A stretch of DNA of 43,966 nucleotides. It comes from an uncultured Bacteroidales bacterium. GTDB taxonomy: Bacteria; Bacteroidota; Bacteroidia; Bacteroidales; UBA4417. The translations under genes were made by a program, and so were the position numbers. Each line of letters opens with the position of its first letter. The first letter of the stretch is position 1. The notes under the pieces were generated by a model. That model had not been told where the DNA came from. It did no database searches and worked only from the letters and a program-made list of their open reading frames with translations. Location: contig CALCJE010000148.1 of assembly GCA_937965665.1 (NCBI GenBank), positions 1 through 43,966 on the forward strand. Direction: 5' to 3'. Of this stretch, positions 1 through 43,966 are shown piece after piece.

Positions 1-53
1 CGGCATACGATTTGCCTAAGTGACTGGAGTTCAGACGTGTGCTCTTCCGATCT
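1..53. other. Illumina TruSeq indexed adapter sequence (library/assembly artefact)
   Basis: nt 20-53 read GTGACTGGAGTTCAGACGTGTGCTCTTCCGATCT. nt 1-19 read CGGCATACGAtttGCCTAA, which is the P7 tail CGGCATACGAGAT with two mismatches followed by GCCTAA, the reverse complement of TruSeq index TTAGGC. Confidence 0.9.
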
Positions 54-73
54 AGTATTATTCATTTCAACCG

Positions 74-961
74 TTGTACCAGGTTGATTTTCCAAAGCCA
101 CTTACAGCAAGACGAAAGTATTACCATGCCTTAATCGATAATGAAGCAACTCGGTATCTTAACGAATTTCACCAGGAGATGTTGGCAGCCTTGAATGATG
201 ATGAGAAAAAATACCTGGTTCATACCGCGCTCAACAAATTGCTTATTCAGAAGCTGAAGGAAACCTCCGCTGTTATTAATGAATACCAGTATTTCTTTAG
301 CAATGTTGCCGGACCTTCAAAATCTACAGGTAGCCCTAATATTGGTGATGATAGCTATTCACTGCAATTCCTCAAATATCAGCTAATCCGCATCTATCTC
401 GAAATCCAGTATTCATATATAGATTTTGTTAAAGCAGATTCCTTAACCGAGGGCGATATTCTGCAACTCTATTTTTCGGAATCAGCCCCCGATAAATCAT
501 TTATTCAAGAATCACCTAAAATCAAAATCCAGGGGCCTGAATTAAAACTTACTAAAAAATTATCGTCAAATCCATTCAATCCCAGGAAAGGTGATTTCAG
601 GCCAGAGAAGAAAGGAATCCTATCCTTCAAGACTATGATTAAAAACCCTGATCGTTTCCTCCGGTTTGAGGAAGAGCTTTTTGATCATGGTTTAATTAAC
701 GAAGATTATAATTTTTCTGACCGGCATACTCAAAAACAGGAATTAGCCGCTATTTATCAAACATTGATCAAGAAAGGCTATTTCCAGAAAAGGGATTTCC
801 AAAGGCTTAAAGACATTAAACATGTCGAAATCCGTAAATTCCTTGATTACAGATACAATGCTGATTTGGATAAACAATTTAGGTTTTGGGAAAATGATCC
901 TGATGGATTAGCAAATTATATACAAGATCGGTACTGGCTCGACAAATTACCAACATGCTAA
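74..961 (+). CDS. Hypothetical protein, probably 5'-truncated by the contig edge
   Basis: The frame is open back to nt 56, directly after the adapter. The listed start is TTG. No motif recognised. Confidence 0.5.
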   Translation: MYQVDFPKPLTARRKYYHALIDNEATRYLNEFHQEMLAALNDDEKKYLVHTALNKLLIQKLKETSAVINEYQYFFSNVAGPSKSTGSPNIGDDSYSLQFLKYQLIRIYLEIQYSYIDFVKADSLTEGDILQLYFSESAPDKSFIQESPKIKIQGPELKLTKKLSSNPFNPRKGDFRPEKKGILSFKTMIKNPDRFLRFEEELFDHGLINEDYNFSDRHTQKQELAAIYQTLIKKGYFQKRDFQRLKDIKHVEIRKFLDYRYNADLDKQFRFWENDPDGLANYIQDRYWLDKLPTC

Positions 962-1160
962 ATTGCGGTAATTTGCTGTCAATTTACCATTTCAAATTTC
1001 CACTATTTTTCTGAATCTCTTATCTGATAAGCCTTTTAAGCTTGTCCAAATTTCCATTTTCTAACTTCCAGAGCATAGTTGCCAAATTCGCAGAGTCTTC
1101 GACAATCGGAGATGACTTTTGGCCAGAAGTCCATTTTCTCAAATTAATACCATTAAGACA

Positions 1161-1460
1161 ATGGACGAAGTATTATTGCGTCTCGACAGAATTGAAAAGC
1201 TTATCCTTAACCAAAACCTGCTACAAAAGGATGTGCTTAACTTCAATGAAACCTGCGATTACCTTGAGCTATCGCACTCTCACCTTTACAAGCTCACGAG
1301 TACCGGAGCTATCTCTCATTACAAGCCGAACGGCAAGAAAATCTATTTCAAACGCTCCGAGTTGGACGAGTGGGTTCTTCGTAACCGTGCCGCCACCACA
1401 GAGGAAATAGAAACTCAGGTTTTTGATAACATTATGAAAAGCAGGAGGACCAGGTCATGA
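1161..1460 (+). CDS. Helix-turn-helix DNA-binding protein, excisionase/MerR-like (HTH_17-type)
   Basis: The segment NFNETCDYLELSHSHLYKLTSTGAISHYKPNGKKIYFKRSELDEWV fits the excisionase-family HTH pattern. I prefer ATG 1161 (MDEVLL) over the TTG at 1119. Its stop overlaps the next start as ATGA. Confidence 0.7.
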   Translation: MDEVLLRLDRIEKLILNQNLLQKDVLNFNETCDYLELSHSHLYKLTSTGAISHYKPNGKKIYFKRSELDEWVLRNRAATTEEIETQVFDNIMKSRRTRS

Positions 1461-1753
1461 TCGAAGTAATGGAATTATTAATGAACCTTTCTCGTGACTT
1501 CGGGATTGTAAAAACCTATGTGCTTTCTCTGCAAAGATCTAAACTGGATGATTTCAAAGATACCTGGATTGATGGTCAGGATGTGATGATGACTTTGCAT
1601 ATCAGCAAGCGCACACTTCAATCCCTGCGCGACGAGGGAACGCTGAATTTCAGCAGGATCAACGGAAAGTTCTATTACAAGGTTTCGGATATTGAATACC
1701 TTCTGGAATCACATTATTCAAAGAATAAACCTTCCGGCCATGGATCTGAATAG
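1457..1753 (+). CDS. Second helix-turn-helix DNA-binding protein (excisionase-like)
   Basis: The segment QDVMMTLHISKRTLQSLRDEGTLNFSRINGKFYYKVSDIEYLL is a paralogous HTH pattern. ATGA overlap with the upstream gene. Confidence 0.7.
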   Translation: MIEVMELLMNLSRDFGIVKTYVLSLQRSKLDDFKDTWIDGQDVMMTLHISKRTLQSLRDEGTLNFSRINGKFYYKVSDIEYLLESHYSKNKPSGHGSE

Positions 1754-2660
1754 AGATAACATCCTGCGCAAAACGCACTATGGTTTGAATATTTATTCCC
1801 ATGTGCTCCGTTACTATTATCCTGATGAGACAGTCCTTTCCTTATTCGGAAGGGACTGCCTTCCTGCTAAAAACCCTTTCAATGGGGATAAACCTACTTT
1901 GTTGGTTAAGGTTATTGACAATATTGCTATTCACTCTGATACCGAATTACCAGATTTTAAAGGTGATGCTTTCGATTTTGCCGCCTTGCACTTTAAAGTT
2001 CAAGATACAAAACTCTTTGAAAAGATAAACGAAGCCTGTTACCTCCGTTTAGGAGAGCTGCACCGCAGTCTTACTGGTAATTCATTTCCGGAATCATTCA
2101 TTAAACCGGAACCAACAATGAATAAGCTGCCAGTATTCAGTTATTTCAAAGCACCGGTCTCTAATATTGTCCCTTCCAAAAGCATTAGCATTCTTGATGC
2201 TTTCAAAATGATCAAAGGCGATATGTTTCTGAAAAACACTAAGAATCTTAGAAACCTCACTGACAAAATAGAAGCCAGGAAGTACAAAGCTGCTAACTTC
2301 GATTATGTCACTTTCTCGGGCACTTTTTCAGAACGAAATGATAAAGCGTTGAGAAAGCATTCCGGATTGATGGCAATAGATTTTGACCACATCCCGAATT
2401 TATCTGAACTTAAAAACAACCTCCTCAGTGATGAATATTTTGAAACTGAGATATTGTTTTATTCTCCTTCCGGCGATGGCCTTAAATGGATTATTCCAAT
2501 CGATCTGTCAAAAGCCTCTCACCCTGATTACTTCAAAGCCGTTGCAGCCTATATCCTCCAATGCTACCAGGTGAAAGTGGACCAATCAGGAAAGGATATT
2601 TCACGTGCCTGTTTCCTTCCTTATGATCCTGATGTGTATATCAATCCTAAATACTGGTAA
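1740..2660 (+). CDS. Primase-like protein (BT4734/VirE N-terminal-type primase-polymerase fold)
   Basis: LMAIDFDHI is an acidic DxD-type motif. Size and position upstream of a DUF3987 gene fit. Start chosen at MDLNRD (ATG 1740); the ORF track starts at 1692. Confidence 0.6.
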   Translation: MDLNRDNILRKTHYGLNIYSHVLRYYYPDETVLSLFGRDCLPAKNPFNGDKPTLLVKVIDNIAIHSDTELPDFKGDAFDFAALHFKVQDTKLFEKINEACYLRLGELHRSLTGNSFPESFIKPEPTMNKLPVFSYFKAPVSNIVPSKSISILDAFKMIKGDMFLKNTKNLRNLTDKIEARKYKAANFDYVTFSGTFSERNDKALRKHSGLMAIDFDHIPNLSELKNNLLSDEYFETEILFYSPSGDGLKWIIPIDLSKASHPDYFKAVAAYILQCYQVKVDQSGKDISRACFLPYDPDVYINPKYW

Positions 2661-2663
2661 GCT

Positions 2664-4478
2664 ATGGCTAAAAAAACATTCAATCCTTCCGATTGGCTGG
2701 ACCAGCAACCTAAGCTAAAACCAGCCGTAATAATTCCGGAAAATAAATCCGTTGATAGTGGAGACATTTCAGAAATAGAATCCATTATTCGTCAGATTGA
2801 AGAAAAGCAAATTGATATAGCTTCCGCTTACAGCGATTGGCGCGACATTGGCTTTGCCTTTGCTGATGCATTTGGCGAATCTGGCAGGGAGTATTTCCAC
2901 AGGATTAGTTGCTTTTATCCCGACTATTCTCCAGGTGAATGTGATAAGCAATACTCTAACTGCCTTAAATCACACGGTCAGGGAGTAACCCTCAAGACTT
3001 TCTTCTTTCATGCCAAACAATCCGGAATTTCTCTATCTGGCATCTCTAAATACACCCTTTCAAAGATAGATTTAGAGAATCAGGAAACACCATCAGAAGA
3101 GGACTGGGAAGGCCAACCAACTCTCCCAGATTCTCTGTTTACTCAACTTCCTGACTTCCTCAAACGTGTTGTATCTGTGGCTGATTCCAATGAAGAACGT
3201 GATATTTTATTGCTTGGTTCAATTGTCGCCTTGAGTGCCTGTTTCCCTAAAATCTTTGGCATATATGACGGTAAAAAGGTCTACTCAAATTTGTTCCTCT
3301 TTATCATTGCCCAGGCTTCAGCCGGGAAAGGACGTCTGGTCCATTGCAAGCAATTGGTTAAACCAATCCACAAGTTTTTACGTGATCAGGCAAGATTGCT
3401 GAAGCAGCAGTACGAAATAGACATGGCCGATTATATCGACCGGAAAGGCAAAGATGCTGATGCTGAAAAGCCTGGGAAACCTCCCGAGAAAATGTTATTT
3501 ATCCCTGCCAATAATAGCACTACCGGAGTTTTCCAATTATTGTTTGATAATGATGGCAGTGGGCTAATCTTCGAGACCGAAGGCGACACCCTGGCACAAG
3601 CATTCAAAAGTGATTATGGCAATTACAGTGATGGTTTCCGCAAGGCATTCCATCATGAAACTATCTCATATTATCGTCGCACGGATCGCGAATATGTGGA
3701 TATGGATAGTCCCCGCCTTTCCGCGGTGCTTTCCGGTACGCCGCGACAGGTTGCAAGTCTCATCCCGAATGCGGAAAACGGCCTTTTCAGCCGCTTCATT
3801 TTCTACTTCATGAACATCCGGCCAGTTTGGAAAAACGTTTTTGCGATAACCTCCGACAACGGTCTGGATGATTACTTCGATAACCTGGGAACCGAATTTT
3901 TCAGCCTTTACCAAACGCTGGCAAATGGTCCCGAAATCCAGTTCAACCTCATGGTTGAACAACAGGTAAAATTCAATGCCTTTTTTCAACAAACTCAGGA
4001 TGTGTATCTGAGTTTACAAGGTATCGACTACATGGCAACCATCAGGAGGCTTGGCTTAATTGCATTTCGCATTTCCATGGTCCTTTCTGCGCTTCGCATC
4101 ATGGAAACAGGCAACCTTCCAGAACGAATAGTTTGTGAGGACAATGATTTTCAGATTGCTCTTGAAATGATCACTATCCTGGTAAAACATGCCAGTAAGG
4201 TGTTCACTGAGCTTCCTGCCGAACCTCAGATGCCAAAACGGAAAAACCAGAAAGAAAAATACCTGGATTTACTACCGGCAAACTTTAATCGCCAGGACTA
4301 CCTCAGAATTGCAGCTTCAAGATCCATCCCTGATAAAACAGCCGAAGGTTATATTACCGAGTTTTACAAAAAAGGATTACTCCACCGCGAAAAGCAGGAT
4401 CTTTACATTAATCCGAATGCGAAATCCGGTAATACTCCAAACAAGGAAATTCAGGATTCTAAGGAAGTTAAGGATTAG
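2664..4478 (+). CDS. PriCT-2-like N-terminal domain fused to a DUF3987-type putative helicase/NTPase
   Basis: The N-terminal segment DWRDIGFAFADAFGESGREYFHRISCFYPDYS is PriCT-2-like. AQASAGKGR is a Walker-A-like loop. Follows the primase-like gene with a 3-nt gap. Confidence 0.65.
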   Translation: MAKKTFNPSDWLDQQPKLKPAVIIPENKSVDSGDISEIESIIRQIEEKQIDIASAYSDWRDIGFAFADAFGESGREYFHRISCFYPDYSPGECDKQYSNCLKSHGQGVTLKTFFFHAKQSGISLSGISKYTLSKIDLENQETPSEEDWEGQPTLPDSLFTQLPDFLKRVVSVADSNEERDILLLGSIVALSACFPKIFGIYDGKKVYSNLFLFIIAQASAGKGRLVHCKQLVKPIHKFLRDQARLLKQQYEIDMADYIDRKGKDADAEKPGKPPEKMLFIPANNSTTGVFQLLFDNDGSGLIFETEGDTLAQAFKSDYGNYSDGFRKAFHHETISYYRRTDREYVDMDSPRLSAVLSGTPRQVASLIPNAENGLFSRFIFYFMNIRPVWKNVFAITSDNGLDDYFDNLGTEFFSLYQTLANGPEIQFNLMVEQQVKFNAFFQQTQDVYLSLQGIDYMATIRRLGLIAFRISMVLSALRIMETGNLPERIVCEDNDFQIALEMITILVKHASKVFTELPAEPQMPKRKNQKEKYLDLLPANFNRQDYLRIAASRSIPDKTAEGYITEFYKKGLLHREKQDLYINPNAKSGNTPNKEIQDSKEVKD

Positions 4479-4546
4479 TATCCTTGACTTCCTGAATTTC
4501 CTTAAAATCCTCATTCATCTAATTCCCGCCAATATGCTTTTTTGAT

Positions 4547-4645
4547 AGTAATTTTTGACAGTAATCTCTGATTTTGTCTAAAATTACTATTGGCTAATTC
4601 AAGATGTTCGCTTACATTTGTCTGTAGTGAACAAATGTGTAGAAC
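4547..4645. promoter_or_regulatory. Two long imperfect palindromes in the intergenic region upstream of the pAgo gene (terminator of the backbone operon and/or operator)
   Basis: AGTAATTTTTGACA (4547-4560) pairs with TGTCTAAAATTACT (4575-4588) with 1 mismatch. GTTCGCTTACATTTGT (4606-4621) pairs imperfectly with ACAAATGTGTAGAAC (4631-4645). Confidence 0.4.
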
Positions 4646-4755
4646 CCCTTTTCTTTCAATACACACGCTTTATCTACTGATATAATTTTTCATTCAAAGA
4701 AGACAATGCCAAACATCTAGCTTCAATATTTTGATAACAATTAAAATAGCTTTTT

Positions 4756-6825
4756 ATGCCAGATCAAAATCTATTTTTCAACATACTCACTTTCGATTGG
4801 CCAAAGGAGAAACTTATATTTTATTTCAGCAAAAACGACGACAGGTCTTCTTCACGTATCCATAAATCTAATTTCCCAATTGACATATCTTCAATATTCC
4901 CTGATATTTATTCAGAGAATATTGAATTTGTTTATACCACATTCACCTATAAAAAAGCTGGTTTCATCCCCTTAGAAATTGATGCCCGTAATGAAAATCC
5001 GGATCTGATTAAACAGTATTACAACCGGGAGATTAATTATTACTTCAGGAAGGTTATTAAGTTAATAGTAAAAAGAGGTTTTATCGGTGAGAATCAGATT
5101 TGGACATACTCCAAAAAGGTGACTAATAGCACTTATCATTTTTATGAAAGATTTTCCTTCAAGGTTCAGCTCTGTACAGTTAGTCAATTCCCCGAACTGC
5201 TTATTTCTTACGATGGTAGATCAAGGGTTTTAAAATCTCCGGTTTCTCAGCTTGTTAAGTCAGTCTCTCAATCAACATTTATTAACGTTGTTTACAAAGG
5301 AAGAGTCCTCAATTTCGAAGATCTGGTCAATGAGATTGATCTTGATTATTCAAAAGCATATCCAATTCTTAATACAAAGCTTGAAAACGCATTAGGTGTC
5401 GAAGCAGAACCGATTCCAAAAAGCAATCGTTACATATCATATTTCGGAAAAGTTGATGAAATGCGAAAATACTTGCATTCAAAATCTGATTTCAAAAAGT
5501 TAATACCTCTGAACGATGTAAATTTTTATTCAGTTCCGGAAGATTTGATTTCTAAAATAAATGATGAGAGTAACAATTTAGCATTCCATGAAAAAGAAAT
5601 AGGCAGAACCCCCAAAATAGACTTCCGAAAACTAAAGCCATTTAAAAAATGTCCGCATCAGAATGTTCACCTTTTCTTCATTTATCATGAAAATGATGAG
5701 GCTACTAAAGATAAGCTTCAAGATTATTTCGAAAATGGTACATCCTTTTATAGAGGATTAACGGAATATGCTGGGATACTTTTCCACACCGACAAATCAT
5801 CTTCAATTTCATTCAGTGATAAGTTAAACCCGATTCCTGAGATTAGCCAGGGAATTGAACGACTCGATTTAAGTAATCCCGAAATCAAATACCTGGCAAT
5901 TTATCTTACCCCTTATACTAAAGCAGAAACAAGCAAGCAAGAGGTCCGCATTTATATAAAAGTGAAAGAAATGCTCTTGAATCGTGGTATTGCTTCTCAA
6001 TTCGTAGAACCGGCCAACGTGAATGGAGAAAAAGAAAACGATTTTGTATTCAGCCTTACTAATATGTCAGTCGCTATTCTTGCCAAACTTGATGGCATAC
6101 CCTGGCAACTTGGTTCTGATTTTAAAAATGAATTAATTATTGGGATTGGTGCATTTAGGCATTACGCTGATCAGGTTCAATATGTAAGCAGTGCAATCAG
6201 TTTCGATAATACAGGCCGCTTTCACCAATTTGAATACTTCATGAAACATCAAGTGGATGTTTTGGCTGGTTCCATTGCAACAAAAGTTCGTGAGTTTACT
6301 GCAAGCGTCAAACCACCGGATAGAATTATCATTCACTTTTATAAACAGCTAAGTGAAAAAGAACTTGCTCCGATCGAAAAGGCTTTGTTGGAATTAAAAC
6401 TTCCTAATCCTGTACCTATCTTCATAGTCACAATCAATAAAACAGAAGCTAAAGATATTTTTGTTTACGATGCTTCCTGGAAGCATCTTATGCCTATAAG
6501 CGGTACTTATATCAGTATTGGTAATAAGAAATATGTATTGTGCAACAACGCCCGTTACAACAATTTCTACAACCCTAAAGATGGTTTCCCTTTTCCGGTT
6601 AAACTTTCAATTGATTGCACCGAACCTCAACTACTCGAAAATGATGAAACAATAAATGAACTGATCAATCAGGTTTATCAATTTAGTCGTTTGTACTTTA
6701 AGAGTGTCATGCAACAAAATTTGCCTGTCACCATCAAATACCCGGAAATGATCGCAGAAATAGTCCCTTACTTTGAAGTAAATGGAATACCTCCGCAAAG
6801 TAAAAGTAACCTCTGGTTCTTATAA
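4756..6825 (+). CDS. Prokaryotic Argonaute (pAgo): N/L1/reduced-PAZ/L2/MID/PIWI layout, catalytically inactive PIWI (long-B-like)
   Basis: PIWI signature AILAKLDGIPWQL (GIPWQL at 6094-6111) is followed by LIIGIGAF, where Gly (6148-6150) sits where active Agos have the first catalytic Asp (GxDV). The RDG-equivalent segment reads IIIHFYKQ (6325-6348), with no Asp. MID-like Y-x-K...Q pattern in RIYIKVKEMLLNRGIASQF (about 5941-6003). Hydrophobic C-terminus ...NLWFL as in Ago proteins. Only about 60 aa is available for a PAZ-equivalent. Confidence 0.8.
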   Translation: MPDQNLFFNILTFDWPKEKLIFYFSKNDDRSSSRIHKSNFPIDISSIFPDIYSENIEFVYTTFTYKKAGFIPLEIDARNENPDLIKQYYNREINYYFRKVIKLIVKRGFIGENQIWTYSKKVTNSTYHFYERFSFKVQLCTVSQFPELLISYDGRSRVLKSPVSQLVKSVSQSTFINVVYKGRVLNFEDLVNEIDLDYSKAYPILNTKLENALGVEAEPIPKSNRYISYFGKVDEMRKYLHSKSDFKKLIPLNDVNFYSVPEDLISKINDESNNLAFHEKEIGRTPKIDFRKLKPFKKCPHQNVHLFFIYHENDEATKDKLQDYFENGTSFYRGLTEYAGILFHTDKSSSISFSDKLNPIPEISQGIERLDLSNPEIKYLAIYLTPYTKAETSKQEVRIYIKVKEMLLNRGIASQFVEPANVNGEKENDFVFSLTNMSVAILAKLDGIPWQLGSDFKNELIIGIGAFRHYADQVQYVSSAISFDNTGRFHQFEYFMKHQVDVLAGSIATKVREFTASVKPPDRIIIHFYKQLSEKELAPIEKALLELKLPNPVPIFIVTINKTEAKDIFVYDASWKHLMPISGTYISIGNKKYVLCNNARYNNFYNPKDGFPFPVKLSIDCTEPQLLENDETINELINQVYQFSRLYFKSVMQQNLPVTIKYPEMIAEIVPYFEVNGIPPQSKSNLWFL

Positions 6826-6852
6826 TCTTCACATCTTTTAAACCCGGGTATT

Positions 6853-7347
6853 ATGTGCGCTCAATGGAATAACAAAGACGTTCCGCACAAAGGCTGGATT
6901 TTAGTCGATGTGATCGATGTAAGAGAGGATGGCCAGCCAGCTGATGAAACGGATTACGAAAAATGCATGATGTGCGGTAACGAGAAAATTCGATACGTGC
7001 ATATTGTTGAACATAAGGATTTGGATGGTGAATACCGCGTCGGTTGCATTTGCGCCGAAAAAATGACGGAAGATTACATTAATCCCAGGGAACGCGAAAA
7101 AGAACTAAAACGCAAAAGTAATGAGCGTATCAGTTGGGTTAAGAAAAAATGGAAAACTTCTAAGTCTGGCAATATATTTCTAAATATTGATGGAAACAAT
7201 TTAGTCGTTTATAATGATAAGATCACTGGTAAATACAAATGCAAACTAAACGACAAATTCGGCTCTATTACCTACAATGATCTTAGTGCCGCCAAAATCG
7301 GCCTTTTCAAAAAGATGGAAGAGTTAAAGCAAAAGGGGAAATGGTAG
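6853..7347 (+). CDS. Uncharacterised four-Cys zinc-ribbon protein, co-operonic with the pAgo
   Basis: 28-nt gap after the pAgo stop, same strand. CMMCGNEKIRYVHIVEHKDLDGEYRVGCICAEKM gives a CxxC...CxC arrangement. It is followed by a Lys/Arg/Glu-rich helix (REREKELKRKSNERISWVKKKWK) and a small C-terminal domain. No family recognised. Confidence 0.7.
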   Translation: MCAQWNNKDVPHKGWILVDVIDVREDGQPADETDYEKCMMCGNEKIRYVHIVEHKDLDGEYRVGCICAEKMTEDYINPREREKELKRKSNERISWVKKKWKTSKSGNIFLNIDGNNLVVYNDKITGKYKCKLNDKFGSITYNDLSAAKIGLFKKMEELKQKGKW

Positions 7348-7382
7348 AAATATCCTATTTATGACTAAGGTTTAAAAAGTAA

Positions 7383-10300
7383 TTACGCTCCCTCCACAAT
7401 CCCTATTTCCTCCTCCGTCAACCCATACAACTCATACACCATCCGGTCTATTTCCTTATCCGTTTTATCGATTTCAGATTTTAATTCCAAGACAATTTGC
7501 TTTTGCTCGTTAAAATAATGCATCCATTCGACTTCAGAAGATAGACTCAGTTGTACTCTAGCCTTTTTAAGTTCGTTTAAAAAATCTTTAAAATCTAGCT
7601 CATCCCAATTTAAAATATTATTGCTTGGCTTTTCAATATCAAATTTATTCCGAAATAAATTTGTGAAATCTGATATTATAGTTTGCGATTGATTAGTCTG
7701 AGTAACTATTTTTTGAACTTTTTGTATAACTTTCTCAATTATTTCTTTCGAAGCTAGTTTGATTGGAAGTTTTCTTATATCACCTATAAGTATCTTAGGA
7801 AATGTTGTTCGATTACCTTTTGGAGATGTCTTTAAATTGAACCATGAAATCAGTTTAGAATTAATAATTGCTAAAAGATATTCACTTCCGATTTCGGTAA
7901 TATTTAAACAAGAAATTATACCAGGATCATGGTATAAAGTGCCATCATAAATTGTTGCTGTTATTCTGGGTGGATGCCCACCAGTTATTTCTTGTATCAA
8001 GATTCTTTTCCCATTAAAATATTTGGATTTTCTTGGCCGGTGTAACCACTCTCCATATTTTAAATACTCATGAACTGAAATATCAATACCATAACGATTA
8101 AGCGATCTTCCTTGAATCCAAATTCCCCATTCGTCACTAATTTTTGTATCATTATGATAAATTCTACTTTTAACCTGATCCTTTGAAAGATTTTCTGTTG
8201 AATAAGGAACGATTCCTTGGCATACATCTAAAAATGATGAGCCCAACTCTGCATTTGTAGATATTTTAGAAATGATAGAAATATCAATTTCATTCTGCCA
8301 GACTTGAAATTGCTTGTCATTCGACTTTGTCCAATTTGCTATCAAAGCTTCTTCAGCATCTATAGATTCTATTGAAAGTTCTTTACTCTTTGTATCAATG
8401 TGCAATATTTTACATTTTTCGACAAAAGCATTCTTCCCTAAAATGAATAATATTGGATTAACGCTTGCATCATCAAAAACTGAATGTTCAAAAGTTACAA
8501 TAGTGTTAATACCATAATTACTAAGAACATGTTCTCTTAATTTTTGCGCTTGAGGAATATTTATCCATGTATCAGGTGTTATATAGCCTGCTTTACCCTT
8601 ATGCTTAGCTAAAACATTTAACAGCTCAATAAAGAAAAAGTATATCTCAAAGTTGCCTTGAAATGTACTCATATGACTTTGATAATATTCTTTTGAAAGT
8701 GCATCTAAATATGCACCGTACGGCGGATTCCCAATTACCACATCAAATCCCCCTTTTTCAAATACAGTTGGAAATTCAGCCTGCCAGTTAAATGCTTTAT
8801 CACCTGCCACAGCCGGATCGTCAATCAGCGAGTTGCCGCACTTGATATTGTTGTTTAAATCGTTCAGCTTGCGGTTAGGTTGGGCAGTACGCAACCAAAG
8901 GGAGAGTTTGGCTATCTCAACACTCTCCTCATTTAAATCAACTCCAAACAGGTTGTTTTCGAGTATATTCTTTTCAAAATCGCTCAGCACCAAAGCATCG
9001 CCAAAAAGCTTGGCCTGTAATTCGTCGATATAGCGGTGCTCGTTTATCAGGAAGTCGAGCGCCTGGTTAAGGAAAGCTCCCGAGCCGCAGGCCGGGTCGC
9101 AAATGGTAAGTTGCAAAAGCCAGTCGCGGTATGCGGTAAGTTTTTCAAATAAAGGCTGAATGGTTTTCTTTGTACGTTTCCGGTCGGTGATATACTCTTC
9201 CTCAATCAGTCCGATTTTTGCTTTTTTCTCCATGCAGAGCTTGCCAACGGTGTTATCAACAATATACTTTGTAATGTATTTCGGAGTATAAAAAACACCA
9301 TCCTTTTTACGCTTGCTTTTCGATTTGTCAACCTGCTGCCCTTCGAGCTGCGCTTTTATTTCATCCAGTTCGTTCAGAGAGTTTTCGAAAATATGGCCCA
9401 GGATATTCACATCCACTTCGCTGGCAAAGTCATACTCCGAAAGCTTCAGCGTATGCCTGTATAGTAGTTCATCATCAATTTTTAGCCCATCCAGCAGTTC
9501 ATCCGTTTTAAACAACCCACCGTTATACGCGAATACATCGTATCGTTTCCCTTTAAAGCCGGTATTGAGATATTCAAAATACTTTTTAAACCTGGCATAC
9601 AGGGCTATTTCCACATCTCTGTTTAACAACTCGCGCCAATCGTCCAGTATAAGTCTCACCGAATTAGGTGGTAGCAATTGCCTATCCTCTGCAAAAAAGA
9701 GAAACAGGAACCGGTCCAGCAGCTTTTGCGATTTTTTAAAGAGCGTCAACGGGTCATGATCCGGATTGAGTATAACCAGGTTCTGATGCAGTTCCCTTTT
9801 AAACAGCGAATAATCGTTATACAGGTTTTTCGTAATTACGTCTTCCTGGCTTACCGATTCATCTTTTATTCGCTTTGCAAGATTTTTCTCAATATTTACA
9901 AATGCCAGGCATAACCACAGCAGTTCAAACTCTTTCTCACTAAGCGTAAACAGGTTGAACTCAATATTCTCAATGGCGTTATCAATATAAAAACGCAGCT
10001 TCTCAAAATTGGAAGTGATCACATACACACATTCCGGCTGGTTGTTCTTATAGCCGAAAGCCTGGGCTTCAATACGGTTTAAGTCGGTGGTTTCAGTTCC
10101 TTTGAGTTCTATAACCGCCTTTACCACACCATTGATCAGTATGGCTCCATCGGCTTTTTTACTGTCCTTTACATTTTTGTATTCGGTAGTAATATTGAAA
10201 TTTGGTGCCGGGTTCTTGGTATAGCCCAGCACATTAACAAACAGATCGATCAGGAACTCGCCCTGGTATTGTTCTTCCTTGCTGTTGCGAATGTTTTCCT

Positions 10301-10412
10301 GCACCTCAGGATCATGAAAACGAGCTACGAATTTGGCGTATGCAGTTTTTATAGCAGCGGAATCCTGCGTTTTTAGGTGTTTATTAAGAACTGAATTTTG
10401 AAAGAATTTCAT
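7383..10412 (-). CDS. Type IIG (single-chain) restriction endonuclease / N6-adenine DNA methyltransferase with C-terminal specificity region
   Basis: N-terminal PD-(D/E)xK-like motif ADGAI...AVIELKG (D at 10149-10151, ELK at 10101-10109). SAM motif I DPACGSGAF (9072-9098). Catalytic motif IV NPPYG (8715-8729). The 1009-aa size and layout match MmeI/Eco57I-like enzymes. Confidence 0.8.
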   Translation of the reverse strand: MKFFQNSVLNKHLKTQDSAAIKTAYAKFVARFHDPEVQENIRNSKEEQYQGEFLIDLFVNVLGYTKNPAPNFNITTEYKNVKDSKKADGAILINGVVKAVIELKGTETTDLNRIEAQAFGYKNNQPECVYVITSNFEKLRFYIDNAIENIEFNLFTLSEKEFELLWLCLAFVNIEKNLAKRIKDESVSQEDVITKNLYNDYSLFKRELHQNLVILNPDHDPLTLFKKSQKLLDRFLFLFFAEDRQLLPPNSVRLILDDWRELLNRDVEIALYARFKKYFEYLNTGFKGKRYDVFAYNGGLFKTDELLDGLKIDDELLYRHTLKLSEYDFASEVDVNILGHIFENSLNELDEIKAQLEGQQVDKSKSKRKKDGVFYTPKYITKYIVDNTVGKLCMEKKAKIGLIEEEYITDRKRTKKTIQPLFEKLTAYRDWLLQLTICDPACGSGAFLNQALDFLINEHRYIDELQAKLFGDALVLSDFEKNILENNLFGVDLNEESVEIAKLSLWLRTAQPNRKLNDLNNNIKCGNSLIDDPAVAGDKAFNWQAEFPTVFEKGGFDVVIGNPPYGAYLDALSKEYYQSHMSTFQGNFEIYFFFIELLNVLAKHKGKAGYITPDTWINIPQAQKLREHVLSNYGINTIVTFEHSVFDDASVNPILFILGKNAFVEKCKILHIDTKSKELSIESIDAEEALIANWTKSNDKQFQVWQNEIDISIISKISTNAELGSSFLDVCQGIVPYSTENLSKDQVKSRIYHNDTKISDEWGIWIQGRSLNRYGIDISVHEYLKYGEWLHRPRKSKYFNGKRILIQEITGGHPPRITATIYDGTLYHDPGIISCLNITEIGSEYLLAIINSKLISWFNLKTSPKGNRTTFPKILIGDIRKLPIKLASKEIIEKVIQKVQKIVTQTNQSQTIISDFTNLFRNKFDIEKPSNNILNWDELDFKDFLNELKKARVQLSLSSEVEWMHYFNEQKQIVLELKSEIDKTDKEIDRMVYELYGLTEEEIGIVEGA

Positions 10413-10463
10413 CCGGATAAATAATAAGCTAAATAAGAAACGAACAGAATTGGTAAATCACAA

Positions 10464-10471
10464 CAAATATA
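10464..10471 (-). promoter_or_regulatory. Candidate Bacteroidota -7 promoter box (TATATTTG) for the type IIG gene
   Basis: The minus strand reads TATATTTG, matching TAnnTTTG, about 52 nt upstream of the ATG at 10412. Confidence 0.4.
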
Positions 10472-10647
10472 AGATAGTTCTCTATAAAGACATTCTTTCC
10501 TTACCACATAAACGATAAACAATGACGAGTTTCAGACTTGCTCTTTTTGTCTGAATATTTCAGACCTTCATGCTCAGCCATACATTGTAAGTTTGCCAAT
10601 TGGAAAATGAAATTAAATATCTCTTTTGCAGGTTACCAAAATGCTTT

Positions 10648-11802
10648 CTAAAAATTCAATTTCAAATGCAGATAGATCAGGTTTGCTGTATCCTTTTTTC
10701 CTTTCACCAGTTGGCCTGCAAAAGTTTGGGTGATAACTGAAAATTCAAGATTTTCGAGTATCGAATAACTAAGTGTCGGCCCGATATAATATCCATTGAG
10801 TTTAGGGAAATACATGCCTGCCAGCGTTACATTAAACAATGGAGTTACCGGGTAGCTTCCCTGTAGCATAATGGAAATGCCTGGAAATGAAAGATTTTTG
10901 GCTGATAAATTCGTCATAAAATACTCACCAAAATTTTTTATTTCGCCGCTTTTCACAGGGTTGTACAGCACCTCAGTCTGCAGCATAAATGAGTTTTTAA
11001 ACGAATACTGGCTACCTAACGAAAAAATAAGTAAGCCTGTAGTATCAGCAAAGTTCTTTTTAGGATGGAAATAAGATACTTCGCCGTTAAACGATGCCGT
11101 AAAAATATTACCTGACCATCCGGCCCCGAGCACTAAATCATCATCATTCAGTATTCCGCCCATAAATTGGATATCATAATTCCACCTGTTGAAACGATAC
11201 AGCAAAGCGGAAGTTATTCGGCTTGCGCTGTCAGCTTTCATTACAAAATCAAACGTGGAGGTGCTGTTCCTGTAATATTGCAGCCTAAAAGCATCGCTTC
11301 CGGGTTTTTCAATGTAATCGAAATCGAAATACGAATAGGCATTAAAAATATCGTTGGGATTCCATACAAAACACTGTCCCCAGTTAATACGTTGCCGCCC
11401 TAGCCTCAGTTGAAATTTATCTTTTGTGTAATCAACATACAGCCTGTCGATCCTGAAATTAAGTAAATACGATTTTCCGCTTGCGATATTGAATGAAAGA
11501 TCTGCCAATCCATTATCAGATCCAATAATGTTCGCGTAGCCCGGTACTGTGCTTACCGTTTCGCCCACTAGCAACCTGTTGCGAAGTTCCAAAGCACCAT
11601 TCAAAGTATTTGCAGTGTTATTCCATTTAAAATTCAGCCGGTTGTGAAGCACATTATCTACTGTTGGATTATTAACAGAGCTCTGATAAACAAACGATTG
11701 CATATCGGTAACGTAACCGTTCAGCGTCAAATTATGCTGTATTGTATCCTGGCTAAAACTTGAAACAGGAATCAGAAGAAGTACATATACTAACCATTTC
11801 AT
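10648..11802 (-). CDS. Outer-membrane beta-barrel protein (last gene of the ABC export operon)
   Basis: Signal peptide MKWLVYVLLLIPVSSFSQ. Alternating beta-strand-like composition. C-terminal ...LHLKLNF with a terminal Phe. Start at MKWLV (11802) is preferred over 11829 because the upstream gene ends at 11807. Confidence 0.65.
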   Translation of the reverse strand: MKWLVYVLLLIPVSSFSQDTIQHNLTLNGYVTDMQSFVYQSSVNNPTVDNVLHNRLNFKWNNTANTLNGALELRNRLLVGETVSTVPGYANIIGSDNGLADLSFNIASGKSYLLNFRIDRLYVDYTKDKFQLRLGRQRINWGQCFVWNPNDIFNAYSYFDFDYIEKPGSDAFRLQYYRNSTSTFDFVMKADSASRITSALLYRFNRWNYDIQFMGGILNDDDLVLGAGWSGNIFTASFNGEVSYFHPKKNFADTTGLLIFSLGSQYSFKNSFMLQTEVLYNPVKSGEIKNFGEYFMTNLSAKNLSFPGISIMLQGSYPVTPLFNVTLAGMYFPKLNGYYIGPTLSYSILENLEFSVITQTFAGQLVKGKKDTANLIYLHLKLNF

Positions 11803-11806
11803 CCGC

Positions 11807-12490
11807 TTATTTCCAAATATCCGAAACAACTTTACCGTCCTCTATGGTAATGATTCGTTTTGCTTTATTCACCACTCTTTGGTCATGTGTTGAAAATACA
11901 AATGTTACATTTTCGTCCCGGTTTAGTTTTTCCATTATATCGAGCAAATTTTCGGTCGACTTCGAATCAAGATTAGCAGTAGGTTCATCAGCCAGTATGA
12001 ATTTAGGTTTCGAAGCCAGGGCCCTTGCAACTGCAACTCTTTGCTGCTGTCCGCCAGATAATTTATTCGGTCGGCTGTCCATCCGGTCACCCAATCCAAC
12101 GGCTGTAAGCAGTTCAGTTGTCCTTGCTTGCATCTCTTTCTCCGATTTGCCCTGTAGCTGCATAATAAATTCAACATTTTCTCGGGCTGTGAAAACCGGG
12201 ATAAGGTTATAAGCCTGGAAAACAAATCCGATTTTTCTCATTCGGAAATCAGTTTTCTGCTTGCTGTTCAATGTATTGATCCGAACTCCGTCAATAATCA
12301 CTTCGCCTTCGGTAGGGTCGTCGAGCCCGCCCACAATATTGAGCAAGGTAGTTTTGCCTGAACCGGAAGGACCAACAATTGCGGTAAACTCCCCCGTATC
12401 AATTTTCATATCGATGCCATTAATTGCATACACAGGCAAAGCATTCCCATCGTAAACCTTGTGTAGACCTCTTATTTCAATGATGCTCAT
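11807..12490 (-). CDS. ABC transporter ATP-binding protein (LolD/MacB-type)
   Basis: Walker A GPSGSGKTT, signature LSGGQQQRVAVARAL, Walker B FILADEPT. Confidence 0.9.
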   Translation of the reverse strand: MSIIEIRGLHKVYDGNALPVYAINGIDMKIDTGEFTAIVGPSGSGKTTLLNIVGGLDDPTEGEVIIDGVRINTLNSKQKTDFRMRKIGFVFQAYNLIPVFTARENVEFIMQLQGKSEKEMQARTTELLTAVGLGDRMDSRPNKLSGGQQQRVAVARALASKPKFILADEPTANLDSKSTENLLDIMEKLNRDENVTFVFSTHDQRVVNKAKRIITIEDGKVVSDIWK

Positions 12491-12515
12491 ATTCGGTTTA
12501 TTATGATCAGTTTTT

Positions 12516-13730
12516 TTAACTCCGGATAGATTCCGAAGGATTAAGTTTTAAGGCCTTATAAGCCGGGTATAAGGACGATAACAATCCCGCAATTATCACC
12601 ATTAAAGCTGTAACAATCATGGTTTTGGAATCGATAACAGGGTAGATATGGGTTGAATATCCCAATTCAGCAAAAGCGTCTTTCCATGCATACAGGTTAA
12701 TCCCAACCTTTCCAAGATATTCTGATATCACATAGCCTATGATAATCCCCAAAACACCACCCGTAAGCGAAAGATAAATGGTTTCGAGCATTATCATCAT
12801 GAAAACCCTTGTCCTGTTCATGCCAATAGCCATTAACATTCCCAGTTCATGCACTCGTTCCAGAATTACCATAAGCATGGTGTTAACTATGCCAAAACTT
12901 AGTGCAAGCAGTATGATAACCAGGAACATGAACATATACTGATTCATGGCACTAACAAGGTAGCCGGCTTCTGGACTAAGTTGCAGCCAATCCTTTATTT
13001 CAAGTTTCGGCAAAAATCCTGAGAGAATTTTTGCGACAACTTCAGCGTCATTATTGTTACTAAGTATAACTGCAATTTCATGTGCAGTTTTTCCATCAAG
13101 ACCGGTAAGCAGGCATAAATCGGTGTTTCGTACAAAAATATTGGCTTCATCAAACATCTGGTTATCGGTGCGAAAAATGCCAACTATGCGAAAAGCCCCT
13201 CCTGTAATGTTATTATTTACATCCTGCACAGTAACAATAATTTTGTTTTTTAGCCCCACTTTTAATTTCTTAGCCAGGTGCTCACTTATAATGACCGGGT
13301 TTTTACCTGTTTCGTCGAGGTATTTCCCCTCAAAAATTTTAGAACTGATCTGGGTGACTTTTTTTTCATCTTCAGGATTAATGCCTGTAATTTTCACACC
13401 GGTTCCTGTTTCGGCAGAGGCTATCATACAATTGATTATCACCCTTTTGCTTGCTGCCGAGACACCCGGAACAGTTTTTACTTTTTTCAGAATACTGTCA
13501 GCATTATTTATCTGAAGCGAAAACTGGTTGTTTTCGAGGAAACCAGGCTGATGGATCTGAATATGCGACATTTCGGTGCCTATAATCGACTGAATGCGTG
13601 CATCAAGCATGCCATTCATAAATGAAATAAGAAATATGCCCGAAAAAATGCCAAGCGTAACTGCCCCGATTATTACTGAACTCCGGAGTTTGTTGCGCCA
13701 CATATTTCGCCAGGCAAATGTTGAAATCAT
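12516..13730 (-). CDS. ABC transporter permease, FtsX/MacB-like with large periplasmic domain
   Basis: Topology of one N-terminal TM, a ~230-aa soluble domain and three C-terminal TMs. Paralogue of the adjacent permease. Confidence 0.8.
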   Translation of the reverse strand: MISTFAWRNMWRNKLRSSVIIGAVTLGIFSGIFLISFMNGMLDARIQSIIGTEMSHIQIHQPGFLENNQFSLQINNADSILKKVKTVPGVSAASKRVIINCMIASAETGTGVKITGINPEDEKKVTQISSKIFEGKYLDETGKNPVIISEHLAKKLKVGLKNKIIVTVQDVNNNITGGAFRIVGIFRTDNQMFDEANIFVRNTDLCLLTGLDGKTAHEIAVILSNNNDAEVVAKILSGFLPKLEIKDWLQLSPEAGYLVSAMNQYMFMFLVIILLALSFGIVNTMLMVILERVHELGMLMAIGMNRTRVFMMIMLETIYLSLTGGVLGIIIGYVISEYLGKVGINLYAWKDAFAELGYSTHIYPVIDSKTMIVTALMVIIAGLLSSLYPAYKALKLNPSESIRS

Positions 13731-13747
13731 AAATGATGATTTTAGTA

Positions 13748-14965
13748 TTAACTATGTAAAGCTTTACTTATCTTGAGCTTGTGAATATTTACAACAGGAT
13801 AAAGCCCTATGATGACAGTGAAAATAAAAATCGTAATGGCCTGGTTGTAGAACACCGAAGGCGTCATCGAAAACGACATGATAGGTTCAAATCCCATCTG
13901 CATCATGGTTTCGGCTGCCTGTCCGGAGAAAGGTATCGGGTGCAATGTAAAATACCAGGTTATTGGTATGCTTGCTACTATGCCTGTAATAACCCCTACC
14001 AGGCCAAGTAAAATTGTTTCCTGGACAAGCACAAAACTCAATCTGTTTTTTTGCATTCCAAAGGCAATCAGTACGCCAAATTCTTTTCGCCTTTCGGCGG
14101 TCATCATCATAACGGTGCCAAAAATCCCAAAAGCAATTATCATGTAAAGCACGCCTTTCATGATGATTCCCGACTGCCGGTCACTGTCAATCTGTTTCAT
14201 CAGGATGCTGTTGATTTGTTTCCAATCCATAACTTCATATTCCGGACCGAGTTTCGAAATCAGTTCCTTTTTTGCAGATGCAACGTCTTCGCTATTTTTA
14301 ACCATAATTACGATGGAGGTAAGCCTGTCACTGGCTGAAAAAAGGTCCTGGCTAGCGGTAACATCCATATAAACTACAATCCGGTCGAGATCGGGTGAGG
14401 GTTGTTTGATAATTCCACGTACCGGGTATTTGCCTGCAGCACTTACCCCTTGATACCCCTGACCCAGAAGCACAAGCGTATCGCTCACTCCCAGGTTAAG
14501 AAATTTTGCCAGCGCACTCCCAAGCACTACACCTTTGTCGCCGTCGTAAAGGTATTTCCCATTTATTATCTTCCCCGATAATCCTGTTATTCGATCTTCC
14601 TTTTGAGGCGATATTCCTATAACCATTACGCCTTTGGTAATATCTTCCGAAGCGGCCAGTGCAAAGTTTTCGAGACGGGGGGTGAAAATAGTTATCTCTT
14701 TTATATCTTTAAGTTTGGTACTGATGGCACTGTATTCCAGCGAGTTGTTGATTTCCTGATTGTTCCAATAGCCTTTCTGATGTACCTGGATATAACCTGA
14801 ATAAAAGTTGACAATGGTCTTGATATACTGGGCATATGAGCCTTCCTGCATTGAACTCATTATGGCTGATAAAACAACCCCAAAGAAAATGGATGCTGAG
14901 GTAATAAGCGTTCTTTGTTTGTTACGCCATAAATTTCTCCAGGCAAGTTTTAAGTATACCTTCAT
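13748..14965 (-). CDS. ABC transporter permease, FtsX/MacB-like
   Basis: Same topology. N-terminal LAWRNLWRNKQRT is typical of FtsX-family permeases. Confidence 0.8.
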   Translation of the reverse strand: MKVYLKLAWRNLWRNKQRTLITSASIFFGVVLSAIMSSMQEGSYAQYIKTIVNFYSGYIQVHQKGYWNNQEINNSLEYSAISTKLKDIKEITIFTPRLENFALAASEDITKGVMVIGISPQKEDRITGLSGKIINGKYLYDGDKGVVLGSALAKFLNLGVSDTLVLLGQGYQGVSAAGKYPVRGIIKQPSPDLDRIVVYMDVTASQDLFSASDRLTSIVIMVKNSEDVASAKKELISKLGPEYEVMDWKQINSILMKQIDSDRQSGIIMKGVLYMIIAFGIFGTVMMMTAERRKEFGVLIAFGMQKNRLSFVLVQETILLGLVGVITGIVASIPITWYFTLHPIPFSGQAAETMMQMGFEPIMSFSMTPSVFYNQAITIFIFTVIIGLYPVVNIHKLKISKALHS

Positions 14966-14981
14966 TGAAATTTAACCTTAA

Positions 14982-15743
14982 TCATTTAATGCTTTTCATA
15001 TTTTGCTGCGAGAAGAAGCTATCTGCAATAGGCAGGTTGAAAACACTGCTGTTGATCTCAAGTATTGTTTTATTACCTTTTTTGTTTACTGGCTCAATCT
15101 CCATTCGTGTTGGGATTTCGCGGTCTCCCGTTTTTTTGATATTGTATGCATTCATCAGGTTAACAAGTTCCTGGTCTTCATCGTAATATTCTGCTTTCCA
15201 TTGGTTGAAACCATTCACTGTTATCCATGTAATTACTTTTCCCCAGGTTACTGCGGCATCGGGCAAAGGAGTAAGTTCAACTTTATAACATTCCATTCCC
15301 CGAACTGTTTCTTTGCCAAGTAACTTCTGGGTATAATCCACCACAATGGAGGATTCCTTCACAAGATCGTCATTGGTAAAATCGGAACCCATCCACGACT
15401 GCATCATCATCGAAGGAGGTATTTTTATCATTCTTTCTATGGATGGAACCCAGTTCCACATGTCTTTTTGGCGTTTCAGAAAAACCTGTCCTTTTTCCTT
15501 TGCAGGAGCTGTAATATAAATAAGTGAATATTCTGTACCCTTGGACCATGATTTCATGGTAACACTTCGGCTCCAGTCAGGACGAACAATTGTTAGCGTC
15601 ATTGTTCCCTGGCTAGTTAAGCCACGTCCTTTGTCATCAGCTTTTTTAATAATCTCCCTTGCGGTTAGTTCCTGCGCAAATGATTTATATCCAGTACCTA
15701 TTAAAATCAAAAAGCATCCTGTCAAAACTAATTTTATCTTCAT
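14982..15743 (-). CDS. LolA-like outer-membrane lipoprotein-sorting / carrier protein
   Basis: Signal peptide MKIKLVLTGCFLILIGTGYKSFAQ (start at ATG 15743, not 15842). About 250 aa, beta-rich. Sits in an operon with the FtsX/ABC genes. Confidence 0.6.
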   Translation of the reverse strand: MKIKLVLTGCFLILIGTGYKSFAQELTAREIIKKADDKGRGLTSQGTMTLTIVRPDWSRSVTMKSWSKGTEYSLIYITAPAKEKGQVFLKRQKDMWNWVPSIERMIKIPPSMMMQSWMGSDFTNDDLVKESSIVVDYTQKLLGKETVRGMECYKVELTPLPDAAVTWGKVITWITVNGFNQWKAEYYDEDQELVNLMNAYNIKKTGDREIPTRMEIEPVNKKGNKTILEINSSVFNLPIADSFFSQQNMKSIK

Positions 15744-15910
15744 CACTTTCAGTTTTATGTAAAGATAATGTAATTGTAATTCAGGTATTCTAAAAGAAAG
15801 TAATAATAAGTCAATATCAATTTTCAATAATTCATACTCCAATCTTAAATCAGATATATCTACTCAAAATTGTCATGTAATTGTTTTTGTGTAATTTACA
15901 TATAATCAAT

Positions 15911-17641
15911 TTAATGTGTAGTCTTTAAATTTGCCAATTTGAAATCAGGACAACGAGCTTTCAGATCTTTTATAGCACTTTTTGCATTTTCATTCGCCGC
16001 ATCAATACCTAAGATCTTATCCCAATACTCAAGCGATTCACAATAATTCTTGATCACCAGATAATAGTAGCCAAGATAATTATATGCTTCTAGTATGTCC
16101 TTTAAGTATTTTATAGAGTCAGCACTTGCTTTTTCCACCAGTTTTTCATAGAAAGGCTTTGCAAGTCCTTCTTTTGTATCAGGATCAAGATTGGCGTAAA
16201 TCCTTGCCCTGAAGAGGTATGCCGGTTCAAAATCAATACTCATCCGGTTTACCATTGCCAAAGCTGAATCAGCTTCCACCCAGTTCTTGGCATCATAATA
16301 GGCACGACCCATTTTGTAATAATCATTCACACCTCCATTGGAGTGCTTAATCCTTAGTTTATATGTATCACCGGCGTTTTGAGGTTTTTTGGTTTTAATG
16401 TATAATGAGGCTATTTCTGATAGAAGATCAATGTTAGTTGTGTCAAGATCAATAGCTTTTGTTAAACTTAGTATGCCCAATGAGTCCTGGCCATTTTGTA
16501 CAAGAATACGCCCACTATACGCGTAATCCTTTGATGTGATCTTCTCAACAGGTGCATTTCTTATGAATTTGCTCATATAATACCTTGCATTTGGATATTC
16601 TTTTTCTTCGAAATATGAATAGGCAAGTGCACGGTTAAGATCATTATATGTTATAGAATCCATCTTCATTATCTCATGAATCTGTTCGATTGCACCCTTA
16701 TAATCTTCGGTATTGATAAGCATATTGGCATACCTCCGTTGTGCGGTGATGTTACTGCTGTTCAGGTCAAGGTATTTCTTGAAGTACTCTTTTGATTCCT
16801 CTGTCTTGTTCATTTTTGAATAGAGAAATCCCATCTCGAGATAAGCCGGTGCAAATGATGGATCAATTGCAATAGCTTCCTGGTAGTATGATAATGCATC
16901 CTGGTAGCTTCTGATTCGTGTATAAAGCTCTCCAAGTCGAACACGTGCCCTCTTTGACTGAGGAGCATAATCCTGCGATCTTTTATAGTTCTTAGCTGCG
17001 AGGCTTCCATTATTAAATGTATTGATCCAGTAGTCACCGCGTACGAGATAGAGTTCCGGATTCTTATGATCAAGTGATTCTGCTCGTCTCAGGTAACCAA
17101 GTACCAAAGCGCTATCCTTGTTGTTTACTGTTACGTATGCTTCAGCCAGGCGAATAAGTAGTGTGGCCTGTTCAGTTTTGGAGAGTGAAGATTTTGCTCT
17201 TTTTGCAGGAAGAAATGTTAGGGCCTTGGCAAAATTCTCTTCAGCGATTAACTTTTTATTCTGGATCAGGGCAACTTTGCCAAGTCCGACGTAGTTTAGA
17301 GGCTCACTGGCATTAGCTGCAATACCTTTATCATATCGTTCAATAGCTTCCTTTGCAATAGCATCAAAGGGAACATTAGTTGGATCAATGAAATAAGAGG
17401 CTAATTGATTTTCGCCGCTATAATAATAATACTTACCATTAGTGGGATCTTTGGCAATTAGTGCATCAAAAGCCTGGTCGGCGGCATCAAACTGCTCCTG
17501 GTAGGTCATTGTAATTGCAGTATTTAAATCCTGGCCAGATGCAATACTTCCTGTTACCATCATACTTGCTCCGATAAAGGTCATTTTGATTATTCTCATA
17601 ACTCTTGATATTTTACGGGCACTCATCTTAAGCTCTTTCAT
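15911..17641 (-). CDS. Secreted tetratricopeptide-repeat (TPR) protein
   Basis: Recurrent A/Y/L patterns (for example ALSYYQEAIAIDPSFAPAYLEMGFLY) with an N-terminal signal-like segment. The exact start is uncertain; internal Met codons are possible. Confidence 0.75.
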   Translation of the reverse strand: MKELKMSARKISRVMRIIKMTFIGASMMVTGSIASGQDLNTAITMTYQEQFDAADQAFDALIAKDPTNGKYYYYSGENQLASYFIDPTNVPFDAIAKEAIERYDKGIAANASEPLNYVGLGKVALIQNKKLIAEENFAKALTFLPAKRAKSSLSKTEQATLLIRLAEAYVTVNNKDSALVLGYLRRAESLDHKNPELYLVRGDYWINTFNNGSLAAKNYKRSQDYAPQSKRARVRLGELYTRIRSYQDALSYYQEAIAIDPSFAPAYLEMGFLYSKMNKTEESKEYFKKYLDLNSSNITAQRRYANMLINTEDYKGAIEQIHEIMKMDSITYNDLNRALAYSYFEEKEYPNARYYMSKFIRNAPVEKITSKDYAYSGRILVQNGQDSLGILSLTKAIDLDTTNIDLLSEIASLYIKTKKPQNAGDTYKLRIKHSNGGVNDYYKMGRAYYDAKNWVEADSALAMVNRMSIDFEPAYLFRARIYANLDPDTKEGLAKPFYEKLVEKASADSIKYLKDILEAYNYLGYYYLVIKNYCESLEYWDKILGIDAANENAKSAIKDLKARCPDFKLANLKTTH

Positions 17642-17790
17642 ATCTTCTTTAACTTATTATAAATAACCTTACTACTGTCGATACCACTATCAATACAGCA
17701 AATATTGATAGAAAGAATATCCAAATGATTAAACAGTCGACATTTTTGGAGTTTTCATATCGCTTGTATCAAAGGATTAATGACTCTTCA

Positions 17791-17857
17791 CAAAGATATA
17801 AATGATTGTATACGTGAGAATTAGAAAGTGATTAGAATTAAATTAGATTCTCATTAG
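17791..17857 (-). promoter_or_regulatory. Promoter module copy 1: -7 box plus four 11-bp-phased ATTAGAA repeats, facing the TPR/ABC operon
   Basis: Plus strand CAAAGATA (17791-17798) is minus TATCTTTG. The repeats ATTAGAA / ATTAGAA / ATTAGAT / ATTAG start at 17820, 17831, 17842 and 17853. Confidence 0.6.
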
Positions 17858-17936
17858 TGGCTGGTTTTTGATAGAGGTATTCTGTTTTAACTTTAAAATT
17901 TAGAAATACTACTCTGGCTCTTTCATTCCAATTTCG

Positions 17937-18050
17937 CTAATCTATAATTAGTGCAATCACTCTTATAATAATTGATGCTATCATAGCTACTGCAGTAAAC
18001 ATGAATAAAAAAATCATTAGTTCATTTAACAATTTTCGGATTTTCATCAT
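17937..18050 (-). CDS. Small single-TM peptide, 37 aa (MMKIRKLLNELMIFLFMFTAVAMIASIIIRVIALIID)
   Basis: My own translation; too short for the ORF track. Charged N-terminus followed by a ~25-aa hydrophobic helix. Third of three similar tandem ORFs. Confidence 0.4.
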   Translation of the reverse strand: MMKIRKLLNELMIFLFMFTAVAMIASIIIRVIALIID

Positions 18051-18189
18051 AGCAAGAATTTTTTCCTTTCTTCTACTTGATTTCCTTTGGTTAAGTCAGC
18101 TTAAATTGATTATCCATTATTTTAATAATTAATCAGTTCTATGTTGGTTATAATAACAGAAAGAATTTTCTTCATGATTTCGCCCAGCC

Positions 18190-18291
18190 TTAATACTTCA
18201 GAATGAAAATCCGAACAAGCAAAAATATAATGATCATCACAGCAAACATGAGATGGACTATTGTGCTGACCTTCATCCTTGGCTCAATCAT
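18190..18291 (-). CDS. Small single-TM peptide, 33 aa (MIEPRMKVSTIVHLMFAVMIIIFLLVRIFILKY)
   Basis: My own translation, same architecture. An alternative start is the internal Met at 18276. Confidence 0.4.
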   Translation of the reverse strand: MIEPRMKVSTIVHLMFAVMIIIFLLVRIFILKY

Positions 18292-18304
18292 GCTTTAATC
18301 AATT

Positions 18305-18400
18305 TTAGAAAAATATCACTTTTACTAGAATAAGAACGACAAATATTCCTACCCAGAATAACCCGATTAATGCTTCATTCGATATTTTTATCTTTTTCAT
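18305..18400 (-). CDS. Small single-TM peptide, 31 aa (MKKIKISNEALIGLFWVGIFVVLILVKVIFF)
   Basis: My own translation. First ORF downstream of promoter module copy 2. Confidence 0.4.
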   Translation of the reverse strand: MKKIKISNEALIGLFWVGIFVVLILVKVIFF

Positions 18401-18424
18401 AAAATTAAGTATTTAGTACTCACG

Positions 18425-18494
18425 CAAAGTTAAGTATGAATCTTCCGCTTCAATATTAGAAAGTAATTAGAATCTGGTTAGAACCTTATTAATA
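18425..18494 (-). promoter_or_regulatory. Promoter module copy 2: -7 box plus four 11-bp-phased repeats, between the micropeptide ORFs and the divergent two-component system
   Basis: Plus strand CAAAGTTA (18425-18432) is minus TAACTTTG. The repeats ATTAGAA / ATTAGAA / gTTAGAA / ATTAATA start at 18455, 18466, 18477 and 18488. Confidence 0.6.
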
Positions 18495-18527
18495 CATAAA
18501 TTCTCTTATTTCTTATGTTAACTTTGC

Positions 18528-18535
18528 TTTAAATA
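18528..18535 (+). promoter_or_regulatory. Candidate -7 box (TAACTTTG) for the response-regulator/kinase operon
   Basis: Perfect TAnnTTTG match 11 nt upstream of ATG 18546, which implies a near-leaderless mRNA. Confidence 0.5.
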
Positions 18536-18545
18536 GGATTAAGAA

Positions 18546-19235
18546 ATGGAAACCATACACATATTAATTGTAGAGGATGAACAAAGGCTGTCCGAAGTTT
18601 TAAAAAAGCAATTTGAAGAGCATGGATTCTCTGTCGATATAGCCTCCGATGGATATATCGGGAAACAATTGGTGGAAACCAAATCCTATAATCTTATTGT
18701 TTTGGATATAAACCTGCCATTAATTAACGGTTACGACTTATGTAAGGAGATTCGTAAAACGAATAACGAAATCCCCATTATCATGCTAACAGCACTCGGA
18801 ACCGCTGATAACAAAGTACTCGGTTTCGAAGCCGGAGCAGATGACTATGTATTAAAACCTTTCGATTTCAGGGAATTGCTTGCTCGTGTTAATGTTTTTC
18901 TAAGGCGCACGGATACAATTAGCAAAAACAATATGATTACAATTGCTGATCTTGAAATGGATTTGAAAACAAAGGCTGTCAACAGGGCGAATACTAAAAT
19001 TGATTTAACAGCAAAAGAAAGTTTATTATTAGAAACATTTTTGAAAAATATAAATAAGTTACTTACCCGCGAATTTATTATCGAGCAGGTCTGGGGTATT
19101 GATTTTGATCCCGGAACAAATATTATCGATGTATATGTAAATTACCTTAGAAAGAAAATCGATAAAGGGTATGAGCCCAAATTGATACACACAAAGTTCG
19201 GATTTGGTTTTTATTGCAGTGATAAGGAGATGTAA
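18546..19235 (+). CDS. OmpR/PhoB-family response regulator
   Basis: Receiver domain (ILIVEDE..., LIVLDINLP with the phospho-acceptor Asp, KPF) plus a C-terminal winged-helix segment (LTAKESLLLETF..., IDVYVNYLRKKI). Confidence 0.9.
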   Translation: METIHILIVEDEQRLSEVLKKQFEEHGFSVDIASDGYIGKQLVETKSYNLIVLDINLPLINGYDLCKEIRKTNNEIPIIMLTALGTADNKVLGFEAGADDYVLKPFDFRELLARVNVFLRRTDTISKNNMITIADLEMDLKTKAVNRANTKIDLTAKESLLLETFLKNINKLLTREFIIEQVWGIDFDPGTNIIDVYVNYLRKKIDKGYEPKLIHTKFGFGFYCSDKEM

Positions 19236-19238
19236 AAC

Positions 19239-20594
19239 ATGTATATTAAAACAAAATTATCAATCGAATTTACCTTAGTTGTTTTAGGGATACTTCTTTT
19301 TTTCTCTGCAACTGTGTACTATTTTTCTTATACAACTCAGCATAAGAAGTTTGCTGACAGTCTCACCAAGAGAGCTAAAAATACAGCTATACTGTTGATA
19401 AACCTCCCTGAAGTCGATTCGGTTTTATTAAAAAAAATTCAGCAATCAACTTTTAACTGGCCAAAGGAGGAAATAGTTGTTACTGATTCTGAATTAAATA
19501 TCCTTTATCGGAATAATACCGAATACCTGACTCGTGATGTAATTAATCAAAATTCTGTCAAAGGTGATAACTACCAGTTTTCAATTTCCTATAAAGATGG
19601 AATATGCTATAAGCATGTTTTTAAAAATCAAACTTATACGGTTATGGTCATGGCCTTCGACAAAAACCGGAAAGAGAATTTGTCTGAACTCCGGGAAATT
19701 CTCCTATGGAGTATTCTTTTTAGCCTATGGCTGTCCGTTTTCTTATCCTATTTGTTTGCTAAAAAAGCAATTCGACCCATATCTCAAATAATTAAAAGTG
19801 TAAAGGACATAAACTCATCGCGTTTGAACAACCGTCTCGACGAAGGCAACAAGAAGGATGAAATTGCGCAATTAGCCTTCACATTTAATCAAATGCTTTC
19901 AAATCTTGAAATCTCCTTTAGAAACCAGAAAGATTTTGTTGCAAATGCCTCACACGAATTGCGGACACCTCTTTCGGTTATGATTGTTGAATCCGACTAC
20001 ATTTTGAGTAAGGAATATAGCCCTGTAGATTACAAAAAGCACATCGCAAAGATGGTTAGCGACCTCAAAAAACTGAATGCGCAGCTAACCAGCTTGTTGG
20101 AATTAGCCCAGATTAACCAGGATAAATCCATTCAGCTTTCTACCATCCGGATTGATGAAATCGTTTTTAATGCCATCCATCAGGTCAAGGAAAAATACAC
20201 GGATCGGAAAATAATTCCTGTTATTCAATACCCTGAGAATGAAAACGAACTTCTCGTCCAGGGAAATGCCGGAATGCTTGAAATTGCTTTCCAAAACCTT
20301 CTTGACAATGCTTGTAAATTCTCCAGTGATGATGTGGTAATTGAATTTCAGGTAAAGCCGCACATAGTTGAGATCGTTATTTCTGATAAGGGCATTGGTA
20401 TTCCATCAGATGAAATTGAGAGCATTTACAAGCCCTTCAACCGTGCCTCCAATGTTCGCTATAAAAGTGGCTTTGGTATTGGTCTCGCCCTGGTAGCAAA
20501 AATATTTGAACTTCATGATGTTGATTTTAAGGTGCATAGTACTGAGAATAAGGGTACACAATTTGAATTGAACTTTATAATTTCTCATTCATAA
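19239..20594 (+). CDS. Sensor histidine kinase (two TM, HAMP, HisKA, HATPase_c)
   Basis: H-box SHELRTPLS, N-box LLDNACKFS, G-boxes DKGIGIP and GFGIGLALV. Starts 3 nt after the regulator gene. Confidence 0.9.
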   Translation: MYIKTKLSIEFTLVVLGILLFFSATVYYFSYTTQHKKFADSLTKRAKNTAILLINLPEVDSVLLKKIQQSTFNWPKEEIVVTDSELNILYRNNTEYLTRDVINQNSVKGDNYQFSISYKDGICYKHVFKNQTYTVMVMAFDKNRKENLSELREILLWSILFSLWLSVFLSYLFAKKAIRPISQIIKSVKDINSSRLNNRLDEGNKKDEIAQLAFTFNQMLSNLEISFRNQKDFVANASHELRTPLSVMIVESDYILSKEYSPVDYKKHIAKMVSDLKKLNAQLTSLLELAQINQDKSIQLSTIRIDEIVFNAIHQVKEKYTDRKIIPVIQYPENENELLVQGNAGMLEIAFQNLLDNACKFSSDDVVIEFQVKPHIVEIVISDKGIGIPSDEIESIYKPFNRASNVRYKSGFGIGLALVAKIFELHDVDFKVHSTENKGTQFELNFIISHS

Positions 20595-20611
20595 AATGTT
20601 GTTTTAAAAAG

Positions 20612-20691
20612 TAAAATAGTAAAATTAAATTCTGCCTGCATCTACTTAACAATACTTTTCCAACTTATATCTAAAATAGTAAAATCTAATT
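20612..20691 (+). repeat. Two copies of a ~20-nt direct repeat (TAAAATAGTAAAAT core) exactly 60 bp apart, immediately upstream of the opine-dehydrogenase-family gene
   Basis: 20612-20631 reads TAAAATAGTAAAATTAAATT and 20672-20691 reads TAAAATAGTAAAATCTAATT. The second copy ends 3 nt before ATG 20695. Confidence 0.6.
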
Positions 20692-20694
20692 GTC

Positions 20695-21816
20695 ATGAAA
20701 ACTAAATTTGAACCACTCGATAAACCGGTCATAGCTGTACTTGGCGCTGGCCATGGTGGCATGGCTATGGCTGGGCATTTGGCACTTATGGGCTTTGATG
20801 TAAACCTTTTTAACCGGGGCGACGAACGCTTGTGGGGTGTCAGATCGTCTGGAGGTATTGAGTTGACAGGTGAAGTTGCTGGATTCGGTCCCATAAAAAT
20901 GGCTACAACCTCAATGGAAGAAGCACTCTCAAATGCCAATCTGATCATGGTAGTTGTTCCGGCTCTAGCTCACCAGTGGATCGCCGAACAAGCGGCACCT
21001 TTCCTGCGCGATGGGCAGATGATCGTTCTTCATCCTGGAAGGACTTTAGGTGCTTTGGAATTTAAACAGGTCCTTGATTCATTGAAGGTTGAAGCCGATG
21101 TAATTATTTCTGAGGCTCAGACTTTTATTTATGCATCTAGAGCAATTGGTCCTGCACAGGTGAAAATTTTCAGCATAAAAAATTCTATTCCGGTAGCATC
21201 TATCAGGGCTCATCTTATTCCTGTGGTGATAAAACAATTGCGTAAATGCTTCCCTCAGTTTGTTCCAGGTGATAACGTTTTCAAGACTAGCTTCGATAAT
21301 ATTGGCAGTATCTTTCATCCTGCACTGTGTATTCTTAATTCAGGCTGGATCGAAGATGACGCAGATTTTCAATTTTATCACGATGGAGCTACCCAGTCTG
21401 TGGCCCAGGTACTCGAAAGTGTGGATTCTGAACGTATAGCTGTGGCTGAAGCTCTGGGTATAAGGGCACTCTCTGCGCGGGAATGGTTTTATATGGCTTA
21501 TAGTACAGCCGGTTCATCTTTATTTGAAGCTATGCGAAAAAACCCGGGTTACCGCGGTATTATGGCACCTCATACACTTAAAATGAGATACATCGAAGAG
21601 GATGTTCCTTTTAGTCTGGTTCCTATTGCCTCGGTCGGTACTAAATTTGGCATCCCTACCCCGACAATTGATTCGCTGATACAGCTTGCTTCAATATTAA
21701 ACAACAAAGAATATAGGGCTAACGGAAGAACTTTGGAAAGGCTTGGAATTGCAGATATGAGTTTACGCGATTTACGCTTGCTCGCAATTGGTGAAAAGAG
21801 TCACTCTTTAGATTAA
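20695..21816 (+). CDS. NAD(P)-dependent opine (octopine/nopaline) dehydrogenase-family oxidoreductase
   Basis: N-terminal Rossmann motif IAVLGAGHGGMAMAGHLA. Size and C-terminal helical domain are consistent with the octopine-DH family. Confidence 0.65.
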   Translation: MKTKFEPLDKPVIAVLGAGHGGMAMAGHLALMGFDVNLFNRGDERLWGVRSSGGIELTGEVAGFGPIKMATTSMEEALSNANLIMVVVPALAHQWIAEQAAPFLRDGQMIVLHPGRTLGALEFKQVLDSLKVEADVIISEAQTFIYASRAIGPAQVKIFSIKNSIPVASIRAHLIPVVIKQLRKCFPQFVPGDNVFKTSFDNIGSIFHPALCILNSGWIEDDADFQFYHDGATQSVAQVLESVDSERIAVAEALGIRALSAREWFYMAYSTAGSSLFEAMRKNPGYRGIMAPHTLKMRYIEEDVPFSLVPIASVGTKFGIPTPTIDSLIQLASILNNKEYRANGRTLERLGIADMSLRDLRLLAIGEKSHSLD

Positions 21817-21827
21817 ATAGTACAATT

Positions 21828-23450
21828 ATGAAAACAATAATAGGTGCGGCAATTGGTAATTGTGTTCATGTAGGTGGTTTGCACCACTTCCTGAAACTGG
21901 CTGAGGCTGAAGGTTATCAAACAAAATCAATGGGACCGGCAGTTTCAGTAAAACGTATTATTGACGTTGTCAAGGAAGAAAAACCATATATTCTCGCTCT
22001 CAGCTTCCGTCTCACACCTGATGTAGCTGAAAATCTTTTTCAGGAGATAGCACATGCAATAAATGAATTGGGGGAAATACAAACCAGGTTTATTTTTGGA
22101 GGCCCGCCTCCGGTAGCTAATCTGGCTAAAATATCAGGATTCTTCGAAAAAGTATTCGATGGTTCAGAACCTGTCGAAACGATTAAAGCGTATTTACGTG
22201 GATCTTCTGGTATTTCGGAAAAGGCTGTATTTGCTGATAATCTTATTGGAAGGATTAACCAGAAATACCCATATCCCATTCTGCGTCATCATTTCGGCAG
22301 ACCATCATTAGCTGATACTTTAGAAGGAATAAAGCAGATAGCCCTGGCTGAAGTACTCGATGTTATTTCCATCGGCCCTGATCAAAATGCACAGGAGAAC
22401 TTTTTCCGTCCTGCCGAAATAATATCAACCCAGCAGGGAGCTGGTGGAGTGCCTGTCCGTACACATCAGGACATGGCTGCTTTATACCAAAGTTCACGCT
22501 GCGGTAATTACCCTTTGATGCGCTGTTATGCCGGAACACGCGATTTGATGAAATGGGCTGAGATGAGTGTAGAAACCATACACAACGCCTGGGCGGCAAT
22601 TCCTTTGTGCTGGTATAGTGTAATCGACGGAAGATCAAATCGCTCACTGGTTGAAGCCATATCCGAAAACCAATCGGTAATGCGGTGGTATGCTGAACGA
22701 AACATACCAGTAGAAGTAAATGAAGCTCATCAATGGAGTTTGCGCGATGCACACGACTCCTTAGCGGTAACAATGGCTTACCTGGCCGCTTACAACGCAA
22801 AAAAAGCAGGTGTCCGCAATTATGTATCCCAGTTCATGTTTAATACTCCGCCCGAAACATGGCCGAATATGGATATTGCTAAAATGATGGCAAAACTGGA
22901 AATGATTCAGCAACTAGAGGATGAAACATTTACTGTTTATAGAGAAGTTAGGGCTGGAATTGCTCACTTTTCGTCTGATCCTTCAATTGCAAAAGGACAA
23001 CTGGCCGCGTCCGCACTTATCAGCCTGGCATTGAAACCGCACATACTACATGTAGTTGGTTTTAGTGAAGGCGACCATGCAACCAGGCACGAAGAACTTA
23101 TTGAAAGTTGTAAAATAGTACATGGCGTTATACAAAATGGACTCAAAGGCTTACCTGATTTCATGGCTGATCAGGTTATTTTAGCCAGAAAGGAACAGCT
23201 TATATTAGAAGCAAAAGTGATTCTGGATGCAATTACATTTATTGGTTCCGAAGTTCAGGACCCGCATTCCGATCCGACAACAATAGCAGCGGCAATTGAG
23301 CTTGGTATATTGGATGCACCTCACTTCCGTGGTAATCCATTTCTTAAAGGTGATATTCTTACCCGGAATATTAATGGTGCATGGTATGCAATTGACCCGA
23401 TAACGGGAGATCCGGTTGACGAAAAAACCCGTCTTTCGGAAATTATCTAA
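21828..23450 (+). CDS. Fusion protein: N-terminal B12-binding-like (flavodoxin-fold) domain plus a large C-terminal barrel-like domain, possibly distantly related to mutase E subunits
   Basis: GNCVHVGG (21858-21878) resembles the cobalamin DxHxxG loop but has Cys in place of Asp. The C-terminal ~400 aa shows only loose resemblance to the glutamate-mutase E chain, judged by eye. Confidence 0.45.
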   Translation: MKTIIGAAIGNCVHVGGLHHFLKLAEAEGYQTKSMGPAVSVKRIIDVVKEEKPYILALSFRLTPDVAENLFQEIAHAINELGEIQTRFIFGGPPPVANLAKISGFFEKVFDGSEPVETIKAYLRGSSGISEKAVFADNLIGRINQKYPYPILRHHFGRPSLADTLEGIKQIALAEVLDVISIGPDQNAQENFFRPAEIISTQQGAGGVPVRTHQDMAALYQSSRCGNYPLMRCYAGTRDLMKWAEMSVETIHNAWAAIPLCWYSVIDGRSNRSLVEAISENQSVMRWYAERNIPVEVNEAHQWSLRDAHDSLAVTMAYLAAYNAKKAGVRNYVSQFMFNTPPETWPNMDIAKMMAKLEMIQQLEDETFTVYREVRAGIAHFSSDPSIAKGQLAASALISLALKPHILHVVGFSEGDHATRHEELIESCKIVHGVIQNGLKGLPDFMADQVILARKEQLILEAKVILDAITFIGSEVQDPHSDPTTIAAAIELGILDAPHFRGNPFLKGDILTRNINGAWYAIDPITGDPVDEKTRLSEII

Positions 23451-23481
23451 TTTGAAACATAACAAAATAAAATAAATATCA

Positions 23482-24828
23482 ATGGCTGGAATAGCAGGAA
23501 TCTTACAATCAGGAGAAATAAATCAGGTAGAGCAAATGCTTGAATCCATTTCACATCGTGGTGAATATGGCAAAGAAATAGTAGAAATGGAAAATGCTAC
23601 TATTGGTATAATTTGGTCGCAACATGAGGATGAGAGTATAAAAGCCCAAACCAGGGATCGTATTTTTAGTGACGGTCCGGGTCATGGCCACAAGGTTGAA
23701 GTAGCCCGCAAAAATCATCATTGGGAAATATCCCGTGACGAACTTGGGGTCGCTCCTCTATATACAGCTTTTAACAAGGATGGTATGGTCATATTTGCTT
23801 CGGAGGTAAAAGCATTGCTCCCGTTCTCCGATAATATTACCGAAATGCCTCCTGGTCATATCCTTACGGCTGCAGGTTTTAAGCAGAATTTTAAATTAGG
23901 ACATAGACCCCATTTACTCGCGGAAAACGCTGACACAATTGCCATGGAATTGCGCTCCGTTCTTAGTTCTGCTGTAAAGAAATGTATTAAATCAGATACC
24001 ATTGGCTCCTGGCTCTCAGGTGGCCTTGATTCAAGTACTATTGCTGCCTTGGCTCGTCCCTATGTGGATACCCTGCATACTTTTGCCGGAGGCTTAAAAG
24101 ATGCGCCGGATCTGAAGTTTGCTAAACAAGTCGCAGATCATATAGGTTCCAATCACCACGAAGTAATTATCACACTTGAGAGTATGGTAAATATTCTGCC
24201 CGATGTTATCTATCAACTCGAATCGTTTGATGCCTTGCTGGTAAGATCAAGCATCATTAACCTTTCAGTTGCATACGCTGCTTCGGAATATGTTTCTGAA
24301 GTATTTTCGGGTGAAGGTGGTGATGAGCTCTTTGCCGGGTATGAATACCTCAAATCATTACCTGTATCAAAGCTTGATGCTGAATTAATTGACATTACAG
24401 GTCGTTTACATAATACAGCGTTACAGCGAGTTGACCGCTCTGCTTCAGCCTTTGGTACCACTGCTCATGTTATTTTCACCGATCCTGAAGTCTTCGAATA
24501 TGCATTGAGGATACCCATCGGGTTGAAGTTGAAAGATGGAGTCGAAAAATGGATATTGCGTAAAGCGATGACTGGCTTGCTGCCCGAAAGCATATTAACC
24601 CGCACAAAATCCAAATTCTGGGAAGGCGCAGGTGTTGGAACTCTGATTTCCGAATATGCTTCAGGTAAAGTATCCGACTCAGATTTCAAAGTAGAAAGAA
24701 ACCTGAAGAATGGCTGGATTCTTAATTCAAAAGAAGAATTGCTCTATTACCGGATTTTCAAGGATCAATTTGGTGAGCCTGGAAATTTATCCTGGATGGG
24801 TAGATCAAAGGGAACTACAAACTCTTAA
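23482..24828 (+). CDS. Asparagine-synthetase (AsnB)-family ATP-dependent amidoligase lacking the N-terminal catalytic Cys
   Basis: PP-loop SGGLDSS (24016-24036). The N-terminus reads MAGIAGI where glutamine-hydrolysing AsnB enzymes have MCGI. Confidence 0.8.
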   Translation: MAGIAGILQSGEINQVEQMLESISHRGEYGKEIVEMENATIGIIWSQHEDESIKAQTRDRIFSDGPGHGHKVEVARKNHHWEISRDELGVAPLYTAFNKDGMVIFASEVKALLPFSDNITEMPPGHILTAAGFKQNFKLGHRPHLLAENADTIAMELRSVLSSAVKKCIKSDTIGSWLSGGLDSSTIAALARPYVDTLHTFAGGLKDAPDLKFAKQVADHIGSNHHEVIITLESMVNILPDVIYQLESFDALLVRSSIINLSVAYAASEYVSEVFSGEGGDELFAGYEYLKSLPVSKLDAELIDITGRLHNTALQRVDRSASAFGTTAHVIFTDPEVFEYALRIPIGLKLKDGVEKWILRKAMTGLLPESILTRTKSKFWEGAGVGTLISEYASGKVSDSDFKVERNLKNGWILNSKEELLYYRIFKDQFGEPGNLSWMGRSKGTTNS

Positions 24829-24830
24829 TC

Positions 24831-25424
24831 ATGGAAACAATCCCTCAGCTCCTGCACAATTTCCTGGTTCTGTTTGCCATGGTAAATGCGGTCGGCAACC
24901 TTCCTATTTTTGCCGATCTAACAGGTACTCTGAATAAACATGAACGCAAACGCACTTTTCTCACCGCGGTTGCTGTAGGTGGAGGTATTGTACTTGTTTT
25001 TGCACTTTTCGGGGATATTATGTTACGGAATGTTTTCGATATCAGTACATCTGCATTTAAGATTGCCGGAGGGATACTTGTTTTCGCTGTTGCCGCAAAA
25101 GGTGTATTATCCGGGCCTTCAAACAATCACATTCAAAGCCCCTCAACCAATAATATAGCTATATTTCCAATTGGGTTTCCATATCTGGCCGGACCGGGTA
25201 CGATTCTTACCACCATCCTCCTGATCCAGATTGACGGCCGGTTGATAACAGCACTAACAGTGATCCTGGTCTATCTAACAATCCTTCCTATCCTTTACCT
25301 TGCTCCTTTGGTGGAGAAAGCAATCGGGAAAGTCGGCGTAATGGTTGTCGCTCGTATACTCTATATCTTTATCTGTGCAAAAGGAGTAAGTTTTGTTCTC
25401 AGCGGTCTGCATGTTGATCTTTAA
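24831..25424 (+). CDS. marC: MarC-family (UPF0056) integral membrane protein
   Basis: The N-terminal FAMVNAVGNLPIF motif, about six TM segments and ~197 aa fit the family. The gene starts 3 nt after the AsnB-like gene. Confidence 0.7.
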   Translation: METIPQLLHNFLVLFAMVNAVGNLPIFADLTGTLNKHERKRTFLTAVAVGGGIVLVFALFGDIMLRNVFDISTSAFKIAGGILVFAVAAKGVLSGPSNNHIQSPSTNNIAIFPIGFPYLAGPGTILTTILLIQIDGRLITALTVILVYLTILPILYLAPLVEKAIGKVGVMVVARILYIFICAKGVSFVLSGLHVDL

Positions 25425-25534
25425 TATAATTAATTACCCTTCACTCATCTTTTTATCTTTACGAAAAAAATAAACCCCGGAATCTCAAAAATAAATGCTT
25501 AACACAAAGAACAACTTGATAAAATAATCTAATA

Positions 25535-25726
25535 ATGAAAAACGATTCGAAAGAGAAAAGGCATGATTTAAGCCGCCATAATCACAAATTATTAACTGGG
25601 GTAACATCGGATAAATATGCTATTTTACTCGACGATGGAAAAACGATTGTCTTTATTTCCGATAAAAGCAAGGAGGCCGAAACGCGTTTAAAATACAAAC
25701 ATTTAGGATTTTTCAAAAGAGTCTAG
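25535..25726 (+). CDS. Small basic hypothetical protein (63 aa)
   Basis: ORF only, with plausible composition. Confidence 0.35.
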   Translation: MKNDSKEKRHDLSRHNHKLLTGVTSDKYAILLDDGKTIVFISDKSKEAETRLKYKHLGFFKRV

Positions 25727-25765
25727 CCCAGGATACAAAACCAAGATATCTAATTACTAGCCATC

Positions 25766-27049
25766 ATGATAACTTTGATAATTGCTATTTTCATCCTTGG
25801 CTATATCGCAATTGCCACAGAACATTCCATCAAAATTAACAAAGCCGCTACAGCTTTGATTACGGGTGTTCTTAGCTGGTCAGTTTATATCCTTTTTTCG
25901 CCGGATAAACTATTTGTTGGAGAAGAACTGACTAAACACATGGGCGATCTATCCGGAATTTTGTTTTTTCTCCTTGGTGCAATGACAATTGTTGAACTCA
26001 TCGATGCTCACGATGGCTTCGATATTATTACAACACGCATCAAACAGACTGACAAACGAAAACTGCTCTGGATTGTGGCATTTATTACCTTTTTTCTTTC
26101 TGCTGTTTTAGACAATCTCACAACAACTATTGTAATTATTTCACTACTTCGAAAACTGATCCGCGACGATAACGACCGGCTCTTTTTTGCCGGAATTGTT
26201 GTTGTGGCCGCCAACGCAGGAGGTGCTTGGTCGCCGATTGGTGATGTAACTACTACTATGCTTTGGATTGGCGGTCAGATTTCAGCAAGTCATATTATTA
26301 TTAAACTAATCCTGCCCAGTTTAATTTGCCTTCTAATTCCCCTGCTATACCTGTCATTTAAGCTAAAAGGAAAGGTCGTAAGGCCCGATGTTGTTGAAAA
26401 CACCAATACTCAGGCACTTTCGGATAAACATCAATCCATTGTTTTCTTTTCTGGAGTAATTATACTAGTACTGGTTCCTGTTTTCAAAACTATTACGCAT
26501 CTTCCGCCTTTCATGGGTATTCTTTTTGGATTAGGTATTCTATGGATTATTACAGAAATCCTACATAAAGAAAAGAATGAAGAAGATAAACATGCCTTGT
26601 CGGTAGTTCATGCGCTACGTAAAATTGATGCGCCAAGCATTTTGTTTTTTCTCGGTATTCTGGTAAGCATTTCTGCATTACAATCAGTTGGTGTATTAGC
26701 ACATCTGGCCCAATGGCTGACAATTAAAATACATAACGAAACCACTATTGTAATTGCAATCGGTTTGCTCTCTTCGGTGATTGATAATGTTCCTTTGGTT
26801 GCTGCTGTCCAGGGTATGTACAACTTAAATCAGTACCCAACAGATCATTACTTCTGGGAATTTCTGGCTTATGCTGCAGGAACTGGAGGAAGTGCTTTAA
26901 TTATAGGCTCTGCTGCCGGTATAGCTGCAATGGGAATGGAAAAAATAAGCTTCCTCTGGTATCTGAAAACAATTAGTTTGTTAGCCCTCCTCGGTTATTT
27001 TGCTGGAGCTTTTACCTACATTCTACAACATCAAATCCTCGGTCTATGA
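25766..27049 (+). CDS. nhaD: NhaD-family Na+/H+ antiporter
   Basis: The N-terminus IFILGYIAIATEHSIKINKAATALITGVLSW and a ~12-TM, 427-aa layout are typical of NhaD/ArsB-superfamily antiporters. Confidence 0.75.
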   Translation: MITLIIAIFILGYIAIATEHSIKINKAATALITGVLSWSVYILFSPDKLFVGEELTKHMGDLSGILFFLLGAMTIVELIDAHDGFDIITTRIKQTDKRKLLWIVAFITFFLSAVLDNLTTTIVIISLLRKLIRDDNDRLFFAGIVVVAANAGGAWSPIGDVTTTMLWIGGQISASHIIIKLILPSLICLLIPLLYLSFKLKGKVVRPDVVENTNTQALSDKHQSIVFFSGVIILVLVPVFKTITHLPPFMGILFGLGILWIITEILHKEKNEEDKHALSVVHALRKIDAPSILFFLGILVSISALQSVGVLAHLAQWLTIKIHNETTIVIAIGLLSSVIDNVPLVAAVQGMYNLNQYPTDHYFWEFLAYAAGTGGSALIIGSAAGIAAMGMEKISFLWYLKTISLLALLGYFAGAFTYILQHQILGL

Positions 27050-27180
27050 TACTTTTTTTTGATCTTATTCGTAAAATTTTCGCTGTTATCTTAGTAATGG
27101 GAATGTTTAAATTTCTTTACGACATGCTGTTCCCGGATGAAAATGACAAACTTGTTTCAAAACATGACAATGAAAAATAG
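27046..27180 (+). CDS. 44-aa small membrane protein, apparently translationally coupled to nhaD (MILFFDLIRKIFAVILVMGMFKFLYDMLFPDENDKLVSKHDNEK)
   Basis: My own translation. Its ATG overlaps the nhaD TGA as ATGA at 27046-27049. One hydrophobic helix plus an acidic tail. Confidence 0.35.
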   Translation: MILFFDLIRKIFAVILVMGMFKFLYDMLFPDENDKLVSKHDNEK

Positions 27181-27335
27181 CTGTATGATAAATTTGATAC
27201 TAATAAGACCTTAATACATGATCAATCCGCATTTTTGAATACAGTAGTTACTAAAATGCGTATCATTATTAAAAAATATAAGCGAATCTCATTAAACATA
27301 AAAAGTAACATTTTGGGAAATTAAATGCATTAATT

Positions 27336-28664
27336 ATGAGACACTTTGAAATGCTTCATAAACTTCTCAGCTATATCGACCTCGACAGCGATCTTGATAG
27401 CTTTGAGAAAATTCATGAAACCATTGAAAAAGAAATAATTTTCAAGGGCACAAATCTTTGGATTCTAATCTTTGCAATTATTGTGGCATCAGTCGGGCTT
27501 AACATGAACTCAACTGCTGTAATAATCGGAGCTATGCTTATTTCTCCCCTGATGGGTCCAATTAACGGTATGGGTTACAGCATTGCAACCTATGACTTTT
27601 TTCTTTTCAGAAAAGCGCTTAAAAATTTCACCTTTGCAGTTATTGCAAGTTTGATTGCATCAACGGCTTATTTTGCCATCAGCCCGATTTCAGCAGCTCA
27701 CTCCGAATTATTAGCACGAACAAGCCCGACCATTTATGATGTGCTTATTGCCTTGTTTGGCGGATTGGCTGGAATAGTAGCTATCAGCAGTAAACATAAA
27801 GGGAATGTAATACCTGGCGTCGCAATTGCTACAGCATTGATGCCTCCTCTGTGTACAGCCGGTTATGGATTGGCGACTGGTCAGTTTATTTATTTTTTCG
27901 GCGCTTTTTATCTTTTTACTATCAATACAGTATTCATTGCAATTTCTTCTATCATTGCCTCCCAGATACTTAAGTTTCCCATCAGGTCGCTTATCGATGC
28001 CCGGCAGAAGAAAAATGTTAATCGGTTGATCTCTGCAACAATTATCCTTGTATTGCTCCCGAGCATTTATTTTGGATACAACCTTGTTCAGAAAGAAAGA
28101 TTTATTGAGAACGCCACGAAATATATCAACAATATAAGTGTTTTTGAGGGTCATTATTTATTAAAAAATGAAATTAAACCTGTCAAGAAAACAATAGTGT
28201 TGGTTTATGCAGGTAATACATTAAGTGATGTTCAGAAAGCGCATATCATCGAAAAGGCAAAATATTTCTCGCTGAAAGATGTAAAAATAGAATTCCCTCA
28301 GGGACTAACTGCTGTAGAGAATAGAACAAAAAATACTGAAGCTGATAATTTGAAAGCTGAAATGAACCGGCTTAATTTGTTATTAAAAGAAAAGGAAAGT
28401 CATTTAGATAGTTTGTATCAAAACAAATATCGTGGCCAGCAAGTGCTGGATGAAATAAGAAGCCTTTATCCGCAGATATTAAATTGTTCTTTAGCCGAAT
28501 CCTACGTGTTTAACGAAACTAAATCAAATCTCGAAGAAGTAAAAATTATTGTTTTTACTACAAAAGGCAAAAATCTGAAAACCAGCGATAAGTTGAAAGT
28601 AGAGAGTTGGCTTAAAATAAAATTAAAATCCGACAGAATCAAAGTTTTTTATGAAAATAAGTAA
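27336..28664 (+). CDS. DUF389-family membrane protein with a C-terminal soluble extension
   Basis: The IIGAMLISPLMGPINGMGYS motif and repeated TM blocks are typical of DUF389. Confidence 0.65.
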   Translation: MRHFEMLHKLLSYIDLDSDLDSFEKIHETIEKEIIFKGTNLWILIFAIIVASVGLNMNSTAVIIGAMLISPLMGPINGMGYSIATYDFFLFRKALKNFTFAVIASLIASTAYFAISPISAAHSELLARTSPTIYDVLIALFGGLAGIVAISSKHKGNVIPGVAIATALMPPLCTAGYGLATGQFIYFFGAFYLFTINTVFIAISSIIASQILKFPIRSLIDARQKKNVNRLISATIILVLLPSIYFGYNLVQKERFIENATKYINNISVFEGHYLLKNEIKPVKKTIVLVYAGNTLSDVQKAHIIEKAKYFSLKDVKIEFPQGLTAVENRTKNTEADNLKAEMNRLNLLLKEKESHLDSLYQNKYRGQQVLDEIRSLYPQILNCSLAESYVFNETKSNLEEVKIIVFTTKGKNLKTSDKLKVESWLKIKLKSDRIKVFYENK

Positions 28665-28710
28665 TGGATTTTAATACCTTCATAAAATATTCAATTAAAA
28701 TATTTGTCAA

Positions 28711-30489
28711 ATGGCATCCCTTTCAACTTTTTTTATTAAGATTCATGCCTGGCGGCTTAAATTAATTCCATCCCGTCAGTTCATTATTATACTCAGTCTG
28801 ATATCTGGTATTTTTGGTGGTCTGGCTGCAATTTTACTAAAAAACACAGTCTTTTATACCCATGAATTTCTGACGCATGGGTTTAAAGCAAATGAGTTTA
28901 ACTTATTATATCTTGCATATCCATTTATCGGCATGCTTCTCACAGTGCTTTATGTTAAAATTTTTGTCCGCGATAATATTGGGCATGGCATAAGCCGTGT
29001 GCTTTATGCTATCTCAAAAAATAACAGTATCCTTCGGCCGCATAATACCTACTCTTCGATGATTGGAAGTACGCTTACGGTTGGTTTCGGTGGATCTGTG
29101 GGATTGGAAGCTCCGGTTGTGCTTACAGGAGCAGCAATTGGTTCAAATCTGGCAAGAATCATGCGTATGGATTACAAGACGGTAACATTGATGATAGGTT
29201 GTGGAGCCGCGGCTGCTATTGCCGGCATCTTTAAAGCTCCTATCGCTGGTGTAATCTTTGCCCTCGAAGTGCTTATGCTTGACCTGACAATGTCATCATT
29301 AATCCCTTTGCTTATATCTGCTGCAACAGGGACCACGTTAGCTTCATTTTTCATGGGAAAGAATGTTCTTTTTGCCTTTACAGTTACTGCTCCTTTTAGT
29401 CTTGGAAATTTACCTTTCTATATTCTTCTTGGTGTTTTCTGTGGCTTCATTTCTCTCTATTTTACCCGGGCAAATCTTTACATTGAAGGTCTCTTTCAAA
29501 AAATAAACAACACTACTTTGAGATTAGTCATTGGTGGAACAATCGTTAGCGTACTTATCTTCCTGTTTCCATCTCTTTTTGGTGAAGGCTATATTGAATT
29601 GACTTCAATTCTCAATGGTAATGGAGACACATTGTTTCAGAACAGCCTTTTCAATTCAGTAAGCAATAACTACGTACTTTTCTTGCTCTTTCTCCTTCTG
29701 GTTCTTTTTTTTAAAGTGATTGCCATGACGGCAACTAATGCAGGAGGAGGAGTAGGTGGAATTTTTGCACCATCATTATTCATGGGCGGCGTAACAGGTT
29801 TTTTTATTGCCAGGCTGGTTAATTTCTTTGATCCTTCCCGCCTTCCTGAAAAGAATTTTGCATTAGCTGGCATGGCTGGGATTATGGCTGGAGTGATGCA
29901 TGCTCCCCTTACTGCCATATTCTTGATTGCCGAAATTACAGGTGGGTATTCATTCTTCATACCGCTTATTGTAACTTCAACAGTTTCATATCTTATTATC
30001 ATGAATTTTGAGCCACATTCATTATATACAAAGCGTTTGGCTCAGCAGGGTGAATTAATCACTCACCATAAAGATAAAGCTGTGCTTTCAAGGCTTTCTA
30101 TAAATGAACTCATCGAAACAAATTTCATTCCTATCGGTCCTGATGGTTGTCTGGGCGATATTGTGAAAGCAATTACGCAATCTCAGCGTAATGTTTTTCC
30201 AGTAATTGATAAAGACAATACTTTTCTTGGAGTAATATTTACAAATGATATCCGGCATATACTGTTTAAGCCAGAGTTATATGAAACTACATTTGTCCGC
30301 CAACTCATGTTTATGCCTGATACCCTTGTGGAAATACACGAAACAATGGAAGATGTTGCACAAAAATTCCAGACAACAGCACATTATAATCTTCCTGTCC
30401 TTGATGGTACTAAATATGTCGGTTTTGTTTCAAGAGCCAATGTGTTTTCCGCTTACCGTAAACTGGTCAAAGATTTTTCACAGGATTAA
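28711..30489 (+). CDS. ClC-family voltage-gated chloride channel / H+-Cl- exchanger with C-terminal CBS pair
   Basis: GFGGSVGLEAPVV and GGIFAPSLFMG selectivity-filter-like motifs. The C-terminal ~140 aa contains two CBS-like repeats. Confidence 0.85.
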   Translation: MASLSTFFIKIHAWRLKLIPSRQFIIILSLISGIFGGLAAILLKNTVFYTHEFLTHGFKANEFNLLYLAYPFIGMLLTVLYVKIFVRDNIGHGISRVLYAISKNNSILRPHNTYSSMIGSTLTVGFGGSVGLEAPVVLTGAAIGSNLARIMRMDYKTVTLMIGCGAAAAIAGIFKAPIAGVIFALEVLMLDLTMSSLIPLLISAATGTTLASFFMGKNVLFAFTVTAPFSLGNLPFYILLGVFCGFISLYFTRANLYIEGLFQKINNTTLRLVIGGTIVSVLIFLFPSLFGEGYIELTSILNGNGDTLFQNSLFNSVSNNYVLFLLFLLLVLFFKVIAMTATNAGGGVGGIFAPSLFMGGVTGFFIARLVNFFDPSRLPEKNFALAGMAGIMAGVMHAPLTAIFLIAEITGGYSFFIPLIVTSTVSYLIIMNFEPHSLYTKRLAQQGELITHHKDKAVLSRLSINELIETNFIPIGPDGCLGDIVKAITQSQRNVFPVIDKDNTFLGVIFTNDIRHILFKPELYETTFVRQLMFMPDTLVEIHETMEDVAQKFQTTAHYNLPVLDGTKYVGFVSRANVFSAYRKLVKDFSQD

Positions 30490-30547
30490 TCAATTCAATA
30501 ATTATCAATCTAAACTGGATTTACCACCATAGACACAATGATAAAAA

Positions 30548-30835
30548 ATGAAAGTCGAAAAATTTAAGGATGAAACAAAGATATTGATCAGCAAGCTGGA
30601 GGAATATGCGACGGGAAAAGGGATATATAATAGCAGATTTCTGAAAAAACAGGATTCATTCATTCAATCCAATGTCAGCCGCATATTTGCAGGTAAATAT
30701 CCTCCATTATTGGACAACTTTTTACAATTGGCTGAGGCTATCGGTTATCACATTGAACTAAAAGAAAATCTTGATTTAAACAAGCAATGGAATTGGAAAT
30801 TATCAGGGGTCATTGATAGAAACCCTTCATGTTAA
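30548..30835 (+). CDS. XRE/Cro-like helix-turn-helix protein (95 aa)
   Basis: SNVSRIFAGKYPPLLDNFLQLAEAIGYHIEL resembles the XRE HTH plus recognition helix. Confidence 0.45.
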   Translation: MKVEKFKDETKILISKLEEYATGKGIYNSRFLKKQDSFIQSNVSRIFAGKYPPLLDNFLQLAEAIGYHIELKENLDLNKQWNWKLSGVIDRNPSC

Positions 30836-30900
30836 CTTTCAACAAACTTATTACAGACTTTTGATTCGATTTAACCATCAAAATATTCGGTAAAGCTTAT

Positions 30901-31029
30901 TTATTAGTTGTGTTTTGAATTATTATCTCGATTCATAATTTTAGCTGCTAACCAAAATAAAGTAATTAGAACAGCTAAAGCTACAACCCAGCCTCCTCCC
31001 ATTCCCCAAAAATTACTCATTCCAACCAT
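30901..31029 (-). CDS. 42-aa Gly/Trp-rich small membrane protein (MVGMSNFWGMGGGWVVALAVLITLFWLAAKIMNRDNNSKHN)
   Basis: My own translation. Last ORF of the leftward operon that starts at promoter module copy 3. Confidence 0.35.
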
Positions 31030-31098
31030 GATGGTATTAGGTTTGATATTTTTAATAATTCATTGATTTTTAAATTGTAGTATTGCTTTCTGATGACT

Positions 31099-31494
31099 CT
31101 AATGTTCTTTATTCACTTTGGTTTGTAAAGCATCGCAATAAATTATCATATTTTCACCCTCTCCAAAAGGTGTTGATTTGTAGGCGTCCGCTTGCCAGTC
31201 ATTCTCCCAATGCCAATTATCAACGAAGTACCTGAATTGATAGTCTTTGCCTAATGGAAGCTCTACCGTTTTTTCGAAGAAACCATTTTTAGACTTTATC
31301 ATTTTATCTTTACGCGGATTCCAATTATTAAAATCACCCAGCAAAGCCACTTCTTTGGGATGGTCTATAAGAGTATCTGTTACACTGAATTTTATTCGGC
31401 AAATCCCTTTCTCAGGTATAATTTCCTTTTGTATACACATTATTTCTATTTTTTTTGTGACACCTTTTCTATTACGCTTGAATATTTCTTGCAA
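31099..31494 (-). CDS. CBM48 / AMPK-beta-like glycogen-binding (early-set) domain protein
   Basis: VALLGDFNNWNP...GFFEKTVELPLGKDYQFRYFVDNWHWEND matches the isoamylase-N/AMPK-beta carbohydrate-binding pattern. Confidence 0.7.
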   Translation of the reverse strand: MQEIFKRNRKGVTKKIEIMCIQKEIIPEKGICRIKFSVTDTLIDHPKEVALLGDFNNWNPRKDKMIKSKNGFFEKTVELPLGKDYQFRYFVDNWHWENDWQADAYKSTPFGEGENMIIYCDALQTKVNKEH

Positions 31495-31520
31495 AAAGTT
31501 TTTTTTGATCCAGAAGGTAT

Positions 31521-31880
31521 TCAGTCTACTTTATCCTCTTTACAATTTATTACTGAATTATACACCTCTTCATATGGTGTTTTTACCAGCCCATCGGCTT
31601 CCCATTCATTTTCCCATATGTATTTATCAATCAGATATCTGAACTCGTATACCTTACCGATGGGTAGATCTATTTTTGCTGTAAAAATGTCTTTATTATT
31701 TTTATGCATCATGTTTTTGCCTGGTTGCCACATATTAAAATCCCCAACAATTGCCACGCTCTTTGGATGATCGGCTATTGATTCAGGCAACCTGAACGCA
31801 ACACTGCAAATACCTTTTTGGGGTACAAATTTTTTAATGATGCTCATAGCAACGTCCTTCCTGTTTGAAATTAAAATCAC
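31521..31880 (-). CDS. CBM48 / AMPK-beta-like glycogen-binding domain protein (tandem paralogue)
   Basis: VAIVGDFNMWQP...IFTAKIDLPIGKVYEFRYLIDKYIWENE is the same pattern as the neighbouring gene. Confidence 0.7.
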   Translation of the reverse strand: MILISNRKDVAMSIIKKFVPQKGICSVAFRLPESIADHPKSVAIVGDFNMWQPGKNMMHKNNKDIFTAKIDLPIGKVYEFRYLIDKYIWENEWEADGLVKTPYEEVYNSVINCKEDKVD

Positions 31881-32007
31881 TTACTCCTTACTTCTGAAAA
31901 ATAAACTTGCTATTTTTTCTGAATTAGAAAGAATCATTTGTTGAAGCCAGACTATTATTGCCACATTGCATAGTCTTTTAAATATTTTCAGGCTTAAACT
32001 ATATTCC

Positions 32008-32307
32008 TTACAATTGCTTGCACCTTTCCAGTTTATTATTTTGCCATTTGATGGGCTCAATTGAGTCATCAAGCCAAATTTCCGCTTTTTCATAATTTGG
32101 CATCATTTTCTTTTGCCACTCCTTTATGATATTTCCTTCGGAATTTGTTTGTATGTCTTTCTGGACGACATTATACCTGGTATTTGCCTTGTTTGTCGTT
32201 ACCTTATGTAATTGCTGCTCTAAAGTTGTCATAATTTCATGATTTTGAAGGTTCATTAATTCATAATCACAACCACTATTTCTTCTTCTCAAAAAGGTAA
32301 GCATCAT
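32008..32307 (-). CDS. Hypothetical protein (99 aa)
   Basis: ORF downstream of the small peptide ORF. No motif recognised. Confidence 0.4.
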   Translation of the reverse strand: MMLTFLRRRNSGCDYELMNLQNHEIMTTLEQQLHKVTTNKANTRYNVVQKDIQTNSEGNIIKEWQKKMMPNYEKAEIWLDDSIEPIKWQNNKLERCKQL

Positions 32308-32320
32308 TGTCGGATAATCT

Positions 32321-32425
32321 TTATTGCAGTATGCCGGCCAGTGTATGAGTAATTAAATAAGAGTAAATTGCAAACATTAGTCCTGGATAGCTTGCATAGG
32401 TATTGTACGCATATTCAATACACAT
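32321..32425 (-). CDS. 34-aa aromatic/hydrophobic small peptide (MCIEYAYNTYASYPGLMFAIYSYLITHTLAGILQ)
   Basis: My own translation. Preceded by AGAGGAGAATTA on the minus strand. First ORF downstream of promoter module copy 3. Confidence 0.35.
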   Translation of the reverse strand: MCIEYAYNTYASYPGLMFAIYSYLITHTLAGILQ

Positions 32426-32450
32426 TAATTCTCCTCTAATGTAAGTTATG

Positions 32451-32519
32451 CAAAGTTACTGGCGAATCCGCCCTCACTAATTAAAAAATGATTAGAATCT
32501 AATTATATCTTCATTAGCA
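32451..32519 (-). promoter_or_regulatory. Promoter module copy 3: -7 box plus four 11-bp-phased repeats
   Basis: Plus strand CAAAGTTA (32451-32458) is minus TAACTTTG. The repeats ATTAAAA / ATTAGAA / ATTATAT / ATTAGCA start at 32480, 32491, 32502 and 32513. Confidence 0.55.
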
Positions 32520-32599
32520 AATGGCCTCTGATATTTCATATTCTTATTTCTATTCCTTTTGGAGCATCTAATTTTCTATTATAATGGTAGTTGTGTTTT

Positions 32600-33540
32600 G
32601 ATATATTCCGCCACTCCCGCACGCAGGCTATGCCGGTTGCCTACATGCGCTTTTTCCTGTCATGGTATTTGCAGAAAATAGCAAATACACCGTGGCACGC
32701 CAGGAAAAAAGCGCACTCCACCACCGGAAGCTTGCATTTACATAATGTGCGCTTATGGGCTGGGTAGAAGCCCATAAGCACATTATGCAAAGCAGCCACA
32801 GCCTGCTTACCTTCCCACTCCACCCACTTCCTATGTTGCTGCAAGCAATTGTCCTCAGCCGCCTTGTGTCTGCCTCCTTGTTTCGTCACCTTTCAGGCAG
32901 GCAGGTTCGTACTTTTCGGACACCTGCTATCACACCAGCTTTGTAACGGTGTCCGCAAAGTACACGCACTAAAGCAAAGCCTCCTTCGTCGGCTCAGCTT
33001 TTTAAACGTGCTTCACCAGCCAGCCTTCAAGGATGCCATCACTGCGTCAGCATTCACCGTCGTCTTCAGCCAATCACTTTCGCAACCCCACAGCAGCACA
33101 CTTGTATGTCAGCCAGCATTATTGCCTGCACACCTTTTTTCGGCTCCCCGGCCACCTTCTCTCACACCACCTTTGTTACGGTGTCCGGCAAGCACGAAAA
33201 TCCACGTTACATAATGCCGTCAGCCATCCAAGCAAGCTGCTAAAGGCCTGCCCACTTACAGCTATCCAAGCATTTTAGCCGGTTCTTAGCCAAAGTCTAC
33301 AAGTTAGTTCTACAAGTGACGAGTACTGTTCACAAGCAATCAGAGTTACAAGCGGTATTTGTATGCGCCATCGCCCTCCGGTTGGTCGTTAGGGCGCAAG
33401 CCACAGGCGTGCGGTTGAAAAGTTTCTTAGGAGTGCTGCCGCACTCCGTAAAGCGGTATTTTGTGTTTTATTTCTCCGGCCCCAGCAGCATTTATTCGTT
33501 CCTCATTTATGCTGCCCCGGTCATCTGCTATTAGGTAGCT
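32600..33540. other. About 1-kb GC-rich, strongly C-over-G-skewed (plus strand), ORF-poor, hairpin-dense block of unknown nature (candidate large structured RNA or ssDNA-active element)
   Basis: Hairpins: 32647-32714 (13-bp outer stem GCGCTTTTTCCTG/CAGGAAAAAAGCGC plus an 8-bp inner stem); 32741-32787 (10+8 bp); 32917-32955 (CGGACACC/GGTGTCCG); 33148-33188 (a related copy); 33372-33396; 33430-33447 (GGAGTGC-tgcc-GCACTCC). C:G counts are 22:11 in 32821-32880 and 22:9 in 33061-33120. The predicted ORFs here have non-protein-like sequences. Confidence 0.5.
33296..33352 (+). repeat. Cluster of four (T/C)ACAAG motifs, including a TCTACAAGT direct repeat (iteron-like)
   Basis: TCTACAAGT at 33296-33304 and 33309-33317. 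CACAAGC at 33331-33337. TACAAGC at 33347-33353. Confidence 0.45.
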
Positions 33541-33645
33541 TATTCATCCTTTCATATTCTTGTTGCCTTCTTAGGTTACTTACAATAAGCACTGCTGATC
33601 GTAGCTTACTATCTTTTTATTGGTGCCCATAAGAGGGAATTTTTT

Positions 33646-33922
33646 AGGAAAAGAAAAACAGCAAAGAAAAAAAAGAAAGCGAATGTAAAGTAGCATTCCG
33701 GCTTATTCAAGGCGCGAAAAATGAAATCAATTTTTTCGCCTCAAATAAAGCTATACTTCATTTTTCTGTGCTTCACGGATTTTTTTTTGCATAACCTGGT
33801 CGGAAGTTCCAATCAGGTTTTTTTATGCAAAAATAAATCCGCTCCGGCCTTGATTAAGCCTCCATGCTTCATTGCTCAATGGCTTCCTTTTTTTTCTTTT
33901 TGCCGTTTTTCATTTTTTTCCT
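33646..33922. repeat. AT-rich ~277-bp unit bounded by imperfect homopurine/homopyrimidine inverted repeats and containing two near-perfect hairpins
   Basis: Left arm AGGAAAAGAAAAACAGCAAAGAAAAAAAAGAAAGC (33646-33680) versus right arm 33881-33922, whose reverse complement is AGGAAAAAAATGAAAAACGGCAAAAAGAAAAAAAAGGAAGCC. Inner hairpins at 33711-33740 and 33784-33833 (TTTTTGCATAA/TTATGCAAAAA plus CCTG/CAGG). Confidence 0.5.
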
Positions 33923-33992
33923 AAAAAATTTGTGGAAGGGGTGCTAAAGGGAAGATCAGGAGAAGTTCCAAAAAACTCACCTAAAGCCCCCA

Positions 33993-34427
33993 ATGATGCT
34001 CAAGATCACCACCTATTCGCCAGATCAAGCCCGCACCTCATTTGCCTTTTTCATCCTGAATAAGGGCATAAATAGCGGTAAACCAATGGAGCGACCCTGC
34101 CCAAATTGTTTCACTTTTCACGCCTCTACCCAGGAAGAAAAGGATCTGTATTACTGGCTCTGTTTCGGGATGTGGAAAGCTCACACTTTCCATCCCTACC
34201 TAAGAGGCTCATTAATTCCTTTCATCATCAAATCCGACCTGGTCCAGCTGATCAAGGAATCATCATCCAAAGCCCTGGAAGCACCCGGCCAATTTGAAAA
34301 GGCCGTTGAAGCCTTCAAAATCCTGGAACGCCAGGAGCAGCAGTTCCACCGTAACCTCCTGTTAGTCTCAGAAGCAAAAAAGGCAATCTTCGCCAATTAC
34401 CACTCACTTCCATCTTTCTACAGATAA
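33993..34427 (+). CDS. Hypothetical protein (144 aa)
   Basis: The ORF has protein-like composition. First gene to the right of the structured region. No family recognised. Confidence 0.45.
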   Translation: MMLKITTYSPDQARTSFAFFILNKGINSGKPMERPCPNCFTFHASTQEEKDLYYWLCFGMWKAHTFHPYLRGSLIPFIIKSDLVQLIKESSSKALEAPGQFEKAVEAFKILERQEQQFHRNLLLVSEAKKAIFANYHSLPSFYR

Positions 34428-34448
34428 CCCCTTAAACCCTTATATATC

Positions 34449-34682
34449 ATGACACAAAAAACTTCAACAATTTCAAAGGAGACAGCCGAAAAACACGGCT
34501 ATTACCTATTCGGTGGCAAAGGTGATGTTTGGTCCAACACTGCTCATTTGTCCCATGGCGGAATGCCAACAACATTGTGTGGCCGACCGATGCTCAGCAC
34601 AAACTGGGTGCGTATTAACGAAATTCAGGAAGTCGGATGCACTGAATGTGCCAGGCTTTTTGATCTTGCAATTTCACTTTAA
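34449..34682 (+). CDS. Small Cys/His-containing hypothetical protein (77 aa)
   Basis: TLCGRP...VGCTECARLF suggests a metal-binding knuckle. A hairpin follows the gene. Confidence 0.45.
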   Translation: MTQKTSTISKETAEKHGYYLFGGKGDVWSNTAHLSHGGMPTTLCGRPMLSTNWVRINEIQEVGCTECARLFDLAISL

Positions 34683-34690
34683 TTAACCAG

Positions 34691-34716
34691 GTTCCCGGGC
34701 TTCATCACTCGGGAAC
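34691..34716 (+). terminator. Hairpin after the 77-aa gene (weak intrinsic terminator)
   Basis: GTTCCCG (34691-34697) pairs with CGGGAAC (34710-34716). The downstream T-run is short and interrupted. Confidence 0.35.
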
Positions 34717-34732
34717 TACAATTTTAAAAGCC

Positions 34733-34981
34733 ATGACACAATCCGAAATTATCAACAGGACCTTCCGGTTCATTTACAACATCCCTTCAAACTTCATCGA
34801 AGATATTTGGTTTGACACTCCATGTCTGAAAGAACACCTCAAAGCCAAGTTCACCGGCTTCTGCAAATCCGAAGGATATGCTTCAGCCAATGCCATACTA
34901 AAATTCGTTTCCGCCCTGGATGAATCCAACACAGAAAAATTCTGCTCCTATGCTTCCTTCTGGATGCAAAACCACAGATAA
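34733..34981 (+). CDS. Hypothetical protein (82 aa)
   Basis: ORF only. Confidence 0.4.
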   Translation: MTQSEIINRTFRFIYNIPSNFIEDIWFDTPCLKEHLKAKFTGFCKSEGYASANAILKFVSALDESNTEKFCSYASFWMQNHR

Positions 34982-35046
34982 TCCGTATTCGCCCGTAAAA
35001 TACGGCTCACAATTTTCAAATTCTCAAATCTTCAAATTCCAATCCC

Positions 35047-35268
35047 ATGAAAAAGTATTTCAACGATCCCCGCCCCATTACTGTAAGGTATCAGGGCACT
35101 TGTGCCGAGTGTGGCAAAACTCTAAAGAAAGGCACTGAAGCCTATTACTGGCCTACTGATGGCAAAATTTACTGCATTTCCTGCGGTGAATCTGAGTATC
35201 GGCAATTCCTCTCAGCTGCAGCCGACGAAGCTGTTTACCTGGGCATCGGTAATCCCTTCGCATGTTAA
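35047..35268 (+). CDS. Small zinc-ribbon protein (73 aa)
   Basis: CAECGKTL...YCISCGESEY gives CxxC-N19-CxxC. Confidence 0.5.
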   Translation: MKKYFNDPRPITVRYQGTCAECGKTLKKGTEAYYWPTDGKIYCISCGESEYRQFLSAAADEAVYLGIGNPFAC

Positions 35269-35290
35269 TTTTCGGAATCACTTTCTTAAT

Positions 35291-35315
35291 GCCCGGTTTG
35301 ATCCCGGGCTTTTTA
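35291..35315 (+). terminator. Rho-independent terminator
   Basis: GCCCGG-tttgatc-CCGGGC followed by TTTTT. Confidence 0.65.
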
Positions 35316-35495
35316 ATTATATTTCTGAGGAATAACTGTTTAAGAAACAAGTAAATCAAATTAAATTCCATTTATTATTACATTTACTTGATGAAAATAA
35401 AGTCGGAAAAATGTTGTTTGCTATAAAGTCTGTAATAAATGCCAATTGATGACTAATTGTAATTGAAAATTGAATAGAATTAAGAAAAAGAAATT

Positions 35496-36497
35496 ATGGC
35501 AAATCAAATACCCATTGACAAACTTAGAGATAGAGGAGGTTATGTTGATATAGGCACAAAAGAGGATGGAGCTATTGTTGAAATGTTTGACATTGATGGA
35601 GTGCTAATAATAATCAAAGAAAAAGCTCTATACGAATTAAGATATGCAGATGATATTGATCCTGGGAGGGTAAATCCTAACCTGCCACCTAATGTTCAGA
35701 GATTATTATTAAAACTTGGCTCTGAATCAGAGTTACTTTCAAGGACTTTTATTACAGCTAAAAAATTATTTAGGAAAGAATCTCTAGTTGAATCGTTTAA
35801 TATCAATTCAGCTTTACGATTTTCTTTAGAAGCAGCAACAGAATTAGCGACTATGGAATCTGAAATTAATAATTATTTAGCAGATGAAAAGAAAGTTTGT
35901 GAAGAATATGAGACAAATAGATCAAAAGAAGTTTTTTATACAATTCCTTCAATTACTGATGTTACCACTAGGTGTAAAACAATTTTTCAGAAAGCAGATC
36001 ATGTGATGCAAGCTTTAATGGACATCATAAAATTATTTTATAATGATTTGGGTAAAAGCCCTTATTATTCAGATTTTATCAATTTTATTGAAAAGAAGTA
36101 TGGTAATTCAGATCCATTTTATGAGTACCTTAAAAAGATTTTTTTTATTATCGAAATGATTCGTAACATACGCAATTGTCTTGATCATAGGCGATCTGAG
36201 ATATTAATAAAAGATTTTGAAATACAATTAGATGGTAATGTTCTCACTCCCACTATTGAAATTGAGTATTTAAATTCAAAACTTGACAGAATTTCACTAG
36301 AATCTTTTCTTCCTATTATATTACAGAATCTTATTACCATTTTTGAGAATATGTTGGTGGGACTTTGTAACAAAAACTTGGCACAGACTCCTTTTACGGT
36401 GAAAGTTGTATTTGTTCCACCAGAAAAAAGAAAGAACAAATTTGTTCAATATGGATATTGGAGTGCATTAGGTCCAGGAGGCTTTTTCCAACAATAA
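35496..36497 (+). CDS. Candidate HEPN-domain protein (Abi-like RNase toxin/defence effector) with an uncharacterised N-terminal domain
   Basis: IRNIRNCLDHRRSE contains an R-N-x-x-x-H (Rx4H) motif at 36171-36188 in a predicted helical C-terminal half. The gene is noticeably more AT-rich than its neighbours and stands alone behind a terminator. Confidence 0.5.
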   Translation: MANQIPIDKLRDRGGYVDIGTKEDGAIVEMFDIDGVLIIIKEKALYELRYADDIDPGRVNPNLPPNVQRLLLKLGSESELLSRTFITAKKLFRKESLVESFNINSALRFSLEAATELATMESEINNYLADEKKVCEEYETNRSKEVFYTIPSITDVTTRCKTIFQKADHVMQALMDIIKLFYNDLGKSPYYSDFINFIEKKYGNSDPFYEYLKKIFFIIEMIRNIRNCLDHRRSEILIKDFEIQLDGNVLTPTIEIEYLNSKLDRISLESFLPIILQNLITIFENMLVGLCNKNLAQTPFTVKVVFVPPEKRKNKFVQYGYWSALGPGGFFQQ

Positions 36498-36739
36498 CTT
36501 CCGATTAAATTTTTTAAGTCTGGTTTCCATAGGGCTTTATTTTTCTAAAGTGCAAATAAGTGCAACAAACAGCATAGCACTACATAACATATTGTATAAC
36601 TGTATGTTATAGTATTATTTCTTATATTCCACCGTACCTTTGTACAGAAGTCGGGAAGATATAGATTCCGTATCAATTCCATACCAAGTCCGTATCAAGG
36701 CCGCTTTTCTTTAATTATTCATCTAAATACTTCTGCCCA

Positions 36740-37411
36740 ATGGCAATCGTACAAAATCCCATCACTGGCAGGACCTGCAAGAAATTCGGGACCGCCGTTT
36801 TCTCGAAACACTACGAGAACAACACCATGAGAAGCCGCCCCATCCAGGTAGCTAATCCAAGAACCGAAGGCCAGGTATTGCAGAGGAGCAAATTTGCTCA
36901 GACTGTTGACCTGATCCGACAGGTACTCCCCGTTGTTAATGATGCGTATTCTAATACGCTCAAAAACATGTCCCCTTTCAACAAGATCGTTAGCTTGAAC
37001 GTTAAGAACATTTTTACTGAAGGCACGAACGAAATTGATTATACCAAAGTTCAGTTCTGCGACAATGCCGGCAGCAATGTCCGCAATGTTGAATTGACTT
37101 GTGAAGATGACCAGGTAATTAGCTTTATCTGGGAACCAAACACAATCAATCAGGCTGAGCTTGATGAACCAGTTTCGATTATCCTGGTTAACTGCATCAA
37201 GAACAAAGCAATCAACTACCCGGCAGTTGCTTTGAGGTCGGAAAGTGCAGCCAGCGTAATTGCACCTGTTGAATGGGTTGGCGATATGGTTGCCGCTTAC
37301 TTCAACACGACTGATTACACTACCTCGAACCCTAAAGCTGATGGATCTATTCCTAAAAAGAAAGTGATCAGCTTTAAAGCCGGAGCAGATCTTACTAAGA
37401 ATGTAAAATAA
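36740..37411 (+). CDS. Hypothetical protein (223 aa); the N-terminal pattern resembles a conserved Bacteroidota uncharacterised family (possibly DUF6266-like)
   Basis: ITGRTCKKFGTAVFSKHYENNTMRSRPIQVANPRTEGQVLQRSKFAQ. A terminator-like hairpin follows. The overlapping antisense ORF 36719-37420 looks like a shadow ORF. Confidence 0.5.
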   Translation: MAIVQNPITGRTCKKFGTAVFSKHYENNTMRSRPIQVANPRTEGQVLQRSKFAQTVDLIRQVLPVVNDAYSNTLKNMSPFNKIVSLNVKNIFTEGTNEIDYTKVQFCDNAGSNVRNVELTCEDDQVISFIWEPNTINQAELDEPVSIILVNCIKNKAINYPAVALRSESAASVIAPVEWVGDMVAAYFNTTDYTTSNPKADGSIPKKKVISFKAGADLTKNVK

Positions 37412-37432
37412 GCAAGTCACCTGCTAAAAAGC

Positions 37433-37473
37433 AAAAAGCCTTCAATCTGCGGAGAGCAGGCTTTTTCTTTTTT
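37433..37473 (+). terminator. Terminator-like hairpin with T-run
   Basis: AAAAAGCC...CTGC-ggaga-GCAG-GCTTTTTCTTTTTT. Confidence 0.5.
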
Positions 37474-37589
37474 AGTTTACACCCTATCAAAGTGTAACAT
37501 ATTCAATATCTGCTATTTATTTTCTTTTGATTGTTGCCTGTTTTCCTTTGGGCTTGGGCTTTATGGTCGCATTTTTGGTCGCATAAATG

Positions 37590-37618
37590 AAAAAAGAGCT
37601 ACAAGCAACTTGTAACTC
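37590..37618 (-). terminator. Rho-independent terminator of tRNA-Arg
   Basis: The minus strand reads GAGTTACAAG-ttg-CTTGTAGCTC followed by TTTTTT, 12 nt after the tRNA 3' end. Confidence 0.65.
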
Positions 37619-37630
37619 TTTGATTTTCAG

Positions 37631-37704
37631 TGACCCCGCCAGGATTCAAACCTGGAACCTTCTGATCCGTAGTCAGATACTCTATTCAGTTGAGCTACGG
37701 GGCC
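37631..37704 (-). tRNA. tRNA-Arg (anticodon ACG)
   Basis: The minus strand GGCCCCGTAGCTCAACTGAATAGAGTATCTGACTACGGATCAGAAGGTTCCAGGTTTGAATCCTGGCGGGGTCA folds by hand into a 74-nt cloverleaf. It has a 7-bp acceptor stem (one G-U pair), D stem GCTC/GAGT, anticodon stem TCTGA/TCAGA with loop CTACGGA, and T arm CCAGG-TTTGAAT-CCTGG. CCA is not encoded. Confidence 0.95.
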
Positions 37705-37788
37705 GTTACGAGCGTGCAAATATACAACTTTATTTAAATACGCAAGAGTTTAATGTTATTTTTGCCACAAAATTTGATAAAAAATACG

Positions 37789-38154
37789 ATGATGAACTTC
37801 CACGATTTCCTGCCTCAGCTTCCGGAAATGCTAAGAGAACTGCCTTTTGCAATAACGGTTTGCGATACCGAAGGCATAATACTTTACATGAATGATCGGT
37901 CAATCAGCACATTCCAGAAATATGGAGGAACTGACATTATCGGAACAAACCTGCTTCTGTATCACAATGGAGCTTCGGCGGTAAAACTCAGGGAACTGCT
38001 CGATAAGCAAATAAAACATGCTTATACCATCGAAAAAAACGGGATCAGGAAGATGATTTATCAATCACCCTGGTATAAGGACGGAAGGTTTGCAGGGCTA
38101 GTTGAACTCTCGATGGAAATCCCCATGGAAATGCCGCATTTTATCAGGCAGTGA
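37789..38154 (+). CDS. Stand-alone PAS-domain protein
   Basis: LPFAITVCDTEGIILYMNDRSISTFQKYGG...IGTNLLLYH is PAS-like. Start at MMNFHD (37789) is preferred because the longer ORF runs into the tRNA flank. Confidence 0.6.
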   Translation: MMNFHDFLPQLPEMLRELPFAITVCDTEGIILYMNDRSISTFQKYGGTDIIGTNLLLYHNGASAVKLRELLDKQIKHAYTIEKNGIRKMIYQSPWYKDGRFAGLVELSMEIPMEMPHFIRQ

Positions 38155-38187
38155 TAAACCTGTCCTTAACAAAATTTGAAAAATTCA

Positions 38188-38619
38188 TTAATCATCAACG
38201 TTGCCATCCCAGCGCTGACGGTTTACTTTTTTTGCCGAATGTTCCTTTTTTCTGGCGATACGTTCTCTCTTTGAACCTGCTGTTGGCTTGGTTGCAATAC
38301 GATCTTCCTCCGTCGCAAATGCTTTTGTTACCAGGCTGATAAATTTTTCGATAATCAGTTTCCTGTTGGCCAGTTGGGTTCGCTCCCTGCCGCTGCTGAT
38401 CCGAAATACACCGGCTTTCGATATCCGGGTACCCAGCGCCGTGAAAAAGACCGCTTTCTGATCCTCGTTCAATGCTAAAGTTTCCAATACATTAAACAAC
38501 AGTATTACCTTGGTTGAAACTTTATTTACATTTTGTCCCCCGCTACCGCTGCTGCGGGTAGCCTCAAAACGGCATTCGTCAAGCAACTTGTTTATATCGG
38601 GAGTTTGAATCATAAACAA
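38188..38619 (-). CDS. arfB: Alternative ribosome-rescue factor ArfB (peptidyl-tRNA hydrolase, RF-1-domain, GGQ)
   Basis: SGSGGQNVNKVSTKV GGQ motif, 143 aa, basic C-terminal tail (KRERIARKKEHSAKKVNRQR). Confidence 0.85.
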   Translation of the reverse strand: MFMIQTPDINKLLDECRFEATRSSGSGGQNVNKVSTKVILLFNVLETLALNEDQKAVFFTALGTRISKAGVFRISSGRERTQLANRKLIIEKFISLVTKAFATEEDRIATKPTAGSKRERIARKKEHSAKKVNRQRWDGNVDD

Positions 38620-38629
38620 TCAGGATAAC

Positions 38630-39553
38630 CTAGTATTTTTTAACCGAAGCATTATGGGTCTGCTGGTAATTTTTTCCGAAAGGTATAGTAACCCCTAACC
38701 AGGGAATACCAAAAATAGTTTCTATATCTTTCGACAGCGGCAGAACCAGCCCATAATCGAGCCCGGCTTTACCTAAAATGGATCGCCCACCCAACGAAAT
38801 CATTGTAAGTGATTCGGTATCTACCTTGATATAATAATTTTCGGTGAGCAAATATCCCCTGGGGCTAACCCGAACCATCCCCGCCAGGCTGATCATGGGG
38901 CTTTTTGCAAAACTACCCGCGGCGTAACCATATCCCATGCCCAGGGTCAGATTAGTATTCCGGTTACCAACGGTAGCCAGGCCGTACAGAATTCCGAAAC
39001 CGGAATTCGCCTCACCAATCACAGTACCGGTGAATGCACCTATGCCCAGATTAAATTTATCCTTAACAATAGGAACGGATAATTTGGGTACTATCCAAGC
39101 CGGCATAGCACTTGTACCAAACAGGAAAGTCGGAACTGTTCCAGCCCCGACTGAAAAGTAGTCGGTTACACCCACGCTCACCTGGTTAAATAGCACCCAG
39201 ATATTCTGGTAATACCCCTCCCCTTTCTTAAGCCCATAACCGTTAGGCATAAACAGGTACCTTGCCGACTGCGGGTTTTCGCCCCAGATTTTTCCTTTAA
39301 CCACGGAACTCCGGGCTATTTCGGTAACCTTCGTAATGTCTTTCTTCAGGATATTTAACTGGCCATATTTCCCTGTCAGGAGTTGCATACTGGTATCATT
39401 TTCTGATACGATATTGCCGATAAATTCAGCACCATCGCTCGTATTAATTTTCACTAACCGGGTTGAATCCAGAACCTGCTGTGCTGAAACAGCGGAAGGG
39501 CGAAATACCAGGATACCCAGTATTAAACCCAATAAGAGTAATATCTTTTTCAT
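38630..39553 (-). CDS. Secreted/membrane hypothetical protein with a Gly-rich C-terminal half
   Basis: Signal peptide MKKILLLLGLILGILVFRPSAVSAQ. No family recognised. Confidence 0.55.
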   Translation of the reverse strand: MKKILLLLGLILGILVFRPSAVSAQQVLDSTRLVKINTSDGAEFIGNIVSENDTSMQLLTGKYGQLNILKKDITKVTEIARSSVVKGKIWGENPQSARYLFMPNGYGLKKGEGYYQNIWVLFNQVSVGVTDYFSVGAGTVPTFLFGTSAMPAWIVPKLSVPIVKDKFNLGIGAFTGTVIGEANSGFGILYGLATVGNRNTNLTLGMGYGYAAGSFAKSPMISLAGMVRVSPRGYLLTENYYIKVDTESLTMISLGGRSILGKAGLDYGLVLPLSKDIETIFGIPWLGVTIPFGKNYQQTHNASVKKY

Positions 39554-39966
39554 ATAAAACCTTATTAATTAGTTTAATTAAGAAGTGATGGGAATGAGAA
39601 CGGGCTGGGCGGCATAAAGTTCAGGCAGCTTCTTTTTGAAATGACTAAAAACTGCAAACTGTAATTTCAGATTCACACTGAGTACATGCTTATAAACAAA
39701 TATACAAAATTTATGTTTCCGATATTACATTTCGAAATGTATATTTAATTTAAATGGATCGATTATGGTACCACACAGAAGCAATTAATATAAAGAGCAA
39801 AAAAAATTGTGAGTACGATATATATCAAGTTTATAGACTTGTTTTTATACCGCCTCACAATTTTCAATCCAGATAAGGAGCATTCACCAGGGATATATGC
39901 TGACCAGGCTTATACTTTCGTATGAATAATCCCAGGGTGCAGTCTCCTTACCAGGAATAATATTCT

Positions 39967-41028
39967 TTATTCAGTAAAACTAAACCCGCGCGGAACAATA
40001 CCAGCCTGAACGGAATCGACAACAGAACCATCTGAAGCTTTTATCCGCAGCACTAGGCCGGCACTTGTATAATTTTTAGGATCAGAAGCGTATAAATAGC
40101 CGGTTTTATTTTCATAGCCCAGGCTGTAAAAATACCTGGATACTAATTTTTGAGGCACCGGGCTTGCTGCAGCGGTATTGAAGCTATAAATTCCGTTGTT
40201 AAACAGGAAATATAAAATAGTACCTGGTTTATCGATCACCAGTTTTTCGGGGTGATCGCCAGTTGAGCCAAAAGAATAGGTATAATCAACGGCCAGCGCG
40301 ACAGGATCAATCCTCATAATTTTACCGGGAGTATCACCTGCTGCAGGCCAGCCACTGTACCCTTTTCCTCTGCAAATTACCCAGATTTTACCCTTGCTAT
40401 CCGTTACCATCCCGGCGGGCGCATCTCCAACCTTTATGGTTTTCACCACCTGGTTTAAGGAGTAGTCAATTACGGATACCGTACTGTCGATACCAAATCC
40501 GCCTGCATTGGCAACAAACACGTATTTAGAAGTCTTCACCATCATTTCAGGCCCGGTTCCTACTTTAATAGTTTTAGAAACTGTATTTGTTAACAGATCA
40601 ATGACCTTAACATTGCCATCCCAATCCGAAACATATCCGACTTTATCATTTATACCCAAAAACTGCGCAGGATTAGCCAGGCCAAATATAGTTCCGGTCG
40701 ATTTAAAAGTAGCCACATCAACCACTTCAACTTTCTGGGCATTATTAACTGAAATGTAAGCCTTTCCATTAAAAATAGTCATACTCTGGGCAATATTACC
40801 TAATGGTCGTTCATTTACAAGTTCAAAAATATTCTGCTTTACCAGGTTACTGTCGGGGTTGAAATAGGTAATAGTCCCGGTTCCGCCTGAATACTGGCCT
40901 TCGTTAACAATAAAAATACCATTGCTGTATGCCCCCTGAACAGCGTTATCGTTATCCTTGTTACAGGATGCAAATGTGGCAGTTACGACAATAGCCAGGT
41001 AAAGAAATGCTTTTTTGAGTGTTTTCAT
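39967..41028 (-). CDS. Surface lipoprotein, YncE/DUF5074-like beta-propeller (BtuG-like by context)
   Basis: Lipobox ATFASC. Repeated blade-like segments. Lies directly downstream of a riboswitch-controlled TonB-dependent receptor. Confidence 0.6.
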   Translation of the reverse strand: MKTLKKAFLYLAIVVTATFASCNKDNDNAVQGAYSNGIFIVNEGQYSGGTGTITYFNPDSNLVKQNIFELVNERPLGNIAQSMTIFNGKAYISVNNAQKVEVVDVATFKSTGTIFGLANPAQFLGINDKVGYVSDWDGNVKVIDLLTNTVSKTIKVGTGPEMMVKTSKYVFVANAGGFGIDSTVSVIDYSLNQVVKTIKVGDAPAGMVTDSKGKIWVICRGKGYSGWPAAGDTPGKIMRIDPVALAVDYTYSFGSTGDHPEKLVIDKPGTILYFLFNNGIYSFNTAAASPVPQKLVSRYFYSLGYENKTGYLYASDPKNYTSAGLVLRIKASDGSVVDSVQAGIVPRGFSFTE

Positions 41029-41045
41029 TTGTGTTGATTTATGGA

Positions 41046-42938
41046 TTATTTAGTAATTAACAGGCTTATGATGAAGGAACGACCCTGCTCAGGGTAATAC
41101 TGTATCGACTGATACTCGGTATTGAGCACATTATGAATCTCCGCCTGAAGGCGAAAACTTGTTTTCCTGCTTTTTAAAATTGTGCCGGCATATACATCGA
41201 ACAACGAGTAGGCTGGTAACGACGATGAATTATCACTTTGCACATATCGTTTCCCTGTCATCGAAAAGGAAAAGAGACTGTAACAGGCGTTTCGGGCAAA
41301 GTAAAATGTCTCCTGTATTTTGTGCAATGGAATATATATCACTTGCTTATCCACAATATCAGCCTGGCCGGATGCGGCTTCCATGTACGTGGATGGAGTA
41401 TAATTATACCCGAAGCGGAAATATCCATTAAACCCGGCATATTTCCAGTCGGATCGGGATGATATTTCCATACCCCGGCTCCACACTTTCTGCTCATTCT
41501 GCGGCGACCAGAGTCCTGCATTGCCAGGTACCCATTGAATCATATTTTCAATCATCAGGCTATACAGGTCAACATTGATTTTGGAACTGAAAACCCCGCC
41601 TGTATGTAACTTAAATTCAGCCCCGGTTTCAATATTCCAGCTGCTTTCGGGCTTCAAATCAGGATTTCCGCCAGGAATCCAGTATTTGTCATTCATAGTT
41701 GGAACACGAAAATTGCGGGATGTGCTGAAGTTTATTGCAACATTTTTGGAAACAGGGAAATGGGTACTGAATGAAGGGCAAAACGGAACCTGGTACCCTT
41801 TCGAAAAATCCTGTCTCAGGTTTAAAACACCAGTAATTCCCTGATTTAGCGCAGAAAAACTGAATGCTGCCCAGACCGATCCCTCGGGCTGGTATTGAAT
41901 TCCGTTATAATTTGCAACTTCCCCTTTGATAATATGTGCCGTAGTTCCGCTGCCAAGTGTAAACCGTTTGCCCAGGTAGCGTTTATACTCAAAATCGGCC
42001 TGTAACGTATTGATGTGATAAAAGGCATCAATATTTGCGGTTTCGCTCTGGTAATGCTCCTTTTCATCGATAAACGCCGAACGAACTATAAATGATTGAT
42101 GCATACCGGTATAAGACCATTGCAGCATGCTCCGGATTGCCTGGTCCCATTGCTGCTGGTCGCTGCTGGACATGGTCATGGTGGGTGGGATCTGCCTGTC
42201 AGTTACCTGGTACCATACCGCGGCCTTCAACTTCTGGTGTTGGTTAATCAGGTATTCGAGCTCGTGAACCGAAGAAGCAGATTTAACAAGAGAATTATCA
42301 ATTGTTACCCTGTTACCATAAAAATCGGTATACTTGAAATTGTTGTTATTCCATGTACCGGAAAGTGATCCCGCATAAGCGAGGTGCTTACTGCCAGCGG
42401 AGAGTTTCAAACCACCATTTGCGTTTCCGAAACTGCCGGCACTCATCAAGGCAGAAACCCGCACAGGAGTTAAATAATGCATTTTGTTGGATAGTTGCAG
42501 GCTTCCGCCGATTACACCGGAACCCAGTAATGCACTTGCACCACCCGACTGAATTACAATATCTGAAAATTCGAAGGTTGAAATACGCGACAGATCAGTC
42601 ATTGCCATATTGGGCTGCTGCAGGTTGATGCCATTCCAGAAGACACCCGATTGGGATGAATTAGTTCCCCGCATCGACAAAGTTGAAGTACCGCTTGGCC
42701 CATTCGATTTAAGGATTATAGGGGTTTGTTCGTTCAGTAACATAGCCAGGCTGGCGCCCTGTCGGATAGAAAGCGTGGTGGTGTCAATTTTTTCAATTTT
42801 AATGCCTGTCGCAAAAGCCGAAATCCTGTCGGCCTTGATCTCAACTGCACCCAATAGCCGAGTGGAATCCGCAACCTGTGCCGAAATTTTCAGTACAACG
42901 CATAAAAAAAGTGAAAAGAAAGCAACCCGAAGTTTCAT
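41046..42938 (-). CDS. btuB: TonB-dependent outer-membrane receptor, cobalamin-type (BtuB-like)
   Basis: Signal peptide MKLRVAFFSLFLCVVLKISAQ (start at 42938 preferred over 42983). Plug-domain motifs (LSMRGTNSSQSGVFWNGINL). The leader contains a cobalamin riboswitch. Confidence 0.8.
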   Translation of the reverse strand: MKLRVAFFSLFLCVVLKISAQVADSTRLLGAVEIKADRISAFATGIKIEKIDTTTLSIRQGASLAMLLNEQTPIILKSNGPSGTSTLSMRGTNSSQSGVFWNGINLQQPNMAMTDLSRISTFEFSDIVIQSGGASALLGSGVIGGSLQLSNKMHYLTPVRVSALMSAGSFGNANGGLKLSAGSKHLAYAGSLSGTWNNNNFKYTDFYGNRVTIDNSLVKSASSVHELEYLINQHQKLKAAVWYQVTDRQIPPTMTMSSSDQQQWDQAIRSMLQWSYTGMHQSFIVRSAFIDEKEHYQSETANIDAFYHINTLQADFEYKRYLGKRFTLGSGTTAHIIKGEVANYNGIQYQPEGSVWAAFSFSALNQGITGVLNLRQDFSKGYQVPFCPSFSTHFPVSKNVAINFSTSRNFRVPTMNDKYWIPGGNPDLKPESSWNIETGAEFKLHTGGVFSSKINVDLYSLMIENMIQWVPGNAGLWSPQNEQKVWSRGMEISSRSDWKYAGFNGYFRFGYNYTPSTYMEAASGQADIVDKQVIYIPLHKIQETFYFARNACYSLFSFSMTGKRYVQSDNSSSLPAYSLFDVYAGTILKSRKTSFRLQAEIHNVLNTEYQSIQYYPEQGRSFIISLLITK

Positions 42939-43029
42939 AATGGTTATTAAAATCCGGGTAAACATGTGAGCATTACCTGCCATTGACAGACCCTGCCGCT
43001 GCTTTTAACCCGAAAGCATTGAACAAAAC

Positions 43030-43215
43030 ACATAGGCAGGTCTTCTGACTTTCTCCCCCTTCCCGGCGCCTTCCCATAACAAATTAAAGTTACAGTGGCA
43101 AAAGGATTGCCGGTGGGTTCATTCGGAGATTACAGCAGCGGGACTGTCCGGGATTTGCACCCGATTCCCTTTTAAGGCATTCCCATTGCAAATGGGATGC
43201 ACACCGTTGATGGGA
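43030..43215 (-). promoter_or_regulatory. Cobalamin (B12) riboswitch
   Basis: The minus strand reads ...AAAAGGGAATCGGGTGCAAATCCCGGACAGTCCCGCTGCTGTAATC...TTTTGCCACTGTAAC...ATGGGAAGGCGCC...AGTCAGAAGACCTGCC. It contains the B12-box core GCCACTG (plus-strand CAGTGGC at 43093-43099) and the other conserved blocks in the canonical order. Confidence 0.9.
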
Positions 43216-43223
43216 CAAAGGTA
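43216..43223 (-). promoter_or_regulatory. Candidate -7 box (TACCTTTG) driving the riboswitch/btuB operon
   Basis: Plus strand CAAAGGTA is minus TACCTTTG, matching TAnnTTTG, just upstream of the riboswitch. Confidence 0.45.
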
Positions 43224-43440
43224 AATCAATAAATTATTTCAATCCAAATAAATAATTTCAGAACTCAATATTATTTTGCCAAAACTCAAATCTATTTACT
43301 TACTAATGTGCGTGTTACAATGATTATTTTTTTTTCTGAAAAATTTAAAACGAATAAAACAGTAACGAATACTTGGGATTGAAAGCGATATAATGCAAGC
43401 GACTGATGGCGGCATTTAGCATTCCAAAAACTAAAACTAT

Positions 43441-43926
43441 TTAGGGCTTATCTGCAGGTAAAAACTCTTCAATTCCGGGGTAAAACAGCTTCTCGCTGGC
43501 AACCTGCTGGGGATAAGTGTAGTAATGCATCAGCGACTCAGCACCCAGGGTTCCGTCGTTCATAAAAAGCTGGACCTGCATAACCGCAACATTCCGACGC
43601 ATTTCATGCAACCTGGCTATCAGCCTGAATGGAGCTTTATCCATTAGTACCGGTTTCAGTAATTTGACTTCCATTTTTGAGGTTACCCCGGCAGTTTGAA
43701 GTTTTACAAAAACAAACCAGCTGGCTATTTCGTCCATCAGGGTAGCCTGTATACCGCCATGCAGTAAACCAACCCATCCCTGCAGATGCGCTTCAGGTTC
43801 CCAGTCGCATACCACTTCCTCGCCTTCGAGTCTGAAATTCATGCGCAGTCCAAATTCGTTTGCCGGAGAACAGCCAAAACAATTATAGCCTTCCAGTTTA
43901 TGGAATGGATTTTGATACTGTCCCAA
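43441..43926 (-). CDS. PaaI/hotdog-fold thioesterase
   Basis: HGGIQATLMDE is typical of PaaI-type thioesterases. N-terminal CFGCS knuckle. The listed start is TTG. Confidence 0.65.
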   Translation of the reverse strand: MGQYQNPFHKLEGYNCFGCSPANEFGLRMNFRLEGEEVVCDWEPEAHLQGWVGLLHGGIQATLMDEIASWFVFVKLQTAGVTSKMEVKLLKPVLMDKAPFRLIARLHEMRRNVAVMQVQLFMNDGTLGAESLMHYYTYPQQVASEKLFYPGIEEFLPADKP

Positions 43927-43966
43927 AAAGTGTGTAAAGTGAGATTTTTCTAAATTTAAGTGTACG

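Follow-up and report, generated by a model that had tools for sequence, protein, structure and literature searches.

A slicer-dead long-B Argonaute of a probable Bacteroidota integrative element, and the widely travelling zinc-ribbon gene behind it

Catalytic inactivity and a reduced PAZ domain define the whole long-B clade of prokaryotic Argonautes (pAgos; Ryazansky 2018, PMC6299218). In the BPAN, BPAS and BPAM systems (EcAgo with bAgaN, GbAgo with bAgaS and EaAgo with bAgaM), an inactive long-B pAgo is followed on the same strand by a gene for a nuclease, a SIR2 protein or a membrane protein (PMC10620215, PMC13535254). RsAgo of Rhodobacter sphaeroides (PDB 5AWH, 6D8A) is encoded on the chromosome of an alphaproteobacterium, upstream of a predicted nuclease gene (PMC10620215), and AfAgo of Archaeoglobus fulgidus (PDB 1W9H), which is also catalytically dead, is truncated and completed by a separate N-L1-L2 protein (PMC10954474). 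A further long-B subclade is associated with VirE_N (og_54; Song 2023, PMC10620215) and is found in AgaPP clusters of the Seonamhaeicola sp. S2-3 type, in which a primase-polymerase (PrimPol), a helicase and a long-B pAgo follow one another on one strand with HTH genes and variable defence genes alongside, the whole being borne by a Bacteroidota integrative element (NAR 2025, PMC11724360). The conserved components of these clusters are the integrase, AgaPP, PriCT-DUF3987 and the pAgo, other genes being gained and lost; the pAgo group co-occurs and co-evolves with the integrase and the PrimPol-helicase module, and abortive infection has been considered 'less likely' for it (PMC11724360).

The locus described here lies in a 43,966-nt stretch of DNA (the window) from an uncultured Bacteroidales bacterium (GenBank assembly GCA_937965665.1, contig CALCJE010000148.1). 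An earlier note, made from the letters and open reading frames, had proposed a dead, PAZ-reduced Argonaute in an operon with a zinc-ribbon protein; either that protein would be a new class of effector or adaptor, or the Argonaute would work with something else nearby. The features on which our analysis rests are as follows.

74..961, + strand: DUF6617 protein, the first visible backbone gene (Pfam DUF6617, E=7e-10)
1119..1460 and 1457..1753, + strand: two small HTH_17 (excisionase/MerR-like) genes (Pfam HTH_17, E=4.5e-12 and 6.7e-07)
1692..2660, + strand: BT4734-like/VirE_N primase-polymerase of the 'AgaPP' type (Pfam BT4734-like_N, E=4.8e-20; PADLOC PrimPol, E=3.8e-23)
2664..4478, + strand: PriCT_2-DUF3987 helicase of the 'AgaPH' type, partner of the PrimPol (Pfam DUF3987, E=5.9e-55; PriCT_2, E=5.2e-14)
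4462..4493, + strand: terminator-like hairpin at the end of the DUF3987 gene, a 14-bp stem then a T-rich tail (consensus match only)
4545..4590, + strand: promoter-like site TTGACA-18-TAAAAT (4555-4584) within a 16-nt inverted repeat (consensus match only)
4756..6825, + strand: long-B pAgo of 689 aa, N-L1-PAZ*-L2-MID-PIWI, slicer-dead, with a YK-type MID pocket
6853..7347, + strand: soluble zinc-ribbon protein of 164 aa, from a large unannotated family
7383..10412, - strand: type IIG restriction-modification enzyme (Pfam Eco57I, E=4.5e-44, and TaqI_C; PADLOC REase_MTase_IIG, E=3.5e-298)

The Argonaute and its probable integrative element

The 689-aa ORF is a genuine full-length, RsAgo-like, PAZ-reduced long-B pAgo. 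The Pfam Piwi profile aligns to residues 396-670 (E=4.7e-16) with a score of 59 bits, the cut-off being 28.9, and the PADLOC pAgo model PDLC02385 covers the protein end to end (E=2e-242), its best PADLOC match being the long pAgo model. The best structural match of an AlphaFold2 model (pLDDT 83) is RsAgo across the whole length (Foldseek E=1e-25); eukaryotic Agos also align, with RsAgo and eukaryotic matches spanning about 800 columns at TM 0.66-0.69, and sequence identity to RsAgo is just ~14-15%. Solved homologues with a significant match are all long-B proteins (AfAgo, RsAgo and EcAgo), among which AfAgo is the closest in sequence over MID-PIWI (profile E=6e-25); homology to the BPAN protein EcAgo can also be detected (profile E=1.5e-15). 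Unlike the truncated AfAgo, the pAgo of the window is full length, and its PAZ* region is small, spanning approximately aa 160-220, a size taken from secondary structure alone. Across 19 family sequences the MID residues Y400, K404, Q415 and K444 and the C-terminal W687-F688-L689 are invariant, giving a YK-type MID as defined in PMC6299218 and as found in RsAgo. No APAZ, TIR, SIR2 or DUF4365 match was found in the pAgo neighbours by Pfam or PADLOC, and a short pAgo system (SPARTA, SPARSA or SPARDA) is ruled out by the full-length 689-aa protein and by neighbours lacking APAZ.

Alignment with HMMER against the inactive long-B proteins RsAgo, AfAgo and EcAgo pairs the motif ELIIGIGAF with ELVVGMGLA of RsAgo, and RIIIHFYK with RVVFHAHR, placing G465 and Y529 at two aspartate positions of the catalytic tetrad, at which RsAgo carries the same substitutions. 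None of 19 family members departs from G463, G465, H527, F528, Y529 or K530. We take the aligned columns to be those of the active-site aspartates in active Agos, on the basis of the GxDV and RDG motifs; the best five solved-structure alignments are all to inactive long-B proteins, so the mapping of the tetrad comes partly from known motifs. Judged from sequence at these two aspartate positions, the pAgo is without a DEDX catalytic tetrad. The earlier note had thus correctly recognised a PIWI/MID protein that has lost two catalytic acids (at GIGAF and HFYK), is too long for a short pAgo and is long-B-like with a reduced PAZ, but since catalytic death and PAZ reduction define the long-B clade (PMC6299218), these traits are not peculiar to this protein.

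The genes 5' of the pAgo match clusters found in 23-29 of 80 related loci, these being the best 80 of at least 501 pAgo loci (species representatives). The DUF6617 gene is homologous to a cluster (c4) found in 23 related loci, and in about 20 loci it is preceded by a tyrosine integrase (c7; Phage_int_SAM_5 and Phage_integrase), just past the expected position of which the window begins; the single tRNA of the window is 27 kb away. The HTH_17 genes recur in 24-25 related loci and in locus L190, the gene order of which is identical to that of the window, and the PriCT-DUF3987 helicase module lies 5' of the pAgo in 29 of the 80 loci. The locus therefore shares with AgaPP clusters the one-strand order of PrimPol (the 'AgaPP' gene type of PMC11724360), helicase and long-B pAgo, as well as the flanking HTH and variable defence genes, a likeness of gene types and order rather than one drawn from comparison with the Seonamhaeicola proteins. 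It differs in that the pAgo directly follows the helicase instead of lying the usual 2-8 genes from it (PMC11724360), and in the absence of the HTH_31 gene that occupies the interval before the pAgo in 27 of the 80 related loci, no remnant of which was found in the 277-nt region 5' of the pAgo.

The pAgo belongs to the published AgaPP-associated long-B group and probably travels as conserved cargo of a Bacteroidota integrative element. We posit that positions 1-10.4 kb of the window would form the right-hand part of this element, whose core would comprise an off-window integrase, the DUF6617 gene, the two HTH_17 genes, the PrimPol, the PriCT-DUF3987 helicase and the pAgo. The second possibility raised in the earlier note, that the pAgo acts with some other nearby factor, fits the published group (PMC11724360) in view of the PrimPol-helicase module directly upstream. 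Clustering the ORFs of the 80 loci revealed no universal alternative partner: backbone genes of the element and type I HsdR are met most often, and other neighbours include YgjP, RhuM, BsuBI/PstI, GmrSD, type III Res, AraC, FUR and DUF6660 with AcrB efflux genes.

The 164-residue protein and its family

The co-directional ORF for a 164-aa four-Cys protein is as the earlier note described it, except that the gap behind the pAgo is 27 nt (6826..6852) rather than 28. There is no terminator-like site between the two ORFs and a promoter-like site (4555-4584) lies 170 nt 5' of the pAgo start, so a two-gene unit is plausible on the sequence features; an Rfam scan of the pAgo locus gave no match. On the other side, the type IIG gene is convergent with the 164-aa gene, with 35 nt between the stops, an arrangement that recurs in L090, while in L191 a type IIG neighbour is co-directional.

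The protein comprises an acidic N-terminal zinc-ribbon domain (pI 4.6) with a CxxC...CxC pattern and two histidines, a basic helix, and a basic C-terminal domain of four strands plus a helix. C38, C41, C65 and C67 together with H50 and H54 are invariant across 59 homologues. Searches of Pfam, PADLOC, NCBIfam, PHROGs and PDB sequences returned no known domain, and Foldseek found no fold match in the PDB (best E 0.4) and partial matches to uncharacterised phage proteins in BFVD (best E 0.025). No toxic feature was found either, nor an enzymatic motif, the latter as the earlier note had anticipated: the protein is none of the known effector types (SIR2, TIR, Mrr, HNH or membrane), which separates it from the partners in BPAN, BPAS and BPAM, and a bAgaM-like membrane protein is ruled out by the lack of any hydrophobic segment (maximum 19-residue hydropathy 0.24). 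Nor does it have a fold like that of the N-L1-L2 protein that completes AfAgo. A Cap3/JAB identity, prompted by the Cap3 slot in the CBASS operon of pTi, was considered and rejected. We take the HxxxH plus four-Cys pattern of the protein to differ from the JAMM motif. As a separate observation, the C-terminal domain bears a weak resemblance to PUR/Whirly/PC4-like folds, which is a hint only.

Viewed from the pAgo, the small gene is a rare neighbour. A close homologue within 6 kb was found by tblastn at none of the 80 pAgo loci (relatives of 40-58% identity), and a profile search recovered the family at one of 86, where an HNH-like fusion of the domain, itself divergent, lies behind the pAgo (L052). 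Even pAgos 84% (L084), 80% (L086) and 60% (L088) identical to that of the window have other genes in the 3' slot, and a pAgo 81% identical to that of L090 (L023) is without the 164-aa gene in the slot.

Viewed from the small gene, the family is large (1,998 clusters at 50% identity) and ~90% of its loci are without any pAgo. A pAgo is adjacent in 9 of 98 loci (~9%), a raw count that probably represents enrichment, given the rarity of pAgos. The genes that the family most often follows are restriction genes of type I, IIG or III; immediate co-directional 5' neighbours (n=57) include 12 HsdS, 5 HsdR, 3 type IIG/ISP, 2 type III Res and 5 Piwi. It occurs on 44 plasmids, mainly of Aeromonas, Agrobacterium and Rhizobium, with 32 of the 44 records conjugative, and in 4 phages; the pAgo family of the window is absent from those plasmids, and Bacteroidota and Aeromonas copies of the small protein are 50% identical. 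On pTi the gene stands directly behind a CBASS patatin-CD-NTase-ThiF operon and on pAsa4 it adjoins an AAA-ATPase/UvrD-helicase pair; rare fusions join the domain to UvrD C-terminal/Tudor regions or to an HNH-like motif. Many other copies are beside non-defence genes, or alone near relaxase/SSB/RadC regions.

One lineage behaves differently. Small genes at least 79% identical to that of the window (the window, L090, L091, L092, L187/188 and L190) are in every context behind a pAgo, with a gap of 27-30 nt, and six further divergent family members abut a pAgo in either order. The pAgos ahead of the lineage are 45-93% identical over the C-terminal 250 aa, and small genes remain 79-86% identical where the pAgos are 45-59% identical, a discordance that speaks against co-evolution. 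The persistence of this lineage behind differing pAgos could reflect a functional link, or recombination via the conserved pAgo 3' end, and the link between gene and pAgo may be facultative. The situation envisaged in the earlier note as fatal to a partnership, that homologues of the pAgo never neighbour the 164-aa family, is essentially what the 80 loci display; in the strict sense of 'never' it does not hold, since this one small-gene lineage always trails a pAgo.

Partner, plug-in or passenger

The explanation we favour, and consider likely though by no means certain, is that of an element-borne, stand-alone, slicer-dead pAgo for which the 164-aa gene is not a dedicated effector. The pAgo would load 5'-phosphorylated small guides into its intact YK-type MID pocket and, once loaded, would bind complementary invader DNA. 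Interference could then proceed without a dedicated co-encoded killer, by occupancy or through factors of the host or element, and so may shield both from rival plasmids, phages and elements. Such stand-alone interference is inferred by analogy with RsAgo. The 164-aa gene would be one cassette in a fast-turnover slot directly 3' of the pAgo stop, drawn from a family that spreads horizontally and is typically found at the 3' end of genes for DNA-targeting defence. Because it travels widely and usually lies behind other defence genes, it is probably not the dedicated partner of the pAgo; its architecture and the rare UvrD C-terminal and HNH-like fusions suggest an accessory function of its own, associated with nucleic acids or helicases.

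The contrary proposal, that the zinc-ribbon protein binds the dead pAgo as adaptor or effector and that the pair constitutes a new type of long-B system, draws on the 27-nt gap free of a terminator, the likely own promoter 5' of the pAgo, the downstream position of effectors in known long-B systems (PMC10620215), the HNH-like fusion behind the L052 pAgo and the retention of the pair in all contexts of the lineage of at least 79% identity, across pAgo sublineages. We nevertheless regard a lineage-specific partnership as very unlikely, and the earlier note's suggestion of a new effector or adaptor class is not supported: the gene is missing from all 80 pAgo relatives by tblastn and its slot is otherwise filled beside pAgos 84% and 80% identical to that of the window and beside the one 81% identical to that of L090, ~90% of the family is pAgo-free, among them the plasmid and phage copies from other phyla, and the protein has no toxic, enzymatic or membrane feature. 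In contrast to the partners in BPAN, BPAS and BPAM, it does not track the pAgo family in either occurrence or evolution, the small genes being far more alike than the pAgos before them.

The same distribution can be read as that of a general accessory which cooperates with whichever DNA-targeting immune gene lies upstream, be it type I, IIG or III restriction-modification (RM), long-B pAgo or CBASS. Such a protein might regulate the upstream system, sense anti-defence, or recruit a UvrD-type helicase or nuclease of the host to the DNA which that system has engaged; in the window it would serve either the pAgo or the convergent type IIG enzyme, type IIG enzymes being adjacent in L090 and L191 as well. 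Family members almost invariably share the strand of a defence gene and lie 5-40 nt after it, their 5' neighbours are dominated by RM subunits and pAgo, and the copies behind CBASS on pTi and beside the AAA-ATPase/UvrD pair on pAsa4, the UvrD C-terminal/Tudor and HNH-like fusions and the basic four-strand-plus-helix domain are all consistent with such a role. Yet RM, pAgo and CBASS are mechanistically too unlike for a single physical interaction to be easily imagined, numerous copies have non-defence neighbours or stand alone near relaxase/SSB/RadC regions, and no fold or motif indicates regulatory or sensor activity, on which grounds we consider the general accessory unlikely. Its bolder form, a pan-phylum plug-in that mobile elements place right behind immune genes and that in this element lineage serves as adaptor of the dead pAgo, for instance by linking target DNA bound by the pAgo to a UvrD-type helicase or nuclease, is in our view rather less likely still; if true, it would represent a new effector logic for this Argonaute group. 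Least probable of all, and highly improbable in our estimation, is that the protein benefits the element itself, as an anti-restriction, anti-defence or DNA-processing factor that aids establishment and merely accumulates in variable islands alongside defence genes. Pointing that way are its carriage by integrative elements, phages and plasmids (32 of the 44 plasmid records being conjugative) in different phyla, the acidic N-terminal domain (pI 4.6) and the L081 copy in an SSB/RadC/relaxase region resembling a leading region, but the gene is usually co-transcribed behind the restriction genes of its own element, rather than placed in leading regions, and has no similarity to known anti-restriction folds.

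Implications for the Argonaute group and the small-gene family

The favoured reading of a stand-alone, element-borne pAgo removes a tempting false lead, in that the dead Argonaute need no longer be seen as an orphan awaiting an unfamiliar effector. Instead it joins the AgaPP-associated long-B group, whose function the literature treats as unsolved, and as a compact PrimPol-helicase-pAgo example with the pAgo right after the helicase, the locus is convenient for testing the role of this group. The 164-aa family, with ~2,000 clusters, strongly conserved and unannotated, is a reasonable candidate for a defence-island screen.

Identity and setting of the Argonaute

The two ORFs lie where the earlier note had placed them:

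4756–6825, + strand, pAgo ORF (689 aa)
6853–7347, + strand, 164-aa ORF (small gene)

The first encodes what is almost certainly a long-B Argonaute. It passes the Pfam Piwi threshold in a profile search (E=4.7e-16, aa 396–670) and matches the PADLOC pAgo model PDLC02385 end to end (E=2e-242), so a defence-system database already covers the family. The nearest solved proteins by sequence, AfAgo, RsAgo and EcAgo, are all long-B, and a Foldseek search with the AlphaFold2 model (19 homologues as input, pLDDT 83) ranked RsAgo ternary complexes first, aligned from one end to the other (E=1e-25, TM 0.66–0.69); the protein is thus a long rather than a short pAgo, as had been proposed from its size. Y400, K404, Q415 and K444 of MID, like the C-terminal WFL, do not vary across the family, so that a 5'-phosphate guide pocket is expected, and the PIWI and MID hallmarks claimed initially are confirmed. 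The catalytic acids are indeed missing: HMMER aligns ELIIGIGAF with ELVVGMGLA of RsAgo, and RIIIHFYK with RVVFHAHR. G465 and Y529, both invariant in the family, fall where the tetrad has its two aspartates, judging by the GxDV and RDG motif positions. The earlier description of a catalytically dead, PAZ-reduced protein thus holds, but as a clade-wide condition rather than a peculiarity of this pAgo, which shares all the traits defining long-B, namely absence of DEDX, a PAZ* that is as a rule reduced, and a MID of the YK type (PMC6299218).

The ORFs are separated by 27 nt (not 28 nt as first noted) with no terminator-like site found between them. Consensus matches place a terminator-like hairpin at the end of the DUF3987 gene further upstream, and 170 nt before pAgo they show a promoter-like site. 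The proposed two-gene transcription unit is plausible on these signals. A 16-nt inverted repeat (94% complementary) at 4545–4590 encloses this promoter-like site, TTGACA-18-TAAAAT. This upstream interval carries an HTH_31 regulator gene in 27 of 80 related loci (the best 80 of at least 501) and neither the gene nor a remnant in the window; the repeat may thus be an operator left without its regulator.

Same-strand genes 5' of pAgo encode DUF6617, two HTH_17 proteins, a BT4734-like (formerly VirE_N) primase-polymerase (AgaPP) and a PriCT_2-DUF3987 protein. These backbone genes recur in 23–29 of 80 loci with pAgo relatives (40–58% identity, all Bacteroidota, the best 80 of at least 501), a tyrosine integrase forms the outer end of the backbone in related loci, and the metagenomic contig L190 has an identical gene order ending in pAgo and the small gene. 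The cluster type was described by Song et al. (PMC10620215), and was studied next in NAR 2025 (PMC11724360), where the AgaPP PrimPol and PriCT-DUF3987 helicase make up the module that replicates an integrated mobile element. The authors of the latter study considered abortive infection 'less likely' for AgaPP-associated pAgo and left its function open, and a search of the literature brought up no more recent study of it. The window holds this same AgaPP-associated long-B cluster (PMC10620215, PMC11724360); its pAgo adds a member to a group that has already been published.

Elsewhere, window positions 30500–35500 comprise ~5 kb without an ORF >144 aa, unusual for a bacterial genome, with strongly negative GC skew (−0.14 to −0.22) and no rRNA, other Rfam match or notable repeats. 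Two RNA features are distant from and unrelated to the pAgo locus:

37630–37704, − strand, tRNA-Arg(ACG)
43018–43223, − strand, cobalamin riboswitch (95.8 bits)

The slot behind pAgo

The suggestion that the 164-aa protein represents a new effector class is not supported by relatives. No homologue was detected by tblastn within 6 kb of pAgo in 80 loci (the best 80 of at least 501), and a more sensitive family profile recovered one in 86, a divergent HNH-like fusion directly 3' of the L052 pAgo; pAgo is adjacent in 9 of 98 small-family loci, upstream in some and downstream in others. Behind pAgos that share 84%, 80% and 60% identity with that of the window, the slot is occupied from 14–41 nt past the stop by genes for a 258-aa unknown protein, a 2,703-aa DEAD/UvrD helicase and a 633-aa unknown protein, respectively. 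Among the 80 loci (the best 80 of at least 501) conservation beside pAgo is confined to the element backbone, and the remaining neighbours serve defence or are cargo: type I HsdR, YgjP, RhuM, BsuBI/PstI, GmrSD, type III Res, AraC, FUR and DUF6660 with AcrB efflux, an efflux association noted earlier by Ryazansky et al. (PMC6299218).

Linkage does occur: the small genes nearest the window's (79–86% identical) all stand 27–30 nt behind pAgo, in L090, L091, L092, L187/188 and L190. Over their last 250 residues the accompanying pAgos share only 45–93% identity with that of the window, and a facultative functional link between the two genes is a less probable reading of this placement. L023, whose pAgo is the nearest relative of that of L090 (81% identical), has no small gene. 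The window and L091/L092 become similar at the DNA level from ~170 nt ahead of the pAgo stop, where the gene is most conserved. Most simply, cassettes would have been exchanged by recombination via this conserved 3' end, into a hotspot right after the stop. Such a hotspot is also suggested by the great variety of downstream genes, which in most of the 80 loci start 12–40 nt past the stop and differ even between pAgos 80–84% identical. The small gene is thus likely no effector dedicated to pAgo.

The conserved ...NLWFL* codons contain an in-frame ATG, through which many ORFs behind pAgo seem to overlap it by 13 nt. The L052 fusion stands alone among 86 pAgo loci and joins an HNH-like CxxC...HH...CxxCH motif (a sub-threshold Pfam HNH match, E=0.0027) to divergent zinc-ribbon and C-terminal domains of the 164-aa family (profile E=3e-10):

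L052, 8046–8744, + strand, HNH-like fusion protein (~223 aa), directly 3' of pAgo (5995–8058)

The small-protein family

Consistent with its description as a four-Cys protein without a recognised enzymatic motif, the small protein has four invariant Cys, two invariant His and no match in profile or structure libraries (Pfam, PADLOC, NCBIfam, PHROG, PDB, Foldseek). A confident AlphaFold2 model (pLDDT 88), itself without a significant fold match, comprises an acidic N-terminal strand and zinc ribbon (pI 4.6), a long basic helix (aa 76–97) and a basic four-strand-plus-helix domain, with no transmembrane segment. In rare members the module trails a UvrD/PcrA-type helicase at its C-terminus, past UvrD_C and a Tudor domain (P0355, P0321, P0375, P0346, P0374), and these fusions together with the HNH-like one point to DNA transactions, possibly with SF1 helicases, as the role we infer for the family. 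In P0286 the C-terminal domain is repeated.

The family is large (478 matches by word-indexed search; 1,998 clusters at 50% identity by profile) and clearly functions without pAgo. Its 57 immediate co-directional upstream neighbours include 12 HsdS, 5 HsdR, 3 type IIG/ISP, 2 type III Res, 5 Piwi and 2 AEP-TOTE, the remainder being assorted. Homologues are also carried by 44 plasmids, for the most part conjugative ones from Aeromonas, Agrobacterium and Rhizobium, from which the window's pAgo family is absent, and by four phages, including an Oscillospiraceae phage with the gene 3' of a restriction endonuclease.

Individual copies include:

Agrobacterium pTi_CFBP2516 (L186), NZ_KY000047.1 162023–162523, small-protein homologue
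Aeromonas salmonicida pAsa4 (L185), NC_009349.1 68914–69498, small-protein copy
L094, L099, L101, L104, L109, L142, L147, L156, L163, L169, long HsdS-like gene before the small gene

The Ti-plasmid homologue lies directly 3' of a CBASS operon (patatin, DncV-like CD-NTase, ThiF/Cap2-like) in the usual Cap3 position, with an HTH and ImmA/IrrE pair upstream. On pAsa4, as on an E. coli IncC plasmid (L193), the gene is beside and divergent from an AAA-ATPase and UvrD-helicase pair; these gammaproteobacterial conjugative-plasmid copies are ~50% identical to the Bacteroidota protein, indicating recent cross-phylum transfer or strong constraint. The HsdS-like proteins are unusually long (609–755 aa vs ~400 for typical HsdS), with Methylase_S matching the N-terminal part only.

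Proposed roles

We posit that pAgo is probably a stand-alone, RsAgo-like guide-dependent binder and conserved cargo of the element. Its interference, probably directed at rival plasmids, phages or elements, would need neither slicing nor a toxic effector dedicated to it. The small gene is likely an independent cassette. The element's PrimPol-helicase might contribute, for instance by supplying guides. Taken together, the identity of pAgo and the exclusion of the small gene as its dedicated effector form a reasonably probable statement. Its interest lies in the role of the AgaPP-associated pAgo group and in an unannotated, widely mobile family of small proteins.

Follow-up and report, generated by a model that had tools for sequence, protein, structure and literature searches.

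A large undescribed protein family, found behind an inactive long-B pAgo, as possible cargo of defence islands and mobile elements

Whether a small gene that directly follows an inactive long-B pAgo gene encodes the partner of that pAgo is the question raised by a locus in a 43,966-nucleotide stretch of DNA from an uncultured Bacteroidales bacterium (the whole stretch analysed is called the window here). The original prediction had presented the 164-aa product of this gene as a candidate novel pAgo-associated factor and the only candidate partner of the pAgo, with a core reminiscent of zinc-stabilized HNH-like nucleases or nucleic-acid binders. The features of the locus are collected in Table 1.

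Table 1. Positions and supporting evidence for the features of the pAgo locus and of the 164-aa protein.
Feature	Position in the window	Strand	Evidence
Further proteins of the element: DUF6617 and two HTH_17	74..1753	+	Pfam
Replication module of mobile element	1692..4478	+	Pfam: BT4734/VirE_N-type primase-polymerase, 1692-2660 (PF08800); PriCT-2 and DUF3987 helicase, 2664-4478 (PF08707 and PF13148)
Terminator-like hairpin (4462-4493) and promoter-like site (4555-4584)	4462..4584	+	Consensus scan; Bacteroidota promoters are outside the models of the tool
Inactive long-B pAgo	4756..6825	+	PADLOC PDLC02385, 2.3e-242; Pfam Piwi
164-aa protein of an unnamed widespread family	6853..7347	+	ORF (ATG at 6853, stop codon 7345-7347); 478 clusters; 1,946 representatives; AF2 pLDDT 86
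N-terminal acidic domain, putatively zinc-binding, residues 1-75	6853..7077	+	AF2 models
Putative zinc ligands with the less conserved H50 and C65	6964..7053	+	Column counts in 78 members; codons C38 6964-6966, C41 6973-6975, H54 7012-7014, C67 7051-7053; less conserved H50 7000-7002, C65 7045-7047
Long basic helix and linker, residues 76-104	7078..7164	+	AF2
C-terminal domain of four strands and a helix, residues 105-164	7165..7344	+	AF2
Type IIG restriction-modification enzyme	7383..10412	-	Pfam Eco57I, N6_Mtase, TaqI_C; PADLOC REase_MTase_IIG, 3.5e-298

The 164-aa ORF is far beyond a chance ORF and is a real gene, because it has homologues in 478 database clusters at 90% identity (E ≤ 1e-3) and these share its start codon and length. 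The two sequence strings quoted in the original prediction match the protein exactly, CMMCGNEKIRYVHIVEHKDLDGEYRVGCICAEKM being residues 38-71 and KELKRKSNERISWVKKKWK residues 83-101. Also the described core with its CxxC...CxC arrangement, four Cys and two His was recovered (C38, C41, C65, C67, H50 and H54); outside the core the protein has C2, C130 and H12. Within the best 120 of the 478 clusters identities ranged from 51 to 90%, and the length was 160-174 aa in nearly all. A profile search extended the family to 1,946 (about 1,950) representatives at 50% identity, spanning Bacteroidota, Pseudomonadota, Bacillota, plasmids and phages, and nearly all members stand alone as proteins of about 160 aa. 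Sequence conservation of the protein is far above that of the adjoining defence genes.

The family had no match in Pfam, NCBIfam, PADLOC or PDB, by either sequence or fold. For the protein of the window, neither Pfam nor PADLOC, the pAgo-associated models of the latter included, gave a match at E ≤ 0.1, and no enzyme family was matched in searches that included these two databases. PHROGs returned two sub-threshold matches only, both to families of unknown function, and literature searches found no description of the family. By these comparisons the protein family is new, fitting no described family or fold, while the type of locus in which it lies in the window is already known.

The pAgo of the window gave a full-length match to the PADLOC pAgo model. 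Its first catalytic Asp is missing, with IGIGAF (GIGA) in place of GxDV and this replacement invariant in eight relatives, and among solved structures the inactive AfAgo and RsAgo are nearest to it; the pAgo had thus been rightly described as inactive. The pAgo and the 164-aa gene look like one transcription unit, judged from the gap of 27 bp between them and from the terminator-like and promoter-like signals upstream of the pAgo. The gene of the IIG enzyme is convergent with the small gene, with 35 bp between the stop codons.

The order of primase-polymerase, PriCT-DUF3987 and inactive long-B pAgo fits the AgaPP-AgaPH-long-B pAgo elements, in which integrase, AgaPP, AgaPH and pAgo are conserved and the remaining genes come and go (Fu et al. 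2025, PMC11724360). Judged by its gene content, the window locus is an element of this known mobile type: it has the same primase-polymerase and PriCT-DUF3987 genes, with the long-B pAgo following after a few genes, and it also carries HTH genes and defence cargo; no integrase was found within window positions 1-16000. The 164-aa gene is one of the variable genes of the element and is not described in PMC11724360. The claim that it is the sole candidate partner does not hold, as the companions reported to be conserved and to co-evolve with this group of pAgos are AgaPP, AgaPH and integrase (PMC11724360).

The association with pAgo was followed in both directions. Family context was taken from 74 genomic loci of species-level genomes, in which genes were called with a simple ORF-finding routine and took their labels from cluster representatives, so that the neighbour counts are approximate lower bounds. 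A pAgo was present upstream of the family gene in nine of these loci and absent in 65. Of the 72 loci encoding relatives of the window pAgo, 70 lacked the small gene; in the other two it was located 585 bp downstream of the pAgo and upstream of it, respectively. The identities of the small protein and the pAgo to those of the window did not co-vary across five pairs (small protein/pAgo 83/37, 72/34, 52/32, 54/33 and 46/50%), as is seen from locus L002, with a small protein 83% and a pAgo 37% identical, and locus L057, with 46 and 50%. The gene order is reversed in L184. In L004, where the pAgo has been deleted, an intact small gene follows a pAgo remnant of 57 codons, and in L034 the small gene has an in-frame stop beside an intact pAgo.

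The pAgo-linked members are scattered over four or more places of the family tree, which is a further sign against co-evolution. The small gene nevertheless adjoins pAgos in no fewer than five distinct lineages, which is far above chance. Within the clade of the window, pAgo and small gene make up a clean unit of two genes. Given this unit and the repeated tight adjacency, pAgo may be one of several DNA-targeting hosts with which the small gene has a facultative functional connection. The proposal of a novel pAgo-associated factor was right as to the novelty, and the adjacency does recur, but the dedicated partnership was not supported (9/74 and 2/72 loci), and a family largely unrelated to pAgo loci, which the original prediction had itself named as the finding that would speak against it, is essentially what the 65 loci without pAgo amount to. 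Two further arrangements were considered. The small gene as a conserved backbone or anchor gene of the AgaPP element, with cargo inserted between DUF3987 and itself, was rejected because a DUF3987 homologue was present within 10 kb in only nine of the 74 loci and both flanks vary. Two genes recurring downstream of related pAgos, which to the eye resemble AraC-like and Fur-like regulators, could have been hidden pAgo partners and are probably unrelated neighbours.

Elsewhere the gene most often follows other operons. The upstream gene was co-directional in 52 of 65 loci, with a gap of at most 40 bp in 35 of those 52. The upstream neighbours included Methylase_S (9), Eco57I (8), N6_Mtase (7), Piwi (7), Peptidase_M78 (5) and HNH_5 (4), and the downstream neighbours YhcG (8), SMC_N ATPase (6), integrase (5) and IIG/MmeI (4), as well as Septu PtuA/PtuB, a IIG RM and Mrr. 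The small gene trails type I RM, type IIG RM, M78/IrrE module and CBASS operons, a CBASS operon on a Ti plasmid among them, and in approximately 11-14 of the 65 loci it lies inside or at the end of an hsd operon, often together with YhcG or an ABC-type ATPase. YhcG/DUF1016 and PrrC/RloC, accessory genes that lie within type I RM loci, share this position; unlike them, the 164-aa protein has no nuclease or ATPase domain and is unrelated in sequence, and its gene is equally at home behind pAgo, IIG RM and CBASS. A labelled RM, pAgo, YhcG, M78 or AbiLi-like gene was present within four genes in at least 30 of the 65 loci, a raw count with no matched background, and on such raw neighbour tallies the 164-aa gene would qualify as a defence-island gene by association.

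The gene was also found on 44 plasmids, 32 of them conjugative, and on phage contigs, where it lies beside a primase/helicase, a helicase or the exonuclease subunit of a DNA polymerase; in phage Rivra it is beside the integrase. In some members the small-protein module is fused to an apparently ordinary PcrA: C-terminal fusions to PcrA/UvrD were recognized from UvrD or PcrA-tudor Pfam matches in P0198, P0210, P0222, P0233 and P0268, and a Tudor-like motif was seen by eye in two further representatives, P0219 and P0256. The helicase theme comes from these few phage contigs and the PcrA/UvrD fusions. Together with the position behind many defence operons and the presence on plasmids and in phage replication modules, it suggests a shared step, drawn on by different immune systems and mobile elements alike, that involves a DNA intermediate or a helicase.

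The AF2 model of the full protein (mean pLDDT 86) has two domains. Residue conservation, Pfam matches (E ≤ 1) and average charges were compared over 78 diverse family members. The N-terminal domain, modelled also alone (pLDDT 79), consists of a strand (16-22), the CxxC knuckle, a hairpin (48-53/60-63) and a helix (65-72), and its mean net charge is -5.8 over the 78 members. Only P11, W15, C38, C41 and C67 are invariant. By column, C38, C41 and C67 are present in all 78 members, H54 in 77, H50 in 73 and C65 in 66, the five exceptions at H50 having F or Y. The most conserved set thus joins H54 with C38, C41 and C67, which fits a structural site, and these four residues look like a structural zinc site with its ligand set read from conservation.

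The topology of knuckle, hairpin and helix in the models fits a treble-clef/GATA-like or C2HC finger. KDM6_GATAL, OapC and ADD_DNMT3 recurred as weak Pfam matches among the 78 members, and SAND_ULT1 was weakly matched in five of them (best E 9.4e-4). Foldseek searches against PDB with the full and the N-domain models returned no SAND, GATA or C2H2 fold, and the N-domain model had no fold match there. A classical C2H2 finger (C-x2-C-x8-H-x3-H; PDB match with E 0.49) is unlikely because the model places both His on a strand and other residues can stand in for H50.

With HNH/His-Me finger nucleases the domain shares the order of a CxxC knuckle, a His-bearing hairpin and Cys residues at the start of a helix. 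It differs from them in that the conserved Asn or second metal ligand is missing, no conserved Asn being found between the strands or on the helix in the 78 members, and in that H54 is more likely a zinc ligand. HNH profiles gave one weak HNHc_6 match (E 0.022) among the 78 members scanned, and no nuclease came up in profile searches of the PDB sequences. Foldseek against PDB, with either the full or the N-domain model, yielded no match below E 0.2, and none of the top 50 was a nuclease, the method being weak on such small motifs. The structure prediction and remote homology search proposed along with the original prediction thus found no HNH fold or profile, and together with the variable H50 and the missing Asn this led to the rejection of a nuclease of this type. 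What remains of the claimed zinc-stabilized, nucleic-acid-binding core is plausible from conservation and charge; its HNH-like part was not supported.

The highly basic helix predicted to follow the core is also present in the AF2 model. It spans residues 76-97 there, the region 76-104 has a pI of 10.75 in the window protein and a mean net charge of +7.7 over the 78 members, and the pattern of an acidic N-domain and a basic helix is kept throughout them. The C-terminal domain, with strands at 108-141 and a helix at 144-161, occurs twice in the homologue P0166. The best Foldseek E values were 0.28 (PDB) and 0.02 (BFVD), the PDB matches being faint likenesses of this domain to PUR-alpha, PC4/Sub1 and the integron cassette 3imo (E ≥ 0.28), and in the PDB profile search the best match, to DUF1508, was 2k7i (E = 0.27). 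Modules of the DUF1508/PC4/Whirly type are putative sensors of single-stranded nucleic acid in the defence proteins Menshen and Shedu (PMC12065111). The 164-aa protein resembles PC4/Whirly/PUR and DUF1508 (YegP) domains in having four strands followed by a helix, in its basic charge, in the duplication in P0166 and in its defence contexts, but the E values make this likeness only a hint. Membership of the C-terminal domain in DUF1508/YegP (UPF0339) was not supported, as hhalign gave a probability of 0.3% against E. coli YegP; DUF1508 was also absent among the 25 listed of the 40 Pfam families matched at E ≤ 1 by the 78 members. Unlike these modules, the 164-aa protein stands alone and has an additional, putatively zinc-binding domain.

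The adjacency in the window invites the reading that the small protein serves the inactive long-B pAgo as its dedicated effector or partner, switched on by guide-directed target binding and possibly an HNH-like nuclease. Its models would be the two-gene long-B pAgo systems BPAN, BPAS and BPAM (Song et al. 2023, PMC10620215), whose bAgaN (nuclease), bAgaS (SIR2 NADase) and bAgaM (membrane protein) co-evolve with their own pAgo subclades and stay confined to them (PMC10620215). The window has the same layout, an inactive long-B pAgo first and then a co-oriented gene in an operon-like unit, the gap is short also in other pAgo-linked loci (10-31 bp in L002, L022, L034 and L057), no other obvious effector for the inactive pAgo is present in the window, and the modelled order of CxxC, hairpin and CxC-helix recalls a zinc-bound beta-beta-alpha-metal topology. 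The 164-aa protein, however, unlike bAgaN, bAgaS and bAgaM, lacks an effector domain and shows no co-variation with pAgo, and in most of its loci a pAgo is missing. With the two-way neighbourhood counts, the reversed order in L184, the small gene that outlives its pAgo in L004 and the stop codon in L034 all against it, as well as the missing HNH signal, the variable H50 and the unmatched pAgo-associated PADLOC models, a dedicated partnership was rejected and appears highly improbable. Another reading is single-gene defence: the protein might act alone in an abortive-infection-like manner, blocking invader replication via a phage helicase, SSB or a replication intermediate, and gather in defence islands. 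Defence genes occur on both sides in many loci, the place beside the integrase of a temperate phage is a typical accessory (moron) position, and plasmids and integrative elements carry the gene in their accessory regions. We nevertheless consider this unlikely, for the protein has no toxic or enzymatic domain, the gene usually lacks intergenic space of its own, it is found inside phage replication modules and fused to an ordinary-looking PcrA, and the family is absent from PADLOC.

The presence on conjugative plasmids, integrative elements and phages would suit a factor for mobile-element establishment or anti-defence, which either tempers a travelling DNA-targeting system in the manner of restriction alleviation or counters the defences of the recipient. 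Also the conservation above that of the neighbouring defence genes would be expected if conserved host machinery were engaged, and the commonest hosts are RM systems based on N6-adenine methyltransferases. To our knowledge, however, known anti-restriction genes are not normally last in RM operons, and the links to pAgo, CBASS, Septu and M78 modules, with their unrelated mechanisms, and the lack of likeness to known anti-defence families in Pfam and PHROGs make such a role quite improbable. A zinc-finger transcription factor controlling the operon that the small gene ends, or the next module, would account for the putative zinc module with its basic helix and for the weak GATA-like, zinc-ribbon, SAND_ULT1 and C2H2-like matches. 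Defence regulators such as C proteins, WYL/BrxR and CapH-CapP are, however, usually 5' or divergently transcribed, 50-60% identity across very different operons is not expected of a regulator, the PcrA fusion and the phage replication context fit poorly, and the corresponding folds were not returned by Foldseek; a regulator is thus very unlikely.

The reading preferred here, in which we place an even measure of confidence and doubt, is that this large undescribed family is self-contained cargo of defence islands and mobile elements, not a pAgo subunit, and acts as a non-enzymatic accessory associated with nucleic acid or helicases. The small gene is usually the co-directional gene right after whichever defence operon is upstream, often with further defence genes behind it, and would be expressed via read-through from that operon. 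Few invariant residues and the lack of an enzyme-family match argue for a protein that is non-enzymatic. One structural zinc, most likely held by C38, C41, H54 and C67, would stabilize the small acidic beta-sheet domain, and the basic helix region 76-104 together with the basic C-terminal domain may bind nucleic acid, as their charge and the weak fold hints suggest. The likely ligand would be single-stranded DNA or another product of a helicase or translocase, and the protein is possibly dimeric. Since it is far more conserved than the adjoining defence genes, it probably works via a conserved DNA-processing partner or substrate and not via the variable defence proteins. Such a protein could be a general accessory, as a sensor, modulator or self-protection factor, for both DNA-targeting immunity and the DNA transactions of mobile elements. 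The more specific proposal that the family is an unrecognized general accessory of DNA-targeting immunity, a zinc-stabilized binder of single-stranded DNA or helicase products co-transcribed behind type I and IIG RM, long-B pAgo and CBASS, is tentative and rather unlikely.

For pAgo biology, the results remove an attractive but wrong candidate, the small gene not being the missing effector of the AgaPP-associated long-B pAgos. Abortive infection as the mode of action of these pAgos has already been questioned in the literature. For the discovery of defence systems, a large, strongly conserved and wholly unannotated family is brought to attention. If the more specific proposal were true, many defence systems would draw on a common service, which may be the sensing of invader replication intermediates or the protection of self DNA, with the module tethered to PcrA in some Bacillota.

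The small gene is real, conserved and unannotated. Both peptide strings cited in the original prediction matched its 164-aa product exactly, and the core of four cysteines and two histidines was found as described (C38, C41, C65 and C67 with H50 and H54). The protein had 478 homologous clusters in a set of 5.8 billion clustered proteins; the best 120 of these were 51-90% identical and nearly all 160-174 aa long, and the named entries among them were all "hypothetical". Among 1.84 billion representatives clustered at 50% identity, a profile gave 1,946 matches at E ≤ 1e-3, and 1,195 of them had E ≤ 1e-10. No matching family was found in Pfam, NCBIfam or PADLOC, PHROGs gave just two sub-threshold matches, both to families of unknown function, and sequence and profile searches against the PDB returned nothing below E = 0.27. 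With each GTDB species represented by a single genome, the scan yielded 74 loci encoding a family member, mostly from Bacteroidota, with others from Pseudomonadota (Sheuella, Lysobacterales, Magnetococcales, Fontimonas) and Bacillota (Blautia, Lachnospiraceae, Thomasclavelia and others).

The window pAgo matched the PADLOC pAgo model over its full length (2.3e-242), its nearest solved structures were AfAgo and RsAgo, and GIGA stands in place of the GxDV of active Argonautes; it is therefore an inactive long-B pAgo, the inactivity being as originally predicted. The gene order is that of the mobile element of Fu et al. (PMC11724360), of which the integrase, the AgaPP primase-polymerase, the AgaPH helicase and the long-B pAgo are the conserved parts, the remaining genes being "acquired and lost frequently". 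A long-B pAgo subclade linked to VirE_N proteins was also listed by Song et al. (PMC10620215). To judge from the sequence, a terminator-like hairpin and a promoter-like site look like they set the replication module apart from the pAgo and the small gene. With these elements ahead of the pAgo and a spacer of 27 bp behind it, the two genes look like a two-gene unit in the window, which explains why the small protein was originally read as a pAgo partner.

The window spans a metagenomic contig of 43,966 bp. In the closest relative of the window, L001 from an uncultured Sphingobacterium genome bin, the pAgo was 94% and the small protein 90% identical, and the convergent downstream gene encodes an NYN-domain protein in place of the type IIG enzyme; thus the right flank varies even in the nearest relative. 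The right end of the window's element seems to lie just past the type IIG gene. No integrase was seen in positions 1-16000, and the sole tRNA of the window lies far from the element. By the look of their translations, the window's open reading frames from 10648 on resemble ordinary chromosomal genes, with an outer-membrane-like protein followed by ABC ATPase and permease-like frames.

Features of the window, the comparison loci and the small protein
Feature	Sequence	Position	Remarks
DUF6617 protein	window		upstream of small gene, first in order
Two HTH_17 proteins	window		upstream, after DUF6617 protein
BT4734/VirE_N-type primase-polymerase	window	1692-2660	upstream
PriCT-2 and DUF3987 protein	window	2664-4478	upstream
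Terminator-like hairpin	window	4462-4493	strong, 14-bp stem; overlaps 3' end of DUF3987 gene
Promoter-like site	window	4555-4584	before pAgo; 11/12 match to sigma-70-like consensus, which may not be the host's
pAgo	window	4756-6825	689 aa; directly upstream of small gene
Small gene	window	6853-7347	ATG at 6853, stop 7345-7347
Type IIG restriction-modification enzyme	window		downstream of small gene, opposite strand
Apparent right end of element	window	10412-10648	just past type IIG gene
tRNA-Arg	window	37630-37704	
NYN-domain gene	L001	9027-9641	convergent
pAgo remnant	L004	9575-9973	ends ...NLWFL
Small gene	L004	10001-10498	intact
Small gene	L034	10001-10495	in-frame stop at W100
CBASS operon, then small gene	L186 (pTi_CFBP2516, NZ_KY000047.1)	4793-9471	
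Helicase-fusion gene	L191	499-2694	
N-terminal domain	small protein, AlphaFold2	strand 16-22; C38/C41 knuckle; hairpin 48-53/60-63; helix 65-72	helix starts at C65/C67
Long helix	small protein, AlphaFold2	76-97	
C-terminal domain	small protein, AlphaFold2	108-141; 144-161	four strands; helix

The small gene is not consistently found with pAgo, and the two do not evolve together. A pAgo homologue lay directly upstream in only nine of the 74 loci, and these included two fragments, one at a contig edge (L023) and one a 57-codon remnant (L004). For the reverse test, metagenomes were scanned with eight aligned pAgos from the window's clade, which recovered 80 loci (L105-L184) with pAgos 34-54% identical to that of the window. 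A family member was absent from 70 of the 72 loci with at least 600 bp of downstream sequence; the sole downstream case lay 585 bp behind the pAgo (L161), and the sole upstream case was L184. These relatives of the window pAgo had no common downstream gene. Their recurrent neighbours were DUF3987 genes (14 loci) and VirE_N genes (10 loci) upstream, HsdR-like proteins, and two downstream genes encoding, by eye, AraC-like and Fur-like regulators, which fit the RND-efflux neighbourhood noted by Ryazansky et al. (PMC6299218). No effector candidate for the window's long-B pAgo clade emerged from the neighbours in these loci.

Identities of the small protein and the pAgo to the window's proteins did not co-vary among five loci (83 and 37% in L002, 72 and 34% in L005, 52 and 32% in L022, 54 and 33% in L034, and 46 and 50% in L057, respectively). 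Small proteins beside type I restriction-modification (RM) systems (58-62% identical) were as near to the window's as the pAgo-adjacent ones, and on the neighbour-joining tree of the family the pAgo-linked members are split over four or more places. The DNA of the window and of L001-L005 is conserved across the small gene, the short spacer before it and the final codons of the pAgo, whereas the pAgo body has been replaced. In L004 the pAgo is cut to its last ~57 codons and fused to unrelated sequence, with the small gene intact behind it. In L034 the stop falls at an otherwise invariant tryptophan, beside an intact 731-aa pAgo, and this copy of the small gene is a pseudogene unless the bin was misassembled there. 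The arrangement Bro-N, pAgo, small gene was found twice in one Bacteroidota bin (JBAXBJ01), on different contigs (L002 and L005), and the lineage of cluster representative P0120 (Ferruginibacter) has the order HigB, M78, pAgo, 74-aa gene, small gene. As separate lineages thus carry a pAgo near the small gene, the juxtaposition is recurrent, and it is one case of the small gene's general association with defence operons.

The small gene was found to be a mobile, self-contained unit that usually sits last in DNA-targeting defence operons. Gene calling in the comparison loci simply took the longest ORFs, and labels came from cluster representatives, so neighbour counts are approximate and defence tallies raw lower bounds: a type I RM operon (hsdR-hsdM-hsdS) preceded the small gene with a gap of 9-12 bp in about 11-14 loci, and an M78/IrrE peptidase with a 229-aa protein in 5-7. 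Type IIG, MmeI or ISP enzymes, HNH_5 proteins and others also preceded it. Downstream were YhcG nucleases (8), SMC_N-type ATPases (6), integrases (5) and type IIG RM enzymes (4). In one case the small gene was followed by both Septu genes, PtuA and PtuB, and in a different lineage by an Mrr-type nuclease. The upstream gene was co-directional in 52 of the 65 loci, with a gap of at most 40 bp in 35 of these 52, and therefore the small gene typically closes the preceding operon.

The gene was also present on 44 plasmid records, 32 of them conjugative, including IncC-type plasmids of Aeromonas and E. coli and many of Rhizobiaceae. On pTi_CFBP2516 it follows a CBASS operon of patatin, CD-NTase and Cap2 (ThiF/E1-E2) within a defence-rich region, and so occupies the slot that in type II CBASS usually holds the Cap3 JAB protease. 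On a Rhizobium tropici plasmid the gene before it is annotated as a regulator of the XRE family, and close by are HipA and a pair annotated as AAA ATPase and UvrD-like helicase, by annotation a Gabija-like layout. Fourteen IMG/VR contigs and four GenBank phages carried the gene, several within the replication module: directly behind a primase/helicase (L086), between primase and helicase, where stop and start codons overlap (L087), ahead of a helicase (L081) and behind a DNA polymerase exonuclease subunit (L083). Its place in Rivra, a temperate Agrobacterium phage, is near the integrase. The whole ~160-aa unit formed the C-terminus of proteins matching UvrD/PcrA-tudor in Pfam in five (P0198, P0210, P0222, P0233 and P0268) of the top 150 among the 1,946 representatives, independent clusters of PcrA/UvrD-type helicases, and two further candidates, P0219 and P0256, showed a tudor-like motif by eye. 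A long low-complexity K/E-rich linker separates the Tudor domain from the unit, the carriers are probably Bacillota, and one such gene (L191) stands in an ordinary-looking, non-defence neighbourhood. In P0166 the C-terminal domain of the family is duplicated.

The AlphaFold2 model, built from a 30-sequence alignment, was confident (mean pLDDT 86). Foldseek found nothing with E < 0.02 in the PDB or BFVD; the best PDB matches, an integron cassette protein (3imo), PUR-alpha and PC4/Sub1, cover the C-terminal domain. The N-terminal domain modelled alone (pLDDT 79) gave no Foldseek match and no HNH, in a search that is insensitive for zinc modules of 40-70 residues. Among 78 diverse members only P11, W15, C38, C41 and C67 were invariant, followed by H54 (77), R47 (75), D22 (73), H50 (73, otherwise F/Y) and C65 (66). 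The most economical reading of this pattern is one structural zinc site of C38, C41, H54 and C67, without a catalytic constellation. Mean net charge across the family was -5.8 in the N-terminal domain (acidic), +7.7 in the helix (very basic) and +2.8 in the C-terminal domain (mildly basic). Weak recurrent Pfam matches at E ≤ 1 were to SAND_ULT1, the plant ULTRAPETALA1 SAND domain (5 of the 78 members, best E 9.4e-4), a GATA-like finger (3) and OapC (3); no SAND structure was returned by Foldseek, and only one member touched an HNH model. The originally suggested HNH likeness was thus not borne out, as Pfam, PDB and Foldseek gave no nuclease match for the window's protein and H50 is replaceable. 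A DUF1508/YegP assignment of the C-terminal domain, hinted at with E = 0.27, was unconfirmed by hhalign (probability 0.3%); for modules of this kind in Menshen and Shedu, a role in sensing single-stranded nucleic acid has been proposed (PMC12065111).

The small protein would accordingly be read as non-enzymatic and zinc-stabilised, its basic helix and C-terminal domain being predicted to bind nucleic acid, probably single-stranded DNA or other helicase products, and it probably acts via something conserved and not via the variable defence proteins. An accessory role in sensing, modulation or self-protection has about an even chance of being correct. That this gene, a self-contained unit usually found at the end of other operons, is a stand-alone defence gene is unlikely, and an establishment or anti-defence factor is less probable again. 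A regulator would be very improbable. Last comes a dedicated pAgo effector, the least probable reading: the two-gene appearance in the window stands against nine of 74 loci in the forward and two of 72 in the reverse test, identities that vary independently, and a small gene that in L004 outlived its pAgo. The original claim of a pAgo partner is therefore not supported, and the small protein is not the missing effector of the window's Argonaute. It belongs to a widespread family that has yet to be described, one whose "rider" distribution across mobile elements and defence islands is unusual, and this family merits modest experimental follow-up.

Follow-up and report, generated by a model that had tools for sequence, protein, structure and literature searches.

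A phased TTCTAAT-type repeat array as the probable operator of an OmpR/PhoB-type regulator in an uncultured Bacteroidales bacterium

The window, a 43,966-nucleotide stretch of DNA from an uncultured Bacteroidales bacterium, contains heptamers repeated in exact 11-bp steps beside a divergent two-component system and several very short open reading frames (ORFs). This raises the question of whether the repeats are the operator of the adjacent regulator and which genes they would control. The preliminary description placed four such heptamers at two sites; their coordinates were confirmed, and a third copy was added at 32480-32519, two units of which are weak. On the plus strand, copy 1 reads ATTAGAA/ATTAGAA/ATTAGAT/ATTAGTG (starts 17820/31/42/53) and copy 2 reads ATTAGAA/ATTAGAA/GTTAGAA/ATTAATA (starts 18455/66/77/88). 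ATTAGAA-type units on this strand are TTCTAAT-type units on the minus strand, in which form the arrays are listed in Table 1.

The minus-strand order of a TAnnTTTG box, 21-22 nt and then the heptamers was likewise found as described (21 nt in copy 1, 22 nt in copy 2). The regulator has a -7 box of its own, although the coordinate first given for it, 18528, was slightly off (18519-18526). At the -33 position, TTTG is absent in copies 1 and 3, and copy 2 has ATTG only. In the region 17500-18700, sigma-70-type promoter matches are fewer than shuffling predicts, which is expected in Bacteroidota, and no intrinsic terminators or attenuator-like hairpins were found; an Rfam scan of 17000-19000 matched no RNA family. 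A mobile repeat element was rejected as the source of the copies, since their spacers and flanks differ and the heptamers alone match.

Table 1. Heptamer arrays, -7 boxes and neighboring genes in the window.
Feature	Position	Strand	Remarks
Array copy 1	17820-17859	minus	units CACTAAT, ATCTAAT, TTCTAAT, TTCTAAT
Array copy 2	18455-18494	minus	units TATTAAT, TTCTAAC, TTCTAAT, TTCTAAT; between divergent micropeptide and regulator promoters
Array copy 3	32480-32519	minus	units TGCTAAT, ATATAAT, TTCTAAT, TTTTAAT; newly found
-7 box TATCTTTG, predicted TPR-operon promoter	17791-17798	minus	21 nt from proximal heptamer of copy 1
-7 box TAACTTTG, predicted micropeptide promoter	18425-18432	minus	22 nt from proximal heptamer of copy 2
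-7 box TAACTTTG, predicted copy 3 promoter	32451-32458	minus	21 nt from proximal heptamer of copy 3
-7 box TAACTTTG, predicted regulator-kinase operon promoter	18519-18526	plus	24 nt beyond distal unit of copy 2
Response regulator, OmpR/PhoB family	18546-19235	plus	Response_reg 2.8e-30, Trans_reg_C 2.8e-21
Sensor histidine kinase	19239-20594	plus	two transmembrane helices, periplasmic domain, HAMP, HisKA, HATPase_c
31-aa micropeptide MKKIKISNEALIGLFWVGIFVVLILVKVIFF	18305-18400	minus	conserved-family member; ATG 94 nt after array start (copy 2)
33-aa ORF, diverged micropeptide paralogue	18190-18291	minus	likely start at internal Met, 18276, giving MKVSTIVHLMFAVMIIIFLLVRIFILKY
37-aa ORF MMKIRKLLNELMIFLFMFTAVAMIASIIIRVIALIID, third diverged micropeptide paralogue	17937-18050	minus	profile search
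Decayed micropeptide start, MKTPKMSTV then stop	17730-17759	minus	100 nt after array start (copy 1); repeat family D1
Six-gene operon downstream of copy 1	10648-17641	minus	
TPR protein	15911-17641	minus	first gene after copy 1
LolA_like protein	14982-15842	minus	domain match
Two FtsX/MacB_PCD permeases	13748-14965, 12516-13730	minus	match lolCE, MacB_PCD
ABC ATPase	11807-12490	minus	
393-aa protein, candidate outer-membrane protein	10648-11829	minus	sub-threshold DUF1302 match only
Genes downstream of copy 3	31099-32425	minus	
34-aa ORF MCIEYAYNTYASYPGLMFAIYSYLITHTLAGILQ	32321-32425	minus	ATG at +94 from array start (copy 3)
99-aa ORF	32008-32307	minus	downstream of copy 3
Two CBM48/AMPK1_CBM-like small proteins	31521-31880, 31099-31494	minus	
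Opine-dehydrogenase-like, B12-binding-like, AsnB-like, MarC operon	20695-25424	plus	without own array

The word TTCTAAT occurs 266 times on both strands of the 4.48-Mb genome. When its pairs were scanned genome-wide at start-to-start spacings of 7 to 29, they were found at 11 alone, and in copies 1 and 2 alone. A four-unit matrix gave matches at 11-bp spacing only and none genome-wide at 9, 10, 12 or 13 bp; the top three of its four genome matches are in the window (17859, 18494 and 32519). Because copies 1 and 2 served to train the matrix, their scores are circular, while the exact-word test and copy 3, which was not used in training, are independent. The genome-wide scan proposed in the preliminary description thus found the arrays to be rare and specific for 11 bp, with all three at predicted promoters in the window. 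Given this rarity of word pairs and matrix matches, the array is no common AT-rich pattern in the genome.

The genes divergent from copy 2 are an OmpR-type two-component system, as first described: a regulator with Response_reg and Trans_reg_C domains at 18546, followed by a HAMP/HisKA/HATPase_c kinase. The closest solved relatives of the regulator by sequence are DrrD, PrrA, MtrA, PhoP, KdpE and PmrA/BasR, of the OmpR/PhoB family. By profile, the named families nearest to the regulator and kinase are those of the proteobacterial CusRS/CopRS/CzcRS metal-sensing systems: TIGR01387 (230.7 bits, cut-off 279.2) and TIGR01386 (182 bits, cut-off 292.55) are the top matches, both below their curated cut-offs. 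The recognition helix is TNIIDVYVNYLRKK; the form TN(I/V)IDVY(V/I)N(Y/F)LR(K/R)K predominates in Bacteroidota regulators, both those with an array detected in the fetched flanks and those without. Outside the Bacteroidota, most relatives have the helix TNIVDVYVRHLR, and none of the about 50 loci examined there has an array. The kinase carries a periplasmic domain of ~90-120 aa between its two transmembrane helices, modeled (pLDDT 71.7) as a mixed alpha/beta, PAS/PDC-like fold. Its resemblance to the sensors of CzcS (5gpo) and CusS (5ku5) is weak (TM-scores < 0.5), so the model says little about the signal. The alignment of this domain contains no conserved Cys or Met and one nearly invariant His.

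Orthologues of the regulator (66-76% identity) were found in 17 other Bacteroidota genomes. The array adjoins the regulator gene in all 18 genomes with an orthologue at least 66% identical, the window genome included, and is divergent from it in each of the 17 others. The heptamers lie 21-22 nt from the -7 box in all 20 arrays of the orthologue group, of which 17 have exact boxes and 3, read by eye, have boxes with one mismatch. Of the 15 arrays facing the regulator gene, 11 have the regulator's own -7 box 23-26 nt past the distal unit. The heptamers are conserved in this group and the spacers are not: in the 17 arrays from outside the window, T4 and A6 never vary and C3 is conserved along with them, while the spacers drift (~0-0.2 bits, except 0.7 for A9). 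In one genome, G174, the units are arranged 2+2, the pairs being 10 nt further apart, which fits two dimers. The co-occurrence with the regulator lineage and the spacer drift lend support to the earlier proposal that the array is an OmpR/PhoB-type operator.

The specificity of the pattern depends on its length. Of 401 genomes, 80 contained exact two-unit matches, and the reversed pattern used as a control matched many as well; specificity therefore needs at least three to four units, a -7 box and regulator adjacency. In 11 of the orthologue-bearing genomes, three-unit arrays occur almost nowhere but at the two-component locus. Thirty loci with the two-unit pattern were fetched, and four-unit arrays were present in 11. 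A regulator or kinase homologue was located within 1.5 kb at 6 of these 11 (8 with wider flanks) versus none of the 19 array-less loci. More distant regulators (33-59% identity; CusR/CzcR-like) across Bacteroidota have the same type of array before czcCBA-like efflux genes, the downstream products being OEP, CusB-type and RND efflux proteins. The window genome itself contains a paralogous system on contig C198, the regulator of which is 45% identical and the arrays of which are built of TTTTAAT units.

A conserved micropeptide of ~31 aa, a putative membrane peptide consisting of a single helix with the pattern MKKxKxS...LFW...LILxKVxFF, was found downstream of the array in 13 of the 18 genomes by a local profile search over six-frame translations, and is the first ORF past the array in most of them. 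The family is conserved at the protein level (basic N-terminus, hydrophobic helix, Lys/Arg 5-6 residues from the C-terminal end), best of all at the C-terminus, beside the stop codon. This recurrence suggests that the micropeptide is the conserved core target of the array. In the window, the profile scores of the two diverged paralogues (18190-18291 and 17937-18050) are circular, as both are in the training alignment. The decayed micropeptide start at 17730-17759 shows copy 1 to have arisen long ago by duplication of the unit of array, promoter and micropeptide.

The other genes near the arrays vary. In several genomes, the micropeptide ORF is directly followed by genes for NhaA, a CitMHS permease, an Usp-opine-dehydrogenase operon or lysine aminomutase. 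At one locus (L086), opine-dehydrogenase-like, B12-binding-like, AsnB-like and MarC genes sit downstream of the array and micropeptide; in the window, no array was found upstream of the opine-dehydrogenase operon or the CitMHS gene. The TPR/LolA-like/ABC/OMP operon has paralogues on contigs C91 and C220, the window copy being a second, diverged one, and is array-linked in the window genome only. The TPR protein was discarded as a probe for orthologous loci, having returned orthologues of the housekeeping paralogue (C91) in a different context. Of the small regulon first suggested, the micropeptides are thus retained as the conserved core, the export operon is not a general member, and a third promoter is added.

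Taken together, the sequence comparisons make it quite probable that the arrays are tandem-repeat operators of the adjacent OmpR/PhoB-type regulator, which would bind as two dimers and activate a very small local regulon. The architecture of the modules, their uniqueness in the genome and their co-conservation with the regulator lineage suggest the following scheme of binding, stoichiometry, start sites and direction of regulation. Each module would be an activator-dependent Bacteroidota promoter, with four tandem TTCTAAT half-sites of 11-bp period spanning ~-73 to -34 from the putative start site. The phosphorylated regulator would most likely occupy them as two head-to-tail dimers, one winged helix per heptamer, replacing the weak or missing -33 element and recruiting RNA polymerase at the -7 box that lies 21-22 nt further downstream. 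The regulon of the window genome would comprise three array promoters, all in the window: copy 2 would drive the three micropeptide genes, copy 1 the TPR/LolA-like/ABC operon, and copy 3 the 34-aa ORF and the small CBM48-like proteins. Copy 2 is 24 nt from the divergent -7 box of the regulator, and, judged by this geometry, positive autoregulation is probable; the repeats face the opposite way for this promoter, an orientation unusual for activation by the OmpR/PhoB family.

Other readings of the arrays were weighed against this one. The repeats could be AT-rich sequence that arose by chance, or a curved-DNA promoter element that no specific protein binds, which would fit the AT-rich region and the ability of 11-bp phasing to bend DNA. 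The genome scan and the comparative data have already largely refuted this reading, which we consider extremely improbable: TTCTAAT is rare and its pair unique to these sites in the genome, C3, T4 and A6 are kept over 17 other arrays with drifting spacers, and the arrays are found strictly together with one regulator lineage. If a protein is involved, it might mainly be a paralogous regulator of the same Bacteroidota clade, such as that of the C198 system, the adjacent one not being the main controller. Regulators with only 33-59% identity have the recognition helix and the array type in common, the window genome encodes a 45%-identical paralogue with similar arrays, and CusR, CopR and CzcR of Pseudomonas use one common site (PMC11195947). 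Since paralogous systems, C198 included, use the same heptamer, cross-regulation could occur. Main control by a paralogue is nevertheless unlikely, as the orthologous regulator adjoins the array in 18/18 genomes, and the C198 arrays are TTTTAAT rather than TTCTAAT.

The adjacent regulator could also act on the arrays as a repressor or roadblock, and in some distant relatives (L019, L020, L037 and L048) one unit is a mere 10 nt from the -7 box, where it would overlap the core promoter. In all arrays of the orthologue group, however, the last unit stops 21-22 nt short of the box, at the -33 position, which together with the missing TTTG there in copies 1 and 3 (ATTG alone in copy 2) is an activator-dependent layout; repression is rated somewhat lower still than control by a paralogue. 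It is about as improbable as the latter that the short ORFs are untranslated, the array-driven transcripts being small RNAs, or that they are cis-acting leader peptides for downstream genes. The position of the micropeptide ORF directly before varied cargo genes and the peak of its conservation beside the stop codon would suit such roles, whereas its conservation as a protein across families, from the basic N-terminus to the near-terminal Lys/Arg, and the failure to find a known RNA family (Rfam) or a terminator- or attenuator-like hairpin argue for a translated peptide.

This arrangement resembles several known systems. In the DNA complexes of PhoB, PmrA and KdpE, tandem half-sites with a 10-11 bp period beside the -35 region are the established family geometry. 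Like the pho boxes of PhoB and the sites of PmrA and KdpE, the arrays consist of tandem direct half-sites of 6-7 conserved and ~4 variable bases with an 11-bp period, adjoin or replace the upstream promoter element, and would take one winged-helix domain per half-site, two boxes corresponding to two dimers. They differ in the half-site, TTCTAAT, and in the single array placed for two divergent promoters. The core promoter, with its -7 TAnnTTTG, is of the Bacteroidota type, and the regulator would accordingly contact the primary sigma factor of this phylum.

Small membrane proteins induced by two-component systems, such as MgrB (with PhoQ), SafA and MzrA, feed back on the kinase, and KdpF, of 29 aa, is encoded by the first gene of a KdpE-controlled ion-transport operon. 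A ~30-aa single-helix peptide as the first conserved target of an OmpR-family regulator would parallel these cases by analogy only, since the micropeptide has no sequence similarity to any of them. Bce kinases of Firmicutes are intramembrane sensors, and Bce-type modules share with this locus an OmpR-family regulator beside an ABC transporter with FtsX-domain permeases, which it apparently induces. A Bce-type module was rejected here: the kinase has a structured periplasmic segment between its transmembrane helices, and the permeases are LolC/E-like with MacB_PCD matches, not BceB-like.

The CusRS, CopRS and CzcRS systems of Pseudomonas likewise have their site in the intergenic space that separates the regulator-kinase operon from the divergent target operon; they have an autoregulated regulator and a very small regulon, as predicted here, and their half-site GTAAT resembles CTAAT here (PMC11195947). 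Their box is a single palindrome-like pair, with GTAAT/TGACA-type half-sites (PMC11195947), unlike the four direct TTCTAAT repeats. The CusR-like recognition helix has R-H where the regulator of the window has N-Y/F, and the targets in the window are micropeptides, a Lol-like ABC operon and small CBM48-like proteins, not metal efflux genes. In the searched literature, no description of the TTCTAAT motif was found (primers or unrelated text only), nor was an operator of Bacteroidetes CusR/CzcR.

The cargo genes in relatives tentatively point to monovalent-ion, osmotic or alkaline stress as the cue, which we hold to be possible, if somewhat short of likely. The conserved micropeptide may serve the kinase or the co-regulated transporters as an accessory or as a feedback partner. 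A fuller and more speculative reading, doubtful as a whole, is that the orthologue group (66-76%) represents an undescribed module by which anaerobic Bacteroidota respond to ion or osmotic stress. Its kinase would have diverged from CusS/CzcS-type metal sensors and would now answer monovalent ion, osmotic or alkaline stress through a phylum-specific TTCTAAT x4 operator, and the ~31-aa micropeptide with its LILxKVxFF end would feed back on the kinase or aid NhaA or the NhaD-like CitMHS.

To our knowledge, the DNA sites of classical two-component regulators in Bacteroidota are almost wholly uncharacterized. The operator model offered here, which combines the TTCTAAT x4 array, the -7 box distance rule and a matching recognition helix, would be usable for predicting targets of the whole CusR-like regulator clade across the phylum. 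With one regulator, one to three promoters and one conserved micropeptide, the locus is also a compact test system, which could reveal how an activator works with the unusual Bacteroidota sigma factor and what roles small membrane peptides play in these bacteria.

The window holds two four-unit arrays of TTCTAAT-type heptamers with an 11 bp period, each followed by a −7 box, as the preliminary description had stated and as re-reading of the sequence confirmed, and a third array of the same kind (copy 3). The ATG following copy 3 lies 94 nt after the array start, an offset identical to that at copy 2. At the −33 position, TTTG is absent at copies 1 and 3, and copy 2 has only ATTG. The copy 3 module (32451-32519, minus strand), absent from the preliminary description, is located just downstream of a GC-rich stretch (32600-33540).

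Arrays, −7 boxes and adjoining genes in the window
Feature	Position	Strand	Sequence or remark
Copy 1	17859 down to 17820	-	CACTAAT-gaga-ATCTAAT-ttaa-TTCTAAT-cact-TTCTAAT
Copy 1 −7 box	17798-17791	-	TATCTTTG; 21 nt past array
Copy 2	18494 down to 18455	-	TATTAAT-aagg-TTCTAAC-caga-TTCTAAT-tact-TTCTAAT
Copy 2 −7 box	18432-18425	-	TAACTTTG; 22 nt past array
Copy 3	32519-32480	-	TGCTAAT-gaag-ATATAAT-taga-TTCTAAT-catt-TTTTAAT
Copy 3 −7 box	32458-32451	-	TAACTTTG; 21 nt past array
Regulator's own −7 box	18519-18526	+	TAACTTTG; 24 nt beyond distal unit of copy 2
Decayed micropeptide start	17730-17759	-	MKTPKMSTV, then stop; behind copy 1, 100 nt after array start
Regulator, OmpR/PhoB-type	18546-19235	+	divergent from copy 2
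Kinase, HAMP/HisKA/HATPase_c	19239-20594	+	divergent from copy 2

The assembly to which the window belongs (as contig C148) comprises 4.48 Mb in 420 contigs with a G+C content of 43%. Counting both strands, the whole assembly contains 266 TTCTAAT heptamers; among pairs with start-to-start spacings of 7 to 29, only spacing 11 was found, and only at copies 1 and 2. A heptamer matrix derived from the eight units of copies 1 and 2 and summed over four positions gave four matches in the genome, all at 11 bp spacing, the top three being copies 1, 2 and 3; four-unit scans at 9, 10, 12 and 13 bp spacing gave no match. As the matrix was built from copies 1 and 2, its scores for these two arrays are circular; neither the exact-word result nor copy 3 depends on that training set. 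The array is a real, highly non-random and conserved feature. Words containing CTAAT look strongly under-represented on both strands of the whole genome: by base-composition arithmetic, 266 TTCTAAT compare with roughly 1000 expected, and 3425 CTAAT with roughly 12000.

A search for the pattern TTCTAAT-N4-TTCTAAT in 401 genomes of the same order yielded 30 fetched loci. Full four-unit arrays are present in 11, and TAnnTTTG or a close variant follows 10 of them. A regulator or kinase homologue was found at six of the 11 array loci within 1.5 kb flanks (eight with wider flanks) and at none of the 19 pattern loci lacking an array. A regulator search in the 401 genomes detected an orthologue at 66–75% identity in eight, separated by a clear gap from the next match (59%). 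Scanning all GTDB species representatives added nine orthologues (69–76%), found in metagenome-assembled genomes with the labels Bacteroidales, Lentimicrobiaceae, Prolixibacteraceae and Sunxiuqinia. Six come from genomes new to the comparison, and the remaining three are distinct in sequence from all loci found before. In the window and in all 17 other genomes (18/18), an array and the regulator gene are immediate neighbours in divergent orientation, which supports the proposed assignment of the array to the adjoining regulator.

The last heptamer and the −7 box are 21–22 nt apart in 20 arrays from orthologue-group genomes (17 boxes exact; three with one mismatch, read by eye). The logo of the 17 arrays outside the window reads TTCTAAT with T4 and A6 invariant, and spacer positions carry about 0–0.2 bits, with the exception of A9 (0.7). 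In 11 of 15 arrays facing the regulator gene, the regulator's −7 box lies 23–26 nt beyond unit 1. In genome G174, the four units are split 2 + 2 by 10 extra nt with the helical phase kept, as two separate dimers would allow. In 11 orthologue-group genomes, the two-component locus accounts for essentially all three-unit arrays (≤3 mismatches), which occur at one to three promoters in each genome; a control search with the pattern reversed found only scattered single matches.

A conserved peptide of ~31 aa (consensus MKKxKxSxxxxxxLFWxxxIxxLILxKVxxx) is encoded downstream of the array in 13 of 18 genomes, in most as the first ORF. When six-frame translations of all these loci were searched with its profile, the strong matches were located behind an array and were usually the first ORF there; among them is an additional copy in G017, a genome of the same genus, which follows that genome's second array. 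ORFs encoding 31, 33 and 37 aa come after copy 2; the latter two look like diverged micropeptide paralogues, their profile scores being circular because both are in the training alignment. The decayed peptide start behind copy 1 indicates that copies 1 and 2 descend from a duplicated array-promoter-peptide unit. A 26-nt repeat family corresponds to the 5′ ends of three micropeptide-type ORFs (17734, 18023, 18376).

The operon behind copy 1 encodes a TPR protein, a LolA_like protein, two FtsX/MacB_PCD permeases (LolC/E-like), an ABC ATPase and a 393-aa candidate outer-membrane protein whose sole match, to DUF1302, is below threshold. It is tied to the array in this genome alone. Paralogues of the TPR gene and of the LolA-like/FtsX/FtsX/ABC/OMP genes (41–77% identity) reside on two other contigs of the genome (C91:15104-16804 and C220:2834-8179); hence, the putatively array-controlled operon is a second, diverged copy. 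ORFs of 34 and 99 aa and two genes for small CBM48/AMPK1_CBM-like proteins follow copy 3. This gene string ends with a 41-aa ORF, MVGMSNFWGMGGGWVVALAVLITLFWLAAKIMNRDNNSKHN (30904-31029, minus strand), whose product combines a single hydrophobic helix with a basic tail; the second small ORF after the micropeptide in loci L083 and L087 somewhat resembles it.

Genes following the micropeptide differ between genomes. They encode NhaA in L087; a CitMHS/NhaD-like permease in G417 and behind the second array of G017; and lysine-2,3-aminomutase, a GNAT acetyltransferase and a 391-aa membrane protein without a Pfam match in L090. In L086, a Usp protein is followed by an opine-dehydrogenase-like/B12-binding-like/AsnB-like/MarC operon, which in the window follows the kinase; the CitMHS, DUF389 and ClC genes of the window (25766-30489) are also syntenic with L086. 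This operon and the CitMHS/DUF389/ClC genes travel with the two-component system (window 20695-30489; L086 1-12643; L193 6980-11282). G017 has an AsnB-like gene behind its first array and a CitMHS gene behind its second.

The best named families for the regulator and kinase are heavy-metal regulator and kinase families, both under curated cut-offs. A structural model of the kinase gives its periplasmic part as a PAS/PDC-like domain, which matches the sensors CzcS and CusS only weakly. The same array type accompanies regulator-kinase pairs of 33–59% identity in other Bacteroidales and regulator homologues of 45–53% in Cytophagales and Chitinophagales (Spirosoma, Dyadobacter and others). Several arrays of these Bacteroidales relatives precede genes for OEP (TolC-like), CusB-type membrane-fusion and RND proteins, or for small Lys-rich secreted proteins. 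Such Lys-rich proteins (70–73 aa) are encoded behind the array in two other families, at L015 1627-1839 (plus strand) and L039 1164-1385 (minus strand), adjoining a CusS-like kinase. None of the roughly 600 kb scanned from non-Bacteroidota relatives (about 50 loci) contains the array. The recognition helix, mostly TN(I/V)IDVY(V/I)N(Y/F)LR(K/R)K in Bacteroidota regulators and TNIVDVYVRHLR in most non-Bacteroidota relatives, tracks this split.

The genome also contains a paralogous regulator-kinase pair on contig C198 (C198:12840-15260; L194 2850-5260; 45% and 33% identity). The arrays flanking this pair consist of TTTTAAT units and are 21 nt from TAnnTTTG, as in the window. The C-to-T change at the third heptamer base may keep the two systems separate, and cross-regulation by paralogues is possible. 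L092, labelled Candidatus Saccharibacteria, has a regulator of the Bacteroidota type (56% identity) accompanied by TTTTAAT arrays and is probably a mis-binned Bacteroidota contig.

In Pseudomonas, one palindrome-like box, ATTCATnnATGTAAT (half-site GTAAT), is common to CusR, CopR and CzcR; it sits between divergent operons and serves a very small regulon (PMC11195947). Unlike this single box, the operator described here consists of four tandem repeats with a CTAAT-type half-site. The window system looks like the Bacteroidota counterpart.

The searchable literature yielded no description of the TTCTAAT array motif or its regulon; the proposed mechanism belongs to a well-known kind, that of OmpR/PhoB-family operators. 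Units of 7 + 4 nt with an 11 bp period, ending at the −33 position, match the activation geometry of this family, and the regulator is predicted to bind most likely as two dimers on four half-sites. We infer binding, activation as opposed to repression, start sites, autoregulation and the signal. Comparative genomics supports the interpretation of the preliminary description, which is extended in four respects: a third promoter, the micropeptide as the core target, an operator used across the phylum and the matching recognition helix. The gene content suggests a role of the system in ion, osmotic or alkaline stress.

Follow-up and report, generated by a model that had tools for sequence, protein, structure and literature searches.

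A candidate large ornate noncoding RNA encoded divergently from a DUF6943-DUF6266 operon in Bacteroidota

Large, intricately folded bacterial RNAs of unknown function are rare, and OLE, GOLLD, ROOL, HEARO and raiA have each opened new biology, with RNA-guided nucleases, membrane ribonucleoproteins and RNA cages among the outcomes. To our knowledge, none of the five is characteristic of Bacteroidota, a phylum whose members dominate gut and marine communities. ROOL and GOLLD come mainly from Bacillota and from lake and rumen samples, the phylum being a different one from that of the RNA considered here; both reportedly often adjoin tRNA genes. The OLE gene is chromosomal and single-copy and belongs to Gram-positive anaerobes and extremophiles. 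ROOL has been described (PMC5737381), and cryo-EM of GOLLD, ROOL and OLE has been reported (PMC12286853). Two further papers describe OLE RNA as large and ornate, as linked genetically to genes that encode small partner proteins, and as functioning as a ribonucleoprotein (PMC9723947, PMC10898510).

The window analyzed here is a stretch of 43,966 nucleotides from an uncultured Bacteroidales bacterium (contig CALCJE010000148.1). To judge from sequence comparison, its segment 32612-33525 is probably the gene for a large, multi-domain structured ncRNA on the minus strand, co-inherited with a divergent operon that runs from DUF6943 to DUF6266. More than about 500 nt long, non-coding, built of covarying helices and marked by invariant unpaired blocks (e.g., UGAAGGCUGGCUGGUGAAGC and UGCUGCUGUGGGGUUGCGAAAG), the RNA has the traits by which large ornate bacterial ncRNAs are recognized, an informal class that takes in OLE, GOLLD, ROOL, HEARO and raiA. 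It most likely represents a new family of such RNAs, one that matches no catalogued RNA family. Rfam 15, whose models cover ROOL, GOLLD, OLE, HEARO, raiA, group I and group II introns, RNase P, tmRNA and 6S among others, returned only a cobalamin riboswitch and tRNA when the whole window was scanned at the gathering score, and only tRNA from 12 related loci. A permissive scan of 32300-34000 (E <= 10) gave chance-level matches to eukaryotic miRNA, snoRNA and lncRNA models and to one Bacillus sRNA model, the best of which scored 27.5 bits where the cutoff is 71, and fell outside the RNA. The Rfam scan proposed by an earlier, sequence-only reading of this DNA places no known family at 32612-33525. 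The literature searched contained no description of the RNA and no paper mentioning DUF6943 or DUF6266; two 2026 preprints on intergenic RNA discovery concern UG27 arrays and a ribosomal-protein leader, which are different elements.

A conserved segment upstream of DUF6943

GC content is about 0.50-0.535 in windows across 32600-33300 versus about 0.30-0.355 at 32000-32600, and is 0.34-0.37 in the right flank (33500-33900). The plus strand is C-skewed, with a GC skew of -0.25 to -0.36 over 32700-33300, so that the abrupt compositional switch reported by the sequence-only reading is also present in computed GC and GC-skew profiles. The RNA itself, being read from the minus strand, is G-rich. Folded as single sequences, the minus strand of 32612-33535 reaches a minimum free energy of -358.6 kcal/mol (z = -7.8) and the plus strand -286.8 kcal/mol (z = -5.7), with no shuffle as good in either case. 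The conserved structured stretch is 32612-33525, and an AT-rich structured element (33625-33992) lies beyond a spacer.

DUF6943 loci were confirmed in contigs of species-representative genomes (404 in all), and 80 were fetched. The homologous regions that the sequence-only reading had proposed to seek with blastn exist: about 25 Bacteroidales/Lentimicrobiaceae loci share the non-coding stretch at 68-93% identity over 0.9-1.2 kb, always upstream of the DUF6943 gene and in the opposite orientation to it. The edge of homology is sharp at about 32617, and in every relative homology sets in at 32612-32624 (blastn coverage profile and alignments). A covariance model of the 3′ domain, R1, matches 23 close loci and at least 17 metagenome contigs, and gives weaker matches ahead of DUF6943 genes in the classes Flavobacteriia, Cytophagia and Chitinophagia; its matches, in Chitinophagaceae, Flavobacteriales and others, are always on the minus strand, at a distance of 0.7-2 kb before the DUF6943 gene. 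A homologous region of 0.9-1.2 kb is also present in 21 metagenome contigs, which have a 21-mer of the core in common. Twelve loci that form a second lineage (75-97% identity) fold in like manner, with a consensus-fold energy of -441 on the minus strand versus -369 on the plus strand and 27 pairs with double changes. The GC-rich, C-skewed signature distinguishes DNA upstream of DUF6943 from a downstream control (p about 1e-8) and is seen in those three classes as well.

Five diverged copies of the cassette reside on one Lentimicrobiaceae-type chromosome, and pairing is kept in all five. Chromosomal positions also recur between genomes: one right flank (tRNA-Asp and an AddB-like gene) is common to loci L005, L006, L008, L012 and L074, and another to the window and loci L003, L007, L019, L026 and L028. 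Among the cultured carriers are Tenacibaculum haliotis KCTC 52419, Winogradskyella arenosi CECT 7958, Gynurincola endophyticus, Marivirga atlantica SM1354 and Algoriphagus sp. CAU 1675.

Architecture of the candidate RNA and its folded strand

The region contains more than 20 conserved helices, so that the "at least six" stem-loops of the sequence-only reading were right as to the presence of many hairpins and an undercount of them. Covarying helices are distributed across 32623-33517. From 5′ to 3′, the parts of the RNA are as follows.

32612-33525, minus strand: the structured RNA gene as a whole, 914 nt here and 0.9-1.2 kb in relatives, delimited by blastn coverage, alignments, covarying helices, strand assignment, non-coding character and z-score
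33483-33517, minus strand: 5′ hairpin P1, GGGGCAGCAU...AUGCUGCU, 19 pairs, 8 covarying
33360-33405, minus strand: hairpin GCGCY...RGCGC, which covaries and has a nearly invariant interior, AACGAYCAACCGGAGGGCGAU
33091-33242, minus strand: central domain, with helix 33091-33125/33209-33242 of 30 pairs, 11 covarying
33137-33156/33180-33200, minus strand: hairpin unit 2, the second copy of a repeated unit, inside the central domain; 18 pairs, 11 covarying
32834-33090, minus strand: long-range helix domain, with helix 32834-32858/33064-33090 of 19 pairs, 5 covarying (G.U 72 versus A.C 0)
32908-32964, minus strand: hairpin unit 1, stem CGGACACC/GGUGUCCG and a conserved loop (GUAACAAAG..GGUGUGA); repeats D1 and I6
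32617-32810, minus strand: 3′ domain, a three-way junction with closing helix 32623-32632/32797-32806, after which comes a conserved tail rich in G, GCGUGGGUNGG
32733-32794, minus strand: Hairpin B, a long stem of 26 pairs, 8 covarying; inverted repeats I8 and I9; motif ACAUAAUGU...ACAUUAUGU
32645-32716, minus strand: Hairpin A, a double-stem hairpin of 68 nt, with 19+8 pairs, 13+1 covarying; inverted repeat I10

Within the 3′ domain, 25 of the 65 pairs show double changes (alignment A2, RNAalifold), compared with 11.5 +/- 1.7 in shuffles, none of 500 of which reaches the observed value, and 2-5 in slid controls, such counts of compensatory changes overstating the number of independent events because the alignment holds many copies that are related as paralogues or orthologues. 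Cells of this domain are paired in 98.2% of cases. Two of its hairpins had been picked out by eye. The 68-nt double-stem hairpin is real, being formed by helices 32645-32664/32696-32716 and 32665-32672/32681-32688, and its apical loop UUUUUUCU is conserved. The supposed 18-bp hairpin is likewise present, as part of a larger helix of 26 pairs (32733-32762/32768-32794). No part of the RNA is more widely conserved than this latter element, Hairpin B: it is kept in the Chitinophagaceae and Flavobacteriales matches, and its motif recurs in 45 of 80 loci.

The long-range helix domain encloses helix 32889-32906/33015-33032 (14 pairs, 3 covarying), hairpin 32971-33001 (11 pairs, 5 covarying) and hairpin unit 1, whose position is occupied by a different hairpin in some relatives. 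According to the alignment, an expansion segment of about 290 nt adjoins 32833 in most relatives and is absent from this copy. Double changes occur in 17 of the 51 pairs of the central domain. The recurrence of a hairpin unit of about 45 nt at a distance of some 232 nt, which had been noticed in the bare sequence, corresponds to direct repeat D1 (47 nt, 83% identity, spacing 232 nt; 32917-32963 and 33149-33195). The region was also considered as a tandem array of modules of about 232 nt, and this was rejected, since in this copy the 47-nt hairpin unit alone repeats. Near the 5′ end, P1 shows double changes in 3-4 sequences at four pairs and contains an internal loop flanked on both sides by conserved UAAAU sequences; most relatives have an apical extension of P1 that this copy lacks. 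No covariation was found in several long-range helices, such as 33407-33421/32809-32823.

Wobble pairs in the 3′ domain comprise 54 G.U cells on the minus strand versus 1 on the plus strand. Among column pairs stacked on Watson-Crick-only helices, 9 fit the minus strand only and 2 the plus strand only (G.U 114 versus A.C 10); this stack-extension test replaced Watson-Crick-only folding as the test of strand, as the latter was too conservative (18 versus 8). The energy of the consensus fold is -418 on the minus strand versus -348 on the plus strand. Because the wobble pairs are so strongly one-sided, the minus strand is the strand that folds, a property that the asymmetry would report equally for an RNA and for single-stranded DNA. 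Compensatory changes along the whole region, together with the one-sided minus-strand wobble, favor what the sequence-only reading had listed as its first option, in which the minus strand, being G-rich, gives a large structured ncRNA.

The operon, the tRNA gene and the variable cargo

On the other side of the RNA's 5′ end lies the remainder of the conserved cassette, which is read from the plus strand and is followed by a tRNA gene.

33526-33624, no strand: AT-rich spacer, poorly conserved in alignments, between the two divergent units
33625-33992, plus strand: AT-rich structured element with inverted repeats I1-I3 and I11 and arms 33638-33713/33847-33930, in which covariation is seen
33993-34427, plus strand: DUF6943 protein, 144 aa (Pfam PF22105, E = 2e-44), the universal neighbor of the RNA
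34449-35268, plus strand: three small ORFs of 77, 82 and 73 aa, with clusters of 12, 26 and 30+19 loci
35496-36497, plus strand: 333-aa ORF in an AT-rich insert (GC 0.27-0.36), specific to the window and occupying a variable slot of the cassette
36740-37411, plus strand: DUF6266 protein, 223 aa (Pfam PF19781), the last gene of the cassette
37630-37704, minus strand: tRNA-Arg(ACG), its 3′ end facing the cassette and 220 nt beyond it

The promoters of both divergent units presumably lie in 33526-33624, where 7 relatives have an exact plus-strand TAnnTTTG in alignment with 33610-33617 (TATCTTTT). The minus strand yielded no conserved Bacteroidota-type promoter of this form and no intrinsic terminator for the RNA; a scan for sigma-70-like promoters gave one match, below shuffle expectation, and the promoter and terminator scan as a whole was at chance level. 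Because no conserved promoter or terminator was found there, we infer minus-strand transcription and the RNA ends indirectly, the 5′ end probably falling at or above about 33523 and the 3′ end at about 32612-32617, where homology to all relatives ends. The AT-rich element at 33625-33992 shows no strand bias in its wobble pairs (G.T 28 versus A.C 22). Two of its stems (33765-33779 and 33797-33819) resemble terminators, each with a T run behind it, and 10 relatives have a hairpin with a GNRA loop and a T run at about -180. This is a separate element, and it probably forms a structured leader on the plus strand for the DUF6943 operon, in which a terminator would be contained.

For the operon proteins, Pfam gives DUF names only, and PHROGs, PADLOC and NCBIfam returned nothing useful. 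The AF2 model of the DUF6943 protein (pLDDT 82) had no significant PDB match, a type I S-subunit appearing only at E = 3. DUF6266, found downstream of DUF6943 in 43 of 80 loci, is modeled as an FN3-like sandwich with helices and with an N-terminal arm that is conserved and disordered, and has generic fold matches only. The three small ORFs are conserved in the Lentimicrobiaceae-type cassette, the last of them (73 aa) encoding a four-cysteine zinc-ribbon protein. Homology to relatives skips 35319-36550, a slot that other loci fill with other genes; the 333-aa ORF found there in the window matched no family in Pfam, PHROGs, PADLOC or NCBIfam.

Different tRNA genes lie on the same side and in the same orientation in 16 of the 60 loci scanned. 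At the opposite end, variable cargo (defense, metal resistance and other accessory or housekeeping genes) begins exactly at the RNA end, and the DNA to the left of about 32617 differs in every relative. This synteny across Bacteroidota beside tRNA genes, together with the variable cargo, lends support to the suggestion that the RNA is of a kind found in mobile elements. An integrative element with att repeats was considered and set aside: a search of the window and of 15 loci turned up no duplicate of the tRNA 3′ end, and neither an integrase beside the RNA boundary nor a direct repeat of the RNA 3′ end was found. The region had no blastn match in phage and plasmid collections, blastn and tblastn against 50,697 phage records gave none, and neither DUF6943 nor the repeated hairpin motif was matched in IMG/VR. 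A prophage carrier was likewise rejected, as the terminase beside some cassettes belongs to a neighboring prophage type that lacks DUF6943.

Alternative explanations and relation to known systems

A decayed foreign protein gene, one of the options of the sequence-only reading, has next to no probability as an account of the region and is rejected. Its composition is foreign to the flanks, and the C-rich strand, being low in G+A, has open mechanical frames of up to 121-148 codons; however, variability by codon phase (0.172/0.184/0.171, versus 0.079/0.085/0.255 in the adjoining DUF6943 gene) lacks 3-base periodicity, 362 of 432 indels are not multiples of 3 and so break the frame, and an intact conserved ORF appears in the alignments in none of about 25 homologues. 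The description of the predicted ORFs as not protein-like is thereby upheld, and that of the region as "ORF-free" holds for coding signature and not for mechanical ORFs, which reach 121 aa on the C-rich strand. It is also highly improbable that the RNA belongs to a neighboring mRNA as its long untranslated leader or trailer, for example to that of the minus-strand ORF at 32008-32307, which does lie downstream in the same direction: there is no conserved downstream gene, because the DNA left of about 32617 differs in every relative, and the sole conserved neighbor is on the other strand. A feature of double-stranded DNA, such as protein-binding inverted repeats, iterons or the replication origin of an integrated element, would account for the ACATAATG...CATTATGT stem, which is nearly palindromic and turns up again in many loci at varying positions, and for the neighboring AT-rich inverted repeat without strand bias. 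This reading is very unlikely, since a duplex site would not be expected to accept G.T on a single strand (54 versus 1 and 114 versus 10), and compensatory changes in more than 20 helices keep pairing rather than sequence.

Frpo and ssi are single-strand promoter or priming sites in the leading regions of plasmids, and the hairpins could act in a comparable manner if the minus strand became single-stranded during conjugative or rolling-circle transfer, in which case the folded strand would let the rightward small genes be expressed early in a new host. The geometry required of such a promoter is present, in that the strand-specific fold is on the template strand of the DUF6943 operon, upstream of small genes read in the same direction and in mobile-looking DNA; G.T wobble pairs are tolerated in DNA hairpins too. 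Moreover, other Bacteroidota carry the module in highly similar, evidently transferred DNA with defense and metal-resistance cargo, and a distant DUF6943-like gene adjoins a BfmA/BtgA mobilization gene on Chondrinema plasmids, although that plasmid locus has no associated structured RNA region. On the other hand, no relaxase, Rep, mobilization or conjugation gene was found in the cassette or in the flanks examined (12-kb loci), nor an oriT nearby; the same chromosomal position is kept in several genomes, and the five diverged copies on one chromosome retain their pairing. The single-strand promoters known to us are single hairpins of about 0.3 kb, whereas this fold spans about 1 kb, with multi-way junctions, helices bridging 150-250 nt, several of them covarying, and invariant unpaired blocks, and its hairpin arms contain no conserved promoter motif. 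The single-stranded DNA option raised by the sequence-only reading is the main rival; it fits as to template-strand geometry and is unlikely overall, being less probable than an ncRNA because chromosomal positions are kept with no relaxase or Rep gene close by and because the fold, at about 1 kb, has multiple branches.

If, as seems probable, the region is instead an RNA gene, the RNA would be transcribed away from the operon of DUF6943, two small ORFs, the zinc-ribbon protein and DUF6266, with which its region is co-inherited in a cassette of about 4 kb; each cassette is set beside the 3′ end of a tRNA gene and has variable cargo from the RNA end outward. A stable transcript could then bind or scaffold the small proteins inherited with it and may act in a ribonucleoprotein, an idea drawn from synteny, because the partner proteins gave no functional clue, and from analogy with OLE RNA and the Oap proteins. 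The chances seem evenly balanced for a broader proposal: an undescribed class of ornate RNA of about 1 kb would be widespread in Bacteroidota within a multi-copy cassette that carries the operon beside tRNA genes, forming an RNA-protein particle or an RNA-only assembly that serves mobile or accessory DNA, with the RNA 3′ end perhaps a docking point for defense and resistance cargo as tRNA and tmRNA genes are. Strong covariation, a dedicated protein operon and cultured carriers make the RNA directly testable. It would give a first context to two families of domains of unknown function, DUF6943 and DUF6266, and its position between a tRNA gene and variable defense and metal-resistance cargo may help to explain how accessory islands are organized in Bacteroidota.

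Comparisons can be drawn with several known systems. The variable DNA that begins exactly at the 3′ end of the structured-RNA gene recalls the tRNA and tmRNA anchors of genomic islands, from which this locus differs in having neither an integrase at the boundary nor a detected direct repeat of the RNA 3′ end. A structured RNA end that coincides with a sharp homology boundary is also seen in HEARO, in the omega RNAs of IscB and TnpB and in the bridge RNAs of IS110; the present RNA is three to five times longer, has no Rfam match and adjoins no nuclease or recombinase gene. With ROOL and GOLLD it shares a size class of 0.6-1 kb, many conserved helices, variable expansion hairpins, a G+C content above that of host DNA, residence in accessory or mobile DNA and adjacency to tRNA genes (tRNA-Arg here; 16 of 60 loci). 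Unlike them, it matches neither family even at E <= 10, is not phage-borne as judged from phage records and IMG/VR, and has a dedicated, divergently transcribed protein operon. OLE offers no sequence or structure match, its partners are unrelated to DUF6943 and DUF6266, and its setting contrasts with a multi-copy cassette beside tRNA genes that is bordered by variable cargo. Nevertheless, it is the linkage of an ornate RNA to genes for small proteins, as in OLE and the Oap proteins, that provides the basis for the working model proposed here.

Composition and coding potential of the structured region

Over 32600-33300 GC content is 0.505-0.535, against 0.295-0.355 in the left flank and 0.34-0.37 in the right, and plus-strand GC skew across the region ranges from -0.25 to -0.36. 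These profiles bear out the GC-rich, C-skewed stretch that had been noticed from the sequence alone, and every hairpin described there was recovered, as was the repeated unit (47 nt, copies 83% identical, spacing 232 nt). Relative to dinucleotide shuffles, 32612-33535 has a folding energy of -358.6 kcal/mol (z = -7.8) on the minus strand and -286.8 (z = -5.7) on the plus strand.

The same reading had called the region ORF-free. The C-rich strand does contain mechanical ORFs, the longest of 121 aa, but none has a coding signature. Substitution rates by codon phase lack periodicity (0.172/0.184/0.171, versus 0.079/0.085/0.255 in the adjoining DUF6943 gene), and 362 of 432 indels are not multiples of three, which rules out a pseudogene and with it the decayed foreign gene proposed earlier. 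The Rfam scan that had been suggested as a check was run and returned no family for the region, whether run at gathering thresholds or relaxed to E <= 10, and blastn against phage and plasmid collections returned nothing.

Features of the cassette and the remainder of the window
33525 to 32612, minus strand: predicted RNA gene
33526-33624: AT-rich, poorly conserved spacer
33625-33992: second structured element, AT-rich, between the RNA gene and DUF6943
33993-34427, plus strand: DUF6943 protein gene, the first gene right of the RNA region
Plus-strand gene order after the putative leader: DUF6943, 77-aa ORF, 82-aa ORF, 73-aa zinc-ribbon, insert, DUF6266
35496-36497, plus strand: 333-aa ORF within an AT-rich insert specific to the window, in the slot after the zinc-ribbon gene
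Right of the cassette: tRNA-Arg, 3' end towards the cassette
2664-10412: cluster of mobile or defence genes, some 22 kb to the left of the RNA, containing the next three features
2664-4478: DUF3987/PriCT_2 primase-helicase
4756-6825: Piwi-domain prokaryotic Argonaute
7383-10412, minus strand: Eco57I/MmeI-type restriction-methylase
31099-31880, minus strand: a tandem pair of small ORFs (131 and 119 aa) that weakly match AMPK1_CBM/CBM48 glycogen-binding domains; the surrounding AT-rich DNA, to the left of the RNA gene, is common to no related locus
43018-43223, minus strand: cobalamin riboswitch scoring 95.8 bits; the TonB-dependent receptor gene at 41046-42983 lies downstream of it

A covarying fold and its distribution

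Relatives were found by using a DUF6943 alignment to scan a single genome from each species, which gave 404 confirmed loci, 80 of which were fetched. About 25 of these have non-coding DNA upstream of DUF6943 in common at 68-93% identity; they derive from Bacteroidales and Lentimicrobiaceae assemblies, five lying on one chromosome. Homologue coverage rises from 0 at 32600 to more than 15 loci at 32620, stays at 17-22 loci as far as 33415, falls to 4 over 33420-33600 and recovers at 33620-33980; left of about 32617, the DNA is different in every locus. The less conserved stretches of this profile are the hairpin units in which covariation maintains pairing, and copies vary in length by entire hairpins. 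Two pieces present in most relatives are absent from the window copy: about 290 nt adjoining 32833, and the apical part of P1, the 5' hairpin (33483-33517). A search with one 21-mer of the conserved core recovered 21 further metagenome contigs, at least 17 of them with the full 3' domain.

The 3' domain (32617-32810; 19 copies aligned with MAFFT) is predicted by RNAalifold to form a three-way junction of 65 pairs, with standard pairs in 98.2% of cells and 25 pairs changed on both sides with pairing intact. Column shuffling yields 11.5 +/- 1.7 such double changes and reached 25 in 0 of 500 trials, and sliding the partner by 1-3 columns leaves 2-5. Double changes also occur in 17 of 51 pairs of the central domain (33091-33242), and the P1 stem GCAGUAU/AUACUGC is replaced among relatives by GCAGCAU/AUGCUGC and GAUUGCAU/AUGCAAU. 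In the region-wide consensus, covarying helices are spread over 32623-33517, some spanning 150-250 nt. Judged from these alignments, the region is a conserved predicted fold, neither a conserved sequence nor a gene.

Wobble cells in the 3' domain comprise 54 G.U on the minus-strand reading versus one on the plus. Since having predicted the structure on a single strand might skew these numbers, a strand-neutral test was added, in which folding was restricted to Watson-Crick pairs and column pairs stacking on the resulting helices were then examined: nine fit only the minus strand versus two only the plus, with 114 G.U cells versus 10 A.C. Consensus-fold energies are -418 (minus) and -348 (plus). 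Together, these results indicate that the folded molecule has the minus-strand sequence, as the skew had led the sequence-only reading to suspect.

Similar folds appear elsewhere in the Bacteroidota. A covariance model of the 3' domain gives weaker matches (E 1e-8 to 5e-3) in Chitinophagaceae, Flavobacteriales and other lineages, centred on the ACAUAAUGU hairpin; every one lies 0.7-2 kb upstream of DUF6943 and on the minus strand. Among the 49 loci for which both flanks were available, the 400-nt window with the strongest C skew has a skew of -0.358 and GC of 0.482 upstream of DUF6943, against -0.226 and 0.370 in the downstream control (p ~1e-8, the loci not all being independent). A second lineage, represented by 4216-5145 of the fetched locus L071 and eleven relatives in Cytophagales, Flavobacteriales and Chitinophagales, has copies 75-97% identical, which have therefore evidently been transferred. 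Its consensus fold (-441 minus, -369 plus) has double changes at 27 pairs, and stack extension gives 5 minus-only pairs versus 1 plus-only. On the basis of the model matches, the composition signature and the second lineage, the coupling of a large predicted minus-strand fold with DUF6943 is a phylum-wide feature.

A near-palindromic stem, ACATAATG...CATTATGT, occurs in 45 of the 80 loci at varying distance from DUF6943. In one lineage it resides inside the RNA (window 32737-32791), and a different lineage has it as a hairpin of 149 nt located at -540 to -392 (for example, L071 5398-5546); it could be either an RNA motif or a protein-binding site. On the Chondrinema litorale plasmid NZ_CP111060.1, a 94-aa protein (6004-6288) that is similar to DUF6943 over the latter's N-terminal half is flanked by parA/parB and a BfmA/BtgA mobilization gene, and no GC-rich structured region is found beside it.

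The divergent operon and its genomic setting

The second structured element, which has no Rfam family match, is a long inverted repeat (arms 33638-33713/33847-33930) whose arms covary (GGCTTA/TAAGCC versus AGCAAA/TTTGCT), its wobble pairs (28 versus 22) showing no strand bias. Enclosed by the arms are hairpins with GNRA or UNCG loops and plus-strand T runs. The element contains a terminator-like site at 33765-33779 and, in the alignment, a cUUCGg/UCCG-loop hairpin carrying plus-strand G.U; a GNRA-loop hairpin followed by a T run lies about 180 nt ahead of the start codon in 10 relatives, and an exact plus-strand TAnnTTTG aligns with window 33610 in 7. The element resembles a structured leader or attenuator, and probably reads best as a plus-strand leader, with a terminator inside it, of the DUF6943 operon. 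Neither a conserved promoter nor a conserved terminator for the predicted minus-strand RNA was found in the window or its relatives.

DUF6943 is modelled (pLDDT 82) as short strands followed by long helices, with no structural neighbour of significance, and DUF6266 as a conserved disordered N-terminal arm, helices and an FN3-like sandwich. The insert with the 333-aa ORF (GC 0.27-0.36) is confined to the window's cassette copy, and the ORF has no match in Pfam, PHROGs, PADLOC or NCBIfam; elsewhere the slot is filled by different genes, among them one for a PD-(D/E)XK nuclease and one for a Fib_succ_major protein.

At locus L012 the entire conserved unit is about 3.8 kb, set between housekeeping genes (Rrf2, cytochrome oxidase) and a tRNA-Asp with an AddB-like gene. 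Within each of two locus groups, different assemblies have the same right flank, so the cassette appears to be kept in place over species-level divergence. Of 60 scanned loci, 16 have a tRNA gene on this side with matching orientation, its identity varying (Arg, Asp, Asn, Val, Lys, Thr, Ser). At locus L003 (8140-8230) a tRNA-Asn is reduced to its 3' half, which is identical to that of the intact tRNA-Asn at locus L007; such a remnant is a typical integration scar, and this one was probably left by integration or excision.

Left of the RNA 3' end the DNA is variable, including in some loci housekeeping genes (ferrochelatase, sugar kinase), metal genes (metal efflux, MerT/ArsR) or defence genes (GmrSD; AbiJ-AAA plus HNH), with a prokaryotic Argonaute directly beside the RNA gene in 15. 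No integrase, relaxase or att repeat was found around the cassettes in the window and loci examined. Three loci have a Terminase_3 large terminase on the opposite strand, about 2.7-3.6 kb right of DUF6943, that shares 37-46% identity with the terminases of temperate phages (siphophages) of Parabacteroides and Bacteroides. These phages lack DUF6943, which was likewise not found in phage records or IMG/VR, and a prophage was therefore rejected as carrier and taken as a neighbour. Five 12-kb loci (L037-L041), labelled Kriegella, Phaeodactylibacter, a Flavobacteriales MAG, Mesoflavibacter and Aquimarina, have identical match statistics and hit coordinates, indicating that a metal-resistance element moved horizontally very recently or that the assemblies are cross-contaminated.

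Interpretation and relation to known RNAs

The cassette thus contains a non-coding fold of about 1 kb that is conserved, strand-specific and genetically locked to a divergent small-protein operon. Most likely, this is a stable RNA that would join the operon's small proteins as a ribonucleoprotein, on the model of OLE RNA, and the long structured leader would tie operon expression to some signal. A function linked to accessory or mobile DNA is suggested by the location, with a tRNA gene on one side and variable cargo on the other. Under the main rival reading, the same fold would serve as a single-strand promoter or a priming site when a transferred element is in single-stranded DNA form, and the folded strand is indeed the operon's template strand, the geometry such a promoter requires. 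However, the fold is large and multi-branched, its hairpin arms contain no promoter motif, and the cassette stays at chromosomal positions without transfer genes, so this reading is considered rather unlikely.

The RNA region and related loci match none of ROOL, GOLLD and OLE in Rfam scans, DUF6943 and DUF6266 are named in no paper found by literature search, and the elements described in 2026 preprints on intergenic RNA discovery are different ones. The predicted RNA, matching neither these nor other families, is accordingly filed as a candidate new family of large ornate bacterial RNA. ROOL and GOLLD, the nearest known RNAs of this kind, share with it their size, expansion hairpins and accessory-DNA setting, and tRNA adjacency is also one of their traits; the RNA region itself is not phage-borne. 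OLE RNA, which acts with Oap proteins as a ribonucleoprotein, has dedicated partner proteins, as proposed for the DUF6943 cassette.
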